NCBI GenBank assembly: GCA_964188305.1 | Contig: OZ076889.1 | Direction: 5' to 3' (one strand) | From: Podarcis bocagei | Lineage: Eukaryota | DNA: 64,000 bases | Part shown: positions 1 to 64,000 of the stretch, in pieces | How the letters are laid out: the number at the start of each line of letters is the position of its first letter | Numbering within the stretch: position 1 is the first letter of the stretch | Program-made: the position numbers and the translations under genes | The notes under the pieces: generated by a model | The model's input: only the letters and a program-made list of their open reading frames with translations | What the model was told of the DNA's origin: nothing | The model's database searches: none

Positions 1-114
1 GATGAGATCTATCAGAGGACATCCCAATGAAAAGGTAGAAGGGTAATTGGTTCTCCTTGAATTGTGACCACCTTTCTGGAAATTACAGGGCATCATGGGA
101 TTTGCAGTACTCAC

Positions 115-290
115 TGTACTAGCTCGCTTGTAGTGGCCTTCGGACTTGACAAAGTCGATGAGAAAGTCATCCAGGAACCAAGTAAAGGTGAGGTCCATTG
201 TTGGGTCATGAGAGGCACGACATTGAAGGGTAATATTTTCACCTACATTAATGTCAGCACTGGATGGTGCGAGGGTGATTTTAGTGGCAT
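115..290 (-). CDS. CNTN2: CNTN2 exon 13 (176 nt): [59 protein letters not shown], Ig6 N-part
   Basis: Manual translation; ttttctgcag| and ACA|gtgagt splice sites. Confidence 0.96.
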
Positions 291-1127
291 CTGCAGAAAA
301 AAGCAGGTGAGATGATCATTAGTTGTCAATAGTTGTTTGTGCATATCAGTTTTCATTAACATAACACGGGCACAGAAAAAGGTGAATGACATCTGTCTCT
401 GAATACAGATTTGCTGGTGAAAAAAATAACTAGAAACTAGGAAAGCCCAGAGCACCTCAGTTATGGTTCTGCCATCCCCAAAGAATCAGTGAGAAGGGCT
501 GCAACACTGTCGTCTTGAACCAGTTGTATCTTTTACTGTGTGCTTAATGTGGTTGGAAAGGAAGGAAAGCCCACTTTAATTACTTCAGTGAACTAGCAAT
601 ACACTCTTCTCTTGCTGTAGTACTTGCAGGGCAGAAATGATGGCAAAATGTATTGTTGACCTTTCCATTATTGCAGTGTTTCTCAAACAGCATGCAGGGA
701 CTCGCCACATGGCCTCAGTGCCACAGCTTGCCCAGTGTTTCCTCACTTGCCTACCCCACCCCTAGCTATGCCACAGCCTTTCGGCTGGTCTAAGCTCAGC
801 CTCAATGATTCCTTGCATGATGGGAGAAAGAGAAGTCTGAGGCTAGTGGGAGAGAGGGAGGGTCTCCCTCTTCTGAGGGGAAAGTGCCAGAGGAGGTGCT
901 GAAGGAAATGAGAAAGTAAGATAATACGATAATACTTAACAACAACAACAAACTGCAAATAGAAAGGAAGGGGATAACTGAGGAGACCTGTTATGGGAGA
1001 AATAAGAGAATTTTGTGACTGTAGGCCCTCAGTAATTTTCAGCCTCCTTGAGTAGGCCCTGGGGGTAGGAAGCTTGAGAATCCCTGCATTATTACATTTG
1101 GTCCCAGTGGCAATAAGATGCCCTTAC

Positions 1128-1255
1128 CTCGAACTGAGAGAACTCCTGTGCTGTTTGCTTTGCCCATGAAATTCTCTGCGAAGCAGGTGTATTTGCCCTC
1201 ATCTAACTTGCTAATATTCCGAATGATCAAGGTGCCATCTGGAGTGATGGTGATG
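1128..1255 (-). CDS. CNTN2: CNTN2 exon 12 (128 nt): [43 protein letters not shown], Ig5 C-half
   Basis: ORF 1039..1230; tcgctgcag| and G|gtaagg splice sites. Confidence 0.97.
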
Positions 1256-2449
1256 CTGCAGCGAAAGAAGAGCCCATCAGGAGAAAGTGAGAGAATAATT
1301 CAGCCAACCACAGACCCGCTTGCCTGTCACGGGACATGTAGCATGAAGGCAGTGATGAATTCTGTCAAATGCGTCAGCTGAAAGGTATTGGAAATAATAT
1401 GTCGTATAACATTGGCCTTCCAAAGAAAGACTGAGCTGCCACTGGGCTGCAGCGATAGCATGGCAGCTCTGTTTAGTTTTGTTTTAAGAGATAAAGGAGA
1501 AAGGGTTACTGGGAGAAAAGGGGATCCTAAGTCCTGCTCCCTGTTAGGGGTTATCTTACATCTGGTCACCTGGGGGCAGAAAGATGATTCAAAGGTGGAG
1601 ATGGGTCTCATATGCAGGCTGCAGTTAAAGGTGCAGCAAACAACTGGATAACTATGTTATTTTACAAGCAAACAAGCAACTCTAGTTACTTTTGGAAGTT
1701 TTAAATCAGCAGGCTAGGATAGCCAACAGTAGCTATGATTAACTTTCACCAAAAAGAAATACATGTCCTTACTCTTAAATACGGTAATTGGACAAGATAT
1801 AGTTGCAAAGCTGAATACTTCCATGTATGAAATACACTTATTTAAAGGATATTGCCATTTTTCTGCCTCAAGCTGCTTGAAGGTGATGTGATTCAAGCTT
1901 ACATTTTCACTGTGCAAATCCTTTGGGAATACTGTTCTCTGTACAAGCTGTTTAAGGATTGCCAATTGTCTACCACTCTTCTAACCATCTGGGAAATCAT
2001 CTTGTGTGGCAGGGAGGACACTCCTTCGCAGTTTCAACACTGCTTCTTGCTTGCTAGATTTTCATAGTAAATGTAGGTGGTGCTCCAAAATCCAAGCAAC
2101 CTAGCACAACTGAAGTGCTGAATAAAAACCTCTCACGTTCCTGCACAAATCATGCTTTTCTGCCAAGCTACCATTTGGACAACAGATATCACTGCCCCCC
2201 CCAAAAAACAATTCAAGGGGCTTAGAGCAGAGCCACCAGGCAAGAAGATGCTGCTTCTGAAGGATCAATCCTAAGGAGACTTACCCCACTGAACACACCG
2301 GGACAGCCTTCCAAGTAAACACACATGGGATCAGTTCCACACAATAAATTTAAGCTAACCAGAAGCCAGCAGGATAATTGCACTGAGAAGGGACTGCATG
2401 CTCAAAGCTACTTAGTCTTAGCTAGGAACTAGTTTAAGGGTCCTCATAC

Positions 2450-2600
2450 CTGGAGCTGTTGCTCAGAAGCTCAGTCCCTTTGGTCCAGAGTATAATGGCC
2501 TTTGGTGCAGCTCTTGGCTGGCAGTGGATAATGATTTCTCCGCCTCGAGCTGCTGGTATTAGTCGCCTCACGGGGTTTAGCCGAAAATCTGGAGCAAAGG
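2450..2600 (-). CDS. CNTN2: CNTN2 exon 11 (151 nt): [50 protein letters not shown], Ig5 N-half
   Basis: ORF 2434..2712; cccctttag| and AG|gtatga splice sites. Confidence 0.97.
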
Positions 2601-3747
2601 CTAAAGGGGAAAATAAAATGATTAAGTAGGTTTTACGAATGCTGAGCCCTGGGAATGGTAAAAGCGAGCTTCCTGTAGATTCTATAATAGTGCAAAAGTA
2701 ACACAATAACATATATCATGGCTTCTGTTAAATAAAGTTGCCTGTTTGTTACTTGGACACCTAAAGTAATGTTGTAACAGTGAGGTGCCTCAGTGTTTGG
2801 TCCAAGTGAGACAAATTTAACTACGCAAACCTCCAATTCATTGAACAAAATGCAAATGTGATTGTGTTTTACACTGTGAAAATCAGCATGCTGCAAGTTC
2901 AGATCAATGAAGCCTAAAAAGTCTGAAATTGAACACTTTGAAGAATAAAATGTCAAAACCTAAGCTTGATTAATACTTCAAAATAGCTACATCTTAATTT
3001 TTGAACAGAAAGATTACTGATTCCAAGTGCAATTTCAAAGTCAGAACTTCAAAACTCAAAACCCCAGAAGTCATTGAATTTGAAACTGATTGAAATGTGT
3101 GTTCAATGTCTAAAAGGGCAGCTGCCTGTTTCTGTTCAGTCCTGTCAAAGCAAATGAGCCAGAAATACACGCAGTTAATAAAATCTATAGGCCTAAAAAA
3201 CAAAATAGGGGGAAATGTTGTGGCTAATTAGAGAAGTTTGATTCACCTCTATTCATCTTACATCAGACTGAATTCACATACCAATATGGATGAAAAAGTC
3301 TGCTAGTTTCACTATGCATGTAGGCATATTTCAATCTTGGCTGCGATAGTGCCTTGATCTTTGAGAAAAACCAACTGAGATTGGCCATAAATACTATATT
3401 GCCTCATAACCTAAGCAGATGCTGACATTTCAAATTAAAACCATTTGAGGTTTCTTAGATTTTTCTTGCCACTAAGACTGCTAGAATACAATCTGTTAAC
3501 AGCAGTCCTCCAAGACTAAAGAAAATAAAATGAAATTCACCATGAAGCAATATGGCAAAGTATTAGGCCAGTCCATTATCTTACTGCTTTTTAGACAGGG
3601 AATCTGCCAATATTTAAGATTAAAATCCAAGCATTAATACTAGTGAACAAGTCCCATTCAACACACAGGGCTCACTTCTGGAGAAATAACCCCCTTTCTA
3701 AAGCATATTGGTATTGCCCAGACAATCCACAGAAATCCAGAACGTAC

Positions 3748-3877
3748 CTTGCACAGCCAATTCAGCACTTGCATAAATGCTGCCATGCTTGTTCTCTCCT
3801 ACACACTGGTACATCCCAGAGTCCTCCATTGTTAACTTTAAAATCCTCAAATCCCCACTATTCACTTCAATGCGATT
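3748..3877 (-). CDS. CNTN2: CNTN2 exon 10 (130 nt): [43 protein letters not shown], Ig4 C-half
   Basis: ORF 3698..3889; ttgcacag| and G|gtacgt splice sites. Confidence 0.97.
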
Positions 3878-5165
3878 CTGTGCAAACAAGTAGATTAGGT
3901 GGTTAGATCACAACACAGAGCATGAAATGCAAGTGCTATATACACAGAAGTGAGTTTCAGTAGAGAACATCACATTACCCTTCTCAGTAGTGACACGGTT
4001 GTGCTGTTCAACACATTTGCCCTATTCTGTGCCTGCTGCCACTCACGTGTCTCTGTGCATATGCCTAGAGGGCATGGTTAGCCTCTGGCCTATGGGCCCT
4101 CCAAATGTGGTCCTTCGGGCTTTCTTTCTGCCCCAGGGAGTCTCTTTAGGCCATGGTCTGTCTCCAAGGCCATGACTCCTCACTGTTCCTCATCAGGTTG
4201 TCCTGAATGGAAAGTTTCATTGAAAGGTGATCGTACCTCTTGTTTGAATGGAGAGATGTGTATTTGTTGTAATGAGTTTATGTATAGAAAACTCTGCCTT
4301 TTTCTTTGCTGGAATTCAGCCTACCAAACACAGGTAAGAGACATTAACATCTCTGTCAACTTTTGCCTCTGGCCCTGCCTTCCATTGGTATACAGCCTTT
4401 GGAAAGTTGTCTATAGATACAGACCAACTTTGGTATACAGAAACAGTGCAACAACTGAAGCACAGCAGACGTCATCTCTAAGGATATCTGTCCAGTTTAA
4501 AAAGCTATTCTTTGATATTTTGCTCACCCAGAGCTGGACATATTGTCTTGAAAAACAGAACAATGCAAATGAATATGCCATGTTCTCAGCAGATTCACTC
4601 CATTGAATGCCTGACCCCAATATTTATATGTGGCCCACGCTTTCGTGCCCAGAAATCTCTCCAACCAATTTCTCCCCAGAAAGACATCAGTTTATAATTT
4701 AAAGAACCTAGCATTGCAATGCAGATTAAAAATATCCAGTAGCTGAGGGGTTCCAGTCAGACAATTTAGAAGTGGCAAATAAGAACAAAACGACTATGGG
4801 GGAAACAAAACAAAACAAAAAACAACAACAACACACAAACTTTTTGAGGCAAAAGTTAAGGTTCAAGTTCTTAATGCATTTCGAAGCAATGTGAGGCTGC
4901 AATCCTAAAGTCATGTATCTGGGAAGAGGTCCCCACTAAATTCAATGGAACCTACTTCTGAGACAAATATACGATTATGCTGCGGAAAAGGAGCAGAAAG
5001 AGACATTCAGGAGCATGTGTACTTCTGTTCTTACAAAGGTCACCCCGGTTTGTTTTTTCGTTTTGCTATTTGTACATTAAGGTGCAGCTCTATCAATTCC
5101 AACTTAAAAGCAGCCAGGTAGCAATCCTCTTTGTTGCAGATCAAAAGTGTGGCACACTGGTATAG

Positions 5166-5660
5166 CAAAAGGAAGGATTTATGACACAACAGAGGCCATC
5201 ATACAAGGCAACCAAATCAGTTTCTGAGCCAAAACTGGACCTAAACCCCAGTTGATATGGGTCTAGAAAATCACTTTCCTCCAAGAGCACCTGGATCTGG
5301 TCCATGACCACCTGCTCAGGAACTTTGCCCAAGAAGGGGAGATTGGAAACTGAATGGCAATTACTTAGGTTTTCCGAATCCACATAGGATTTCTTGAAGA
5401 GAGGTTTTACCACAGCTTTTTACCCTTGCCTTTTTACTATTCCCTCTCGCATGGAGACATTAATCACCTCCCTGGCCCTTCCAGCTATCCTCCTCCTCCT
5501 TGCTAGTTTTTACCTGCCAAGAGGGGCAAGGGTCCAGAGTGTAAGTGGTCACCCAGACCAATCCAAGTACTTGTCCACATCATGCCTTACTAACTGAAAC
5601 TTATCCAACATAACAGGGCTAGACAGTGCTCTGGACACCTTTAGAGATTAATCTGCTGTA
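5166..5660 (-). mobile_element. L2/CR1-clade LINE fragment, degenerate reverse transcriptase N-terminal region
   Basis: ORF 5141..5413 VKPLFKK..NLPFLGKVPEQVV..FLDPYQLGFRSSFGSETDLVALYD matches the PLLKK/NYRP(I/V)SNL/QSGFR/ETAL motifs of non-LTR RTs. Confidence 0.88.
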
Positions 5661-6704
5661 ACAGTAGGGTCAAAGTCTTGGCAAGATCAAGCAATTTTAT
5701 TCTCAAAATGCTTTGCAAAAAAAATCACAGTGAGCTACTGTCAGTTCTACCACCTCCTTTGAACCAAACCATAAAAGGCCCCATACTACCTGGAAAAGCT
5801 CTGCTGGATGTCAAATGTGGTTCCCATGGAGGCAGCAAAGTATGCCTTCTTTGCTGCTTTCACTGCCACTAAATAGGCTAATGGTACATAGCTTGCTCTG
5901 TATTTTTATCATGTATTTCTCTGAAGGGTAACAAGGATTTCTGTATTTAAAGCCCTTCCTTTGTTTTCTGATCTGCTCTTGGAAAAGTCACACAATGTTA
6001 GCTAATATGTGAACTCCAAAGTCCACTACCCTTTCATGTAAGTCTCTCGGCTTTAGTACAACTTTGGCTTAATCCTTATTCTTTAAGCTTTCTGCCTTTG
6101 CATCAAAAGCCCTTCAGTTAAAATATCCCCTAACAATCCAAATTAACATGTTTGCTTATTACCCAGTTATAGCTCATTCACATCTTGAGTACCACTAATT
6201 CTTGCTAAGTTAATACCGACTGTGATTAATGGGAAGATAGTACGGAATGTGAGCAAAACCAAATTGTGACATTATTCATCCAATTAACAATTGTGTGATT
6301 ATTTTAAAGGAAAACATATAGCAAATGCTGGGGGACGAGAGTTGGACTGGGACCCCAAAGGGGCATTTAACCCTTTGCCTTGGCTGCGGTCCAAATCCAG
6401 ACTACCCTGCACAGCTGCTACGTGCAGCTAGGAAAAACATCCCTTTGGTGCAAGAACCAAAATAAAATCCTCCCCTCCTCCTACACAGTTCTGATCCAGA
6501 TCAGTCTTCCCCACAGCTACTTACTACTTCTTAATTATTACTTTTTAAAATCATACAACTGTTAGCGGCATTCATAATGTCACATCTAGTTTGGGCCTAA
6601 GAACATAACCAGGAGAAATGAACATTTGAGGTTGTTTCCAGGTAGCTTACTGGCTTGAATTTACAGAATTGACAACAGGTGGCCAAACACAGGACTGTAG
6701 GGAG

Positions 6705-6858
6705 GGTCCACTGGTCTACCTAGCTCAGCACTGTCTACATTGACTAGTAGTTGCTCTCTAGGACAGGAGACTTTGCCAGACTGACCTGGAGATACTGGGG
6801 ATTGAACATGGGACTTTCTGAATGCAGGGCAGGTGTTCTACCTCTGAATCATGGCCCT
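6705..6858 (-). mobile_element. tRNA-derived SINE (Squam3-like)
   Basis: Reverse-complement homology to 17372-17570. Confidence 0.75.
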
Positions 6859-7071
6859 AAGAATGCTCAATCCTTTCTCTTGACCTTAGCATGGCATAGA
6901 TTTCTATTAGTTAGTTAGTGGCAGATAGCCTGCTTTGTACTTTCGACTGTGGTTTCCTTTGCTCCCATCGTTTAAACAGGTTTCATATTTATTATTGCGC
7001 TTTTATGTGGCATTTCTATTTTGCACCCCACCTACAAAAGGGAACCACAATGCCAGTGACAGATGGGCTAC

Positions 7072-7208
7072 CTGAGAGGTTAAGGGCTGCCCGTTCCGTA
7101 GCCATTTGACGGTAGGCCTTGGCTTGCCAGCTGCAGCACAACTCCAGCGAAGGTCTGCTCCGATGTCAGCCTCTTTGTCTGAGATGACCTTCAGCCATTC
7201 TGGCTGAG
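7072..7208 (-). CDS. CNTN2: CNTN2 exon 9 (137 nt): [46 protein letters not shown], Ig4 N-half
   Basis: ORF 7003..7245; tttttatag| and CAG|gtagcc splice sites. Confidence 0.97.
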
Positions 7209-7719
7209 CTATAAAAAGAACAAGAAGAGAACGGGATGTATGCACTTCAGACAGGAAGCAGTGTGAGATTCATGATGCTCAAGTTGTGGTGGGAATTTAT
7301 TACAATGTGCGACCCCTAACAACCCACATTTCATTTCCAAAACATTGATTAAAAAAATATATGGGGAAAACATGTAACTTGGAGGTTCACAGATTTGAAC
7401 AACCCATCTCAGCCCTAGATTCTGCAGATTATTCCATCCTTAGGGGTGGATCCCTTATTTCATCGTTATGCTTTAGGTTTCCACCCACCCTGTGCACTAT
7501 TTGGGAAATATGAAAAGCACAGAGAAAGGTTCAAGAGGGACCTCCAGCTCTCTTTTCATTTGGATCAATGTACTAGGAAAGATGAAGAGCTGAGGGCTGC
7601 CTGTCAGGGGATTGCTGGGAGCTCCAACTATGCTGCCCCCAAGCATTCTAAGGATGGGCGGGATAGAAATATAATAAAAGGATAAGATACTTGTGAAGGA
7701 ACCTCCAGGAGTGCTTTAC

Positions 7720-7895
7720 CTTGGATGATGATGCGGCCCCGATAGGTGTCTTTTCCTTGGGCATTTTCAGCTTCACACTCATAAGTGCCTTCATCTTCAA
7801 AGCCAATCTCCTTAAACTGTAGAAGGGGTTCAGTTGTGATCCACTCAGAGGACTGGCTACCATCCAACTTCCGCCATTTTATTCGAGGGACAGGG
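7720..7895 (-). CDS. CNTN2: CNTN2 exon 8 (176 nt): [58 protein letters not shown], Ig3
   Basis: ORF 7628..7867; aatctag| and G|gtaaag splice sites. Confidence 0.97.
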
Positions 7896-8918
7896 CTAGA
7901 TTATAAATAAACCTCTGTAAAAGGGCACTTCAAGCTTCAGCATCAATGCAACAGCAACAAACACTGGAATCCAGTGCAATTCAATTATTTCCCTTTCCTC
8001 ATTGTGAGCCTTATGTCTTCCATTTTTTAAACTAGCCAAGCTTTTCTCTTTGACCTGTTAGTAAACTATCATTGTCTCTCACAACCCACACCTTAATTTA
8101 CAGAAACAAGAGTTCTGTTGGCATTCAAGTCTTCTTACACATCATATCCTCTTGATGGGGGAAAAAAATCACTTCCACCTACCCAACTGCGATTCTCAGT
8201 TTGGTGTGGTCTTTGCACATGCTCAGAGGCACTCTTATTTATTATACCATCCATTTGAAGGCAAATACATAACATTAAAAGCAGATTCTGGCGAGTTCAG
8301 GAGCAGCCTATGCACTATTTTGGTGGGGTGGGCAGTGCTATGGTGCCTTCCTCTTGACACCAGAATCAATGCTGCTTACCTGGATGGGCCAGGGCCACCC
8401 AGGTGCACTGGCAGCACCTGGTTGGCTCCATCTGTGTACCCAGGCAGCCCTGACTTCGCTGCTGCCCTGTACTACCCAGGTAAGTGGCAGCATCACCAGT
8501 GCTGGGAGGCTGACTCCACATCACCACACCAGCCACTCCTGGGTGGGTCCTAGCTCAAACTAGTCAACGTTTACTGACCAACACCCCAAAGTCATCTAAA
8601 GGATTATTAAATATTTCAGATTATTAAAAACCTCACTCACAAACAGGGCAAAGGAGTAAAATAGATGGGGAATAGGGCTTCATCAAATGTTTGCTTGGTT
8701 ATGTTCCAGATAATGCAGGCTAAGAATCTATGATCCTCAAACTTTCTTCAGGACAGAGTTTCTCTGATATTTAAAACAGCAGCTCTCTTCTTCCTTCCTC
8801 TTCTGCATTCTTGGTTCCTCAGAACAGAGTCTACAATATTCAACTCATAACTATGTTGGCCTCCAACTTTTCTGCTGTCACCAGCAAGAGACTGAATGCA
8901 ATTGACACAAGTACTCAC

Positions 8919-9018
8919 TTCCCAAAGGCAAAGCACTCCAAAGCCACCAGCTGCCCGGCCAGAGCATAAGTGTCAGAAGGAAACTTGGCTTTAATGCTGG
9001 GAGCAAACGGCCTGGAAT
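8919..9018 (-). CDS. CNTN2: CNTN2 exon 7 (100 nt): [34 protein letters not shown]
   Basis: Manual translation; cttcccacag| and AA|gtgagt splice sites. Confidence 0.96.
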
Positions 9019-9264
9019 CTGTGGGAAGGGGGACAAGAGGTTGAAAGCTTTAAAGCTACCCATGCAGGAGGTTGCAAAGCACAGGCCTCCAAAACGATTC
9101 ATCTTTGAAAAAGTGCATGTTCGAAACCCAATGTTAAGTTCAGCATTTACTTTTTTGTGTACTTGCAGTTTTTACATTACTGGTGTGGCACAGCCGCGGC
9201 TGCCACACAGCCATCACCCACACTGCTCTGACGTAGCTTGTGATGGAAGAGGAGAGCGATGAGT

Positions 9265-9578
9265 AAGGAAATCCTGGTCCACCTCTGTTCCATCTAGCTC
9301 AGTGTCATCTACACCAGCATCCCTCAGCCTGGTGCCTTCCAGATGTTTTTGTCAGCAGCTCCCATCACACTTGACCATTGGCTGGATGAATGAGGCAGAT
9401 GAGAGTAGGAGCCCAACAACATCTGGAGGACGCCAGGGTAGGAAAGGCTGGGATAGACTGACAGCCACTGGCTCTCCAGGGTTTTAGACAGGAGTCTTTC
9501 CCAGCCCAACCTGGAGAGACCAGGGATCAAACTGGAACCTGCTAGATGCAAAGCATGTACCACACCATTGAGCTACAG
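9265..9578 (-). mobile_element. tRNA-derived SINE (Squam3-like) interrupted by a hAT-type MITE at about 9315-9450
   Basis: SINE head at 9455-9578 and tail at 9265-9314 flank a palindromic CAGC..CCAGATGTT..AACATCTGGAGG..GCTG element. Confidence 0.78.
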
Positions 9579-10043
9579 CAGATCCCCCTGAGGTGGCCTT
9601 AGGCCAGCCACTCTCTCTTACCTGTCCCAACCTATTCTGCTATATGGGGATGGTAAGAACGACCTACCTCTCCACCCATAAAAATATTCAGATCACCAAA
9701 GCCACTGGTTGACTCCAAGGAGGAGGACTCAGATTTCAGCACAGCCAGCCAGGAAATAAGCACTGAATATCACCCAGCTGCATGGAAGGCTCCCCACTCC
9801 CCATGAATAGTGCAATAGGGGATCCTCTGTAATCAGGGACCATGGCATCTTGCAGTCCCAAGTAGGCAAGGAACTGCTCATAGGGCACCATACATGGCTG
9901 GCAGGTATGTTTGGCTTGGTGGGTCACAGTTTCTGCAGGCCTACTTCAGAAATGCCTCCATCTAGAGTTGGCCCACCTAGGGTATGTCTCAGAGGGATCT
10001 GTTCAACTGGGCTTCCAACATTGTGGGTCGCCAGTGCACTGAC

Positions 10044-10253
10044 CTTCTCTGAGAAGATTGAGCTGAGATACTTTGCTAAAGACACTCTTCTGAATGGAAT
10101 CAATCTGGCCAGTGACAAAGCAGGAGTAGTTGCCGAGGTCAGAGGCCTCTGTCTTAGCAATGTAAAGGTTTCCCGTTTTTTGGGAGATGAAACGCCTTCC
10201 GTCTGCTGGGATGAAGTTGGGGAATTCGTTCACAAACCAGCGGTATGCAAGTC
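10044..10253 (-). CDS. CNTN2: CNTN2 exon 6 (210 nt): [70 protein letters not shown], Ig2
   Basis: ORF 10003..10263; gcacacag| and G|gtcagt splice sites. Confidence 0.97.
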
Positions 10254-11714
10254 CTGTGTGCAAAGGGAGAGAGAGGGAGAGGATGAAACACTGGCTCCTC
10301 TGTATCAGAGTGATGCTCGGAGGCTGACCTCGGTATGCTATTTCCCAGACTGAGACACAAACTCTGTCCAGTAGCTATTCATTTATTCTGAACAAAGGAA
10401 CAAAAGTGAGCGTATTTGTTGTTTTTCTAGACGGGATGTACAATGCTCCCACAATGTTCATTTTTAGAGAACTGAACCTGATGCCCTCCAATTTCTTGAC
10501 AAGAACTTTGGACCTGCTATTGGTTTCTTCCTTTACTACTTCCGACTCCTCATACCACAGATTGTGGGCTAAAGTTCAACAGTCCTGTGGGTCTCAGCCA
10601 AAGGTTTCTCAAAGTTTTCCATACCAGAATTCCCTTTCTTCCACCCCCATCCCCACAAGAGATCTCTTCTCATTCACATGCTCTTTCCCTTCCTTACATG
10701 CACTGCAACCCCCCACCCACCCAGTAATAATCATGCTGTCCCCTGATAATCAAAACGCGTAGGGTGGGAGGTAGGGATGAACTGAAATCACATCCCTGAA
10801 ATATTCAAGTACAGATTCGCCTATACAAAGAGCATTAATGATTCAATTTCTACAATATCAGCTTCTGGCATGAAATCGACAGCACTGATTTTCACTCTTT
10901 CCTGGGAGAATTCCAGAATTCACAGCTGCAGAATTTAGTCCGAGATGAAGAGAGCAATTCATGTTTCTTAGAGAACACTTCACATTTCAGCTGCCTGTAC
11001 ATACAAGAAAGCATGGGATGTAATAAACCAAGACCTACTGTGAGTAGACCCACTGAACTGAATGAACCTAAGTTAAACAGATAAATTACTTTCCATGAGT
11101 CTACTCTGAGTAGGACTAGCATTTAATACCATCCCATGGCAACTGCTGTTTACACTTGATAAGCAGGTTATTGCTTCATCCATAAAGACCAGGCACAACT
11201 TAGTGCTTATCTACACCTCTCTTTGCCTGCTGCTTTCCCTTGGTGATAACCTGCAGTTTAGCAGGTTATTGGGTTTTCTATGGACTGCCATTTGTTCCAA
11301 TTTAGCACGAAAGAGGTTTTCCAAGGGACAGAGGCAAGGCAAAGGGAAAACTGCTCAGACCTATATGAACAAAATGGAAAAGTTTGAGCTTTCTTTTCTT
11401 CCCCTCCCCCTTTTCTTTAATTTATTTCAATCTGATATAAGATTACAAAAAAGACTTCTCAAAGACAATGTAATTACAATATAGATTCCAGTATATTATA
11501 AATGTTAACCATTAATCAAACAGAGAGACATTTAGATGCAATACATTTCTCCTTTGGGATAGAGCCTTGGTAGTTTATCAATTTCTGCTATGCTGAAGTC
11601 TGGCTTAAGCATTCTGGTGTAGAAAACAACAGCAGCATGTTTCCAGTATTTTGCAAGGATAATTGTTGCCACAAAATTTAAAAAATCAGTGATTTTAACA
11701 GCAAAAGGAGGACA

Positions 11715-12357
11715 TGATTACATAAGGTGTGGAGAAAGTGGATTGTTTTTTCTCTTTCTCATAATATTAGAAACTCAGGGCCATCTAATAAAACAGAAAG
11801 TTGGAAGATTCAGGACAGTCAAAAGAAAGTACTTCACAGTTGACTATGGAACGTAGGGCTATCAAGGGTTCCTAGCCATAACAGCTATGTTCTGCCTCCA
11901 TGGTCAAAGGCAGTAATGATTCTGAGTACCAGTTGCTGGAAGCCACAGGATGGGAGAGTGCCTTGCTTGCTGGTTTCACACAGTCATCTAGTTGGCCACT
12001 GTGAGAGCAATATGTTGGATTAGGTGGAACAGCTGGCCTGATCCAGAAGGATAGTCTTAGGTTCATATGAATTAACTACCAAACAAGGTAATAATGGCCA
12101 CCACACTTTAAAAGAGCATTAGACAAATTCATGGGTGATAAGTTTATCAACAGCTGCTAGCCCAAATGGCCCCAACGTTTGAGACATCATTCCTCTGAAT
12201 ACCAGATGTTTGGAACTGAAAGTAGAGACAGCGCTGTTGCACTCATGTCCTGCTTATGGACTTTCCATGGGCATCTGTTTGACCACTTTGAGAACAGTCT
12301 ATTGAACTAGATGGGCCTTAGGCTTTATCCAGCAGAGTTCTGATTATGCTCTCATGA
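11715..12357 (+). mobile_element. Two CR1 LINE 3' ends, one (about 11855-12070) nested in the other
   Basis: GGAAGATTCAGGACAG..AAAGTACTTC ORF2 end; two copies of the TGGCCACTGTGAG..GGACTAGATGG..ATCCAGCAG..TTATG-type 3'UTR. Confidence 0.7.
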
Positions 12358-12490
12358 AAGGAATGGCTTTGTCCAAATTGCTAAACACAATTATGTATGG
12401 GTTTATACCATTAGCTACCCCTGTCATTTGATGGATTGCTCCCTGAATATGGGTGAGAACCTCATTTCTAGTGCGCTGTCATTGTCTTAC

Positions 12491-12586
12491 CTGGGTAATG
12501 GGGAGGTGGGCTGCAAGTAAACATCACCCCCCAGCCCTCCGTAACCCTCACGGGGTCTCGCTCTTCTGTAGAGAATTCCTGCAAAA
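12491..12586 (-). CDS. CNTN2: CNTN2 exon 5 (96 nt): [32 protein letters not shown]
   Basis: Manual translation; tgtgtttag| and G|gtaaga splice sites. Confidence 0.96.
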
Positions 12587-12818
12587 CTAAACACAAGAAA
12601 TTAGTGGAGGTGATGAAACATGAGCTATGGAAGCCTAACAATCTTACAAATTAGATCTTTCTCTGCTCAGAGAGAAATGATGCTAGTTACAGGCAATCAT
12701 GCTTCCATCATATCAAAAGGAAATTAAATTGAGAGAGTAACGGCAGATGGCATCAGGAACAGCAGTCAGAAAATGTGATGGGAATGAACTAGCTAAATCA
12801 ATACTATCCCCACTGCAA

Positions 12819-12819
<1 letters not shown>

Positions 12820-12874
<55 letters not shown>

Positions 12875-12892
12875 ATCTATCATCTATCTATC
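12820..12892. repeat. (TATC)n microsatellite
   Basis: Direct reading. Confidence 0.97.
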
Positions 12893-13537
12893 TTTTTCAA
12901 ACGTATATTCAGCCATTTTGGTCATCAGCGGCTCCTAAAAATGGCGTACAATTTTTTAAAAATACACATACAAGAGCAAAAACCCAAGATTAAAACATGT
13001 GAACACCTCAGTGGACAAACAATAAAACATCAGAGCAGCACCACCAAGATAAAAAAATTAGAAGGACTCAACCCCCTGTTGTATGAAAGGAAATGCTTTT
13101 GCTATCTTTCAAAAAGCCCTTGGTAAATCTGTCTGCTAAACCACCCTGGGTAATCAATTTTACAGAGTGAGTGGCACCACCAAAAAGATCCTACCCCTCA
13201 TGTCAGAAGTCTGAGGCATACGTAAAATTCATACAGAATATCATTTGATGACCTACGCAAATAGGAGGAGACAATCCCTGAGGTAACATGGAACTAGGGC
13301 TGAAAGGTTAAAAACACAACCCGGTTTTGTCTGGAAAGTAACAGGAAGCCAGAATCAGAAATAAGCTCCTGGCAGCTGGCGCTAGTTCACAGCCAAGCTG
13401 CCCCAGTACAACCACATTTCCTAAACACACTCTCTATTCAGCATTATGCATTCAGCAGTGATGGAACTTCTCACATCCACATACTCATCAAAATAGCTCA
13501 TGTCTTTAGCATCTTGGCTGAAGTCACATAACCCTTG

Positions 13538-13585
<48 letters not shown>

Positions 13586-13710
13586 TAATATTTATGTTCC
13601 ACTCATTTATGCTCCCAATGGCATCTTAAAAACACGATAAAACATCAAACATTAAAAACTTCCCTAAACAGGGTTGCCTTCAGATGTCTTCTAAAAGTCA
13701 GATAGTTGGT
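12880..13710 (-). mobile_element. Degenerate L2/CR1-type LINE 3' fragments next to microsatellite tails
   Basis: AAAACATCAAACATTAAAAACTTCCCTAAACAGGG..CTTCAGATGTCTTCTAAAAG after (AAT)n; older fragment after (TATC)n. Confidence 0.5.
13541..13582. repeat. (AAT)n microsatellite
   Basis: Direct reading. Confidence 0.97.
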
Positions 13711-14294
13711 AAAAGTTCCCTTTCAAACATACTTCAAGAACTTTAACCTGCTTATGCTTGGAGCTCTCACAACACCATCCTTCTCTTGCTCAGTAAAATG
13801 TTAGCCAGTTTTAATCCATGCTGGTGTCCAGCATTTGGCCCTCCTGAAATATCTGTGATATACATGGGCCACCTCACTCTCCTTAGAGGGGCAACGGTTC
13901 AGAACCATTATCCAAGTGCCTCAATTCCCACAGGACGATGAAAGGGACTGGGGTCCTCATTCATGTTCCCCCCTTTGTTTGTCCTCCACTGTCCTCATCT
14001 AAACACAGATCCCTTTGGGCAAATAGAAGGGATCATGCAGACCATTTGGGCACCCCGACCAGCTCCCTCAAGTCCCCAGCCTCCTCTATCAGCCCATCCC
14101 TCTGCTCAGCCTGCTCAACTTGTATGATTTCTGAGGGCACATGCCAGCGTATCCAATTTCTCGGTGCTTCACTGCCCCCCTGGCTGTGATGCTGCCAGGG
14201 AACCATGGATGGCACATTGCTTGGCTCCCTTCTGTTTTACTCCTCTTCTGCACCAAATTGTCTTCAGAAAATCCACTTGAGAAAATCCACTTAC

Positions 14295-14470
14295 AGCCAA
14301 AGCGAATGGAAGCTTCTCTGCTGACTACGGTGCCCACCGAGTTGGATGCCACACACTGGTAGGACCCAGTGTCTTTGGTTTTCACTGGGCTGCTGATCAC
14401 CAGGTTGCCCCCGTTCAACCTATAACGGGAATCTGGCTCTATTTTGATCTCTGTGCCATTCATCTTCCAC
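14295..14470 (-). CDS. CNTN2: CNTN2 exon 4 (176 nt): [58 protein letters not shown], Ig1 C-half
   Basis: ORF 14089..14463; DxGxYxC motif; ttggcag| and |gtaagt splice sites. Confidence 0.97.
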
Positions 14471-15089
14471 CTGCCAAGACAATGGTATTTGGTTGGAGTG
14501 GGGAAAGAACAGAGTCATCACAGCTGCACATTAACATTGTCCTGAATAACAACACACACTGGCATTTATGATGTACACAAAAACCCTCAATAGGACCTAT
14601 TGTAGGACAGTGGCTGAATGGTGGATGCTGTCTCAGTAGCTACAATGCCAGCCCAGTAATCAGGGGGAGAAATGGCTGCACTTTGTCGAATGCTAAAGAA
14701 AATCCAAATCTCAATGATTATTCTAAGAGCCTTTAGGCTGTGTTTTATCTCACCAGGAAGCACATCACTCACCAGGGTTGGCCTCAACATCTCTGACTGG
14801 GTTTGTTTGATACTGCTATAAATTATTTAACTTTGCTCTGCAGGCCTTCCTGCTTTCCTTATCTAGTCTTCTGAAAAATGCTCTCTCAATTTGCCCTATC
14901 CTGTTCATAGATGCTTCCAGACAGGGACCCTTCAGCAGCGCCCAACCATTGCTATTCTGCTTCCAGAGTGGAATAACAATGCTATTCCCAGACTTCTGTG
15001 AGGAGCCCCATTTTCCCCAGCCCCAAACATTTGGAAGGGACACTTTGGAAGGGACATTGAGACCATTGTGTATTGGGAAAGGGTTAAAG

Positions 15090-15218
15090 CAGGCATAGGC
15101 AAACTCGGCCCACCAGATGTGGCTCGGCCCATTATCCCTAGCTAACAGTACCAGTGGTCAGGAATGATGGGAACTGTAGTCCCAAAAACATCTGGAGGGC
15201 CGAGTTTGCCTATGCCTG
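15090..15218. mobile_element. hAT MITE with perfect 8-bp TSD
   Basis: TIR CAGGCATAGGCAAACTCGGCCC / GGGCCGAGTTTGCCTATGCCTG; TSD GGTTAAAG at 15082 and 15219. Confidence 0.9.
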
Positions 15219-15409
15219 GGTTAAAGACTCCTTTCCCCTTCATTGCACTCTGAGTCATGATTCCAAACCCCAACTACAATTGGGGCGGGGAAGAAAAATA
15301 GCCGGCGTAAAGGAAAAAGGACTTAGTGGAGTTGGAGTGGATTTATGGAGAGAAGAGACAGACCAGAGAGAGAAAATAACTATAGAGAGGGTGGGGAACC
15401 TGTTTCAGC

Positions 15410-15540
15410 CTGAGGGCTCAGTTGGCCACCTAGTCCAATCCCCTGCAATGCAGGAATCCTCCCCACAGCTGTCCCCAGGTGGCCTTGAACCACCAACCTT
15501 CCAATTAACAGCCAGACGCAGTGACCCATTGCACCACAGA
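15410..15540 (-). mobile_element. Short tRNA-headed SINE with CR1-like tail
   Basis: Minus strand: TGGTGCAATGG...GGTGGTTCAAGGCCACC...CCTGCATTGCAGGGGATTGGACTAG. Confidence 0.65.
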
Positions 15541-15850
15541 TGCACTAACAGAAGACGACTTATCTCCAATCTCGGCCCTGTGATGCTTAGTACCAAGATC
15601 AGAGATCCCTTTGCCTAATGGTTCAGAGCATATCTCCAATCTAACGATTAGATTTTAATCATGAGAAGTTAGTAGATGTGCCAACTGAGCCATTGGTCAA
15701 AGCAAGGCGAGTAATGGTAAGTCAGAAAATGACATGGAATGATTGGCAGGTGGGCAGGGCTTATTGGGACTGGCTTGGTTGGCCAGATTGAGGGATGTGT
15801 TGGGCCACATTAAGCTTTTGGACCAGAGGTCCCCCACTGATGAGTTAGAG

Positions 15851-15985
15851 CAGGCTTCCTCAAACTCAGCCCTCCAGATGTTTTTGGCCTACAACTCCCA
15901 TGATCCCTACCTAGCAGGACCAGTGGTCAGGGATGATGGGAACTGTAGTCTCAAAACATCTGGAGGGCTGAGTTTGAGAAAGCCT
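15851..15985. mobile_element. hAT MITE, palindromic, same superfamily
   Basis: CAGGCTTCCTCAAACTCAGCCCTCCAGATGTTTT / AAAACATCTGGAGGGCTGAGTTTGAGAAAGCCT; related copies at 24062-24186, 38550-38676, 63115-63249. Confidence 0.85.
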
Positions 15986-16451
15986 TAGAGCAACCTACCA
16001 GGCCAGAATAGCTGTGCAATAGGCCATTTATGTTTATTGAATTAAGCAATTATTCCACTGAGCTGAAACACCCTCAGGTTTTCTGAACTCAAAGGTGGGG
16101 AGGAAGCTGAGCAGGGAAATAATGAAACAGAGTTTAAACCAACATATTTAGTCTGCAATCCTATATTCACTTTCCAGAGAATCAGCCCCATTGAACTCTG
16201 CAGGACTTACTCTTGAGTATAGGATTGCCCTGTTTAGAATCCCATGGACATCAACTGGAGAGAGTTGGAATGCACTCTTTTCCATTTAATTCAATGGGAC
16301 AGAAAATGCTTGCCTTTGGTCCCTGAGATGAATGAGCAGGACAGCAGGGTATGTGTGAATGCAAAACAACAACAAACCACTGTCATACATTTGTGTATAT
16401 CGCAGCCATAGGCTTTCCAACAAAAACACTGCTATGATCACGTAACCTCAC

Positions 16452-16596
16452 CTATAGGTCGCAGGAGGGCTGGCTCGTGCTTGACAAACCAACAGTATTT
16501 GCTCCTCTGTTGATCCTTCTGGAAAGATGATGTTACGTGGTTGTTCTTCAAAGATTGGCCCATAGTTTCTTAGAGTACTCTCTGCTGGCTGCAACA
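16452..16596 (-). CDS. CNTN2: CNTN2 exon 3 (145 nt): [49 protein letters not shown], Ig1 N-half
   Basis: Manual translation; acceptor ttctcatgcag|, donor AG|gtgagg; not in the ORF track. Confidence 0.96.
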
Positions 16597-17371
16597 CTGC
16601 ATGAGAAGGTGAAAGAAATCTGAAATGCTCAGACTGAGTACAGAACAGAAGCAGTAGGAAACATTTAATCGAAATGACAGCTGCTGCGAACTCTCCAACT
16701 TCAGCATTCCACTAAACAGAAAGAGGTGTTGTGATGCTCAAAACCTTGCAAAACTGTATTTCAGCATCCTGCTTCCTCTGCTTTGTATTTCCTATCCTTC
16801 AGACGATCACAGCAAGCACAGGCCCTTTGCAGTGGTGGCCTCATGTCGACAGAACTCAATCTCAAAGGATGCACATAAGCTCTTTCAAAAGAGGCCTCCA
16901 ATAAGTTTTTATATTGATCTGCTTTTTGTTAAAGACACTGGGGAAAGTTTTAAATGGTTGCTGTTCTCGATGTCAAATAATGCTAAACTTCAATTTGTTT
17001 TTTCTGGATTGCTGAATTGATCTGGAGGTATTATATACTGCTCTTTAATGCAACATTTCACGTGTTTTTTATATGTTATGTGGTTGTCATGATGCTAATG
17101 ATGCTGGTTGTGTATTATCTTAAGAGGGCTTTTGTTTTGAAAGGTGGCATAAAAATTCTGAAATAAAATTAAATACTCAACTTTATTGAATATTGAACTG
17201 ACATACATTAAATCAACCATTTATAGTGATCCTAAGTTATTTACAATAACCATGTAAAAAATCCTAAAATGCTGGCCGGTTGAGGTTCTTAGTTAGAGTT
17301 GCAATATCTTCTTCTGAAGATGGGACCCATGCCTATTTGCTGAGGCAAGATGCAAGAGCTTGTCTCAGGAT

Positions 17372-17570
17372 GGACCATAGCTCAGCGACAGAACATCTGT
17401 TTCACACGCAGCAAGTCCCAGGTTTAATCCCCAGTATCTCCAGGTAGGGCCAGAAGATATTCCTACCCCAAACTCTGGAGTGCATCTGCTAGAAAGCTGA
17501 GATACACCTGAGCTAAATAGACCGATTAACAAGATGGAGCGATAATCTGACTTGGCACAAGGCACATTCA
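17372..17570 (+). mobile_element. tRNA-derived SINE (Squam3-like)
   Basis: A/B-box-like head ATAGCTCAG...GGTTTAATCCC and body CTCCAGGTAGGGC...CTGAGCTAAATAGACC; homologous to copies at 6.7, 9.3-9.6, 18.6 and 39.9 kb. Confidence 0.8.
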
Positions 17571-18578
17571 TAAATTCCAGCTGCTGACACAACATTAGAC
17601 TTGCTTCTGTGCACATCTGAATTTTCAGCTGCTAAATCAGAAAGAAGCCAGGATTACCCATGACTGAGGTATAGGATGTGAGTTGCCTTTTCATATTATA
17701 TCTGCCTTCGCTCATGTTAATTCTCCCCACCCACCAGTTTTTAGTAATCAAAATATATCACAAAAAGAAGCTGTTCATCCATCTTTGTTTCAATGTGAAC
17801 GGTTATGACAGGCATATTGCTGCGTCACAAAGCTTTGCGGCTCCTCAAAACGAAATCTATTTCAGAACCGCCCAGCTTTCAATCATCAGCAAAGCTGTAG
17901 TAGCCGGGGTGGGAAACAGAAACTCTGTGCTGCATCCCTGACTCATTGCCATTATCTTGAAAGCGCCTGTTCTGCCACTTGAAACCAATTCCCAGCCCTA
18001 GCTAGTCTGTTTCATTATGTGATGAGATTAGAGCTCTATGAAGCCAGTAGCCTGGCGGGAGGCTCCCAAGTGGTTTAGAATGGAGTTAATCGCCATCCCA
18101 CCAGTTAGTCGTCTTCTGCTTTGTTGCTATGGACAGGATGGCATTGTTTCAAACTTGCTGTTCTCACAAGCACCATATTTTATGCAACAGTGGCTTCCGA
18201 CCGGGGGAAAGACCAACAGAACAAAAGTTCAGGCTCACCAACCCCTTGACTTGGAGATCTCTTATTTTATGTCTGGGCTGTTTCAGTTTATGCACAGGAA
18301 AAGGGGGGGGGGACACACTAACCTAGTTTCAGCAGCTGCCTAGACATTAGCCAATTATACATCGCAGCCACCTCATGCAGCGCTAAGCTAAGCCAGTTAT
18401 ATTATTATGTGTAGCTAGCAGGGACCGATCCATGTTGGGCCACATCTCCCGCTTCGCTTAAGTGTTCCTTCCAGGCTTTGGGAAGAAAGGAGTTTATCCT
18501 TATGGGTTGGTCTTTCTAGAGTTGCTGCAGGGGTCACCACTTCAGAATAAAATAGTGGAAATATTATAAGATACCAGC

Positions 18579-18735
18579 ATAGGAAATGATCTTATACTGA
18601 GTTTGATCACTGGGTCTATCTAGCTTAGCAGTGTCAACACTGACTGGCCGTGTCTCTCTACCTGGAGATGCCAGGAACTGAACCTGGGACCTTTGGCACG
18701 CAGAGTAGGTGCTCTACTGAGCTGTGTGGCTTCCC
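18579..18735 (-). mobile_element. tRNA-derived SINE (Squam3-like), internally deleted
   Basis: Reverse-complement homology to 17372-17570. Confidence 0.78.
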
Positions 18736-19534
18736 TGATATAGACACTGTGGCTAACAGATTCAGCGAGGTTTGGCATACTGCGCCTTGAGAAATACGCC
18801 CGCAGTTTAAAAACGAAGCAATGGTATCTAAAACGAATCTCCTTTCTCCAGGCTGCGCTGCTCCTCACTCATCTATTTCTGTCATTTGTGAAATCTATTC
18901 CAGAAGGGGATGCTTCAAATAAGCTCACAGGAAAAGGCGGGAGAGGACATTATAGGAGGGTAAATGCCATGTGAATGCAGAACTGCTCCTATGACAAAAC
19001 AAGACTGGGAGGGGAGCCCAATTTTAAGAAGGTGGAAGTGGAAAACTGCCCCTCGGCTTATCTCCCCACAAGCAGTATTTCCCTCAGCAGAGATCCAATA
19101 CTAGAAGTAACTTCAGGAACAGGCCTTAGGGAGCAGTGCCAAATTAAACCTTGTGGGGGGCCATAGGCAGTCAAAATATCAGGGGGGAGGGGGCTCACTA
19201 TGATGTAGGTTTCTGAGTCAATGGGGATTTCTCTTCCAAATTCAAATTATTGCAAGATCAAATCAATATTATTTTGATCCGTTGTTGCAGGGCTCCTAAA
19301 AGGCATGGGGTCCATGGGTCAGTCCCTACTCTGTCTATTTGGTAATCCAGCCCTGTTAGGGAGAGGGAAAATGGTGAAACTAGCTGTGGGAAAGGGAGAC
19401 TTCTCTAATTTTCACCCACACTCCTTTTCTGTGGTTAAAATTGGATCCACCCACACCCTAGTCTTCCTATATCCTACATACGGGTGAAACCTACAGAACT
19501 GTCACCATCACGTCAAGTTTAGTCCTAAGTGTAT

Positions 19535-19752
19535 TATTATTATTATTATTTACATTTGTATACCACCTTTATATTCCAAGGATCTCAAGGTGGTGTACAT
19601 GGTTCCCCTCCTCCCCTTTTCATCCTCACAACAACCCTGTGAGGTAGGTTAGGCTAAGAGATGGTGACTGACCCATGACCACCCAGTGAGCTTCATGACC
19701 GAGTGAGGTCTCCCAGGTCACAGTCCAGCATTCTAACCATTACATCACACCG
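19535..19752 (-). mobile_element. MIR-like CORE SINE
   Basis: CCTCACAACAACCCTGTGAGGTAGG core with (TTA)n tail; same family at 35497-35670(+), 39266-39478(+), 53608-53805(+), 58600-58780(-). Confidence 0.78.
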
Positions 19753-20457
19753 TTGTCAGTTCCACATTCAATGCATATTTAAAGCACATGGCTTTCAACA
19801 AAGAGGCACCATAGTTTACCTCTCATAGAGCTACAGTTCCCAGGATTACTTGAGGGAAAGCCATGTGCTTTGTGCATGTCAGTTGTGCTTTAATTGTATG
19901 GTGTGGGTGTGACCAAACAAAAAAGGGTTTGTTGATTGTAGAGAATACATCTGCAAGTATGCCAATAATGGGCTCCCCACTACCTTTTTTCTGTGGCGGT
20001 GGGGGTACTTCCGTAACATCCAAACATCCATGCACCACTTGTGCTGAGAACAAATAACACTGGATTAATTGAAAACAACAAAAAGATAAAACAGTAATAG
20101 CGAAAGGCTCATTTGCTCCTACTTGAGCCTGGGAAGAGGTATGTTTATCCCGTCTCAGCTGGAAGTGGCTTTGTCCTTGACACTGAGGGGCAGCCGAACA
20201 ATAAGGATGCAATATTGACTTAAGGAAGGTTGTAATCTGCTAATGACATTCCAGTATCTAAAAGCAGATGTACTTAAAGCTCAGAGTCATCTGTGGGGCG
20301 GGTGGTAGCTGGGGAGGGGGGGTGGAAGGGCAGAAAGGGACAGGATTCATGGAGGGTACTCAAAACGCAATAAATAATTCATGATAATTGCAAGATATTT
20401 TGCGTTCAAAAGCCCTGTTTGTTAAACCTCAAGCTCCTGGTTCCAAATATCAGGGGA

Positions 20458-20485
<28 letters not shown>
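20458..20485. repeat. (TG)n microsatellite
   Basis: Direct reading. Confidence 0.97.
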
Positions 20486-20488
<3 letters not shown>

Positions 20489-23175
20489 AAAAAAAGAAGA
20501 CTGCAGAAGCAAAACCTGGCTAATCTCCCATTTTAATTCTGCCCAAACTCTGCCTTCCCTGGCCATGTCCTCTGCTGCCCTCGTCATATGTCTGTGCAAG
20601 GGCCGTGGAGTATAAGCTGTCAGGTATTGATCTTGGAGCATGCAAGAAGATCGGCCAAGTCTGCCCACCTGAGATTTCAATGTGTCTGGGTGAAACAACA
20701 ACATGTGATTCGAAAAGAAGGTGGGTGCCGGTGTGATGGAAGGGCAGCCTGTGTTTGCAAGACCCGCGACAGGTCCTAGGGGAGGAAATGCAGAGGCAAC
20801 GTAATATAAAATTCTCATGGCCAGTGTGTTGCCTTTTCCAGTTATCACATCTACTGTGTTGACTGGAGCATGGCTGGAGCAGCCAGGCGTGAGCTACTGG
20901 AGGACCACATCATGCCACCAGTGGCAAAGAGAGAGAAAGATTGATAGGACAGCCAGTACAAGAGACTGTGAAATCCTGTGCCATTCAGCAGTACCTTGAT
21001 GCTTAGTAAAACAAACAAACCAAAAAAACACCAGGTAATAAACAACTACCCATTGTTTGTGTGCAAACCTTTAGTTGCTCATTCTTGTATATTATCAACG
21101 CACTATAAAGGCAGAGCTGTAGAGACTGGGTGAAAAACTGGCAACCCTACCAGCAGCCTGCTTTTGGGGGAAGCAAAGCTGTAGCTCTGAGGAAGCTATA
21201 TGAAGCTCTCTTCCTCTGAAAGGAAAGGGGCGCCATCATTCATGCAGCAGCTCCATCACATTGATGTCTATCAGTTGGCTCTTTGTGGCTCAGACAGCAT
21301 TTAGTACTCATAAGCAGATCCATTTTTTGAAATATTGGATTATTCAAACCTATGTATAGCCTATGAAGTCAGAAATAACAGGCAGAATAAATTCAGCTAC
21401 TGCTCAGACTGGCTTAAAGTTCCAAGATGAACACAAAGCAGTAAATACAGAGCTTAAGACTTATGCAGCCTTACAAGGGAGTAAAGGGCCTTACTTCTGA
21501 GTAAACTCATTCGGAAGTGTGTTGTAAGATTGCACTCCTAAGCACACTGACTTGGGAGTAAGCACCATAGAATACAGTGCAGTTTACCTCTGTGTAAACA
21601 TACATAGGATTGTGCTGTATGCACCTGTCCTTTCCTGAATTTTGGCATATGAAAAGAGAAGGTAGACATGGCTTGTAAGAAAACCAGAACAGATCTAAAG
21701 AGAAGCTCTCACAATGATGGTCAAATCTTCAGCCAGTAAAACTGTGATGTTTCTGAGGCTTCTTCTTCAGAGCTATTTCTAGACTCCCTTGAACAATTAT
21801 CTTGCACTTGGTTTACCATAAAATCTTATCACTGCATTACACAAGAGCTTCAGTCCTCCCTAGCCGAAGTTTGCCAGTATTGTACAACAAAACAGAGGTG
21901 TAAAGGATTTTGTCTAAGGTTTGCAACAATGCTTTCTAAAGCTCTAAACACAGAAGAACAGGCAAGCCTATCAATTTATAGTCACTATCAATTTATAGAA
22001 CAATTCAACTCCTATTTCCTCAGCTCTGGCTGTGTGAGAGTTTGAGAGTGGGGAGGCAACTGGAGCTCCTTGTTTCACTGCCCAAGGAAAACCTAGCCAA
22101 AATATTGGTTTTCCTTTCTGAAAAGGCAGTCTTAATTTGGGATACCAAGCTCTAGATATTTTCTCAAATCTCGAAGATAAATCTTAAGCCAACACCATTT
22201 TGGGATGAAGCCATTTCTGACCGTCTTTCATCCTGGTTCCTTGTTCATGATCACAGTGAGAAATTTCCACCCATCCAGCCATCGTTATACTGATCTTTTT
22301 TGTCATATGTTAACAGCCATTAGGAAATGCTCCTGTAGGGCTTTGTAGATGACTTATTCCTTATGGTCTCTGCTTGAGCACATACAAGAAAGTCTTCTAA
22401 ATTCAGCTGGTTAACAGCAAAACCTAGCGTTGCCTTGATGTCGCCAACATATGTGGGTCAGACCAGTTTCCACACAGGCTAATTGCCTCCTGAACTAGGC
22501 CAGCCACCTTCCCAAGAGACTCAGGCAACATTAAAAGGTAATTAGATATTTATAAAGGACATCGAAGCAGCCTCTCCCCAAGATGATGAATTAGCTCCAA
22601 GTCATTATCTAATTCTCAGCCATCTGAAATGAAAAGCCTTCCCACTGAGAGATCAACCTTTTAAAGTGTAGCTGGAGACATCTAAGAAACAGCAATAGTT
22701 TGGATGGAACGGAAAATGGAGATTTGTGCATTAAGGTGAAGGATGGACTGCCGCAGCAAATGGGTCAATGATAATGGCATAGAACCAGCTCAGTGAGCAG
22801 AAGATGGTCCAGAGATGATGTTCAAATAGTAGGGGCGTGTTTTGGTTCTGTGTGTACCCCAAATTAAGAGGTGAATCGGTGTGATTCGGGGAAGGCCCCC
22901 ACATTTCTGAGGCAAAAGTGCAGCTCCTAAGGTGCATGCTAAGTTTCTGAGTTGCTCTGTGGCCTCAGCTCTCCAAAAATACACGGCTGGTTCCCTGCCT
23001 GGAGAAATAAAACGAAGCTTATTGGGGAAATGCCCAGAGCTCTAGAAGGGGATAAAGTGGAGAAGTAATGGTTGGGGAATCTTTTGCTTGATGGACAAGG
23101 CTAGCTTTTAATCAGAGTGAATTGTTTTCCCAGGGCACTCCAATCACAGTGATTTGGAGCAACAATTAAAAACTG

Positions 23176-23288
23176 CATACCCACCAACATGTCAAGGCCG
23201 AAAACTGGGACTCACATGAGGTTTTAGGGTGCTGTGCAGCCCCCCAAAACAGGGTGTCCCAATTTAATCGGGACAGTTGAGGGGTATG
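23176..23288. mobile_element. Small DNA-transposon MITE with 6-bp TSD
   Basis: TIR CATACCCACCAAC / GTTGAGGGGTATG, flanked by AAACTG on both sides. Confidence 0.7.
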
Positions 23289-23587
23289 AAACTGCATTTG
23301 TCTTTCATGTGGATCTATGCCTTCCCTGTGCAAGTCAATGGAGATATCACAAAGATCCATCATGGGGGCAGATGCCCACCCCCGGCATTGATTCTTGGGA
23401 TAACAAGATTCTTGCTTGGGGCATGAAACTTTCCCTACGCATATTTCCTGTCCCGTCCCTCCTGCCCTTCTCCCGTGCAAGACAATGCAAATATATTTCT
23501 ATCTCGCAGGGAGACAAGGTTGTATCCCCCCGCCAACTGGGGAGGATAATGGCAAAAGCCTTGCCCTCAACATTGTTCCTTGGGTAA

Positions 23588-23729
23588 NNNNNNNNNNNNN
23601 NNNNNNNNNNNNNNNNNNNNNNNNNNNNNNNNNNNNNNNNNNNNNNNNNNNNNNNNNNNNNNNNNNNNNNNNNNNNNNNNNNNNNNNNNNNNNNNNNNNN
23701 NNNNNNNNNNNNNNNNNNNNNNNNNNNNN
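23588..23729. other. Assembly gap (142 N) in CNTN2 intron 2
   Basis: Run of N. Confidence 0.99.
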
Positions 23730-24456
23730 AAGTTTGCCCTTGCAGGAGAAGCAGACATGCTTTGTAGCATGTCTACAAAGGGACGTTTTAAATGCTTGAC
23801 ATTTTACTGAGTCTTTATATTTTTGGGGAAGCTGCCCAGAGTGGGGCAACCCAGGCAGATGGGTGGGGTATAACAACAACAACAATTTCCCCCTGTGGAT
23901 TGGAACCTGGAGCACAGTTTTAAGCAAAGACAGGATAGAAACAGGTAAGAATTTTTAAAAATACACAGGCAAATTCTGGGGCCTGTGCATCCCCTATCAC
24001 ATACATTGAACATATTATAAAATGCAACATGCCTTGGTTCACTGGCTTGGTTCCCCTAATTCAGGTGGGAACCCAGTGGCTATCAAATATTGTTGGGCTC
24101 CAATTCTCACCATCCCATTGACGATCAGGGATGATGGGAGCTGGAGCCCAGCAGTATCTGAAGAACTCTCGGCTCCCCACCTCTGCCCTAAGCAGTGCAT
24201 CAAGATGTCATTATCCACTTGCACAATAAATGCGGCCGTCAAATAAACGCCACACTGCAAATATATATAAACCAAATTACATTTACACAACATATATGGT
24301 CAACGATAGAATTCATGTTAGCAGATAATTTCATGTTCTGAATTTTAGTTGAGAGTATGAACAGGATTGTTACTTCACCGGCTTTAGTCCAGTTAGTCTC
24401 CAGGCTCAGCCTAAAGCTGGTCCTGACCTTTGAGCCAAGATGGAGGAAGCTCTTAC

Positions 24457-24511
24457 CTGTAAAAGAGACGACGGCTAATGAAAAGAAGACAAGCTCCACA
24501 GATGCTCCCAT
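24457..24511 (-). CDS. CNTN2: CNTN2 exon 2 coding part: start codon and signal peptide MGASVELVFFSLAVVSFT (whole exon about 24457-24571)
   Basis: Strong Kozak ACAATGG; hydrophobic stretch; donor ACAG|gtaaga in phase 1 joins exon 3 in frame; likely acceptor gtcttacag| at 24572. Confidence 0.85.
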
Positions 24512-25317
24512 TGTAGGCTTCAGAATGTGTGCTACAGTTCAACAAACGGAACGGAGGAGGCGAGTGCAATTCTGTAAGACATGGATGAGTTTACTTGTAA
24601 CTGGTGAGCAGGATTCAGCCTCACAGAACAGAACTCAAGCTTCCCATTACCTACACTCATTTTAACTACTTAATCTTCATATCAAATGCAGTTTGAGATC
24701 TTTGTGGTTTTTAAGTTTCTGTCATATTTGATTCTGAAGAGGTGCACAGTTTTCTTTATACAAGTTTTTCTGGGACCTTTATCTAATTCCTGTGAGTTGA
24801 TTCTTTTGATGCCAGTCAGTTTCTCTGATTCAGTTCTCTTTGCCAACTTCTCTCATCTTAAACTTCAATAATAAAAAGCCAGCTGCCTCTCCAGTATCTT
24901 CTCTAGCTCCTAAGCTGATTTGTTTATATCCAGCATACAAAAAATAATGTCATCTACATGTAGATCCGCCCCGCTGTCTCCACAGACATGGGGACACCAG
25001 CACAGGTGCAAACAAACCTTGCAGAGCCAACTCCCTCACAAAGGATGGTCTGATTGCTTGCCCTGTCTTGGGAGTGTGGCCACTTGCCACACTAATAGCT
25101 GTGCCTGCCCCACTCTTCAAAAGGAAGGTGCAGGGTTGTGTGTTGCTGGTTGGACCAACATCTTAGCTTGCTCTTAGCCATTTATCCTCTTATCTCCCTG
25201 CTGAACCTTGTAACCTGTAGTTTGCCTTATGTACTGATCTGATCTGAGCATTAAAGCTTTGGGAAGACGTATAGAGCTGTTCAGTTCAGTTCTTCATTTG
25301 GCAGTATGGGCAAGGAC

Positions 25318-25577
25318 CAGGGACAGCCCACCCATGAGAAGGACTGAGGCAGCTGCCTCAGGTGGTGAAAACACATGAGGTGGCACCCCTCTGGTTGCCC
25401 CGCCACTTCTACCACTGGCAGAGAGGTGGTGCCATTTTCTGGCTTCTCACAAGATCTTGCCAGAACCGACTGGTGCCACTTTGCAGGCACTAGGTAAGGG
25501 ATGCTTCTGTGGGGATGGCGCAGCAGCGGCACTTTCCCAATGTGCCTCAGGTGACAAAATGGGATGTGCCACCCCTG
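25318..25577. mobile_element. hAT-type MITE
   Basis: CAGGG...CCCTG termini; TSD GCAAGGAC/GCTAGGAC (7/8); related inverted copy at about 52800-52975. Confidence 0.7.
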
Positions 25578-26221
25578 GCTAGGACACTTTGGAGGCAGAG
25601 CTGGTGTTGCCTCTTGCAAGCAGCCACTATTTTTATTGAGGCAATGCTTTTTCATCTAAGTAATATAGCATTAGCACAATGATAAAGAAGTTTAAAATCA
25701 ATGATAAAAAACCAACAATCAATTGCTGACAACAAAACATTAGAGGCAAGGATGAGGCACAAAGATACACAACAAATCATTTAGTATATCAAGATGAATG
25801 AAAATCAAGCAACATAACCAAGAAAATATGAGTAGCAAAAGACCGCAAGGTGGAAATATTACTAACTGTCACCAGAAGGTGAATGCATTGGTATTATTTG
25901 AGAGTCTTCCCCCCACCCTTTCTTGTGTGTCAGTGTTGCCCTGGAATAAATACCAAGTTGAAATGAATGATTCCAGTCTAGATGGATCTTTGGCCTCTCT
26001 CAGCTGACATGCTAAATTAATGTTTGTTCATTACCTCCCATACTTTCCTTATCTAATCCTTTTGAGAGGGTAGCTCCAGCTGCCTCCATTTACATGATTG
26101 AAACAGGCAATTTTTGGAGCCAAGTAAGGCTGCCATTCTTAAAACATTTACAAAGGAGTTCAGCTCCACTGAACATACTGAGACTTACTTCCAAGTAAAC
26201 AGGGATATATGATCCTTGTGG

Positions 26222-26441
26222 CAGTGGCGGAGCTTCATGCTCCGGCACCAGGGGAGCGGAGAGCAGGCGGGGGTGCAGCTGGCGCGCATCCTGGGGGCAT
26301 GGTGTGCTGTCTGCAGGGACGTGGTGTGCGTCCTGGGGGCGTGGCGCCCAGTGTGGGTGGGGGGCAGCCACAATGGCACCCCACTGGGATCACGTTGCCG
26401 GGGGCAGTGCGCTCCCCTGCACTCCTCTTCCTCCGCCAGTG
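26222..26441. mobile_element. GC-rich hAT MITE
   Basis: TIR CAGTGGCGGAG / CTCCGCCAGTG; perfect 8-bp TSD CCTTGTGG at 26214 and 26442. Confidence 0.85.
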
Positions 26442-29306
26442 CCTTGTGGTGATACAAAGGATAATGTTTCCAAGTAGTAAAGGAACCTAGAATCCTTTTG
26501 GACATGACATTTCTAATTTCCCCACCAGTTGCCTGGGCAATGGAGCATTCCTACTACCATAAAGTGGTAAAAAGTATGCACTTCCCTTCCAACACATAGG
26601 ACTATATTGATGGAAGATCCTTTGTGTGATCTAGTTAAAGTACTATATCATCAATGCATGTTAGCCCTGGGCGTTATGTAATAAGAACAAGGTTCCTCTG
26701 AGCAAGAACAGAGTACCTTTTTTCTTCCCACAGAGCAAGCACAAATGACCCCTAAACATTTGCATACTGAGCCCTGACACTTTTCATAAATATGCCACTA
26801 CAATGAAGGTACGATGCTAGTAATACTCACCAGATTCCAAAGCCACTTCATTCAGGCAAGTATCATTGCCCAGAATGCAGGATACACATACCCTATTCCT
26901 TTTGGAATCTGAGGTTCTTTGCTAGTTTAAATAAAAAACAAAGGCTGACCCAAATCATCTGAAAATCCAAAGGTTATTTTTAACATGACATTAAATACCT
27001 TGAGTCTTTCTGGTGATGCACATGTAAGTGCTATTAATGAAGGCAGAAGGAGGAAGTGAGCTGCTGTTATGAACTTAGGTACATTTCAACCCATATGGAT
27101 TCCACATCTGAATTATAGACACATGGCTTGCAAATATATAAAGAAAAAGAAAATAAACAACTCTTATAGCATCACATGGGAAAACACTAAGTCTGCACCT
27201 CTTGCACCATTATTCACTTGGCCTTTCATGACACTTCTGCCACGTGAGGACGGCTTGCTGGGCTTGCATTATTTGCGACTAGGTTCACCACCTGCACAAC
27301 ACTTCTTCACTCAGCTGTTTCTCTCTCACAAGAGTAAAGCTAAGCAAAACACTTTCCATATTAAGAAAAGCAAATTTGGAAGGGGGAATCAGAAGAGAGG
27401 GTAGCAAAAGGGCAAGTGTAGGACACGGATTCTGCTTGCCATACAACCTTGGACAAATCAGTTTTTAAGAAGTCCTGATTGTTGCAGTACTCTGTATTGT
27501 ATAATAGATATATAACATGCATATTCATGTATATTTAAGTAATTCACAGGGTCTGTATATAAACTAGTATTGACAACACAATGAGCCATGAATGAAAGAT
27601 GTGGCATAGCCGCCTTCACAATTTCTGCTCCCAGACTTCAAATTCAGCATGCTTGGTTTACACAGTAGAAAGACAGTATCACTGGGTACAAGTCCTCTGG
27701 GATTTGCAAAGTCAGCCACCTGAGCCCTTCCATCTCTCACAGCCATCGTGGCAAGAAATCCTTTCATCTCCGCTGTTTCGAAGATTCATCCACTAACCTG
27801 TTTAATCAAAAAGCATCCAGATTTCATCTAAATTCCAATCATGATAATTGCCTTAAAACCAAGGACTGCAGTTTTGTGCATGTTGTGAAGTTCCAGGCCA
27901 TGAGCTAGATGCAGAACTAAATTATACCAAAGTTATGAGGTTACTGAATACAGTTTTGGATCAAATGTCTCCCTAGACTATTTATTTGTTTGTTTGCTTA
28001 TTAAAAAGATGGATGATGCAAAATTGCTCTCTCTCTTTCTCCTCTGTATCAGCTCAGCAGGTAGAGTCAGCACAAAACCAGCTACATTTAGTTAGTCAAA
28101 TGAGCAGATTTGTCTCAAAGACACAGGGGGTGCAGACAGAGTTGAGTAAGGAGGAGGCTGTGCTGATTATAACTGAGCTCTCCATTTTCTTGCTTTATAA
28201 AATATAGATGCTGTATTCAAATGAAAGTGAATCTGGTCCCTTCTCTCCCTGGGCATTTAGCCTAAACAAACTATAGTGTCAGGGGAATAAGTGGCTGAAT
28301 AGGCAATCACATAATAAAATAACAGCAGTAGAACTGCAATAATTTGGGGTGTGTTAATTCTCCTGTCTTTTTCCCCCTGCCTTCCAGTAGGTCATGAGTG
28401 ACTATTACAATTTGAACCCCAGCTACTGTTGCTCTGAATTTACAGACTTCAGACTCAGTTTCTATTACTTCCAAAAGTACAAAATGACTATATAGTGCTC
28501 AGAGCTCTATGACTCACATAATGATATTTCAACCACCATTTCAAGACCTCTTTTACACCTACGTTTCTGGTGCATGTGAATGTAAAGCTGGGCTCATAAG
28601 CACCACTTATATGGAGGGAATGCTTATTTTAGCAACAGGATGACCATTCCTCATTTCGGATGATCCCAGCACTGTTGATCTTCATCAGTTTGTTAACAGT
28701 AGCTTGGGCTTTTCAGACAGCCATACATCAATCACTACCTAAAGCTTCCTAAGTTTTACTTTTAAAAATATTTTCAACCAAGAAAAAAACCAAGGCAGGA
28801 AGGGCCAACCAGAACCTAGCAGTGCTAAGAAAGCTGATTATATTTGATAAAAGGTGTGGCATATCTACTTCACAATCTGAAAAGCTTTTTTCACTATGCA
28901 TTTAGACACCTCTAAAGACAGTGGGCTATATCTAATGTTAGTCAGAGCAGACCCATTGAAATTGATGGGTCGTTAATTTCTTTGGGTTGACTCAAAATAG
29001 GGATTTGCTGGATATAACCCATCAAAGGCAATTTTTGCATCATGGTTCCTGAGATCAAGGAGTAAATTTTCATCTACATCTGGGTACACACACCTGAATG
29101 CTACTTTGAATCAAGATGGCAGATGATCAATACTGTAATGATTTTGTGGTTGTTCTTTGTTTCTTAAGACTTCCTAAGCAATGCCGGTATGGGTTCTAGA
29201 ATATCACCTGAGGGCACATGATTCGGCTAATATGCTGAAGCTAACAAGGACTAGGTCTGATCTAGACATGCCTGCATGGGAGACCACCCAAGACCACCAC
29301 CTATAC

Positions 29307-29454
29307 CAGAGCTTTCCAAACTTTTCATGTTGGTGACACACTTTTTAGACCCCTTTCCAGCCCTGAGAGGAGTGTGGGGAGCGTTCATACAACACACCTA
29401 CACACTGTAGCCAACACACTAATGTGTCACGGACACACAGTTTGAAAAGCTGTG
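29307..29454. mobile_element. hAT MITE inserted in a 5S-rRNA-derived SINE
   Basis: TIR CAGAGCTTTCCAAACT / AGTTTGAAAAGCTGTG; perfect TSD ACCTATAC. Confidence 0.85.
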
Positions 29455-31316
29455 ACCTATACCAATGTGAGTGCCATGGTGGGGAAAAAGTGAGGTATAT
29501 GTACTAAAGAAATAAATTTACCAACACAAAATTCACTCATAAATTTGCCACACAAAACAGCCCACATCTTGATTAGCACATACTTCCACAAAAGTGTCCC
29601 TATCTTTGAAATATTGATCTTGCAAACCCGATTGAGAATATTTTCTATTTCCCTTTAATCACACAACTCATTAAAAACAACTCATTTCTCCAATTCCAGT
29701 GCAGATTTTCAGGGGAGACCTGTACCCGCATTCTTTTTCTCTCTCCAACTGCTCTCTTCCCCACTGTCTAATTGAATCTAGTAGGCTGCCTGAAAACATC
29801 TAGCATCTTGTCTATTTTTTGTTTGCCAGTCTCTTTGCCAACGTTTTGCAGGCCAAATTCAATAGTCCATTATTTCATCCTGCCAATTATAAGATTCTTC
29901 TCTCTGCAAATTCAGCTGATCATGGTATGGAGGCTGCTGCCTTGAAGGCAGTTCTATGGTTGAGCAGCCAGCATAAACCACTTACAGTTACTCATCTAGT
30001 AAAGGTAATGAGAAATTTTCTGGAAATGATAAACAATCCAACATATCTGCTCGAAGAGAATTTTTCTTTATCCTTTTCCCAGCTCCATATGACTGGAATT
30101 CAATAAAAGGTTTTGCCATACTCTTTTAGGCTGCAAAGGCTACAGTGCAGATGATGATATTCTGTGCAAAAGGTGTGTTAGTTGTGTACTGTCATGATTA
30201 TCCTGTATTGGCAGATCCAGTAACAGTTTTGAGGATGTTCCACAGAAGCTGAAGTCTTATTCATGTAGTAAATAAATAGCTCAAGTCCTGCATGCAGTTT
30301 ATCACATGTGGCCATGTAAACATTTGCCATGGGTTGCAAATTGCACATGAGATTCAAACAATTTCCTGCATAAAATAACTTCCATGTAGGAGATTCTGTC
30401 TGGATAAGATGTTTTCTTACGTCTGTTTTACACACTACATAGCAACATATTAGATTTCACCGTCAAGCATCCATTCAGCAGGGAACCAAAGCCAATCTTT
30501 GCTCTCTGATAAGGGTACCTGTTCTCCATAAGACACACAAAGTTTCAAATGCCTGTTTACCATGTTCACACAAAGGCACAAAGAAGCCCCCAGATTCTGC
30601 ACTTCATCCACAGATGGATAGATAAACCAGGACCTAAATTCAGAAAGAGGGGCAAGACCGGTATTTGCCTCTTTTCTTGGGATATCATTTCAGAGCTGAC
30701 TTGGTGGCAGTGAAACAGTCTGCTGATGGATGCCCTGCTGCAAATGCTCCTATCCACTAGGATAGTGCAGGAAGCTGCATGAAAGAACATCTACTAATAG
30801 TCAAAGACAGATTGGCTATCTCATAAATGCCCCCGGGACCTAGGATGGATCCATTATCAAGGAACTGATGTTATAGACAGATGCCTACAGTTCCTTTGGG
30901 TCTTCCTGCTTTCCTCTCTGATAGGATTCTTTGAGCAAGCTGATGCCTACTTTGGGAAATGATCATAGTGGAGAAAAATCACACGTTATGGCTGTGGGCT
31001 ATTCTGTAGTTCTATGTACATTAGCAGGAGAAGCCCTAGCACAGCTGTTAAGAGGGTATCCTGATAAAAATGCAACTTTTCCATTCCATTTTCATTTCCT
31101 CCCACTTTAAATGGCTTATATCCCACTTTGTCTTCCTGAGGGAACCCAAAATGACTAAGAGCAAACAGAAAACAAAGTATCAGAATAATCAGCAAAAACA
31201 CAGTACATATCAAAATATAAAATGGCAAATGATTCTTTAGGATCCTGTTAAAAACACCCAAAGAGACTAGACATAGGCCCATTTAAGGAAGGTGTAAATG
31301 GGTGATAAAGAGACTA

Positions 31317-31549
31317 CAGTGGTACCTCGGGTTACATACGCTTCAGATTACATACGCTTCAGTTTACATACGCTTCAGGTTACAGACTCTGCTAACCCAG
31401 AAATATTACCTCTGGTTAAGAACTTTGCTTCAGGATGAGAAAAGAAATTGTGCAGCAGCGGCAGCAGGAGGCCCCATTAGCTAAAGTGGTGCTTCAGGTT
31501 AAGAACAGACCTCCGGAACGAATTAAGTTCTTAACCCAAGGTACCACTA
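31317..31549. mobile_element. Tc1/mariner (Tigger-like) MITE
   Basis: TA|CAGTGGTACCTCGGGTTA...TTAACCCAAGGTACCACTA|TA; internal 3x 16-bp tandem TTACATACGCTTCAGN. Confidence 0.85.
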
Positions 31550-34500
31550 TAATTGTGTGCAGAGCTGGACCTGAACATTTTGCTGCCTGAATGATGAGCT
31601 GGTACCTGCTCCTCCTTTACACCTAGAAGCTGCCCATGCAGACTATTGAATCTTACTTCAACATGGGTGATGGAACAAAGTCTCCTGAGGGCAGCAGCTG
31701 CTTAGGGGGTGCAGGCCAGGCCATACTCAGCTCTGTCATCCAACACCTTGCTGCTGTCTCTCCCAGTCCCCTAGCATTGGGTCATCCAACCCCTCATTGC
31801 CCAAGGTGGTTACTTCACTATAATTAATGACAAGCTACAGCTCATGATTAGTGAGGCGAGAAATCAGCAGTGAGCTCCTTTCTGGGGGCCCACACATTTG
31901 TGTAGTCCCAGTAAGCCATAATTTGCCTTACTGTGTTGTGCAAACCAGGCCAATTTCTCCGAAATGGTCTCAACCTCATGTTTGAGTGTCAATGTGATGA
32001 AGATTTGAGCGGGGGAGAGATGATAAAAAATACCACCACAGGGAAAGTTATGTGTCTACAAGGCTCAATATGTCTTCTCTAAGCACCCCAAACAAGAAAG
32101 AAATAACATGGCTGTTCTGAACCTCACAGAAGCCTTAATCAAAGACATTAGGAGTAGCTTTCTGAGAGAACAAAAACACACATCCATTCTCACTATCCAT
32201 GGGTTATTACAATATAATTAGGTTTCTTATCCAGTTAATAGGAACACCGCACAAGACTTTAGCTAAAGTCAACACTATAAATACAAACATGCATTTAATT
32301 GAAACCATTGGTTAGTCCATTTGTCTTGGCACAATTTGTCTTTTACAAAGCACATATTAATATATTGTGGCTGCTCGCTCATCATGTCCACTCCGAAGAA
32401 ACCTGAGAGAAAAAATGATTTGTTCGTTCAGACGTTTGTGACTGCTTAAGAGGATTGCTAGTTGGTTAGACCTGAAATCTGTTTTGGTGGATGCAGTGAG
32501 CGGCTTTCTTTTTTGTTTGCTCAAGTTCATTCTCTGACAGTGGCTTGCATATGTTAAATGCAAACTATATTAAACTCTTTGCTTGCATATATTAAACTGG
32601 ACAGATATTCCAATTAACAAAGAACAGTGATTTTCCCAAAGAGAGCAACCAATTGTGTAACAGGGGCAATGTGTACTTTACAGGTCTGTGCAAACCTGTC
32701 TTGTAAATCAGTCCACAAAAGTTACCAGCCTGAAAAAAAATGTTTACTAGCTACATTAAATTCCCTGCACTTGTCTGCCTGTAATTCCTTCTCATCTATT
32801 GCTACCAAGCTAAGGCCTGACTATAAGGCTAACACGAGCATACAACAAGTCCAAAACTTGGCATTAGATTAAAAATTCAGGATCTTTCTAGCTCTCCTCC
32901 TTTCATTTTTAATATCAGCATGACACAGAAATCAAACAACTATTTTCACTCTATGCCATATGCCAGGCAAAGCTTCTGTTGCTCCATTTCTATTTGCCAT
33001 GCCGCTGTTAAAGCACAGGAGCAGGGTGGAGAGAGCAGGTTCACAATTACAAGCCAACATATTTATTTTGTGTAAAACAAGCCACAGCATAAAATACAGA
33101 ATTTGAGCTACACGGGGCAGAATGTTGGTTATTATTATTTTTAATACAGAATTCACACAATCCTGACAATTCTGGTTCTGGCTTTTACAAGGCATCCTCT
33201 AACCAGGAAGCTTTTAGTACCAATTAGGGTTGTCACTCAGTCAAAGAAATCTCAGGCTATTAGTGTTAGAAGTTTCCTGTGGTGTGTTCTTTCTGATATA
33301 TATAAAAAATTCTTCACACTAACTTCGTTTTGGAAAAATGTTTGATACTTGCAGGTGTCAATGCATTTATAATCCTGTGGGTTGGAGACTAACAGAGAGA
33401 CAATAAATGTGGACAGACCCTATGAGCCTTTGTAGTTGCAGAGAACAAGCTATATTTCAAAGCTGGGAGGATAAACATCACTATCTACTACATAGTAGTT
33501 TAAGCTCTCACTGCCCTTTCTGTGCTTGAATGGATATCTTATGACGACCCATCTTATGACTACCCACCTTATTTTGACAAATGGGCTGCCTATATTAAAT
33601 TATATGCTTAAGTCAGGATCAAAGTCAGCTGACAATGTTGTTGTTTCCCCCCTCCTGATATATTTGCGACAATAACAATAATAATGGAGGGGGAAGTGGA
33701 ATAAAGATTGTGAGTTTCAAAACAGACTTTGTTTTCAGGCAGGGCTTGTATACACTTCTGCAGCAGGCGCCATCTTAGAAGAGCCACCCACCCTTTGAAA
33801 ACCTTTTCTAGCTTGGCACATGCCGGTTGCAATTCCTAGACATCTTTAAGTTAAAAAATAAGGCACTTTAAAAAATGTATTGCCCAGTTAATTGGGGAGA
33901 CCTTTTCAGTTGCTCAAGAAGGCTTTAACTGATTAATCTAACTAATTGGGACTGCAATCCCTATGTACACTTAGGTGGGAATGGATCGAGCCAGATTTAC
34001 CTCAGTATAGGATTGTGCTGTTTAAATGTTGCAGCCTTAGTAATGATATTAAGTTGTATTCCTTTTAGCACACACAAAACTACTTCTGACCCACAGAATG
34101 ATAAACATGGGTCTTTAAAGTTGAGGGTGGTGCTGTGAAATGGGCCTCACTCCCAGAAGCGGTTTGCAAGATCAAGGCTCAGCTCTGCAAGAGTGAAGAT
34201 GAGATGGCTTCTAAGCATCTGCAAGTGCGCCTTCCTCACACCACTGAGTAACCACAAGCAGGCTGCATGTTTGTGCATACAAGCATGCATGCACATGTCA
34301 TGCTTCTTCAGAGCTTGTGGCTTCGAGGCCTACTTGAGCTCCGACACTTTTCTCTTTCAAACATTAAACATTGTATTGCGAGTGTTTTCATTCCCAAAAG
34401 TGCCGCCTCTAACACCGCTAACTTTTCTGGACCGCTTCTTGTCACATCCCAATGCTCTTTTACCCCCAAAGCTAACAATGCCTCCTCATTCCGCCAGACA

Positions 34501-36517
34501 GCCAGGACTGCATCTCTCCTCTGCCTTTCACTGTCGCTCACACACATGCATGCTCAACATTCCCTGGGGAGGCAAGTGCACCTGTGTCAGGCCAAGCCCT
34601 CAGCTTTCCCTATCACCTTGCCTTTTCTCATCAGTACCACCCTGCATCTCTGCTCACGTTCCCTTGCTCCTCACGAAGTTCACACGTGCACCCACTTTGA
34701 GTTCTTCTGATTTGCTCTGACAAGCAGGAGGGAAGCCCTCGCTCATCACCCTGCAGGGCTACAGGGCTTGGCAGGGCTCTGCCAGCTTGGCAGTACCGTG
34801 CTTCTCCCCTCCCTCCCTTCATCAGCCTCCAGCCTACAACCAGGGAGAGGGTATTAACAGGATGAGCTGTGAGGCTGTCTTGAGCAATGATGGCTATGCA
34901 ATCTATTAAACCAGAATGGATGAGTGTCATTTAAACCCCTCCAGTCAGGGAACCAGCAGAGGACTTGGGCAGGAGTCTTGTTCTTTGCTGCAGCTGCAGC
35001 ATCCCATAATAACCGGGCTATTCCAATGCTGCTGAAGTGGTTGAAGCAGGGGTACAAGGGCTTGTGCCATGCAAAAGTTCATTTGCTAACAAGAAAGAGA
35101 TGTTGCAAAAGAGTACAAAGGCACCAGATTCCTATTCTGCCTCTCTTGTTTGTAAAGGCCATGAAATAATTGATGCCATTCCCGTCTCTGTTTCCTTATT
35201 CTCAAAATAGTAACAGCCAATCATTTGCCTGCTACTTCATACTAATAATAAACTACTATTATCTGCAACTGATGGCAATGAACACTGGCAGAAATGGATC
35301 AAAGCCCCAGATTCCAAAGTCCCCTACATTTCAAAGGGCTCAAACCAGAGCTGCTGCTGGAATCTGCCAGTTTTAGTGCTTCAGGCAAAATACCCAACTA
35401 CTACAACTGGCAAAATGGAAACCTCCTTGAAAATCCTGGACAACTCCCAAACCTGCTTCTCTTAAAGCACAAATGAAATTGTATTTTATGCACCAGCGTA
35501 CTGTAGTGGTTTGAGTGTTGGACTGGCGAGATCCATGTCCAATCCCTGCTCACTAACTCTCTGCTCACTAACCTACCTCAGAGGGTTGTTTTGAGATCCA
35601 AAAAAGGGAGGGAGGGAACTGTGTAGACTGCCTTGAACTGCTTGGAGGAAGGCAGGATGTAAATCTAAGAAATGACAATATTTCAATCAGGATTTCTGTG
35701 AGCAGAGATAAACAACACCAGCTTCTGATTGCAACAAATCAGGATGCTCCTGAAGGCACAAATATTTTATTATCTTATGTTGTTATTCGCAATTTACACA
35801 ATGACCCAAAAGGTTTCACACCACAACTCTTTGCTGAGTTAGAGATGTGTTACGCATATCCTTTAGCAATACTATAATTGGAACATTTGTTTTACATAGG
35901 TGAAAGCACAGCTTGTTATCGTATGCGGTAGAGAGTATATGGCGTAAGCCCAACCATTTTCTATTTGCTCACGACTGCCAATACCCTGTAGGGCTGTGGT
36001 ATGTTCATTAATGGCTGGTCTAGAACTGGGGGTTTGGGCTTTACTGATTCATTGTTCAACTACATGATGGGATGTGGTCGCAACAGAACACTAATGTATG
36101 TGAAGCAAGTGCTGAGCACTACCCTTGAACATTTGCCCTTTGACTGCAGTTTCAAGGCATATCTGCTGCTGAAAGTGAAAGCCTCTCTGCTCCCTCCCTC
36201 TCCCCCAAAAGAAAGGATCACATGACTGGAAAACTCTTTCTTGGGTTTCCTCTCACTCATGTGAAAAGGCCTGGGGCGATGCAGCAGCAGAATGCAAGAG
36301 CTCAGTTCCCAGCTCAAATTCACAATCAAATGAGTGCTAGAAGCAGCCTGGCATCATTAAGATCTCTTCAACAACCACTCTACATACTGGCAAATTTGAC
36401 TGACCCTAGTCAATCATGTCTGAATTTTCGCAAATTAATTTGATTAGATGCCTGCAAACTGAAATCCGGCCAAATCTGTAGAGCAAGCACACAAATAAAC
36501 AACCAACAAGTAAACTT

Positions 36518-36781
36518 AGGGGCTCATCTACACCTGCTTGTCCTGTGCTTAGAAAGCATGGGTCTGAGCTGTTTTCTGCTTGTCCTGTGCTTTCCAGGCA
36601 CAGATCTGAGTGGTTTTGCCCTTGCTCAGCCGCTTTCCCATGGAAAACCCATTCTTTAGTGATAAATCAGAGCAAATGGAAATCCACAGAGAACCCATTT
36701 GCCGTTTGCTCTGTTTCAGTGCTAAACTGCAGCTTTTCCCAGGGGAAAGTGGCAGGGCAAACAGAAGTATGGATAAACCTC
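36518..36781. mobile_element. Palindromic MITE (PIF/Harbinger-like)
   Basis: Termini GGGGCTCATCTACAC / GTATGGATAAACC; internal inverted repeat CAGAGCAAATGG / CCGTTTGCTCTG. Confidence 0.55.
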
Positions 36782-37437
36782 CAGGAAGGACAGTTCCAAA
36801 CAGGTCAAGAAATAGCTCTCCCATAAAGGACAGCCCAAGACCTGGGATAATAAAATGATGGCAATCCTGCAAGCCTTAAAAGAATCAATGGTGGTTTAAA
36901 AATCTCACTCTTCAATTTCCAAAAGGTATTTATTTATTTGTTTTTTTAAAAAACCTAGTTGTATCACCCTGTGTATTTGAATATTGAAGAAAGCATTCCA
37001 ATATCAATCATAAGCCAATCCAAGCTCTGAAACATGGGACAACATTGCTTTCCTTTCAGTGCTCATCACTGTTGCCCAACGATATAGTGTTTTCAAAGTC
37101 ATGAGAATGATTAATCTAAGCCACATATCAAAGCTATTTTAGCAAACATCACTACAAGCCTAATAATTCATCATAACCCTTATCACATCTAGAGATATGC
37201 TACAGTAACTATTGCCCAGGTTCAATAAGAGGGATAACACATATGGAAGCTGCTTCCACACACTGATTTCTTTGTTGAATTGGGAATCAGTTCCAGATTG
37301 AATGAGGATGGACACTGAGATACCTCTCTGTATTGTGATGCATAGGTGGAAGTGAGGCTTCTAGTATTGCCTCCTAACTGAAAATGTGCCATATGGAATA
37401 GTAATCTGTATTTCAGAAATGCCACCATATGGAAGCA

Positions 37438-37643
37438 AAATAAAAAAATTCCTTCCAGTAGCACCTTAAAGACCAACTAAGTTAGTTCTTGGTATGAGCT
37501 TTCGTGTGCATGCACACTTCTTCAGATACACTGTGCATGCACCCGAAAGCTCATACCAAGAACTAACTTAGTTGGTCTTTAAGGTGCTACTGGAAGGAAT
37601 TTTTTTATTTTGACTATGGCAGACCAACACGGCTACCTATCTG
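37438..37643. mobile_element. Penelope-like element remnant: inverted pseudo-LTR pair with 12-bp TSD
   Basis: 81-bp inverted arms 37436-37516 and 37532-37612 (1 mismatch); TSD CATATGGAAGCA at 37426-37437 and 37644-37655; AGTAGCACCTTAAAGACCAAC...GAAAGCTCA motifs typical of Penelope termini. Confidence 0.85.
37492..37529 (-). ncRNA. Minimal type I hammerhead ribozyme motif (Penelope-type)
   Basis: GUAU-CUGAAGA-A-GUGUGC AU GCACAC-GAAA-GC-UC-AUAC: core boxes, stem I GUAU/AUAC, 6-bp stem II, palindromic AGCU stem III. Confidence 0.75.
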
Positions 37644-39265
37644 CATATGGAAGCAGTTTGCCTCTCCTGCAGGTTAATGTCTAAACTATGATTATCCAAC
37701 AGATAACAAGCTTATGTTTTTCCTCAGTAAATATGGTAAAGTGTAGCACCCCAAGTCCAAGCCCACCTCCTGTAATGGGAAGTTAGTCCTATTAAAACCA
37801 ACAGGACTTGTGCTGTTAAATGTATTGAGGAACTAGACACTGTGGGATACAGCTCTGGCTTTAGCAAATCCACAAGGAGATGGCCTTGGCATTAGTTTCT
37901 GTACAGAACCATCATGATGATTTGCCAACATCTTGGCAGAGTCAACAGTGATTGCCCTCTGGACGACATGCGTGTGAGTGAGAGATCATAATTTTGATAT
38001 TAATAAAATTCACATGACACCGAGTTATTCTGAATAATTGACTGATGTGTGATGGGTTGGTTCTGAAGAGTGTAGGGTCTTAATTTTTTAAGTGCACAGG
38101 ATGCATCTACAATGAATTGGGGAATAAAAGGGGTGTAGCTTCCGTGCTCCTTGCTTAATGTTATGCTAGCAACACTGCCTTTCTTCCCAAGACCCTCAGC
38201 TGTTCTTTGCTGCTGCCATTTGGCAGGCTCCTGGTGACTGTTTTTCTGGCTGGAATGGCAGAACCTAAAGCTGTTTGTTAACTCTCCTTGGCTATGTATT
38301 GTGGTTGTTTTTCGATGCATAAAATAGTTCCAAGATGCATCCATGACTTGTTTTTGGCGTTGCTCACTCCGTAGTATAGGTAACTGATTTCTTAATTCCT
38401 TAATGGATACTGACTGCTGATCAAATTCAGCTACTGATAGATGCCTCCTGGCTTCTGGCTTCCTCCACAGCTATAAGGCATCAACTTTATTGAAGAATGT
38501 GAAAAGGTTTCTTTAAAAAGAAGAGCTTAAGAAAAGACATCTTGCAGAACTAGCCAACCTGGTGCCCGATAGTATGGATCACAACTCCCATCATCCCTGA
38601 CCACTGGCCATGCTGTCTGGGGTTGATGGGAGCTGTAGTTCAAAACATCTGGATGGCACCATGTTGACTACCCCTGGTGTACTCTGATTTATACCTACTT
38701 GGCATTCCCCATTGATTGCCAGGGGACATTCTCTCAGGCAAGTGTGCATAGAACTGCAGTCTTAATGTGCCAGGATTGCCTTCTGGCTAGGAATTTGTTG
38801 ACACCACCAACCCTTCAATATCAGGTGGGAAGAAATATAATTCAAATCTGACTTCGTTTTACAATTTGAACACTTTCAATTTTCAGTTTTAAAACCTGAT
38901 TTTAAGAGATTATCATCTTGACTTTTAAGGATCAGCTTATCAGATTCAGGGATATAAAAATAGGTTTAGATTGGTTGGGTGGAGTTGTGTTTTGTTGCAA
39001 TAGTACGATTCTTGCTGTTTTGCTATGATTTGTAGGAGAGGTACAGTAACCTTACAAGGCTACTTGGATAATGTTGGAGATGTGGTGGAGGTGGGTAAGA
39101 AATGTGGACTATGTCAGCCATGTTTCATGAGAATATGTTAGTACCATGAAAAATTATCATCACCACCCAGTTTGGGACTTGGGACAAAAGCAGTGTTTTG
39201 TGACTTGAGGATATCTCTCAGAAATTGACCTACATGTAATCTTTCCTATGAAATAAGAAGAGACC

Positions 39266-39478
39266 CAGTGTAGTGTAGCAGTTATTGTGTCGGACTAGGA
39301 GCTGGGAGACCAGGGTTCAAATCCTCACTTGGCCAGGAAGCTCACTGGATGACGATGGACCTGCCAGTGCCTTCCAGCCTAGTCTACCACACAGGGTTGT
39401 TGTTGGGCTTAAATGTGGAGTGAGAGAACCATGTAAACAACCTTGAGCTTCTTGGAGAAAGAAATGGGCTATAAATGA
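39266..39478 (+). mobile_element. MIR-like CORE SINE, near full length
   Basis: CAGTGTAGTGTAGCAGTT..GGTTCAAATCC..CACAGGGTTGTTG..TATAAATG. Confidence 0.78.
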
Positions 39479-39889
39479 TGATGATGATAGTTATTCTGAT
39501 ATGAAGGTATACCCAAATAAGACTGACCAATCCTGTGTTTTAGATATCTCAGGCCAAATGCTGACATACTTTCCACATATCTACAGGATATCTAAGATGA
39601 AATAAAAAGAGGTGCTTCAGAGGTATTTAATATTTAGTTTAAAGGAGTTGTCTTGGTAATCCGGTACGGAAGGATTAGAGAGCTGAAAATGTTGAACAAT
39701 ACAAGCCTTAGCAGGGAATGCAGAAAGTATCTCCAGTGCTGCTGTGATGAACTTTAGGCAGAAACTTCAAAACTGAAGCAGCTTCTGGGAACACCAGAAA
39801 TAAGTGTTCCTAAATCCCTGCCTTGAGCAAGTTGGTGGTGCTAATCCCACCTGGGTCAAATATGCCAGCACAGGAGATAATAGAGGGAA

Positions 39890-40067
39890 GGGGCATGGCC
39901 CAGTGGTGGATCAAATGGTTTGCATGCAGAAGATTCCCAATTCATTCCCTGAAATCTATAGGCAGGGCAGAGAGAGACTCTTGCCTAAAATCCTGGAAAT
40001 CTGTTGCCAGTCAGTGCCAACAATAGATGGACTATTAATCCAAAGGTATAAGACAGATTCCTAGGTT
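39890..40067 (+). mobile_element. tRNA-derived SINE (Squam3-like), diverged
   Basis: GGGGCATGGCCCAGTGG...TTTGCATGCAGAAG...TGCCAGTCAGTG...TATAAGACAGATTCCTAGGTTC. Confidence 0.72.
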
Positions 40068-41704
40068 CTCCCCTACAACATCTCAGAAAAACATTCCCCT
40101 GTCTTGCTGTTTACAATAGTGAATGATATTCACAGAACATTCACTGGCAGGACAAATAGCAATTCAGACTTCCACCTAGTACTGGGATTGAAAGGTCTAG
40201 TAAGATGAGGAGCTAATATGGGAAATTCTGTTCATGATTTATAAAGAACTGCAAAAACTGGCTTGGTTGGAGTTTGGAGAAAGAGACAATGGAGTACCCA
40301 ATCCCTGTGCATGCTAATGGTATCTGGACATCCACATTAAAACACGTATATTTATATATTTTTAAAAATCCCTCTCCCTTTTCTGTTTGGAGATATTCAA
40401 CGTGGATGACAATAGAAAAGAACAACAAAGGAATACAATGATTCCATCTCACCCTAAATATTAAAACTGCACTAAAAATTGCATAACTTGAAACAGATAA
40501 CTTGAAGCACAAGTTGAAACAGATTCTGGTTTCTTATTTGTGGTTGCAATGGGACAAGTGCTGTCTGGAAGCTGAGGGGGAAGGGAAGGTAACAGGTGGG
40601 AACATTTCACCAATGAGAGAGCCTTCAGACACACTAGGGGTAAGGAGCTGGCTCTGGCCAGAGGACTGGATGCTTCCGTCTCCTAGACCCCACAGCCCAA
40701 CTATGACATGTGGGTGCAGCCTCCCACCTGCTAATCATCTGACAATACATCACAACTAAATACACCTTCCCATCAAATGGTTTCCCCCCAAAGACCCTGG
40801 AAACTGTAGTTTTCCCACCACAGAGCTACAATTCCCAGCACCAGTGACAAACTACAGTTTCCATGATTCCTTGGGGAAGTGACGTGCTTCAAATGTATGT
40901 TGGATGTGCTTTGACTGTATTGTGTTTCCAGGAGCTAACTATGGAAATGAGAAAACAGAGATGGATATTTTAGGGATGGTAAGGACTAAGGGAAAGGACA
41001 GGAGTAGATTGGGTGGGACAAAAGAGCGTTCCCATTGCTTTAAAGTTCAATTAGACTTTTTAAGAACTTGCCTTTTCCTTCATCTGAGCCTGTGGGAATA
41101 GTGAGTCATTCTCTTCTCCCCCCACCCCCCCACCTCTCTCTCATGCACAGATTTGTGTAACCCTCCCAGAATGCTAATACTACAACTGCAGATATAGAAA
41201 TCTTGTAATGTTGTACAAAGAAATGCTATACACAAAATTTAAAGGACTTGTGGAAATATGACAAAGTTTGGCCCTTGCCACTTTTGCCAAAATCGACAAA
41301 ATATAAGTTCTGTGTATCTGGGGCTACAAAACTCGCTAGATTTCGCATAATTGTTTTCCATAAAGATAACTTGATCTTCAGCTCTGCCTTTATACACTGC
41401 AGCTAGTTGGGTCTTAGGAGTTTGCAGTTTAGTTTTCTGCTAGAAAAGTCCTTACCATCCCTGTGCTTAGAGGAAGAACTGTGAGGGGAGAGACTTCCAG
41501 CCGTTCACCAGGCAAGGCCTTTTCCACCTGCCTTGCCCCCACCCTCCAGTCTCTGCTTCTCAATTTGTATTGTACTGTTTTATGCACTGTAACTTGCCGT
41601 TGCTTTTATTGATTATAATTTAGAAATTATTTATTGTAATTGTTAAGAGTGGATTTCTGTTTAATTTTGATATGCTGATATTTAATATTATATACTATTC
41701 TAAT

Positions 41705-42063
41705 GGGACACAGGTGGCGCTGTGGGTTAAACCACAGAGCCTAGGACTTACCGATTGGAAGGTCGGCAGTTTGTATCCCCGCAACGGGGTGAGCTCCCAT
41801 TGCTCAGTCCCTGCTCCTGCCAACCTAGCAGTTCGAAAGCACCTCAAAGTGCAAGTAGATAAATAGGTACCACTCCGGTGGCAAAGTAAACGGCATTTCC
41901 GTGTGTAGCTCTAGTTCGCCAGAAGCGGCTTAGTCATGCTGGCCACATGACCCAGAAGTTGTACGCCAGCTCCCTTGGCCAATAAAGCGAGATGAGCACT
42001 GCAACCTCAAAGTCGGTCACGACTGGACCTAATGGTCAGGGGTCCCTTTACCTTTACCTTTAC
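41705..42063 (+). mobile_element. Sauria SINE, full length
   Basis: tRNA-like head GGGACACAGGTGGCGCTGTGGGTTAAACC, central GTAGATAAATAGGTACC, tail (CCTTTA)n; TSD TACTATTCTAAT(GG) at 41693 and 42061. Confidence 0.92.
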
Positions 42064-44030
42064 TATTCTAATGGATTGTTGAATATTACTTTAATTGATA
42101 CTGGTTGCTTATTTTAAAGTTATGTTTTATCACTACATTTTTGTATTGGATTGGATTGTTACAAGGTGTACATTCTTTGTTTCCTCAGCTTTTAAACCAC
42201 CTTGGGTATAGTAAAATAGAAAGACGGTATACAAATTAAATGTGAAATGAAATGCTCTGCTACAGTTTCTGGGTAAAACTCCTGGGCAAGCTACACTTTT
42301 TTTCTTCTCTAAAAAAACCAAAATATATATACTTTGTATTGCCTTGTCTTTGTATTGGGAGACAATTGCAAGAAATGGGAAAAGCATCCATGATTTTTTT
42401 GGGGGGGAGCAAGCAAGTATTAAGGCTGAAAACCTTCCAAACTACTTTACAGTCAAATCTTCTGATCAAGACATCTGCCCTGACATTGAGCTCCAACAGC
42501 GATGGATGCCTGACTTGAACAGAGAGAAATGCGAAGGCTATAAGCCACCAGGGACAGAGACCATCCAGGGCTTCATCTGCTTAAGGTCTCTGTTTACCTT
42601 TTTATGAGTACAAGGACAGAGTGAAGACACAGCAGAGAAGAGACCACAAAAATTAATGGCGTAGGAGAGAGGGGGGAGGGGAGGGAATTAGTCATCCTCT
42701 AACAATGACTAGGAGAATATGGAAGGCAATGCATCAAAACGCAGCATATCAAAACCCAGAGAAATCAATTAAGGAAAAGAGCCAGAAAAGAAATGTCAGG
42801 GATATTCTGTGCCAGTAGGGCAAGGAGTATCTGCCAGTCAGGAAGGAGTATTATGAAGTAATGAGCCACAATTGCAGTTCTCCAGAAAGGCCTCCTAATG
42901 AACTGCTGTCTCTGAAACACTATTTTCTCCTATAAGCTAAGCCTGTTTAACAGGAATCATTACAGAAGGTGAGTCAGCCGTACAATACAATCCTATGCAT
43001 GCTTCCTCAGAAGTAAGCCTCACTATGCTCAATGGGGCTTACTGCCATGTAAGTGTGCTTACGTACAACTGTGTCCTTACTTACAGCTTTGAGAGGAGGG
43101 TGGGCTGTTTTACACATGGCATGCTACACTCTCTTAGTGCCTACATAGACCAGTTTCAAGGCACTGGTGTTGTCCCTGCTCCAGCCCTATAAAGCTGGGA
43201 CAAGGAGCTGGGGGAAAGACGAATCATAAAGCCACAACAGGACTGTAGTCTCCTTGGATAAGAAACACTGCTTGGACTACACTTAAAAGATGTATATTCT
43301 GACTTCCTATTTGCAGTAAGTAAACGTTCAAGGAGGCTTGCATCAAATCTTTCCTCTTAAAAACCCATCTAAATCGTTCACAACAAACAATATTCCTGTC
43401 TCAGAAATCATAAACCAAAAAGCACAGTCTTACAGAAAATGTAGTCCAAGGATTATTCATAACCAGAGTCCTTCAAAATTCTCAGTAAATAGAGCTGTGT
43501 TTTGAACAGGGTGCTTCAAGGAAATCAGCAATGGTGCTTGGTGAATATATTGGAGAGGGGGGTGGAATTGTTCACAGACCTGGAGTGGGTGTGTGAGCAA
43601 GGAAGGCGGAGACGGGCAAGGGAAGGGAAGAACAATGGCTTAGCAAAACCATCTCTCTCACACACACTCCTCTTCTTCCTGACCTTATTCTGTATTCAAC
43701 ACTAATGTCTCATAACAAATGTTACTGATCTGTAGAAAAGACTGTACAACTTGAAAAAAGAGACAAGGCAGGTACTTTTGTAAACCAAGAAAATATTTAA
43801 TAAAAAATTATTTTTTAAAAAACGCACAGGGATTTTAGGCCTGTCTTTGGTGTCCCTTAAACTGGAATAATCAAAACGTAAAGGAAACCAAGAGTGAACA
43901 GCAAAATAGTGTGGTGCAGAAAATTAAACCTTAGTTACAATGACAAGGCTATGCTGTTTTTAATGCAAAACAAGGCTACAAAAACAACGCCAGAACCTAG
44001 AAGCCAAATGAGAAATAGATTATGAGTCTC

Positions 44031-44091
44031 CTTGGACTAGATGACCCTCAGGGTACCTTCCAACTCTACAATTCTATATTTCTATGATTCT
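44031..44091 (+). mobile_element. CR1-type 3' tail fragment
   Basis: TTGGACTAGATGACCCTCAGGGTACCTTCCAACTCTACAATTCTAT..ATTCT. Confidence 0.75.
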
Positions 44092-47000
44092 CATAGTGAA
44101 GATTCAACATGATTATCATAATTGGCAAGGCCACTGCTGAGGGCAGGGCCTTGATAGGCTTAAATGGAATTTATGGGAATGTGGACTTGCTCTCTTAACA
44201 TCCCACTAGACAGCCTTAAACTCCCAGGACAGTCACCAGTCTTTGGCCTCTTTGGCCTGGCTGGCTGGGAGCTGAAGTATAAAGCTCTCTCTCCCCCCCC
44301 CCCGCCTCTTCGTTTAACCTGCAATGCCTAGAGAAGCTAGTGTCTTCCTTGTAAACTCTGTACGAACTGTTGGCAAAGAAGTCTCCCTTATCAGTGTCAA
44401 TGAGGGAAACACCTTAGGATGAGGCAGCAAGCAACAGCAGTATCCGCTAGAGAGCTAGCTGAATGCCCCCTGTCTGCTCCCATGCTGGAACAAAAAGCCT
44501 CAAAGAAGCTCCTTTTAAATATCCTAGTTCTGAAGCATTTGTTCCTGCTATGTACGTGAGGCTCTTGCTTCACTCTGAGGCTTTCCTTCATTAATCTACC
44601 TTCATGCAACATCAGAAATAACAGGCAACAAGAACTGCATAAGGGAAAGGTCTCTGCTATGGGACACAGAGTGAAGCTCAGAAAGCAAGTGAAATGGCAC
44701 ATAGCTGGTTCAATGTTGCCCGGGGCAATGATTTTTCTCTCAGCACTCATTCTTAAGGGCACCACCTCAAGGGAACCCATTACCAATGGTGGAGTTGTGG
44801 GCTCTAATAAGATATCAAGCTCTCTGACCATTTGGTAACGCTCCCAAGAGCTTCGATAATATGAGAGGACTTCTAAAATCTGCTTTTCTTCCACTCCTAG
44901 CCTCTGCTTTCTGCAGACTTTCTGCGGCCTGAACGTAGGGTTGTAGCCAATTATGCATTTTTAAAAAATTAAAAAATGTTTTTCCTTTTGTGCATATATT
45001 CATATTTATGCATCATCCTACCAAGCATGAGGGGTTTTTTTAAAAAATAAAATGCACACACCCTTTTTTCTCTTTCCCTTTCTCAGTTGTAGTCCACATA
45101 AGTGAAGGTACTCCCTCCACATAATATCCCATCAATCTGCACAACCTTTCACACCTGCCTCTACGAAACAAACCCAGTGCTACTCATACCTAGCTAATGA
45201 AACCAGTGGAACAAACCTCACCAACCCCTGCTGAATAAGAGAAGAAAGCTGCCATTCCTCAGCAACCACAAAGCATGCAGGGTCATTTGATTCCAAGTGG
45301 AGAACAGCTACTAGAGATCCCAAGAAAGGTAGGTGAAACAAGCACTCTTATCACAGTATGAGGAACAAAGGTTTTGCAGTCTGTATCTGACAATTGCTAG
45401 TTCTATCCATGTGCTAGCAGCTTTCTAACAGTGAGCATGTACAAATCCATAGTGCCTTTTTTTGGTCATTCTTTACCAATGCCATCATGTTTAGGCTCCC
45501 TCAATATTCTGCAAGCAACTTCCTGCTGCGCTGCTATTTTCGGCCCAGGGTCCTGTCTAGTTTCTTCCTCTAAGCCCGATCCTAAACTCAATTATGTCAG
45601 TACTCATTCCTGCAGTACTGCTCACAGTGGTCATATGTCTTATTTGAGAGAGGACAGACCACTATTTAAAGATGCCCTGTATTTTAGAGGTGAGGAATCC
45701 ATGGCCCTCATTGAACTCCAGCTCCCTTCAGCCCCGGTCAGCATTGCCCATGGTCAGGGAGGATAGAAGTTGTAACCACAGGGTCTCCACCCCTGCTCTA
45801 CTTGAAGGGCTGTCTAGTCCAAGTCCATTTTATAGAGAAGAAGGTCCTTAAAGTTCCCATCAACAGTGAACACATAAACAGCAGAGCAGAACGACCAGGC
45901 ACTCAAATCAGTTGGTCACATTCTTCCCCTCTACACTGGTTTCAATTTAAATCATCTCTGAATTTGCATCTATGTATATTAAATGAGCACATGCAAAGTT
46001 TATGCAGATTTGCTCTCTCTTCTTTGGTGATGCATAAATGGGCACCCTAACTTACCTCCACTTCACTTACCTCCACCAACTAAGCAGATTTAGCTAAAGA
46101 GAGCAAAGACACAGGAAGTCACAGGTTGCTTCTCACTTACTTTTTGTTTAACTTTCACCTCCTCTTGTTTAGACTCCTAATAATGCTCCCAAGAGGCAAA
46201 AGAGAAGTTCAAGCAATAATTTGCCACTCTACTCAATCTCTGATGTAAAAACTAGATGAGAAAGGGAATTATTTCCTTTTATAAAAAAAAATCAAGGAAG
46301 CATACCATGACAATATTTAGGGGTTGCATATTTCAGGATTTCTTCTGAAGAATAAATAACACTTGGGAAGTGGGTTGGAGTTGGGGTAACACATATGTAA
46401 TACCTGCCTCTCAACCCCAATCATTTACAACAGATGACCCACAATCAAAAACTCATGGGGGAAACCTGCTTCTGATCCTGCAGATGGGAGAAGAAGCTTA
46501 GCGTTGCCAGTGCTTATTTTGGGACATGGCTCCTGTGCTTTTAACAGCTGTGTGACAGAATGACAACCAGCAGGCGATGCTTCTCCTGCCTGACACTGTA
46601 TCACCACACTAGGAAAACATCCACTTCCTGAACTGCCTCTTATCTGCCTGCTAAACATACAGGAGTAAGTTGGCAGTTCTAAATAGACCATGTGCCACTT
46701 GTGTGCCTGTCACTAGATCAGAAAGAGACAAGATGGAATGAACAAAAGGATGCTGGACTTTCTAGATTCAGACATCCAGTCTGTCACCTTCCTTTACACT
46801 TTGGATTGCTTGCAAATCGGCTGAACTATCACTGGCCAAATCAATCACAGCAATAGTAGCTATCTGTTCAGGGCTCCCATACAATCAGTGCCGCCTTCAC
46901 AGTCAGCCATGCAATGTATTTTCACAAGCATCTGTGTTGTTTTCAAGTTAATTCATACTTCAGGCTGGTCTCAGCATGCTTCCTCATCCTCTGCCCCCTT

Positions 47001-49018
47001 CCCCACTTATTCAGAGCAGCCTTCTTAACAGCTGTGTGTGTATAAGTAAAGAGAAATGGACCAGGTGGCTTTGCTTGTAGCCAGATGGGCCAGTGACTGC
47101 ATGGGGAGCAGAAATATGTTCAGTTTAAATCCACAAGGGTTTATGTGAAATGTGGTCTGGGTAAAGGACAGTGATCCAACTGCTAGCAGCTAAGCAGGCA
47201 GGACCTGGCTTGGAAAGAGGAAGGAGGCTGGTGTTATAAAGCCCCGACGCTTTGCAGAGTCTTGTGGACTGTGTAAGTGAGACCACGTTCTACTGGACTA
47301 GAGGGTTAGGGATCTGTTGCTGCCTTCATGGTGCCACAGGTTCTGGGATCAAAGCGTTAGCACCTACCAGGAGGAATTAGACAAATAAATGGCTCCTTTG
47401 GCAATGATATGTTTACTGATTATTATTGAATTGAAAAGCATAAACCAAATGCTGACCTTACAAGTTTTTATTTAAGTTGTGCATCACAAACAAATGCCTG
47501 ATCATGGAGCTCTGGAGTGTGTGGTCTATGCTAGAATATGCAAGCACTTCAGTTATTTGATCCAGAAAGCGATGGCTGAAGCTGCAAGCCTCCAAGCTGC
47601 CTCTCGCCCACTCAGCTGCAAAAAACAACAACCCAGTGGCACCTACTGAAGATGAAGGCTTTTCAGAAAACAGCAGCAGAGCCCACTTTCTCAAAAGCAT
47701 GTTGCACTAGCCTCAGTTGGCAGGCTGTCAATGCACAGCACACACAAACAGGTGTAGAGAAGAGGCGTTTGGCCCCAACCCCACTCTTTACAGACAAGCT
47801 GTGAAATGCAAAGGCTAGAATGGCATCTTATTGCCTGGGTCGGAGCATTAGCAGATGGTTGGACATGATGCCGGATGGATCTGGTGCAATCACAAGCAGA
47901 GATGCTCTGGATAGAAAGGGCAAACAGTTCTCATATTTAAAACTGTCGTTTTAGCAACTCATTCATTCAGCCTTGACGCCGAAGAAGTTGAAACTTGCAT
48001 AGGTCAGGCCTGCACAACTTGTCACCCTTCTCGTCAAATGAAGGCAAGTAGTGCAGCCTCCCAGGTTCCTGACAACTTTCCTCTCGCCCCCCCCCCCCCC
48101 AGGCTCTTAGTAAACTTCCAGGCAGGAAGAAAAACCAAGTGAGTGATCTAGTGCTTGATGGGCTACCTTACAAAACTAAGGAGCTCCATTCAGCCTGGTG
48201 GGTCACAAAGTTGTCTGGGTTTGCTCCAGATCCGAATGAAATACAAAATCAGTAAAGATTGGGACTGTCTGGGCACTTATCCGTTCTGTTACCTGAAGGC
48301 CATCCCATCAAGCAGCCCCCACCCCAACAGCCTCTTCTACAGTTACTGTACATACTGCTCTACGAAGGGTGGGTGGGTGTCCAAAGTGGCTTAATAGCCT
48401 TGGAGAGAGAAAAATACAAGAGCAGAAGCCAGCGCTCCCTTCTCTCTGGAGCCCTAATGAGGAGACAGACTCTGCTTGCAGTAGGAAAACTCAAACTGAT
48501 CCCATCCTATTGCTTCGCTCCCTGCCCTTGATCTCTTCCAGTTCAGGTGTGGGTGGTCGTTTCGACACCGCTTTCTTTGGTCACACCTACGTGGCACCGG
48601 TTCAGAAAAGCAAGTCAAAAAAACCTGGGCCCTCCTGCCACCACTTCTTCCGACACCCCTTGCAAAGCATCGCAGATAAACACGTTTTCAACAGGGACCG
48701 CACCCCATCCCGCCGCCAACCCTTCCCTTGTCACTGACTGGCGACGCTCTTGGGCACCTCTCCCTTGGCACCGGCAGCCCCTTCCCTGGCATCCGTGCCA
48801 TGCCCGTGCCATGCGCCCACGCCAAACCCGTTGCCATCACTAGACAGCCCTGCTCGGGTGCGGCGGCGTGGCTGAACGACTGATGTCATGATCTCCATCT
48901 CTCTCTCTCGCTCCCCTCCCCCTAGACTGAAAGTTAGCTTGCACCTTCCGAAGCAGCCCAAATCTTGGGAACAGAGTCAGGGGAGCCTAAAAGGACACCC
49001 CGCGCCCCCTCCTCCTAC

Positions 49019-49230
49019 CTTGGGCAGAGAGAGTGGCTGGATCGGCACGTGTGTGCGCGTGTGGCGTGCCTGGGCGAGGAGAGCCCGGGAGCTCTCGATG
49101 CAGCAGCAGCAGAAGCAGCAGCAACCTTCCTCTCTGCCGCCTGCCCTCCTTCTGCAGGTGAGCCTTCGCCTTGTGCTGCTGCCTGCCTGCCTGTGTTATG
49201 TGTGCGCGCCCTGAGCCACTGCAGCATCTC
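49019..49230 (-). other. CNTN2: Putative non-coding exon 1 (5'UTR) of CNTN2; TSS approximate
   Basis: Lies in the only clear CpG island upstream of exon 2; minus-strand donor CCAGCCACTCTCTCTGCCCAAG|gtagga; its 3' end resembles the end of human CNTN2 exon 1 as I recall it. Confidence 0.65.
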
Positions 49231-49312
49231 TGCATTAGGATGTGCTCCTCCCTTCCCCTCCCTTTCCCTGCGCGCTCCCTCTCCGCCCCCCCCCTGCAAC
49301 GTTCCAGGGACC

Positions 49313-49313
<1 letters not shown>

Positions 49314-49376
<63 letters not shown>
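49314..49376. repeat. (AG)~31 microsatellite in the promoter region
   Basis: Direct reading. Confidence 0.97.
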
Positions 49377-49378
<2 letters not shown>

Positions 49379-49887
49379 TGGGGGCACCCCCTCCCTCCCC
49401 CCTCTCCGCCGTTACCTCATTTGCCAGGACCAGTCAGCGCCTGCGAGAGTGACTTGCAAGCAGCATCCATAATGCGTGGTCTTCCTCAGCTGGCGCGGCT
49501 GCTCCCAGCTCAGACGGTCCCTTGCAACACTTGGGTGGGCGGGAGGTCGGCTTGCCCTGGGCGCACCCCGTGGTGAGGGCTGCGGGGGGCGGGGGACGGG
49601 GACATATGGTCGCGCGGGGCACGAGAGGAGGGGAATCTCCGGCTCGGCCCCTCCCCTGCCCGTTTACATTCTTAGGCAATTCGAGATGGCGAAAGAAACC
49701 CAGACTTCCAACCCCGCCCACCTCCGGCAAATATTTAATTCCATAATTGCGTGTGTGGCACAGGATATAATTTGCGGCGTGGAAGGGCCAGCCTCGGAGG
49801 CGCACATCCTGCTGAAAGGCGATTTCCCATCTCTGGCTAGCATTCTGCAAGTGCTGCTGCTGGGCCTGTTTACAAGGATACCTGTAT

Positions 49888-50063
49888 CATAGGAGCCAAC
49901 TATTAGGAGCCAAGAGGCATTTGCTCCCCCTAAAATATTTGAGGGAGCCACGCCTCCCCCAAAGTTGATGGGCATTGCCATTCAAATGGTGTGCATGCAC
50001 CACGTTATGTGGGACAGGGCTTACCTGGGCTTCCCCAATATTTTATTCTAGTTGGCACCCTTT
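49888..50063. mobile_element. hAT-like MITE just upstream of the CNTN2 promoter
   Basis: TIR-like CATAGGAGCCAACT / AGTTGGCACCCTTT; partial TSD ACCTGTAT/ACCTAAAT. Confidence 0.55.
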
Positions 50064-51470
50064 ACCTAAATCATCTATTATCTGTTTCTATCTCTATAGC
50101 TATCTGTCTCAAGGTGGGCAATCCCACTGGGGATTGTCCCCCTGCTAACTTTATTGAGGACCCTGTTAACATGGACCAGGTAACCACATTCAGTGCTTAA
50201 TACGGAACCCAGAATTCATGCTCAGAAGTCTGTGCTTCCCAAAATAACAGGCTAGTGTTTTTATTTCTTTCTGAGATTGGAAAGTGTGTTGGAGCATGTG
50301 CAGAGAGCAGCATTTCCTCACTGCTGCTGAGTCAGTCTGCTCAGCCCAGTCTGCTGCCATGCAGCTGCAGGGAAGAGAGTTCTTTCTAATAGGCAGCCAG
50401 ATGTGCAAATGTGATTTGCCATGGCATGTAGTGAGCCTTGTGTATGGAGTATGTCCTATATGAACACTAAAACATTAGTTCTCAAACTACATAGGGAGGT
50501 AAAAAGAGCCTGGTCCTTTAATGGCAGCCCTTTGGCTGATGCTTTTCAAAAGTTAGGGGTGCAGGATGATTCGGCTGAAATCTGAGGGGAGGACAATGCA
50601 AAATAGGCTTCAAATATAGAAATGGCATGGAAGAAGAGAAATATGTTTATTGAACCCCAAAAGTTTCAAATATCTTCTTTAGAGGCACTTTTTGGTGCAA
50701 CCAACTTGATGCTTTAGGCTCCAGCTTTGTTAAAAAAGGTTATTGAGACCCAAGAGACAAACTGGTTGCACCTATAGTGTCCCTAAATAAGATATTAAAT
50801 AAACATTAAATATGTTTAATAAAGTTTAATAAATGGGGTTTTCTGTGCATCTGGAAGCTCCCCCCCCCTCTCAACCCCCCCCCCCCAACATTTGGAGAAG
50901 TCAGAGATAAGGTTGCATAAATGCACTGTCTGGTAAACCAATGTATTTTGAAGTCTACAGTAGTGAGGTATCAGGCAATGCAACAGATTAAATTCTTGAT
51001 TTGCATTGCTTTGTGAGGCACAAACTGCAGTTCTATACACTTCTGTGTTTACTGTGATGGAGGAAATTGCCACACAGATCCTCTTCCCTCTTTGTTCTTT
51101 TCTTGGTTTCTTTTTGCTCTGCTCTGTGTGTTGTGCTGGGACCAGTCCTGACATTTGGACAGGGCCGACAAATTTATATATTACTTCCCACTACAAAAAA
51201 TCCCAAAGCAATTTACAAGCAGAGTAAAAATGCAATCATTAAAAAAAAATGTGTAAGCATGTTAAAAACATCATAAAATCTTCATCAGTATGTTGAAAGC
51301 TACTTAAGCATGTTAAATGTTACACTTATTTCAACTTGCATTAAAATGCATAAGTGTTTGTTAAAGAGATTTCTCATCCCATAAACATTTTGTGCAGGAC
51401 AGAAGACCTTTCCGTGAAGCTGCAATAAGCAAGCAGTTGCTTGGGGCTGTAGAATCAAGAGGAGTGAGGC

Positions 51471-51479
51471 GGGGGGGGG

Positions 51480-51528
<49 letters not shown>
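51471..51528. repeat. Poly-G followed by (AG)n microsatellite
   Basis: Direct reading. Confidence 0.95.
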
Positions 51529-51530
<2 letters not shown>

Positions 51531-51867
51531 TTTAAATCTTACAAATGAGCTCCTGAAAAAGTGGGGGCGGTCATGTAGACTTTTTCTGAAATGTGATCAA
51601 GTGAGGATTGCGTGAGGCCGGTGCCGCTAGTAGTACACATGGTAGCAAGGAAATATTGTTTCTTGTTGCCCTAGAGATCTGGTCTTTAGAGAATACTTGT
51701 CAACTCCCAGTAGACAGATGAACTGCAAGTGTTTTTTATGGCCAGCTTTCGAGTGATTCATATTGCTGTAATAATATCTCAAATATTAATGGGTTTACTT
51801 CCTATCATTCTGCAGAGGGAGATGCTGTATTGTCCTGCTGGAAGGAAAAATAAGAAATAACTATATA

Positions 51868-51871
51868 GACA

Positions 51872-51926
<55 letters not shown>
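51868..51926. repeat. Compound (AC)n(AG)n microsatellite
   Basis: Direct reading. Confidence 0.95.
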
Positions 51927-51929
<3 letters not shown>

Positions 51930-53607
51930 GTAGGTGCTGCTGCCCCTGCTTGCTCTGCTTGTGAACCACGCTTACCCGTCAATCCCTTGCCAACCCTCTT
52001 TCACCACACCTGCCTAATCCCTCATCCCTTTACACCTGACCAAATCCCCTGCCTTTATACCACACCCATTTCCTTGCCTATTCCCTCACAGCTTGCCCCA
52101 ACCCCTTTTAAAGGAGGGTGGGAGGCACGGCAGAAACTCCTCTCTGAAGCACCTCTCCCCTTCTGAGAAAACTCACTCCAGCAGCATTTAATAGTGAGGG
52201 GCTGCCGTTTCAGAGTGACTTGGCAAAGTGCTTCCCTTTCCACCCCCTGTTAAACAGCTTACCTGGGCTGCCTGTCACCTGCATTGCTTGCTGGCTTTTC
52301 TGCCCACATGTCATTTTGTTGTCACACTGGAGTTGGTGTGGCCACCTGCTGGTGACCACCTGAACTACAACATGACTGCAGCCTTACATTTTTTTGTCTA
52401 TAGGAAAAAGTGTATGCATGTATTATGGTGTGCATGTATGTACATGTCTGTCTGTCTGTCTATCTATCTAGCTATCTAGCTAGATAGCTATACATGGACA
52501 GATACATGTCTACACAGAAGCAAGTCTCATTGTTTCCAATGGTGTTTACTTCCAGGAAATTATGTATAGAATAGCAGTCTTCCAGTATAATTCTATGATT
52601 ATCTAATCAGAAAGATGTCCCATTGAATTCCTTAGGGCTTACTCCCAGGTAAGTGGGTATATATATTTGCAGCCTTACATTGCAATCCAAACTTAGTAGA
52701 TCCCAGCTTGACTAAGCCTCTCCCTGCCCCAGAATTCTTGGCATGTGAAATGGGGAGCTCTGCACAGGTGAGTGATGTTGAAGCCTGTCAGGGCTGGGCC
52801 AGGGGCAGTGCATCCCATTTCACTGCCTGAGGAGAACTGGGAAGGTATTACACCCCTGTCCCCAAAGCCTGAAACCTCCCTTTCCTGGATTGTGTGGCAG
52901 CACCCCTGAAGATGCTGCTGCTTTGGGTTCTGCTGCCTGAGGCAGCTGCTTCAGCCTGTCTCATGGGTGGGCCAGATGTAGCCAGCTAAGGCTTCAACAA
53001 GCCTTTTTTCAGGCCACAGCTACAGTTCAGGTTTACTCATGTCTGTTTTGCAAATGTATGTTTTGCCTGCTCCTTCTAGTGCTATTGTATTTGGTCTTTG
53101 TTTACGGTCTTCAGTCAGTGAGATCGTTGTCCGATCACCTTGAGTCTTCCGTCAGGATGCATTGCAGGGGGTCAGACCCTTGGGCCTCTTTCAACTCTAC
53201 AATTCTTATTATTCTATGTTTCACTTCCTTTATTGCAATCTTTCCAGATCTTCAGTTCACCCATTGGTTTTCTAGATCACGACAGAAAACTAAGTAGTTG
53301 CATCTCCTGGGTAAGCTATATAGCTGCCATCTTGTCGACTGGGCCAAATCTGTGGAGTTCTTTGGGGTGGCGGCAATAGTGGGGGAATCAGCAAACTTTC
53401 TCGAAACAGAAGGAGCCCAAAATTCCCAAATGTTGGATTGGCAGGAGTTCTGCCCATGTACCTTTTCGTGACATTGCAAGATGGGAAAAAGAGAAAAGTT
53501 TTCTGTATTCAATTTCCAGTGCAGTAATAACGTGCCTGTGCTCTGCTTTTACATGTTATCAAAACGCTCCAGACACTATAGGAAGGATACAGATGCTGCA
53601 GACGGAC

Positions 53608-53805
53608 AGTGTGATGTAGTGGTTAAAGGGCTGGACTAGATCTGGGGAGACCCTGGTTCAAGCCAGCATGAATCTCGTCTTCTGCCTGTTGTTGTCCCTC
53701 AAAGCACAACCCATTTTGCAAGGTTGTTGAAAGGGTAAAAGTGGTGGTGAAAAACTGTGAGTTCTGTGGTGGAATGCAGGGATATGGATGTAAATAAATA
53801 AATAG
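53608..53805 (+). mobile_element. MIR-like CORE SINE, diverged
   Basis: AGTGTGATGTAGTGGTTAAAG..GGTTCAAG..GGTTGTTG..(TAAA)n. Confidence 0.65.
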
Positions 53806-55108
53806 ATGCATGCATGCATGGAAAGTGACTTGGCATGCCTTGGATCACAAAAAGTGTATTATTGGAAAACTTCCTTCTTTGCTGTTTTCATTGTGAACAG
53901 TTACTATAGGGGCTCTCCAAGGAATGTGCTGTTGGTTTCCTTTACATCTGGGACATCTGGACATAGTAAATCAGCACATGCAATCTGTGTGGCTCCTTTT
54001 CCTGAAGGATCTTTTAGTTAGGGACAGCTGTAGGTTCCTTCTGTCCTGAGTTGTGTCATATAACCTTGCTCTGACGGCTTCTCCATTCACTCTCCTGTGC
54101 TAATAATTCTGTTGCAGCAAATGGTATAGAAAACAGTGAAATCTAATGCTGCTCCCAGAAGGATGATCTCTTGGAATGCTGCTCTCAGGATGATCTAGGA
54201 GAAGATGGATAGACCCATGTGTTTCTGTCAGGTGCCTCCTGCCAGACAGCTAATCACACAGATGGAAACTTCAGGTAGCTTTCTCTGACCTGTGAGGACT
54301 GACCTGCAGCACAGAGTGGGAAGAAGGCGGCTTGAGAAAAGACCTCTCACCTTCCATTCTATCTGGCAGACCCCACCCTTTCACCATTGTCAGTTTCTTA
54401 ATAACGTAATTGATCAATGGTCACAGGATGGTCCATTTTGTAATGGCTGGCCATTTCAGAGGAGTAATTAATGCACTTGCATGACCCTGTATCAATGGCA
54501 GACACTTCAAAAGTACACACTCCTTTTGCTTTGAGAGATTGCATTACATGAGAATGGCCCTGTGACGTCAGGGTTCACCTCCTATGTAGGAAGGCAATGA
54601 TAAATAGAAAAGTTTTTTCCATAGCTCATTTCCTATCCACCTGTTTCTTTATCGACTAGTCACTGAGATCAGTGGTACAGTTAGGTAATGTTAGACTGGA
54701 CTAACAGCACAGAGTCAATGATCTTATGGAGACCCATTTCCTGTTTCATCAGTAAAGGTTATTACTTCCTTCAAGAAGCTGTAAGACCTAAGTTATCCCT
54801 GTTTGGGGACTCTCCCACTCATTGTGTGCCCTGGAAATCTGCCCTGAAGTCTGGCTTTGACAGCACCACTGACTGTGTTATCTACTGACTCCTATATAAA
54901 CACACACACTACATTCATTTAAAAACAAAGCTGCCTCTTTTCTCAAGTACCTGTCTCTTCTCTTTAGTGGCTTTCTTCCCCCCCCCCAATTTTTGTCCAT
55001 TCCCTTTAAAAAACAAACAAACATATTTCAATTCAGTCTGTCCATGTATAACTCTTGTTTACATTATGTGGTCACACAGCTTAGAATTATTCTGGACATA
55101 ATTAATCT

Positions 55109-55482
55109 GGAAGCGGGTGGTGCTGTGGTCTAAACCGCTGAGCCTCTTGGGCTTGCTGATCAGAAGGTTGACAGTTCGAATCTGCGCAACAGTGGTGAGC
55201 TCCTGTTGCTCTGTCCCAGCTTCTGCCAACCTAGAAATTCGAAAGCATGCCAGTGCAAGTAGATAAATAGGTACTGCTGTGGTGGGAAGGTAAATGGTGT
55301 TTCTGTGCACTCTGGTTTCCATCACGGTGTCCCGTTGTGCCCGAAGCGGTTTAGTCATTCTGGCCACATGACTCGGAAAGCTGTCTGCGGACAAACGCCG
55401 GCTCCCTCATACTGTAGCGAGATGAGAGCCATACCCCATAGTCACCTTTGACTGGTCTTAACCATCCAGGGGTCCTTTACCT
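55109..55482 (+). mobile_element. Sauria SINE, second subfamily copy
   Basis: Homologous to 41705-42063 (GCCAACCTAG..TTCGAAAGCA..GTAGATAAATAGGTAC..GGCCACATGAC..GGGGTCCTTTACC). Confidence 0.88.
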
Positions 55483-56322
55483 GCAAAACATCCTTCCTTG
55501 TGTGCAAGAATTGGATATGCCCCCATCAAATATGAAAGGTGTTCTGACTAAAGTATAGGGCTGCTTTAAATTTAAGAACAACACATATAGCCCAATCTTA
55601 TACATGTTTACTCAGAAACAAATCCTGCTGAGTTCCCCAGTAAGCATGCAGACAATTGCAGGTTTCGTTTTAGTGTATTGTGTGAGACACAAAGGGAGCA
55701 AGCAGGGGATGGATGGACATTCAGCTGAATATCTCTTGAGAATCTGACTGGTGAACGAAGGATGGTGGTAAATTGCCTGCTTACTTCTTTTGTGCCAGAA
55801 AGAGCAATCTAAAGGAGAATTGGAATCAATCCAAACTCCCACCGGAGTAGGCTGAGGTCAGAGGAGAACGTGGAAGGTTATTTTGCCTTAAAGAGTGGCT
55901 CAAGCTAATGCCCGCGAACATCTCTGCCGGCATCGATCATGAAGACGAGACCAGTTCCATTCCCTGTTCAGTTGCTTCTACTAATAAATGTCTTCTGCTT
56001 CCTCCATAAAAGTTTCACACAGTGTTTGGGTGAGAGAAAGATTAGAGACCCAGCAGAGCAAATGCCCAGAGGTAATTTCTCTAGAACCACAACAGACTTC
56101 ATCCTTCCCCCTCCCCCTCATAATGGCTTGTCTGTGTACAAGAAAAACCTTGTCTGTTTTATTGGTATCTTTTAATTCCCTTCATTGCAGCTCCTTATGT
56201 TTCTGTCTGGCTGATTTGTGTTTATAGTAAGGTGGCTTCCCATGCATCACAAAAAAGAGGATGAAAGGTGACAAAAGAGGAGACAGATTGGCATAGACTG
56301 ATGTACATATATTGATGTGTAT

Positions 56323-56494
56323 GGGGTGTTAGGGGAGGGGTAGTACCTGCCAGGCTTCTTCTGGGGTAATCTGTCCACCTTTGGTCCCCACTCTGCACTC
56401 AGCTCTCACCTGCGGCTCCTAGAAGCTGTCAGCATGTGACCATAGCCACACCCTGGGAAACAGCTTTAACTGGTCAGCTAAACCAGGTGAGAGT
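56323..56494 (+). ncRNA. HDV-like self-cleaving ribozyme fold (retroelement 5' end), partly decayed
   Basis: P1 GGGGUGU/ACACCCU (G-U first pair), P2 GCUCUCACCUG/CAGGUGAGAGU, P3 GGC/GCC, L3 starting UCC, P1.1 CC/GG and J4/2 GCUAA, all in HDV order. Confidence 0.65.
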
Positions 56495-57180
56495 AGTCGA
56501 TGTGTCTCAAACCCTCTGTGCATTAAGGACTTCCCCTTGCCTGTGAAGTCAGGCTCTGGTAGATGAGGCCAACAGATGAGGCCAACAGTGGGTCCAATGG
56601 TCAAGAAGGTGGTTTCTGCATGTGTTGTAGAGGGAAGTGAGGGGCAGATGGGGCTCATCAACCTGGGAAGGGAGCCATGTAAGAGAAGAAATACTCTGAT
56701 CCCAGATCTCTGATGCCTTGTAGTTATTTGTCAAAAAGGCTTCAGGAGTAAACCCTGAGTTAAAATCCATACCCAATGCCTTTGAGAGAAGAAAGGTCTA
56801 AGGAGTAAACCCTTCACAAATCCAGAGTGGAGCCTTTAAACGGTTGAATGGCGCCTTGTACACTTCCTTCTGACAACTCCTGGAGCCAAGCTGCTGCCAA
56901 ACGTATTGCTCTGCTTTCCTTTGGACCACATCAACGAAGCCCATTGTCTTGTTGTCTGGGCAGCTGAGGGCCTCCATACACACTGCCCAGGCTTGTGCCC
57001 TGGAGAGGTCACTTTGGTGCTGCTAAGATAGCGAAAACAATGTGGGAGGCAGCAGTTATGAGTTGCCGGTCTCTGCAGCCATGGCAGGTGCTGTGATTCT
57101 CCAGTGGTTTGATTTCCCCCTTGGAGGTGGACTCCAGTGTATCTTGAGACAGACAGATGCCAAGTATGTATGTATGTATC
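56323..57180 (+). mobile_element. Non-autonomous non-LTR retroelement (RTE-like 5'UTR derivative) with (TATG)n tail
   Basis: Appears to begin at the predicted ribozyme cleavage G and ends GAGACAGACAGATGCCAAG(TATG)n; no long ORF; clade assignment from memory. Confidence 0.55.
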
Positions 57181-57184
57181 AATC

Positions 57185-57187
<3 letters not shown>

Positions 57188-57217
<30 letters not shown>
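57188..57217. repeat. (TC)n microsatellite
   Basis: Direct reading. Confidence 0.95.
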
Positions 57218-57220
<3 letters not shown>

Positions 57221-59858
57221 TATCTATATCATCTGAAATATGTAATTAGTGGGGGAAACTGTGTGACCAGGTGATGTGCATTTTCTCAGTCTACTGTCCA
57301 GGTTCTAGCAGTTGATGGGCAACATCAAGACTCCTGTTCTTCCTTCATATGGGTCTTTGGGTGGCATTCAATGGAGCACCACAGGTTCCCATCCCATCCC
57401 ATTCTAATCCATAGCCAAACTGCTATCTGGCACTTCCTGGGCATTTCCGCAGGGCAGCATCTTGGTGTAAAGAGATGGTGCCTGGAAGACCAGTAGGATG
57501 GAGACTAAAGGAGGCTGAATGTGCTTGGTGGTTCAGGGTGGAGTTTGATGGGCAGATAGAGTCAACAAAGGAACCCTTTGAGCCAAGTAGAAAGGAACTT
57601 GTCTGCTTATGCTAGCACTTCAATCTGATATTTTACTCCTCCCTGGAGAGCCTGAGGAGGCAGCTAAAATGCCATATCAAGCCCTGAGACTTGACAAGCT
57701 TGTTGAAAGAATCCTAGGCTGCTGGGATTTGTAAAAGAAACCAATTCCTTCCCAGAGCCTTGTTTTGCCTGGGCATCGTTGGAGCTGAACGGGGTGTGGG
57801 AGACTCTGATATCTTCATCCGATTAGTCAGATCTGAAGCAATTACAACTTCATTAGCTAAATAGGCTCTTCTGTTTCCCACCCTCACCACTTCAAGGCTT
57901 TGCCCTTGGGATCCTGCTGTTAAGAGCTGCACAGAGGAAGGCTAGAGGAGTAGGAGGAGGAGAGCTGCATGGTGCTGGCCAAGATAAGGGGAGAAGAAGC
58001 ATTGCATACAGCTCATTTGTCAGGCCTGAAATGGAGAAGGGAGATCTGGGTTGAAAATGAGCTATAAGAGACATCAATTTAACATGCTTTCATATTTCCC
58101 TTCCTTTCAGAGACTCATAGTATATGGAGGTCAAGATCATAAAACACTCCAGGGGCCAGCCTTAGGTAAAAAATGAGGGGACAAACTCCGGGGACAGAGG
58201 GTGGGAGGCAGTGGTGGCAGGCCATAAAGTGAAGAGTTTAAGCAATGAAAAAGGACAATATTATAAACAGTTTAAAACAAACTACAGTCATAAGAATAGG
58301 ATGGGTCCATCTATCTGTCTGTCTGATGTGTCAAAGGGCAGCGTAAAGAGATACATCTTCAGGATTCATCATGCAAGTTGAGAGTTCCTTCTTCCATGTA
58401 ATGATTTAGATTTGCACACATTTGCATAAGGGTAAAAACAATATTTCTGAAGCAAGAAGTGTACTCTTTGTTTTTATATGACACAAAAGTTTCATAGCAA
58501 AAATCATTCTAGAAGATCATTCTACATGTGTGAGGGAAGGCAAGATGCTTCTTTTAAAAGGTCACCTACAATTTTTATATTGTACTTGTATAGAGCTTTC
58601 AAGTTTTCAAAGTGCATCAGATGCATTATCTATTTGTAATTCAGGTTTCCTATGCTTCATTTTGCAGGGGCAGGGGCAGCGGCGGCGGCTTTCTTAAGGC
58701 CATACAGTTAGTTCACAGTAGAGGTGAGATTTGAGCTAGGGACCTCCAGATTCATTGTTTATTCTCTTAGCCACTACACCAGCTCTCATAAGCATTTGCA
58801 TCAATAATATTTTTTTTCTATAGAATTAGGAATGGACACAGGTGGGGAGCCCCAGGTAGTCAATTAGTATAAGTTGCCAACAAATCATCAGAGAAAACTA
58901 AGGGTGGAATTCAGTGGGGTATGTGTGTGAGAAATGCAGTAGGACTTTCATCCCACAGACCTCCCCCCAACCTGTTCTGGGTTTCCCCCAACCCCCCAGA
59001 GTAGATTTAGGGGGCTTGAGCAATGGAGAAGGGATAAAGTCCTGTTGCATGAACAGACCTCATTCCATGAATGCCAACTACTTAGCTGAATTCTGCCCAC
59101 ACATTGGGAATCTCCATTATCCAGGAGCATATCAATTTGAGACCAGGGGTATCTAGTTGGTCAGTTAGAACAAGATTCTGGACTAGATGGGCCACTGGCT
59201 TAATTTAGTGGGGAATCTTTGTATGTTCTTGTTAGACCCTCACTATATTCATAGTCAGAGATATAAAATAGTAGGAAATGAATCTGTATTCCTTGGTGTG
59301 ATGGACACTGAGCAGTGTAATATTTTGGAATGAGAATTCTGGGATGGACAAAGTCCTTCTTTGTCTGAAGTCATGACCCAGTGTTCATTTGCCAAGCAGA
59401 GCTCAGCTCTTAGGTACAATGGGGCTGTTATCTAAGTGGATCCATGGGATGAGAAACCAAGGAGCAGGCAGAAGCTCACAGGAGCAATCAATATAAGGTC
59501 TATTTCGTAGGCTTTTACTTAGATTGTGCTATTCCTGAAATAGAGAGCAGCTGGGATCTAACTGGATTGCCTTGGGGAGTGAAATGATATTTAACTATTA
59601 TGGTAACGCGACACCCCTTGAGTGGGTTGTCATCAGCATGGATTGAATGGGGACTGGGGAGGGAGACTGCGCCTTCGGAGTGCAGATGAGAACTCCTGCC
59701 TTTTTGAAAGCATTTTGCATTCTGAGTTCTTGACAGAAAAGGCCCTCCATTCTCCCCATCTTCTAATCATCCATTGCAAGCGATCTTTTTCACATCACTG
59801 AGCAGTTCTTCAAATGAAAAGGAAGCTGTGCAGCTACTGAACAGAGAGCAGCACTTGG

Positions 59859-59884
59859 GTGTGTGTGTGTGTGTGTGTGTGTGT
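59859..59884. repeat. (GT)n microsatellite
   Basis: Direct reading. Confidence 0.95.
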
Positions 59885-61494
59885 AGGAAGAAACACCCAT
59901 AACCATTTAACAGAGCACCAGGGTCTTCCAATCTCTGGGCTGCTCCATCTGTTAATATAATTTTCCAGAAGGCAAGATTTCACTCAAACCTTCTCCGGCT
60001 CCTGTACATTTATTGGCAGCTGGCTTTGCTCCTTCCTAAATGGACGCTTGCTTATGCATCACCTATATGATTTCCCCTTGCAGTCGTTTGTCAGGTAGCA
60101 TATGCCATTTCGAAATGGCAGAAGGGCAGAGAGATGACCTAAGCAGTACAGATCGTTAGCTGCACCTCGGGAGGACAGCCTTTGAAAACCACTCTTGCAA
60201 TGTTTTCAAGCAGCAGGGTAGCTTTTGACTTTTTGTTTATCTCCCTTGTATCAAAAGGTGGTTTCACTCCATACTACCCCAGGGTGGCCAAGTGTCCTAC
60301 TTTACAGGGCATTTGAAGGCAGTGCTCTATTTGAAGGACTATCCAGTCCAAGTCCTGTTTAAAGTGAAAGAAGCATAAGAAGCAGCCTTGAAGTTGCCCA
60401 TTGACACTTAACATCTGGAAAACAAACTGAGCAGGCACAAATATCACCTGAGCACAGCCTTCCCAACAATGGTGAGCTTTACTGTATTTCTAGTTAAGTT
60501 AGAGTTATCATTTTTTTAAATTTGTGCCTAAGCATAAAAATTAACGTATACAATTTTTATGCAACTATGTCCTCTTTTTCCCCTTTCCCTTTTGATTTTG
60601 CGTAAGTGGCCACACTATACCACCCAAAGATGATGTGTGTTTCCTGGTTTGTGTACTTGCCACAGGAAACTGTAGCCCATCAGGACCTCCTTTTAGCATT
60701 CACCCATAGTAATCACTTGTTTGTAAGTGATGGATCTTACATTTTAGCGTGCACAATATCGGGCAATTTCTGATATGCCAACTTACCTTGAAGGGTTTTT
60801 GTAGGGATGTTCTGAGATGATGGGGATGAAGTACCTTGAACATTCCAGAATTATATAAGTATATATATCATCACCATTAATATTACTAGCCAACTGACAG
60901 CAAATATACAGTTAACTTTAATTTCTTCCAACCTGGTGTTGATTTTGCCAACTGGGCTTAGTAAACCAGATGCTAAAAATAAATGACGTATAACTTTTCA
61001 GAGCATTTCCATTAGAAGCCACAAAACACTACATATGGCAGAACTGTTTGATGCAGATGCATACATAGTTACAAGAAAGCTAATATTGAAAGTGTTCTGT
61101 TTTATCACTCACATTTGATTTAATAGCTTTTTGGCTTCGAGCACTGCAGAAAACAGAAGAAAAAATAGTGAGCAAAACATACCAACATTTATGCCAGCAC
61201 TGCTTTTTTTTGCATGTGAAAGTCAGCCATTTTGCATGTGAAATTTGCTAAGAAAGCATTTGCCCGTGAAACCATCTCTGCCAGCTATTTATTTAGTCTT
61301 TGCTGCTCCTTTTCAAAAAGAAACATCTTTGGCTATTTTCAGCAATGATAGCTACAGCCTGATCCCCAAGAGCCCTGTGTTCAGTGATATGAGCAAGGAA
61401 CTGATCTATCTAACCATTTCAGATTCCAGCTACCAACCTAGCTGTGGGGCCATTCTTCCTCTCTTGCGTAGGAGACAAATGAATGTCGTACTTG

Positions 61495-64000
61495 GCATCT
61501 CTTCTGAACAATATTTTTATTATGTTTAGTGTTCTCTATACAAAAAGAAAATCAGTTTTCTTTACAGTGATTCAAAAACATTTCTGAATATTTTGGCCTT
61601 TTTCAAATCGCTCATGCAGTCCATATATTAAACATGTCTCCGTAGTCTGTAAAGCTACTCACTGTAAGTCATTCTTTACAGTCTCAGATATGCATTCATC
61701 TATTGGAAAGCAGATTAACACAGAATGTCCTTTTTTTATTTGTTTAAAAAGAAGGCAAATAATTACATAGAATGTATTGGAGCAATGGGGAGGACTTTTA
61801 AGGAACAGGGTGTGTGTGAGTGTGGATATTTACAAATTAAAAACAAACAAAACAAACAGAAAGCAGTACAATAATTTGTTGGTGGTGTTTGAAACCTCCA
61901 TAGTGCAAAGGGTGGTCTCTCCGCTTTCATCGGTTCAACACGAGGGGTGGGGGCCCAAGACTGCCTTCTGACATCACGATCATACCATGAAATTTGCTTG
62001 AAAGGGACAGATCAAGAGAGAGGCACTCCTGGGTTAAATGGAGAGCCACATGACATTCTGGATTTTTTACTATCAGAAAAGTCTTGCTGGCTCTTCTTAT
62101 TTAAGATGAGCTGCAATGCGTAAAAGAAAATGGATTTCACATTTTATTACTATCATTATTATTATTATTGCTTAGCTGAAGACTTTTGACGCTAGCATAG
62201 AATTAAGCCTGGTGCAAGGCATGCTTCCTTTATAGGTCAAAGTCAATATTCCACATTTCACATTCTCTACATTCCGGGAAGTGAAAGTAAGGTTTGTTTT
62301 CTTTCCTGCAGCTGCTATAGCTGAGATGAGGGGAAAGGCCGCAATAGGTCATTATGAGTCAGGTGAAACACGTAAACAAGAAGCTGAGCCCTAATGGAAA
62401 TCAATGACTGGCACTCTCCTCGGATATTCCTGACAGGTAGCAGGGTTGTATCTTGTTTAGACACATGAATCCAGGTCATTATAGGCAGATCGATGGCAGG
62501 GGTCAGGACTCTGTTATGCTAGTTGACCTGTGGGTCACTTCTACAGGGTGGTAATTGAGTGGAAAGACAATGTCAGGATTGTCCAAGATCATGTTTCCTT
62601 TGCTGTAATTGTAGCATCACCAGCACATAAGGCAGAATATGTGTCTCCCCTACTCTAATGTTCCACAGAAGGTGACAGTGTTCATTTAACTGCCAAACTG
62701 CCACACACAAAATAAGCTATGGAGATTGCCTCCTCTTTGAACTTGCTGGCTCAACTTAGCAACAGTGAAGGCAGGCAACAACATCTGGAACTACCTGCAA
62801 TTTCCCCAAAACATGAAGGACCTGCATAACAGACACATGGGTCAGATCTTTATTTGTAAAGTTAAAAATGGAAATAAACCTATTATAGTTTTCAACACAA
62901 GCCATGAATGGTATAATGGGTGACTGAGTGGCATAGCTGATGTGGTTACATGAGCCAACACCTCAATAACCTCTGGAGTCAGGAACAGCAAACTGTTCAA
63001 AATGTCAGATGTTACTACATCTGGCTGGTATGCAGGATGGGCATAGGGGAACAGGTTCCATATCTGCTGTGATAAGTTGGCAGTGTGATCTTTCACTAGT
63101 CCTTATGATTAGAATAAGGATAGGGAATCTGTGACCATCCAGATGTTGGGCTCCAACTCCCATCGGCCCCAAGCAGTGTGCCCAATGGTCAGGGATGACG
63201 GAAGTTGTTGTGGTCCATCATCTGAAGAGCCACAGGTTCCCTATCCCTGTATCTCAGCTGCCTTTGGAGTCAAGAAGACTATAGATGATGTTTCAACAAT
63301 GGCTGCCTACTTCTCTGTGTTGCTTGCACCACACTCAATTCTTAAAGTGGAACATGTCAGTGAAGATTTGTTCAGGTTGTTAGTCTCTTGGATGGGGCTA
63401 AGGGGACTGCTAAAGGCAATTCCACAGGAAAATGCTTGTCTCCTACCATCATGAATATTATGTTGCAGAATTGGACCTGCTATCAGGTGTAAGACAGGAG
63501 GAAGAGAAGAATTCAAATTAGATAGATGGATCTCTCTCTCTTTAGTTCACTCTCTCTTTAGCCTATGCAATCAGGTCTTCTGCTCCAGTCAACTATCAAA
63601 CTGCCCCCAAAGTCAGTGAGCACCCTATGGAATTTGAAACCTTGTGTCTTGTCCCTAACTTAACAAAGCCTGCTACATCCCTCTCAAATATTTTATCCCA
63701 TCTGAGTGCTATGTAGGTCCAACACCCATTAGCTTCCAAGATCAAATGGCATCAGGTGTGTTCACAGTGGCATGGCAGTATGCCTCTGAAAACTTAACTA
63801 AAAGTAGTATTTACAACACAATATGCATTGTGCCTGGTTTCATAGTTGCATTTAACAATAGTCTTAGATGTTATTTTATTGTAAACGCATTGCTGTTGAT
63901 GGAAGCGACCTCAAATACTGTGCATGAGACAGAGATATAAACCTTTTCAATAAAATACAATAAAGTCTACTTATGGCTGTCTGTTCTATAGCAGTGGTTA
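61495..64000 (-). other. Probable distal 3'UTR of an upstream minus-strand gene (NFASC by synteny, inferred)
   Basis: Minus-strand AATAAA at 61516-61521 in AU-rich context (TGTATAGAGAACACTAAACATAATAAAA); NFASC lies directly upstream of CNTN2 on the same strand in human; no coding exon seen. Confidence 0.4.

What the first reader, a model, noticed from the sequence alone, without database searches (positions are those of the whole stretch)
56323..56494. HDV-like ribozyme with a hairpin inserted in L3 at the 5' end of a non-coding lizard retroelement
Seen: the nested double pseudoknot elements occur in the right order on the + strand. P1 GGGGUGU (56323-29) pairs with ACACCCU (56448-54), 7 bp with a G-U wobble at position 1. 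A 72-nt J1/2 can fold (GGGGAGGGG/CCCCACUCU). P2 56402-12 pairs with 56484-94 (11 bp). P3 GGC (56414-16) pairs with GCC (56445-47). L3 starts UCCUAG, and its CC can pair with GG (56455-56) as P1.1. J4/2 is GCUAA, with candidate catalytic C56478. Known: HDV-like ribozymes process the 5' ends of R2, RTE and other non-LTR elements. Unusual: L3 is 28 nt rather than about 7-8 and holds a GUCA-GCAUG-UGAC hairpin. P4 is decayed in a way consistent with CpG loss. Inference: a ribozyme-initiated non-autonomous family with a variant HDV architecture; this copy may be inactive while the consensus is active.
Basis: partly seen in the sequence, partly recalled or inferred. Interest (0 to 1): 0.75.

Follow-up and report, generated by a model that had tools for sequence, protein, structure and literature searches.

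The report
Unproven HDV-like ribozyme look-alike in lizard DNA
A 172-base stretch of non-coding lizard DNA can be drawn as a hepatitis-delta-type self-cutting RNA, but only by allowing a catalytic loop four times the normal size, and nothing I could test shows that it cuts or heads a mobile element, so it is most likely a look-alike.

Summary
My own descriptor search finds this as the only narrow-descriptor hit in the window on either strand. Shuffled windows give 0.05-0.16 hits. For an 11-bp P2 that extrapolates to about 2e-4 to 1e-3 per window. That is rare for one window but amounts to 0.1-0.7 expected over the 712 windows already read in this genome. Chance hits under this descriptor mostly have a long L3, so "a hairpin inserted in L3" is what a false positive looks like. 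Rfam gives no match even at E<=10. The L3 hairpin (4 bp) and P4 (3 bp) are weak. A plain nested fold is about 7 kcal/mol better and buries the L3 start, the P1.1 Gs and the candidate catalytic C. The retroelement claim has no support here: no second copy by BLAST, nhmmer or covariance model, no target-site duplication, and only a (GTAT)4 run as a tail. "Non-coding" holds. The scan noted the same idea three times elsewhere in this genome, all unproven. I put a real variant ribozyme at about 0.2.

The parts
56323..56329 (+). Proposed P1 5' strand GGGGUGU. The cleavage site would lie 5' of G56323.
   Evidence: Pairs with 56448-54 over 7 bp, the first pair G-U. P1 appears in the MFE of the nascent transcript 56323-56454 but has zero probability in the full-length nested ensemble.
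56330..56401 (+). Proposed J1/2, 72 nt, G+C-rich, able to form a closing helix 56332-40/56386-94.
   Evidence: The fold of the 5' domain is no better than shuffles (z -0.05).
56402..56412 (+). P2 5' strand, one arm of an 11-bp inverted repeat.
   Evidence: Pair probability 0.83-1.0 in the nested ensemble. About 330 inverted repeats of 11 bp or more (G-U allowed, both strands) lie in this spacing range in the window.
56414..56416 (+). Proposed P3 5' strand GGC.
   Evidence: Complementary to GCC 56445-47. Not formed in any nested prediction.
56417..56444 (+). Proposed L3, 28 nt, starting UCCUAG, with a 4-bp hairpin 56428-31/56437-40.
   Evidence: The hairpin alone is worth -2.9 kcal/mol. In the R2 ribozymes P1.1, P3 and L3 together are fifteen nucleotides (PMC3774820), which leaves about 7 for L3 by my count.
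56445..56447 (+). Proposed P3 3' strand GCC.
56448..56454 (+). Proposed P1 3' strand ACACCCU, directly after P3'.
   Evidence: A 7-nt partner arises within 80 nt upstream by chance with probability 0.033 at the local composition.
56455..56456 (+). GG, proposed P1.1 partners of C56418 and C56419.
56457..56477 (+). P4 region. Only 3 bp form (56461-63/56470-72), with 4 and 5 unpaired nt on either side.
   Evidence: P4 alone is worth -1.5 kcal/mol. In the MFE this region pairs with the 5' part of L3 instead.
56478..56483 (+). Proposed J4/2, CUAAAC, with candidate catalytic C56478.
   Evidence: In the MFE C56478 is paired inside AGCU 56476-79 with GGCU 56414-17.
56484..56494 (+). P2 3' strand, the other arm of the 11-bp inverted repeat.
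56495..57163 (+). Non-coding body of the putative element. The boundaries are not established.
   Evidence: No Pfam hit in any ORF. GC 0.51 against 0.44 in the flanks, and CpG o/e 0.15, like the flanks. No second copy in the window.
57164..57179 (+).
   Evidence: Tandem Repeats Finder. It is followed by a (TC)15 run at 57188-57217.

Best explanation
Most likely this is non-functional intergenic DNA, possibly an old and decayed repeat copy. It contains an ordinary 11-bp inverted repeat and happens to satisfy a relaxed hepatitis-delta-type descriptor. If transcribed, the + strand would fold mainly into two plain hairpin domains: 56323-56389, and the 56402-56494 stem closed by the 11-bp repeat. 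It would not self-cleave. The long 'L3 with an inserted hairpin' is not a new architecture. It is the slack that had to be allowed for P3 and P1' to be found at all.
For: - No Rfam family matches at the gathering score or at E<=10.
- Under the descriptor that admits this site, chance hits arise at 0.05-0.16 per 64-kb window. That is tens of hits in the 712 windows read in this genome, and 0.1-0.7 of them would have an 11-bp P2.
- Chance hits mostly carry a long L3 (9, 9, 22, 23, 25, 25, 27 nt), just like this site.
- With a canonical L3 the window has no hit.
- The nested MFE (-67.5 kcal/mol) beats my crude estimate for the pseudoknotted fold (about -60). It pairs the L3 start, the P1.1 Gs and C56478 elsewhere. 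In the nested ensemble (which cannot represent the pseudoknot) P1 and P3 have zero probability.
- The P1 partner is a 1-in-30 event in the G-rich upstream sequence.
- P4 and the L3 hairpin are marginal.
- Nothing marks a mobile element. There is no second copy by BLAST, nhmmer or covariance model. There is no target-site duplication. CpG depletion equals that of the flanks.
Against: - The joint occurrence is still rare for a single window, about 2e-4 to 1e-3. It is rarer if one also counts the U at L3 position 1 and the G at position 6, which could form the conserved reverse wobble described for HDV-like ribozymes (PMC3774820), and the G-U first pair.
- All 23 base pairs of P1, P2, P3 and P1.1 are intact.
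- P1 is the favoured pairing at the moment the nascent RNA reaches 56454.
- A 72-nt foldable J1/2 and a weak or absent P4 are both known in active family members (PMC4908430, PMC3774820).
- Three earlier notes of this scan describe the same drawing at other places in this genome. If those places are related copies, that would argue for a family. I could not check this.
Confidence: 0.6

Rival explanations
1. A genuine HDV-like self-cleaving ribozyme with an expanded L3, heading a non-autonomous non-LTR retroposon. Read-through or host transcripts would be cut 5' of G56323. That would free an element RNA with a defined 5' end, which a partner LINE then reverse-transcribes through its 3' end. This copy may be an inactive relic.
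For: - All helices occur in the right order, and P1' abuts P3'.
- It is the only narrow-descriptor hit in the window, against 0.05-0.16 expected; none of 100 narrow-descriptor shuffles and one hit in 160 broad-descriptor shuffles reached a P2 of 8 bp.
- L3 starts UCCUAG, which has the CC for P1.1 and a U and G placed as in the conserved reverse wobble (PMC3774820).
- C-U-A-A lies in J4/2.
- P1 forms in the MFE of the nascent transcript.
- Large J1/2 domains and missing P4 are documented in active members (PMC4908430, PMC3774820).
- Non-autonomous elements carrying such a ribozyme exist, namely the R2 SIDEs (PMC3414825).
- Earlier scan notes s1-347491 and s1-362144 report similar drawings at element starts. 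These are leads that I have not verified.
Against: - L3 forms the active site. In the R2 ribozymes P1.1, P3 and L3 together are fifteen nucleotides (PMC3774820), about 7 of them L3 by my count. I found no report of a 20-nt insert there.
- The inserted hairpin has only 4 bp.
- There is no Rfam match.
- A stronger competing fold exists.
- This window gives no evidence of a repeat family, a target-site duplication or a LINE-type 3' end.
Confidence: 0.2
2. A structured stem-loop domain, the 93-nt hairpin 56402-56494, that belongs to an old repeat or to a regulatory or small-RNA-like hairpin and has a role other than self-cleavage. The HDV-like features would be incidental.
For: - The 93-nt stretch folds at -38.1 kcal/mol, z -3.6 as RNA and z -4.5 as minus-strand DNA.
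Against: - Without the 11-bp closing stem, the inner 71 nt fold no better than shuffles (z -1.2). The signal is therefore just one inverted repeat.
- Hundreds of repeats of this kind lie in the window.
- No Rfam hit and no second copy.
Confidence: 0.12

Closest known systems
HDV-like self-cleaving ribozymes at the 5' ends of non-LTR retrotransposons (R2, R4/Dong, Baggins, L1Tc, RTE)
   Same: The order of the nested double pseudoknot matches. P1 is 7 bp and starts at the would-be cut site. P1' lies directly after P3'. P3 is 3 bp. L3 CC can pair with GG. A C followed by N-A-A lies before P2'. P2 is at least 5 bp. J1/2 is large and P4 is weak, both of which are tolerated in R2 ribozymes (PMC3774820).
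   Different: L3 is 28 nt; in R2 ribozymes P1.1, P3 and L3 together are fifteen nucleotides (PMC3774820), which leaves about 7 for L3. No Rfam model scores. No reverse-transcriptase gene or element boundary lies nearby. No cleavage or covariation evidence exists.
R2 SIDEs and TbRIME/NARTc: non-autonomous retroposons that keep the partner LINE's HDV-like ribozyme at their 5' end (PMC3414825)
   Different: SIDE ribozymes are canonical, cleave in vitro and show compensatory changes against their parent R2. Here no partner LINE, no family and no activity are shown.
Large HDV-like ribozymes with a J1/2 peripheral domain (PMC4908430)
   Same: The 72-nt J1/2 can form a helix (56332-40/56386-94) that would bring P1 and P2 together.
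   Different: That domain folds no better than shuffled sequence here. In the MFE it captures the first four Gs of P1.
CPEB3 ribozyme (single-copy vertebrate HDV-like ribozyme)
   Same: A vertebrate, non-coding, single-locus setting.
   Different: From my own knowledge, not tested here: CPEB3 has a short L3, lies in a sense-strand intron and is conserved across mammals. This site lies beyond the CpG island of a minus-strand contactin-type gene, on the opposite strand. Its conservation is unknown.

Membership tests
HDV-like self-cleaving ribozyme | Nested double-pseudoknot order: P1, J1/2, P2, P3, L3, P3', P1', P1.1, P4, J4/2, P2' | tested here: met
   All segments can be drawn in this order at the stated coordinates. 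It is the only narrow-descriptor hit in the window.
HDV-like self-cleaving ribozyme | P1 of about 7 bp beginning at the cleavage site, with P1' immediately after P3' | tested here: met
   56323-29 pairs with 56448-54, 7 bp with a G-U first pair, and GCC 56445-47 abuts it. A chance partner arises at 0.033 at the local composition.
HDV-like self-cleaving ribozyme | Short L3 (about 7-8 nt) forming the active site, with CC for P1.1 and a U/G reverse wobble | tested here: not met
   The letters fit: UCCUAG at 56417-22. The loop, however, is 28 nt. In R2 ribozymes P1.1, P3 and L3 together are fifteen nucleotides (PMC3774820), which leaves about 7 for L3.
HDV-like self-cleaving ribozyme | Catalytic C in J4/2 just before P2' | tested here: inconclusive
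   C56478-U-A-A lies 5 nt before P2'. But 5 unpaired nt separate it from a 3-bp P4, and the MFE pairs it elsewhere.
HDV-like self-cleaving ribozyme | Match to a curated covariance model of the clan | tested here: not met
   No Rfam 15 hit at the gathering score over the window or at E<=10 over 56200-56620.
HDV-like self-cleaving ribozyme | Compensatory changes in P1-P4 among homologues | not testable with these tools
   No second copy in the window.
HDV-like self-cleaving ribozyme | Site-specific, C-dependent self-cleavage | not testable with these tools
   This needs an in vitro transcription and cleavage assay, or RNA 5'-end mapping.
Non-autonomous non-LTR retroposon | Multiple dispersed copies | tested here: inconclusive
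   None in these 64 kb by BLAST, nhmmer or covariance model. The rest of the genome could not be searched.
Non-autonomous non-LTR retroposon | Target-site duplication and a LINE-type 3' tail | tested here: not met
   The best flank match is an 8-mer, reached by about 20% of shuffles. The only tail is (GTAT)4.
Non-autonomous non-LTR retroposon | No protein-coding capacity | tested here: met
   The longest ORFs are 127 aa or less, and none has a Pfam match at E<=1.

The most novel reading that the evidence does not exclude
A wall-lizard family of ORF-less retroposons is headed by an HDV-like ribozyme whose active-site loop L3 carries a roughly 20-nt hairpin insert. That architecture would be invisible to existing descriptors and Rfam models. 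This locus would be one, possibly decayed, copy.
Probability: 0.2. Interest if true: 0.75.

Novelty: not a real feature. Interest (0 to 1): 0.3.

Why it matters
If it were real, it would do three things. It would show that the HDV active-site loop tolerates a large insertion. It would add a ribozyme-processed retroposon family in a reptile, which I found in no paper. And it would mean that current motif searches miss a class of these ribozymes.

As it stands, the value is a caution. Widening L3 to 30 nt raises chance matches to roughly one per 6-20 windows. Those chance matches look just like "HDV with a hairpin in L3". Similar notes elsewhere in this genome therefore need copy-based covariation evidence before they are believed.

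Tried and rejected
Searches that found nothing:
- Rfam at the gathering score over the window, and at E<=10 over 56200-56620: no hit.
- Second copies in the window. BLAST with words of 9 and 7, and nhmmer, found only microsatellite matches. A single-sequence covariance model of 56402-56494, run with filters off, gave 15.7 bits as its next best hit, which is a short hairpin.
- Copies through translated ORFs. The search for homologous proteins with the 80-aa minus-strand ORF found no candidate.
- Papers on HDV-like ribozymes in lizards or Anolis: none relevant.
- The search of earlier findings by sequence and by relatives: blank.

Tools that were not available:
- I did not scan the metagenome, viral or bacterial collections, because a lizard repeat is not expected there.

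Ideas tested and dropped:
- Target-site duplication. The look-alike flanks are not significant.
- The rod hairpin as an independent feature. Without P2 its z-score is only -1.2.
- A LINE remnant nearby. No Pfam domain turned up in ORFs between 54.9 and 63.5 kb.

Failed runs: two shuffle controls for the P1-free core timed out. Only their counts on the real window are used.

Full report
**What is there**

- P1 is GGGGUGU 56323-29 with ACACCCU 56448-54: 7 bp, G-U first.
- J1/2 is 72 nt (56330-56401).
- P2 is 56402-12 with 56484-94: 11 bp, the outermost pair G-U.
- One unpaired C (56413) follows P2.
- P3 is GGC 56414-16 with GCC 56445-47.
- L3 is 56417-44, 28 nt, starting UCCUAG. It holds a 4-bp hairpin at 56428-31/56437-40.
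- GG at 56455-56 could pair with C56418 and C56419 as P1.1.
- The P4 region (56457-77) offers only 3 bp.
- J4/2 is C56478-UAAAC.

**Is it more than chance?**

I wrote a descriptor that admits this site. It requires a G start, a 7-bp P1 with at most one G-U, J1/2 up to 80, P2 of at least 5, a 3-bp Watson-Crick P3, L3 of 5-30 with CC at positions 2-3, GG after P1', and C-N-A-A within 2 nt of P2'.
- In the real window it returns only this site on both strands.
- 100 dinucleotide shuffles give 0.05 hits per window, none with P2 of 8 or more.
- A broader descriptor gives 0.16 per window. P2 lengths of 5, 6, 7 and 8 bp occurred 20, 8, 3 and 1 times, a fall of about 0.4 per base pair.
- Extrapolated to 11 bp, this is about 2e-4 to 7e-4 per window.
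- Given the core, a P1 partner within 80 nt upstream arises with probability 0.033 at the local G-rich composition. This pushes the estimate towards 1e-3.

This is rare for one window. But 712 windows of this genome have been read, so 0.1-0.7 such sites are expected by chance, and tens with a shorter P2.

Chance hits under this descriptor mostly have a long L3: 9, 9, 22, 23, 25, 25 and 27 nt. There are many more ways to place P3' far away than near. An "HDV fold with a hairpin inserted in L3" is therefore what a relaxed-descriptor false positive looks like. With a canonical L3 the window has no hit.

Two features outside the descriptor speak for a real ribozyme. The U at L3 position 1 and the G at position 6 could form the conserved reverse wobble (PMC3774820). 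The wobble in P1 sits at the first pair. I noticed both after the fact, so they deserve limited weight.

**Folding**

- Rfam gives nothing at the gathering score or at E<=10.
- The nested MFE of the 172 nt is -67.5 kcal/mol, z -1.3. It consists of a 5' hairpin that uses the first four Gs of P1, plus a 3' hairpin closed by P2. Inside that hairpin the L3 start, the P1.1 Gs and C56478 are paired with other partners.
- My crude estimate for the pseudoknotted fold is about -60. It is made of -38.0 for the constrained nested part, -18.7 for the P2 duplex and about -3 for P1.1.
- In the nested ensemble (which cannot represent the pseudoknot) P1 and P3 have probability 0, and P2 has 0.83-1.0.
- In favour of the ribozyme: P1 is part of the MFE when the transcript ends at 56454 or 56456. 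It is displaced once 56457-56473 is added.
- The 93-nt 3' domain scores z -3.6. Without the 11-bp stem, the inner 71 nt score only z -1.2. The only robust structure is therefore one inverted repeat.
- About 330 repeats of that length class (G-U allowed, both strands) occur in this window.
- P4 (-1.5 kcal/mol) and the L3 hairpin (-2.9) are marginal.

**Is it the head of a retroelement?**

"Non-coding" holds. The ORFs are 127 aa or shorter, and none has a Pfam match. No LINE remnant lies within several kb. The rest is unsupported.
- No second copy of 56000-57400 exists in the window by BLAST, nhmmer or a covariance model. The window is repeat-poor overall.
- The flanks resemble each other by eye, but the best match is an 8-mer reached by about 20% of shuffles.
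- The "tail" is a 16-nt (GTAT)4 run next to a (TC)15 run.
- CpG o/e is 0.15, the same as the flanks. GC is somewhat higher, 0.51 against 0.44.

**Context**

Ig-domain exons of a contactin-type gene lie on the minus strand at 1-14.5 kb. A CpG island lies at 48-50 kb. The candidate sits about 6 kb beyond the island, on the opposite strand. Host transcription through it in the + sense is not evident.

**What is known**

- HDV-like ribozymes process the 5' ends of R2, R4/Dong, Baggins and L1Tc elements.
- J1/2 ranges from 23 to over 700 nt. P4 can be absent. P2 is at least 5 bp. J1/4 is 0-2 nt.
- The fifteen nucleotides of P1.1, P3 and L3 are highly conserved within silkmoth and Drosophila R2 ribozymes, including an L3 G that pairs with an L3 U (PMC3774820).
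- Large J1/2 domains activate catalysis by bringing P1 and P2 together (PMC4908430).
- Non-autonomous elements with such a ribozyme exist, the R2 SIDEs. They cleave in vitro and show compensatory changes (PMC3414825).
- I found no paper on such ribozymes in lizards. I also found no report of a large L3 insert, though my reading was limited to these papers.

**Earlier notes of this scan**

Three other places in this genome were noted with the same idea. All three follow-ups left it unproven. One (s1-347499) reported that P1 existed in one copy only of an abundant repeat. I could not compare sequences. If the four loci are unrelated, they fit the chance expectation above. If they are homologous and P1 covaries, the picture would change.

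**Limits**

The ORF-translation route found nothing. Covariation, 5'-end clustering and RNA ends therefore remain untested.

**Verdict**

The pairings are real and unusual for a single window. The ribozyme and retroelement readings are unproven, and the key oddity (the long L3) is the signature of a relaxed search. My estimates are: look-alike without function 0.6, genuine variant ribozyme or its relic 0.2, other structured hairpin 0.12.

Noticed in passing
window 1042-14514, minus strand: Six stop-free stretches carry Ig-type motifs: 1042-1299, 2437-2715, 3701-3907, 7631-7900, 10006-10374 and 14092-14514. Five of them were scanned and have Ig/I-set Pfam hits. They are exons of a contactin-type gene that runs on the minus strand, so the finding lies far upstream of it on the other strand.
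   Followed up: partly
window 48000-50000: A CpG island (GC 0.58, CpG o/e 0.51) is flanked by long (GA/TC)n runs at 49313-49380 and 51482-51930. It is probably the promoter region of the minus-strand gene.
   Followed up: no
window 56561-56588 and 56735-56756 / 56792-56813: A perfect 13-nt tandem duplication (AGATGAGGCCAAC x2.2) and an imperfect 22-nt direct repeat lie inside the putative element body.
   Followed up: no
window 39005-39090 (coordinates on the reverse complement, as printed): A second, minimal HDV-descriptor hit (P2 5 bp, L3 16 nt) appears only under the broad descriptor. This is the level expected by chance, 0.16 per window.
   Followed up: no
window 41713-41957 and 55116-55378: The strongest dispersed repeat pair in the window (73% over 268 nt). 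It is an old interspersed repeat unrelated to the finding.
   Followed up: no
window 23588-23729: A run of 142 N (assembly gap or masked stretch). I left it untouched.
   Followed up: no
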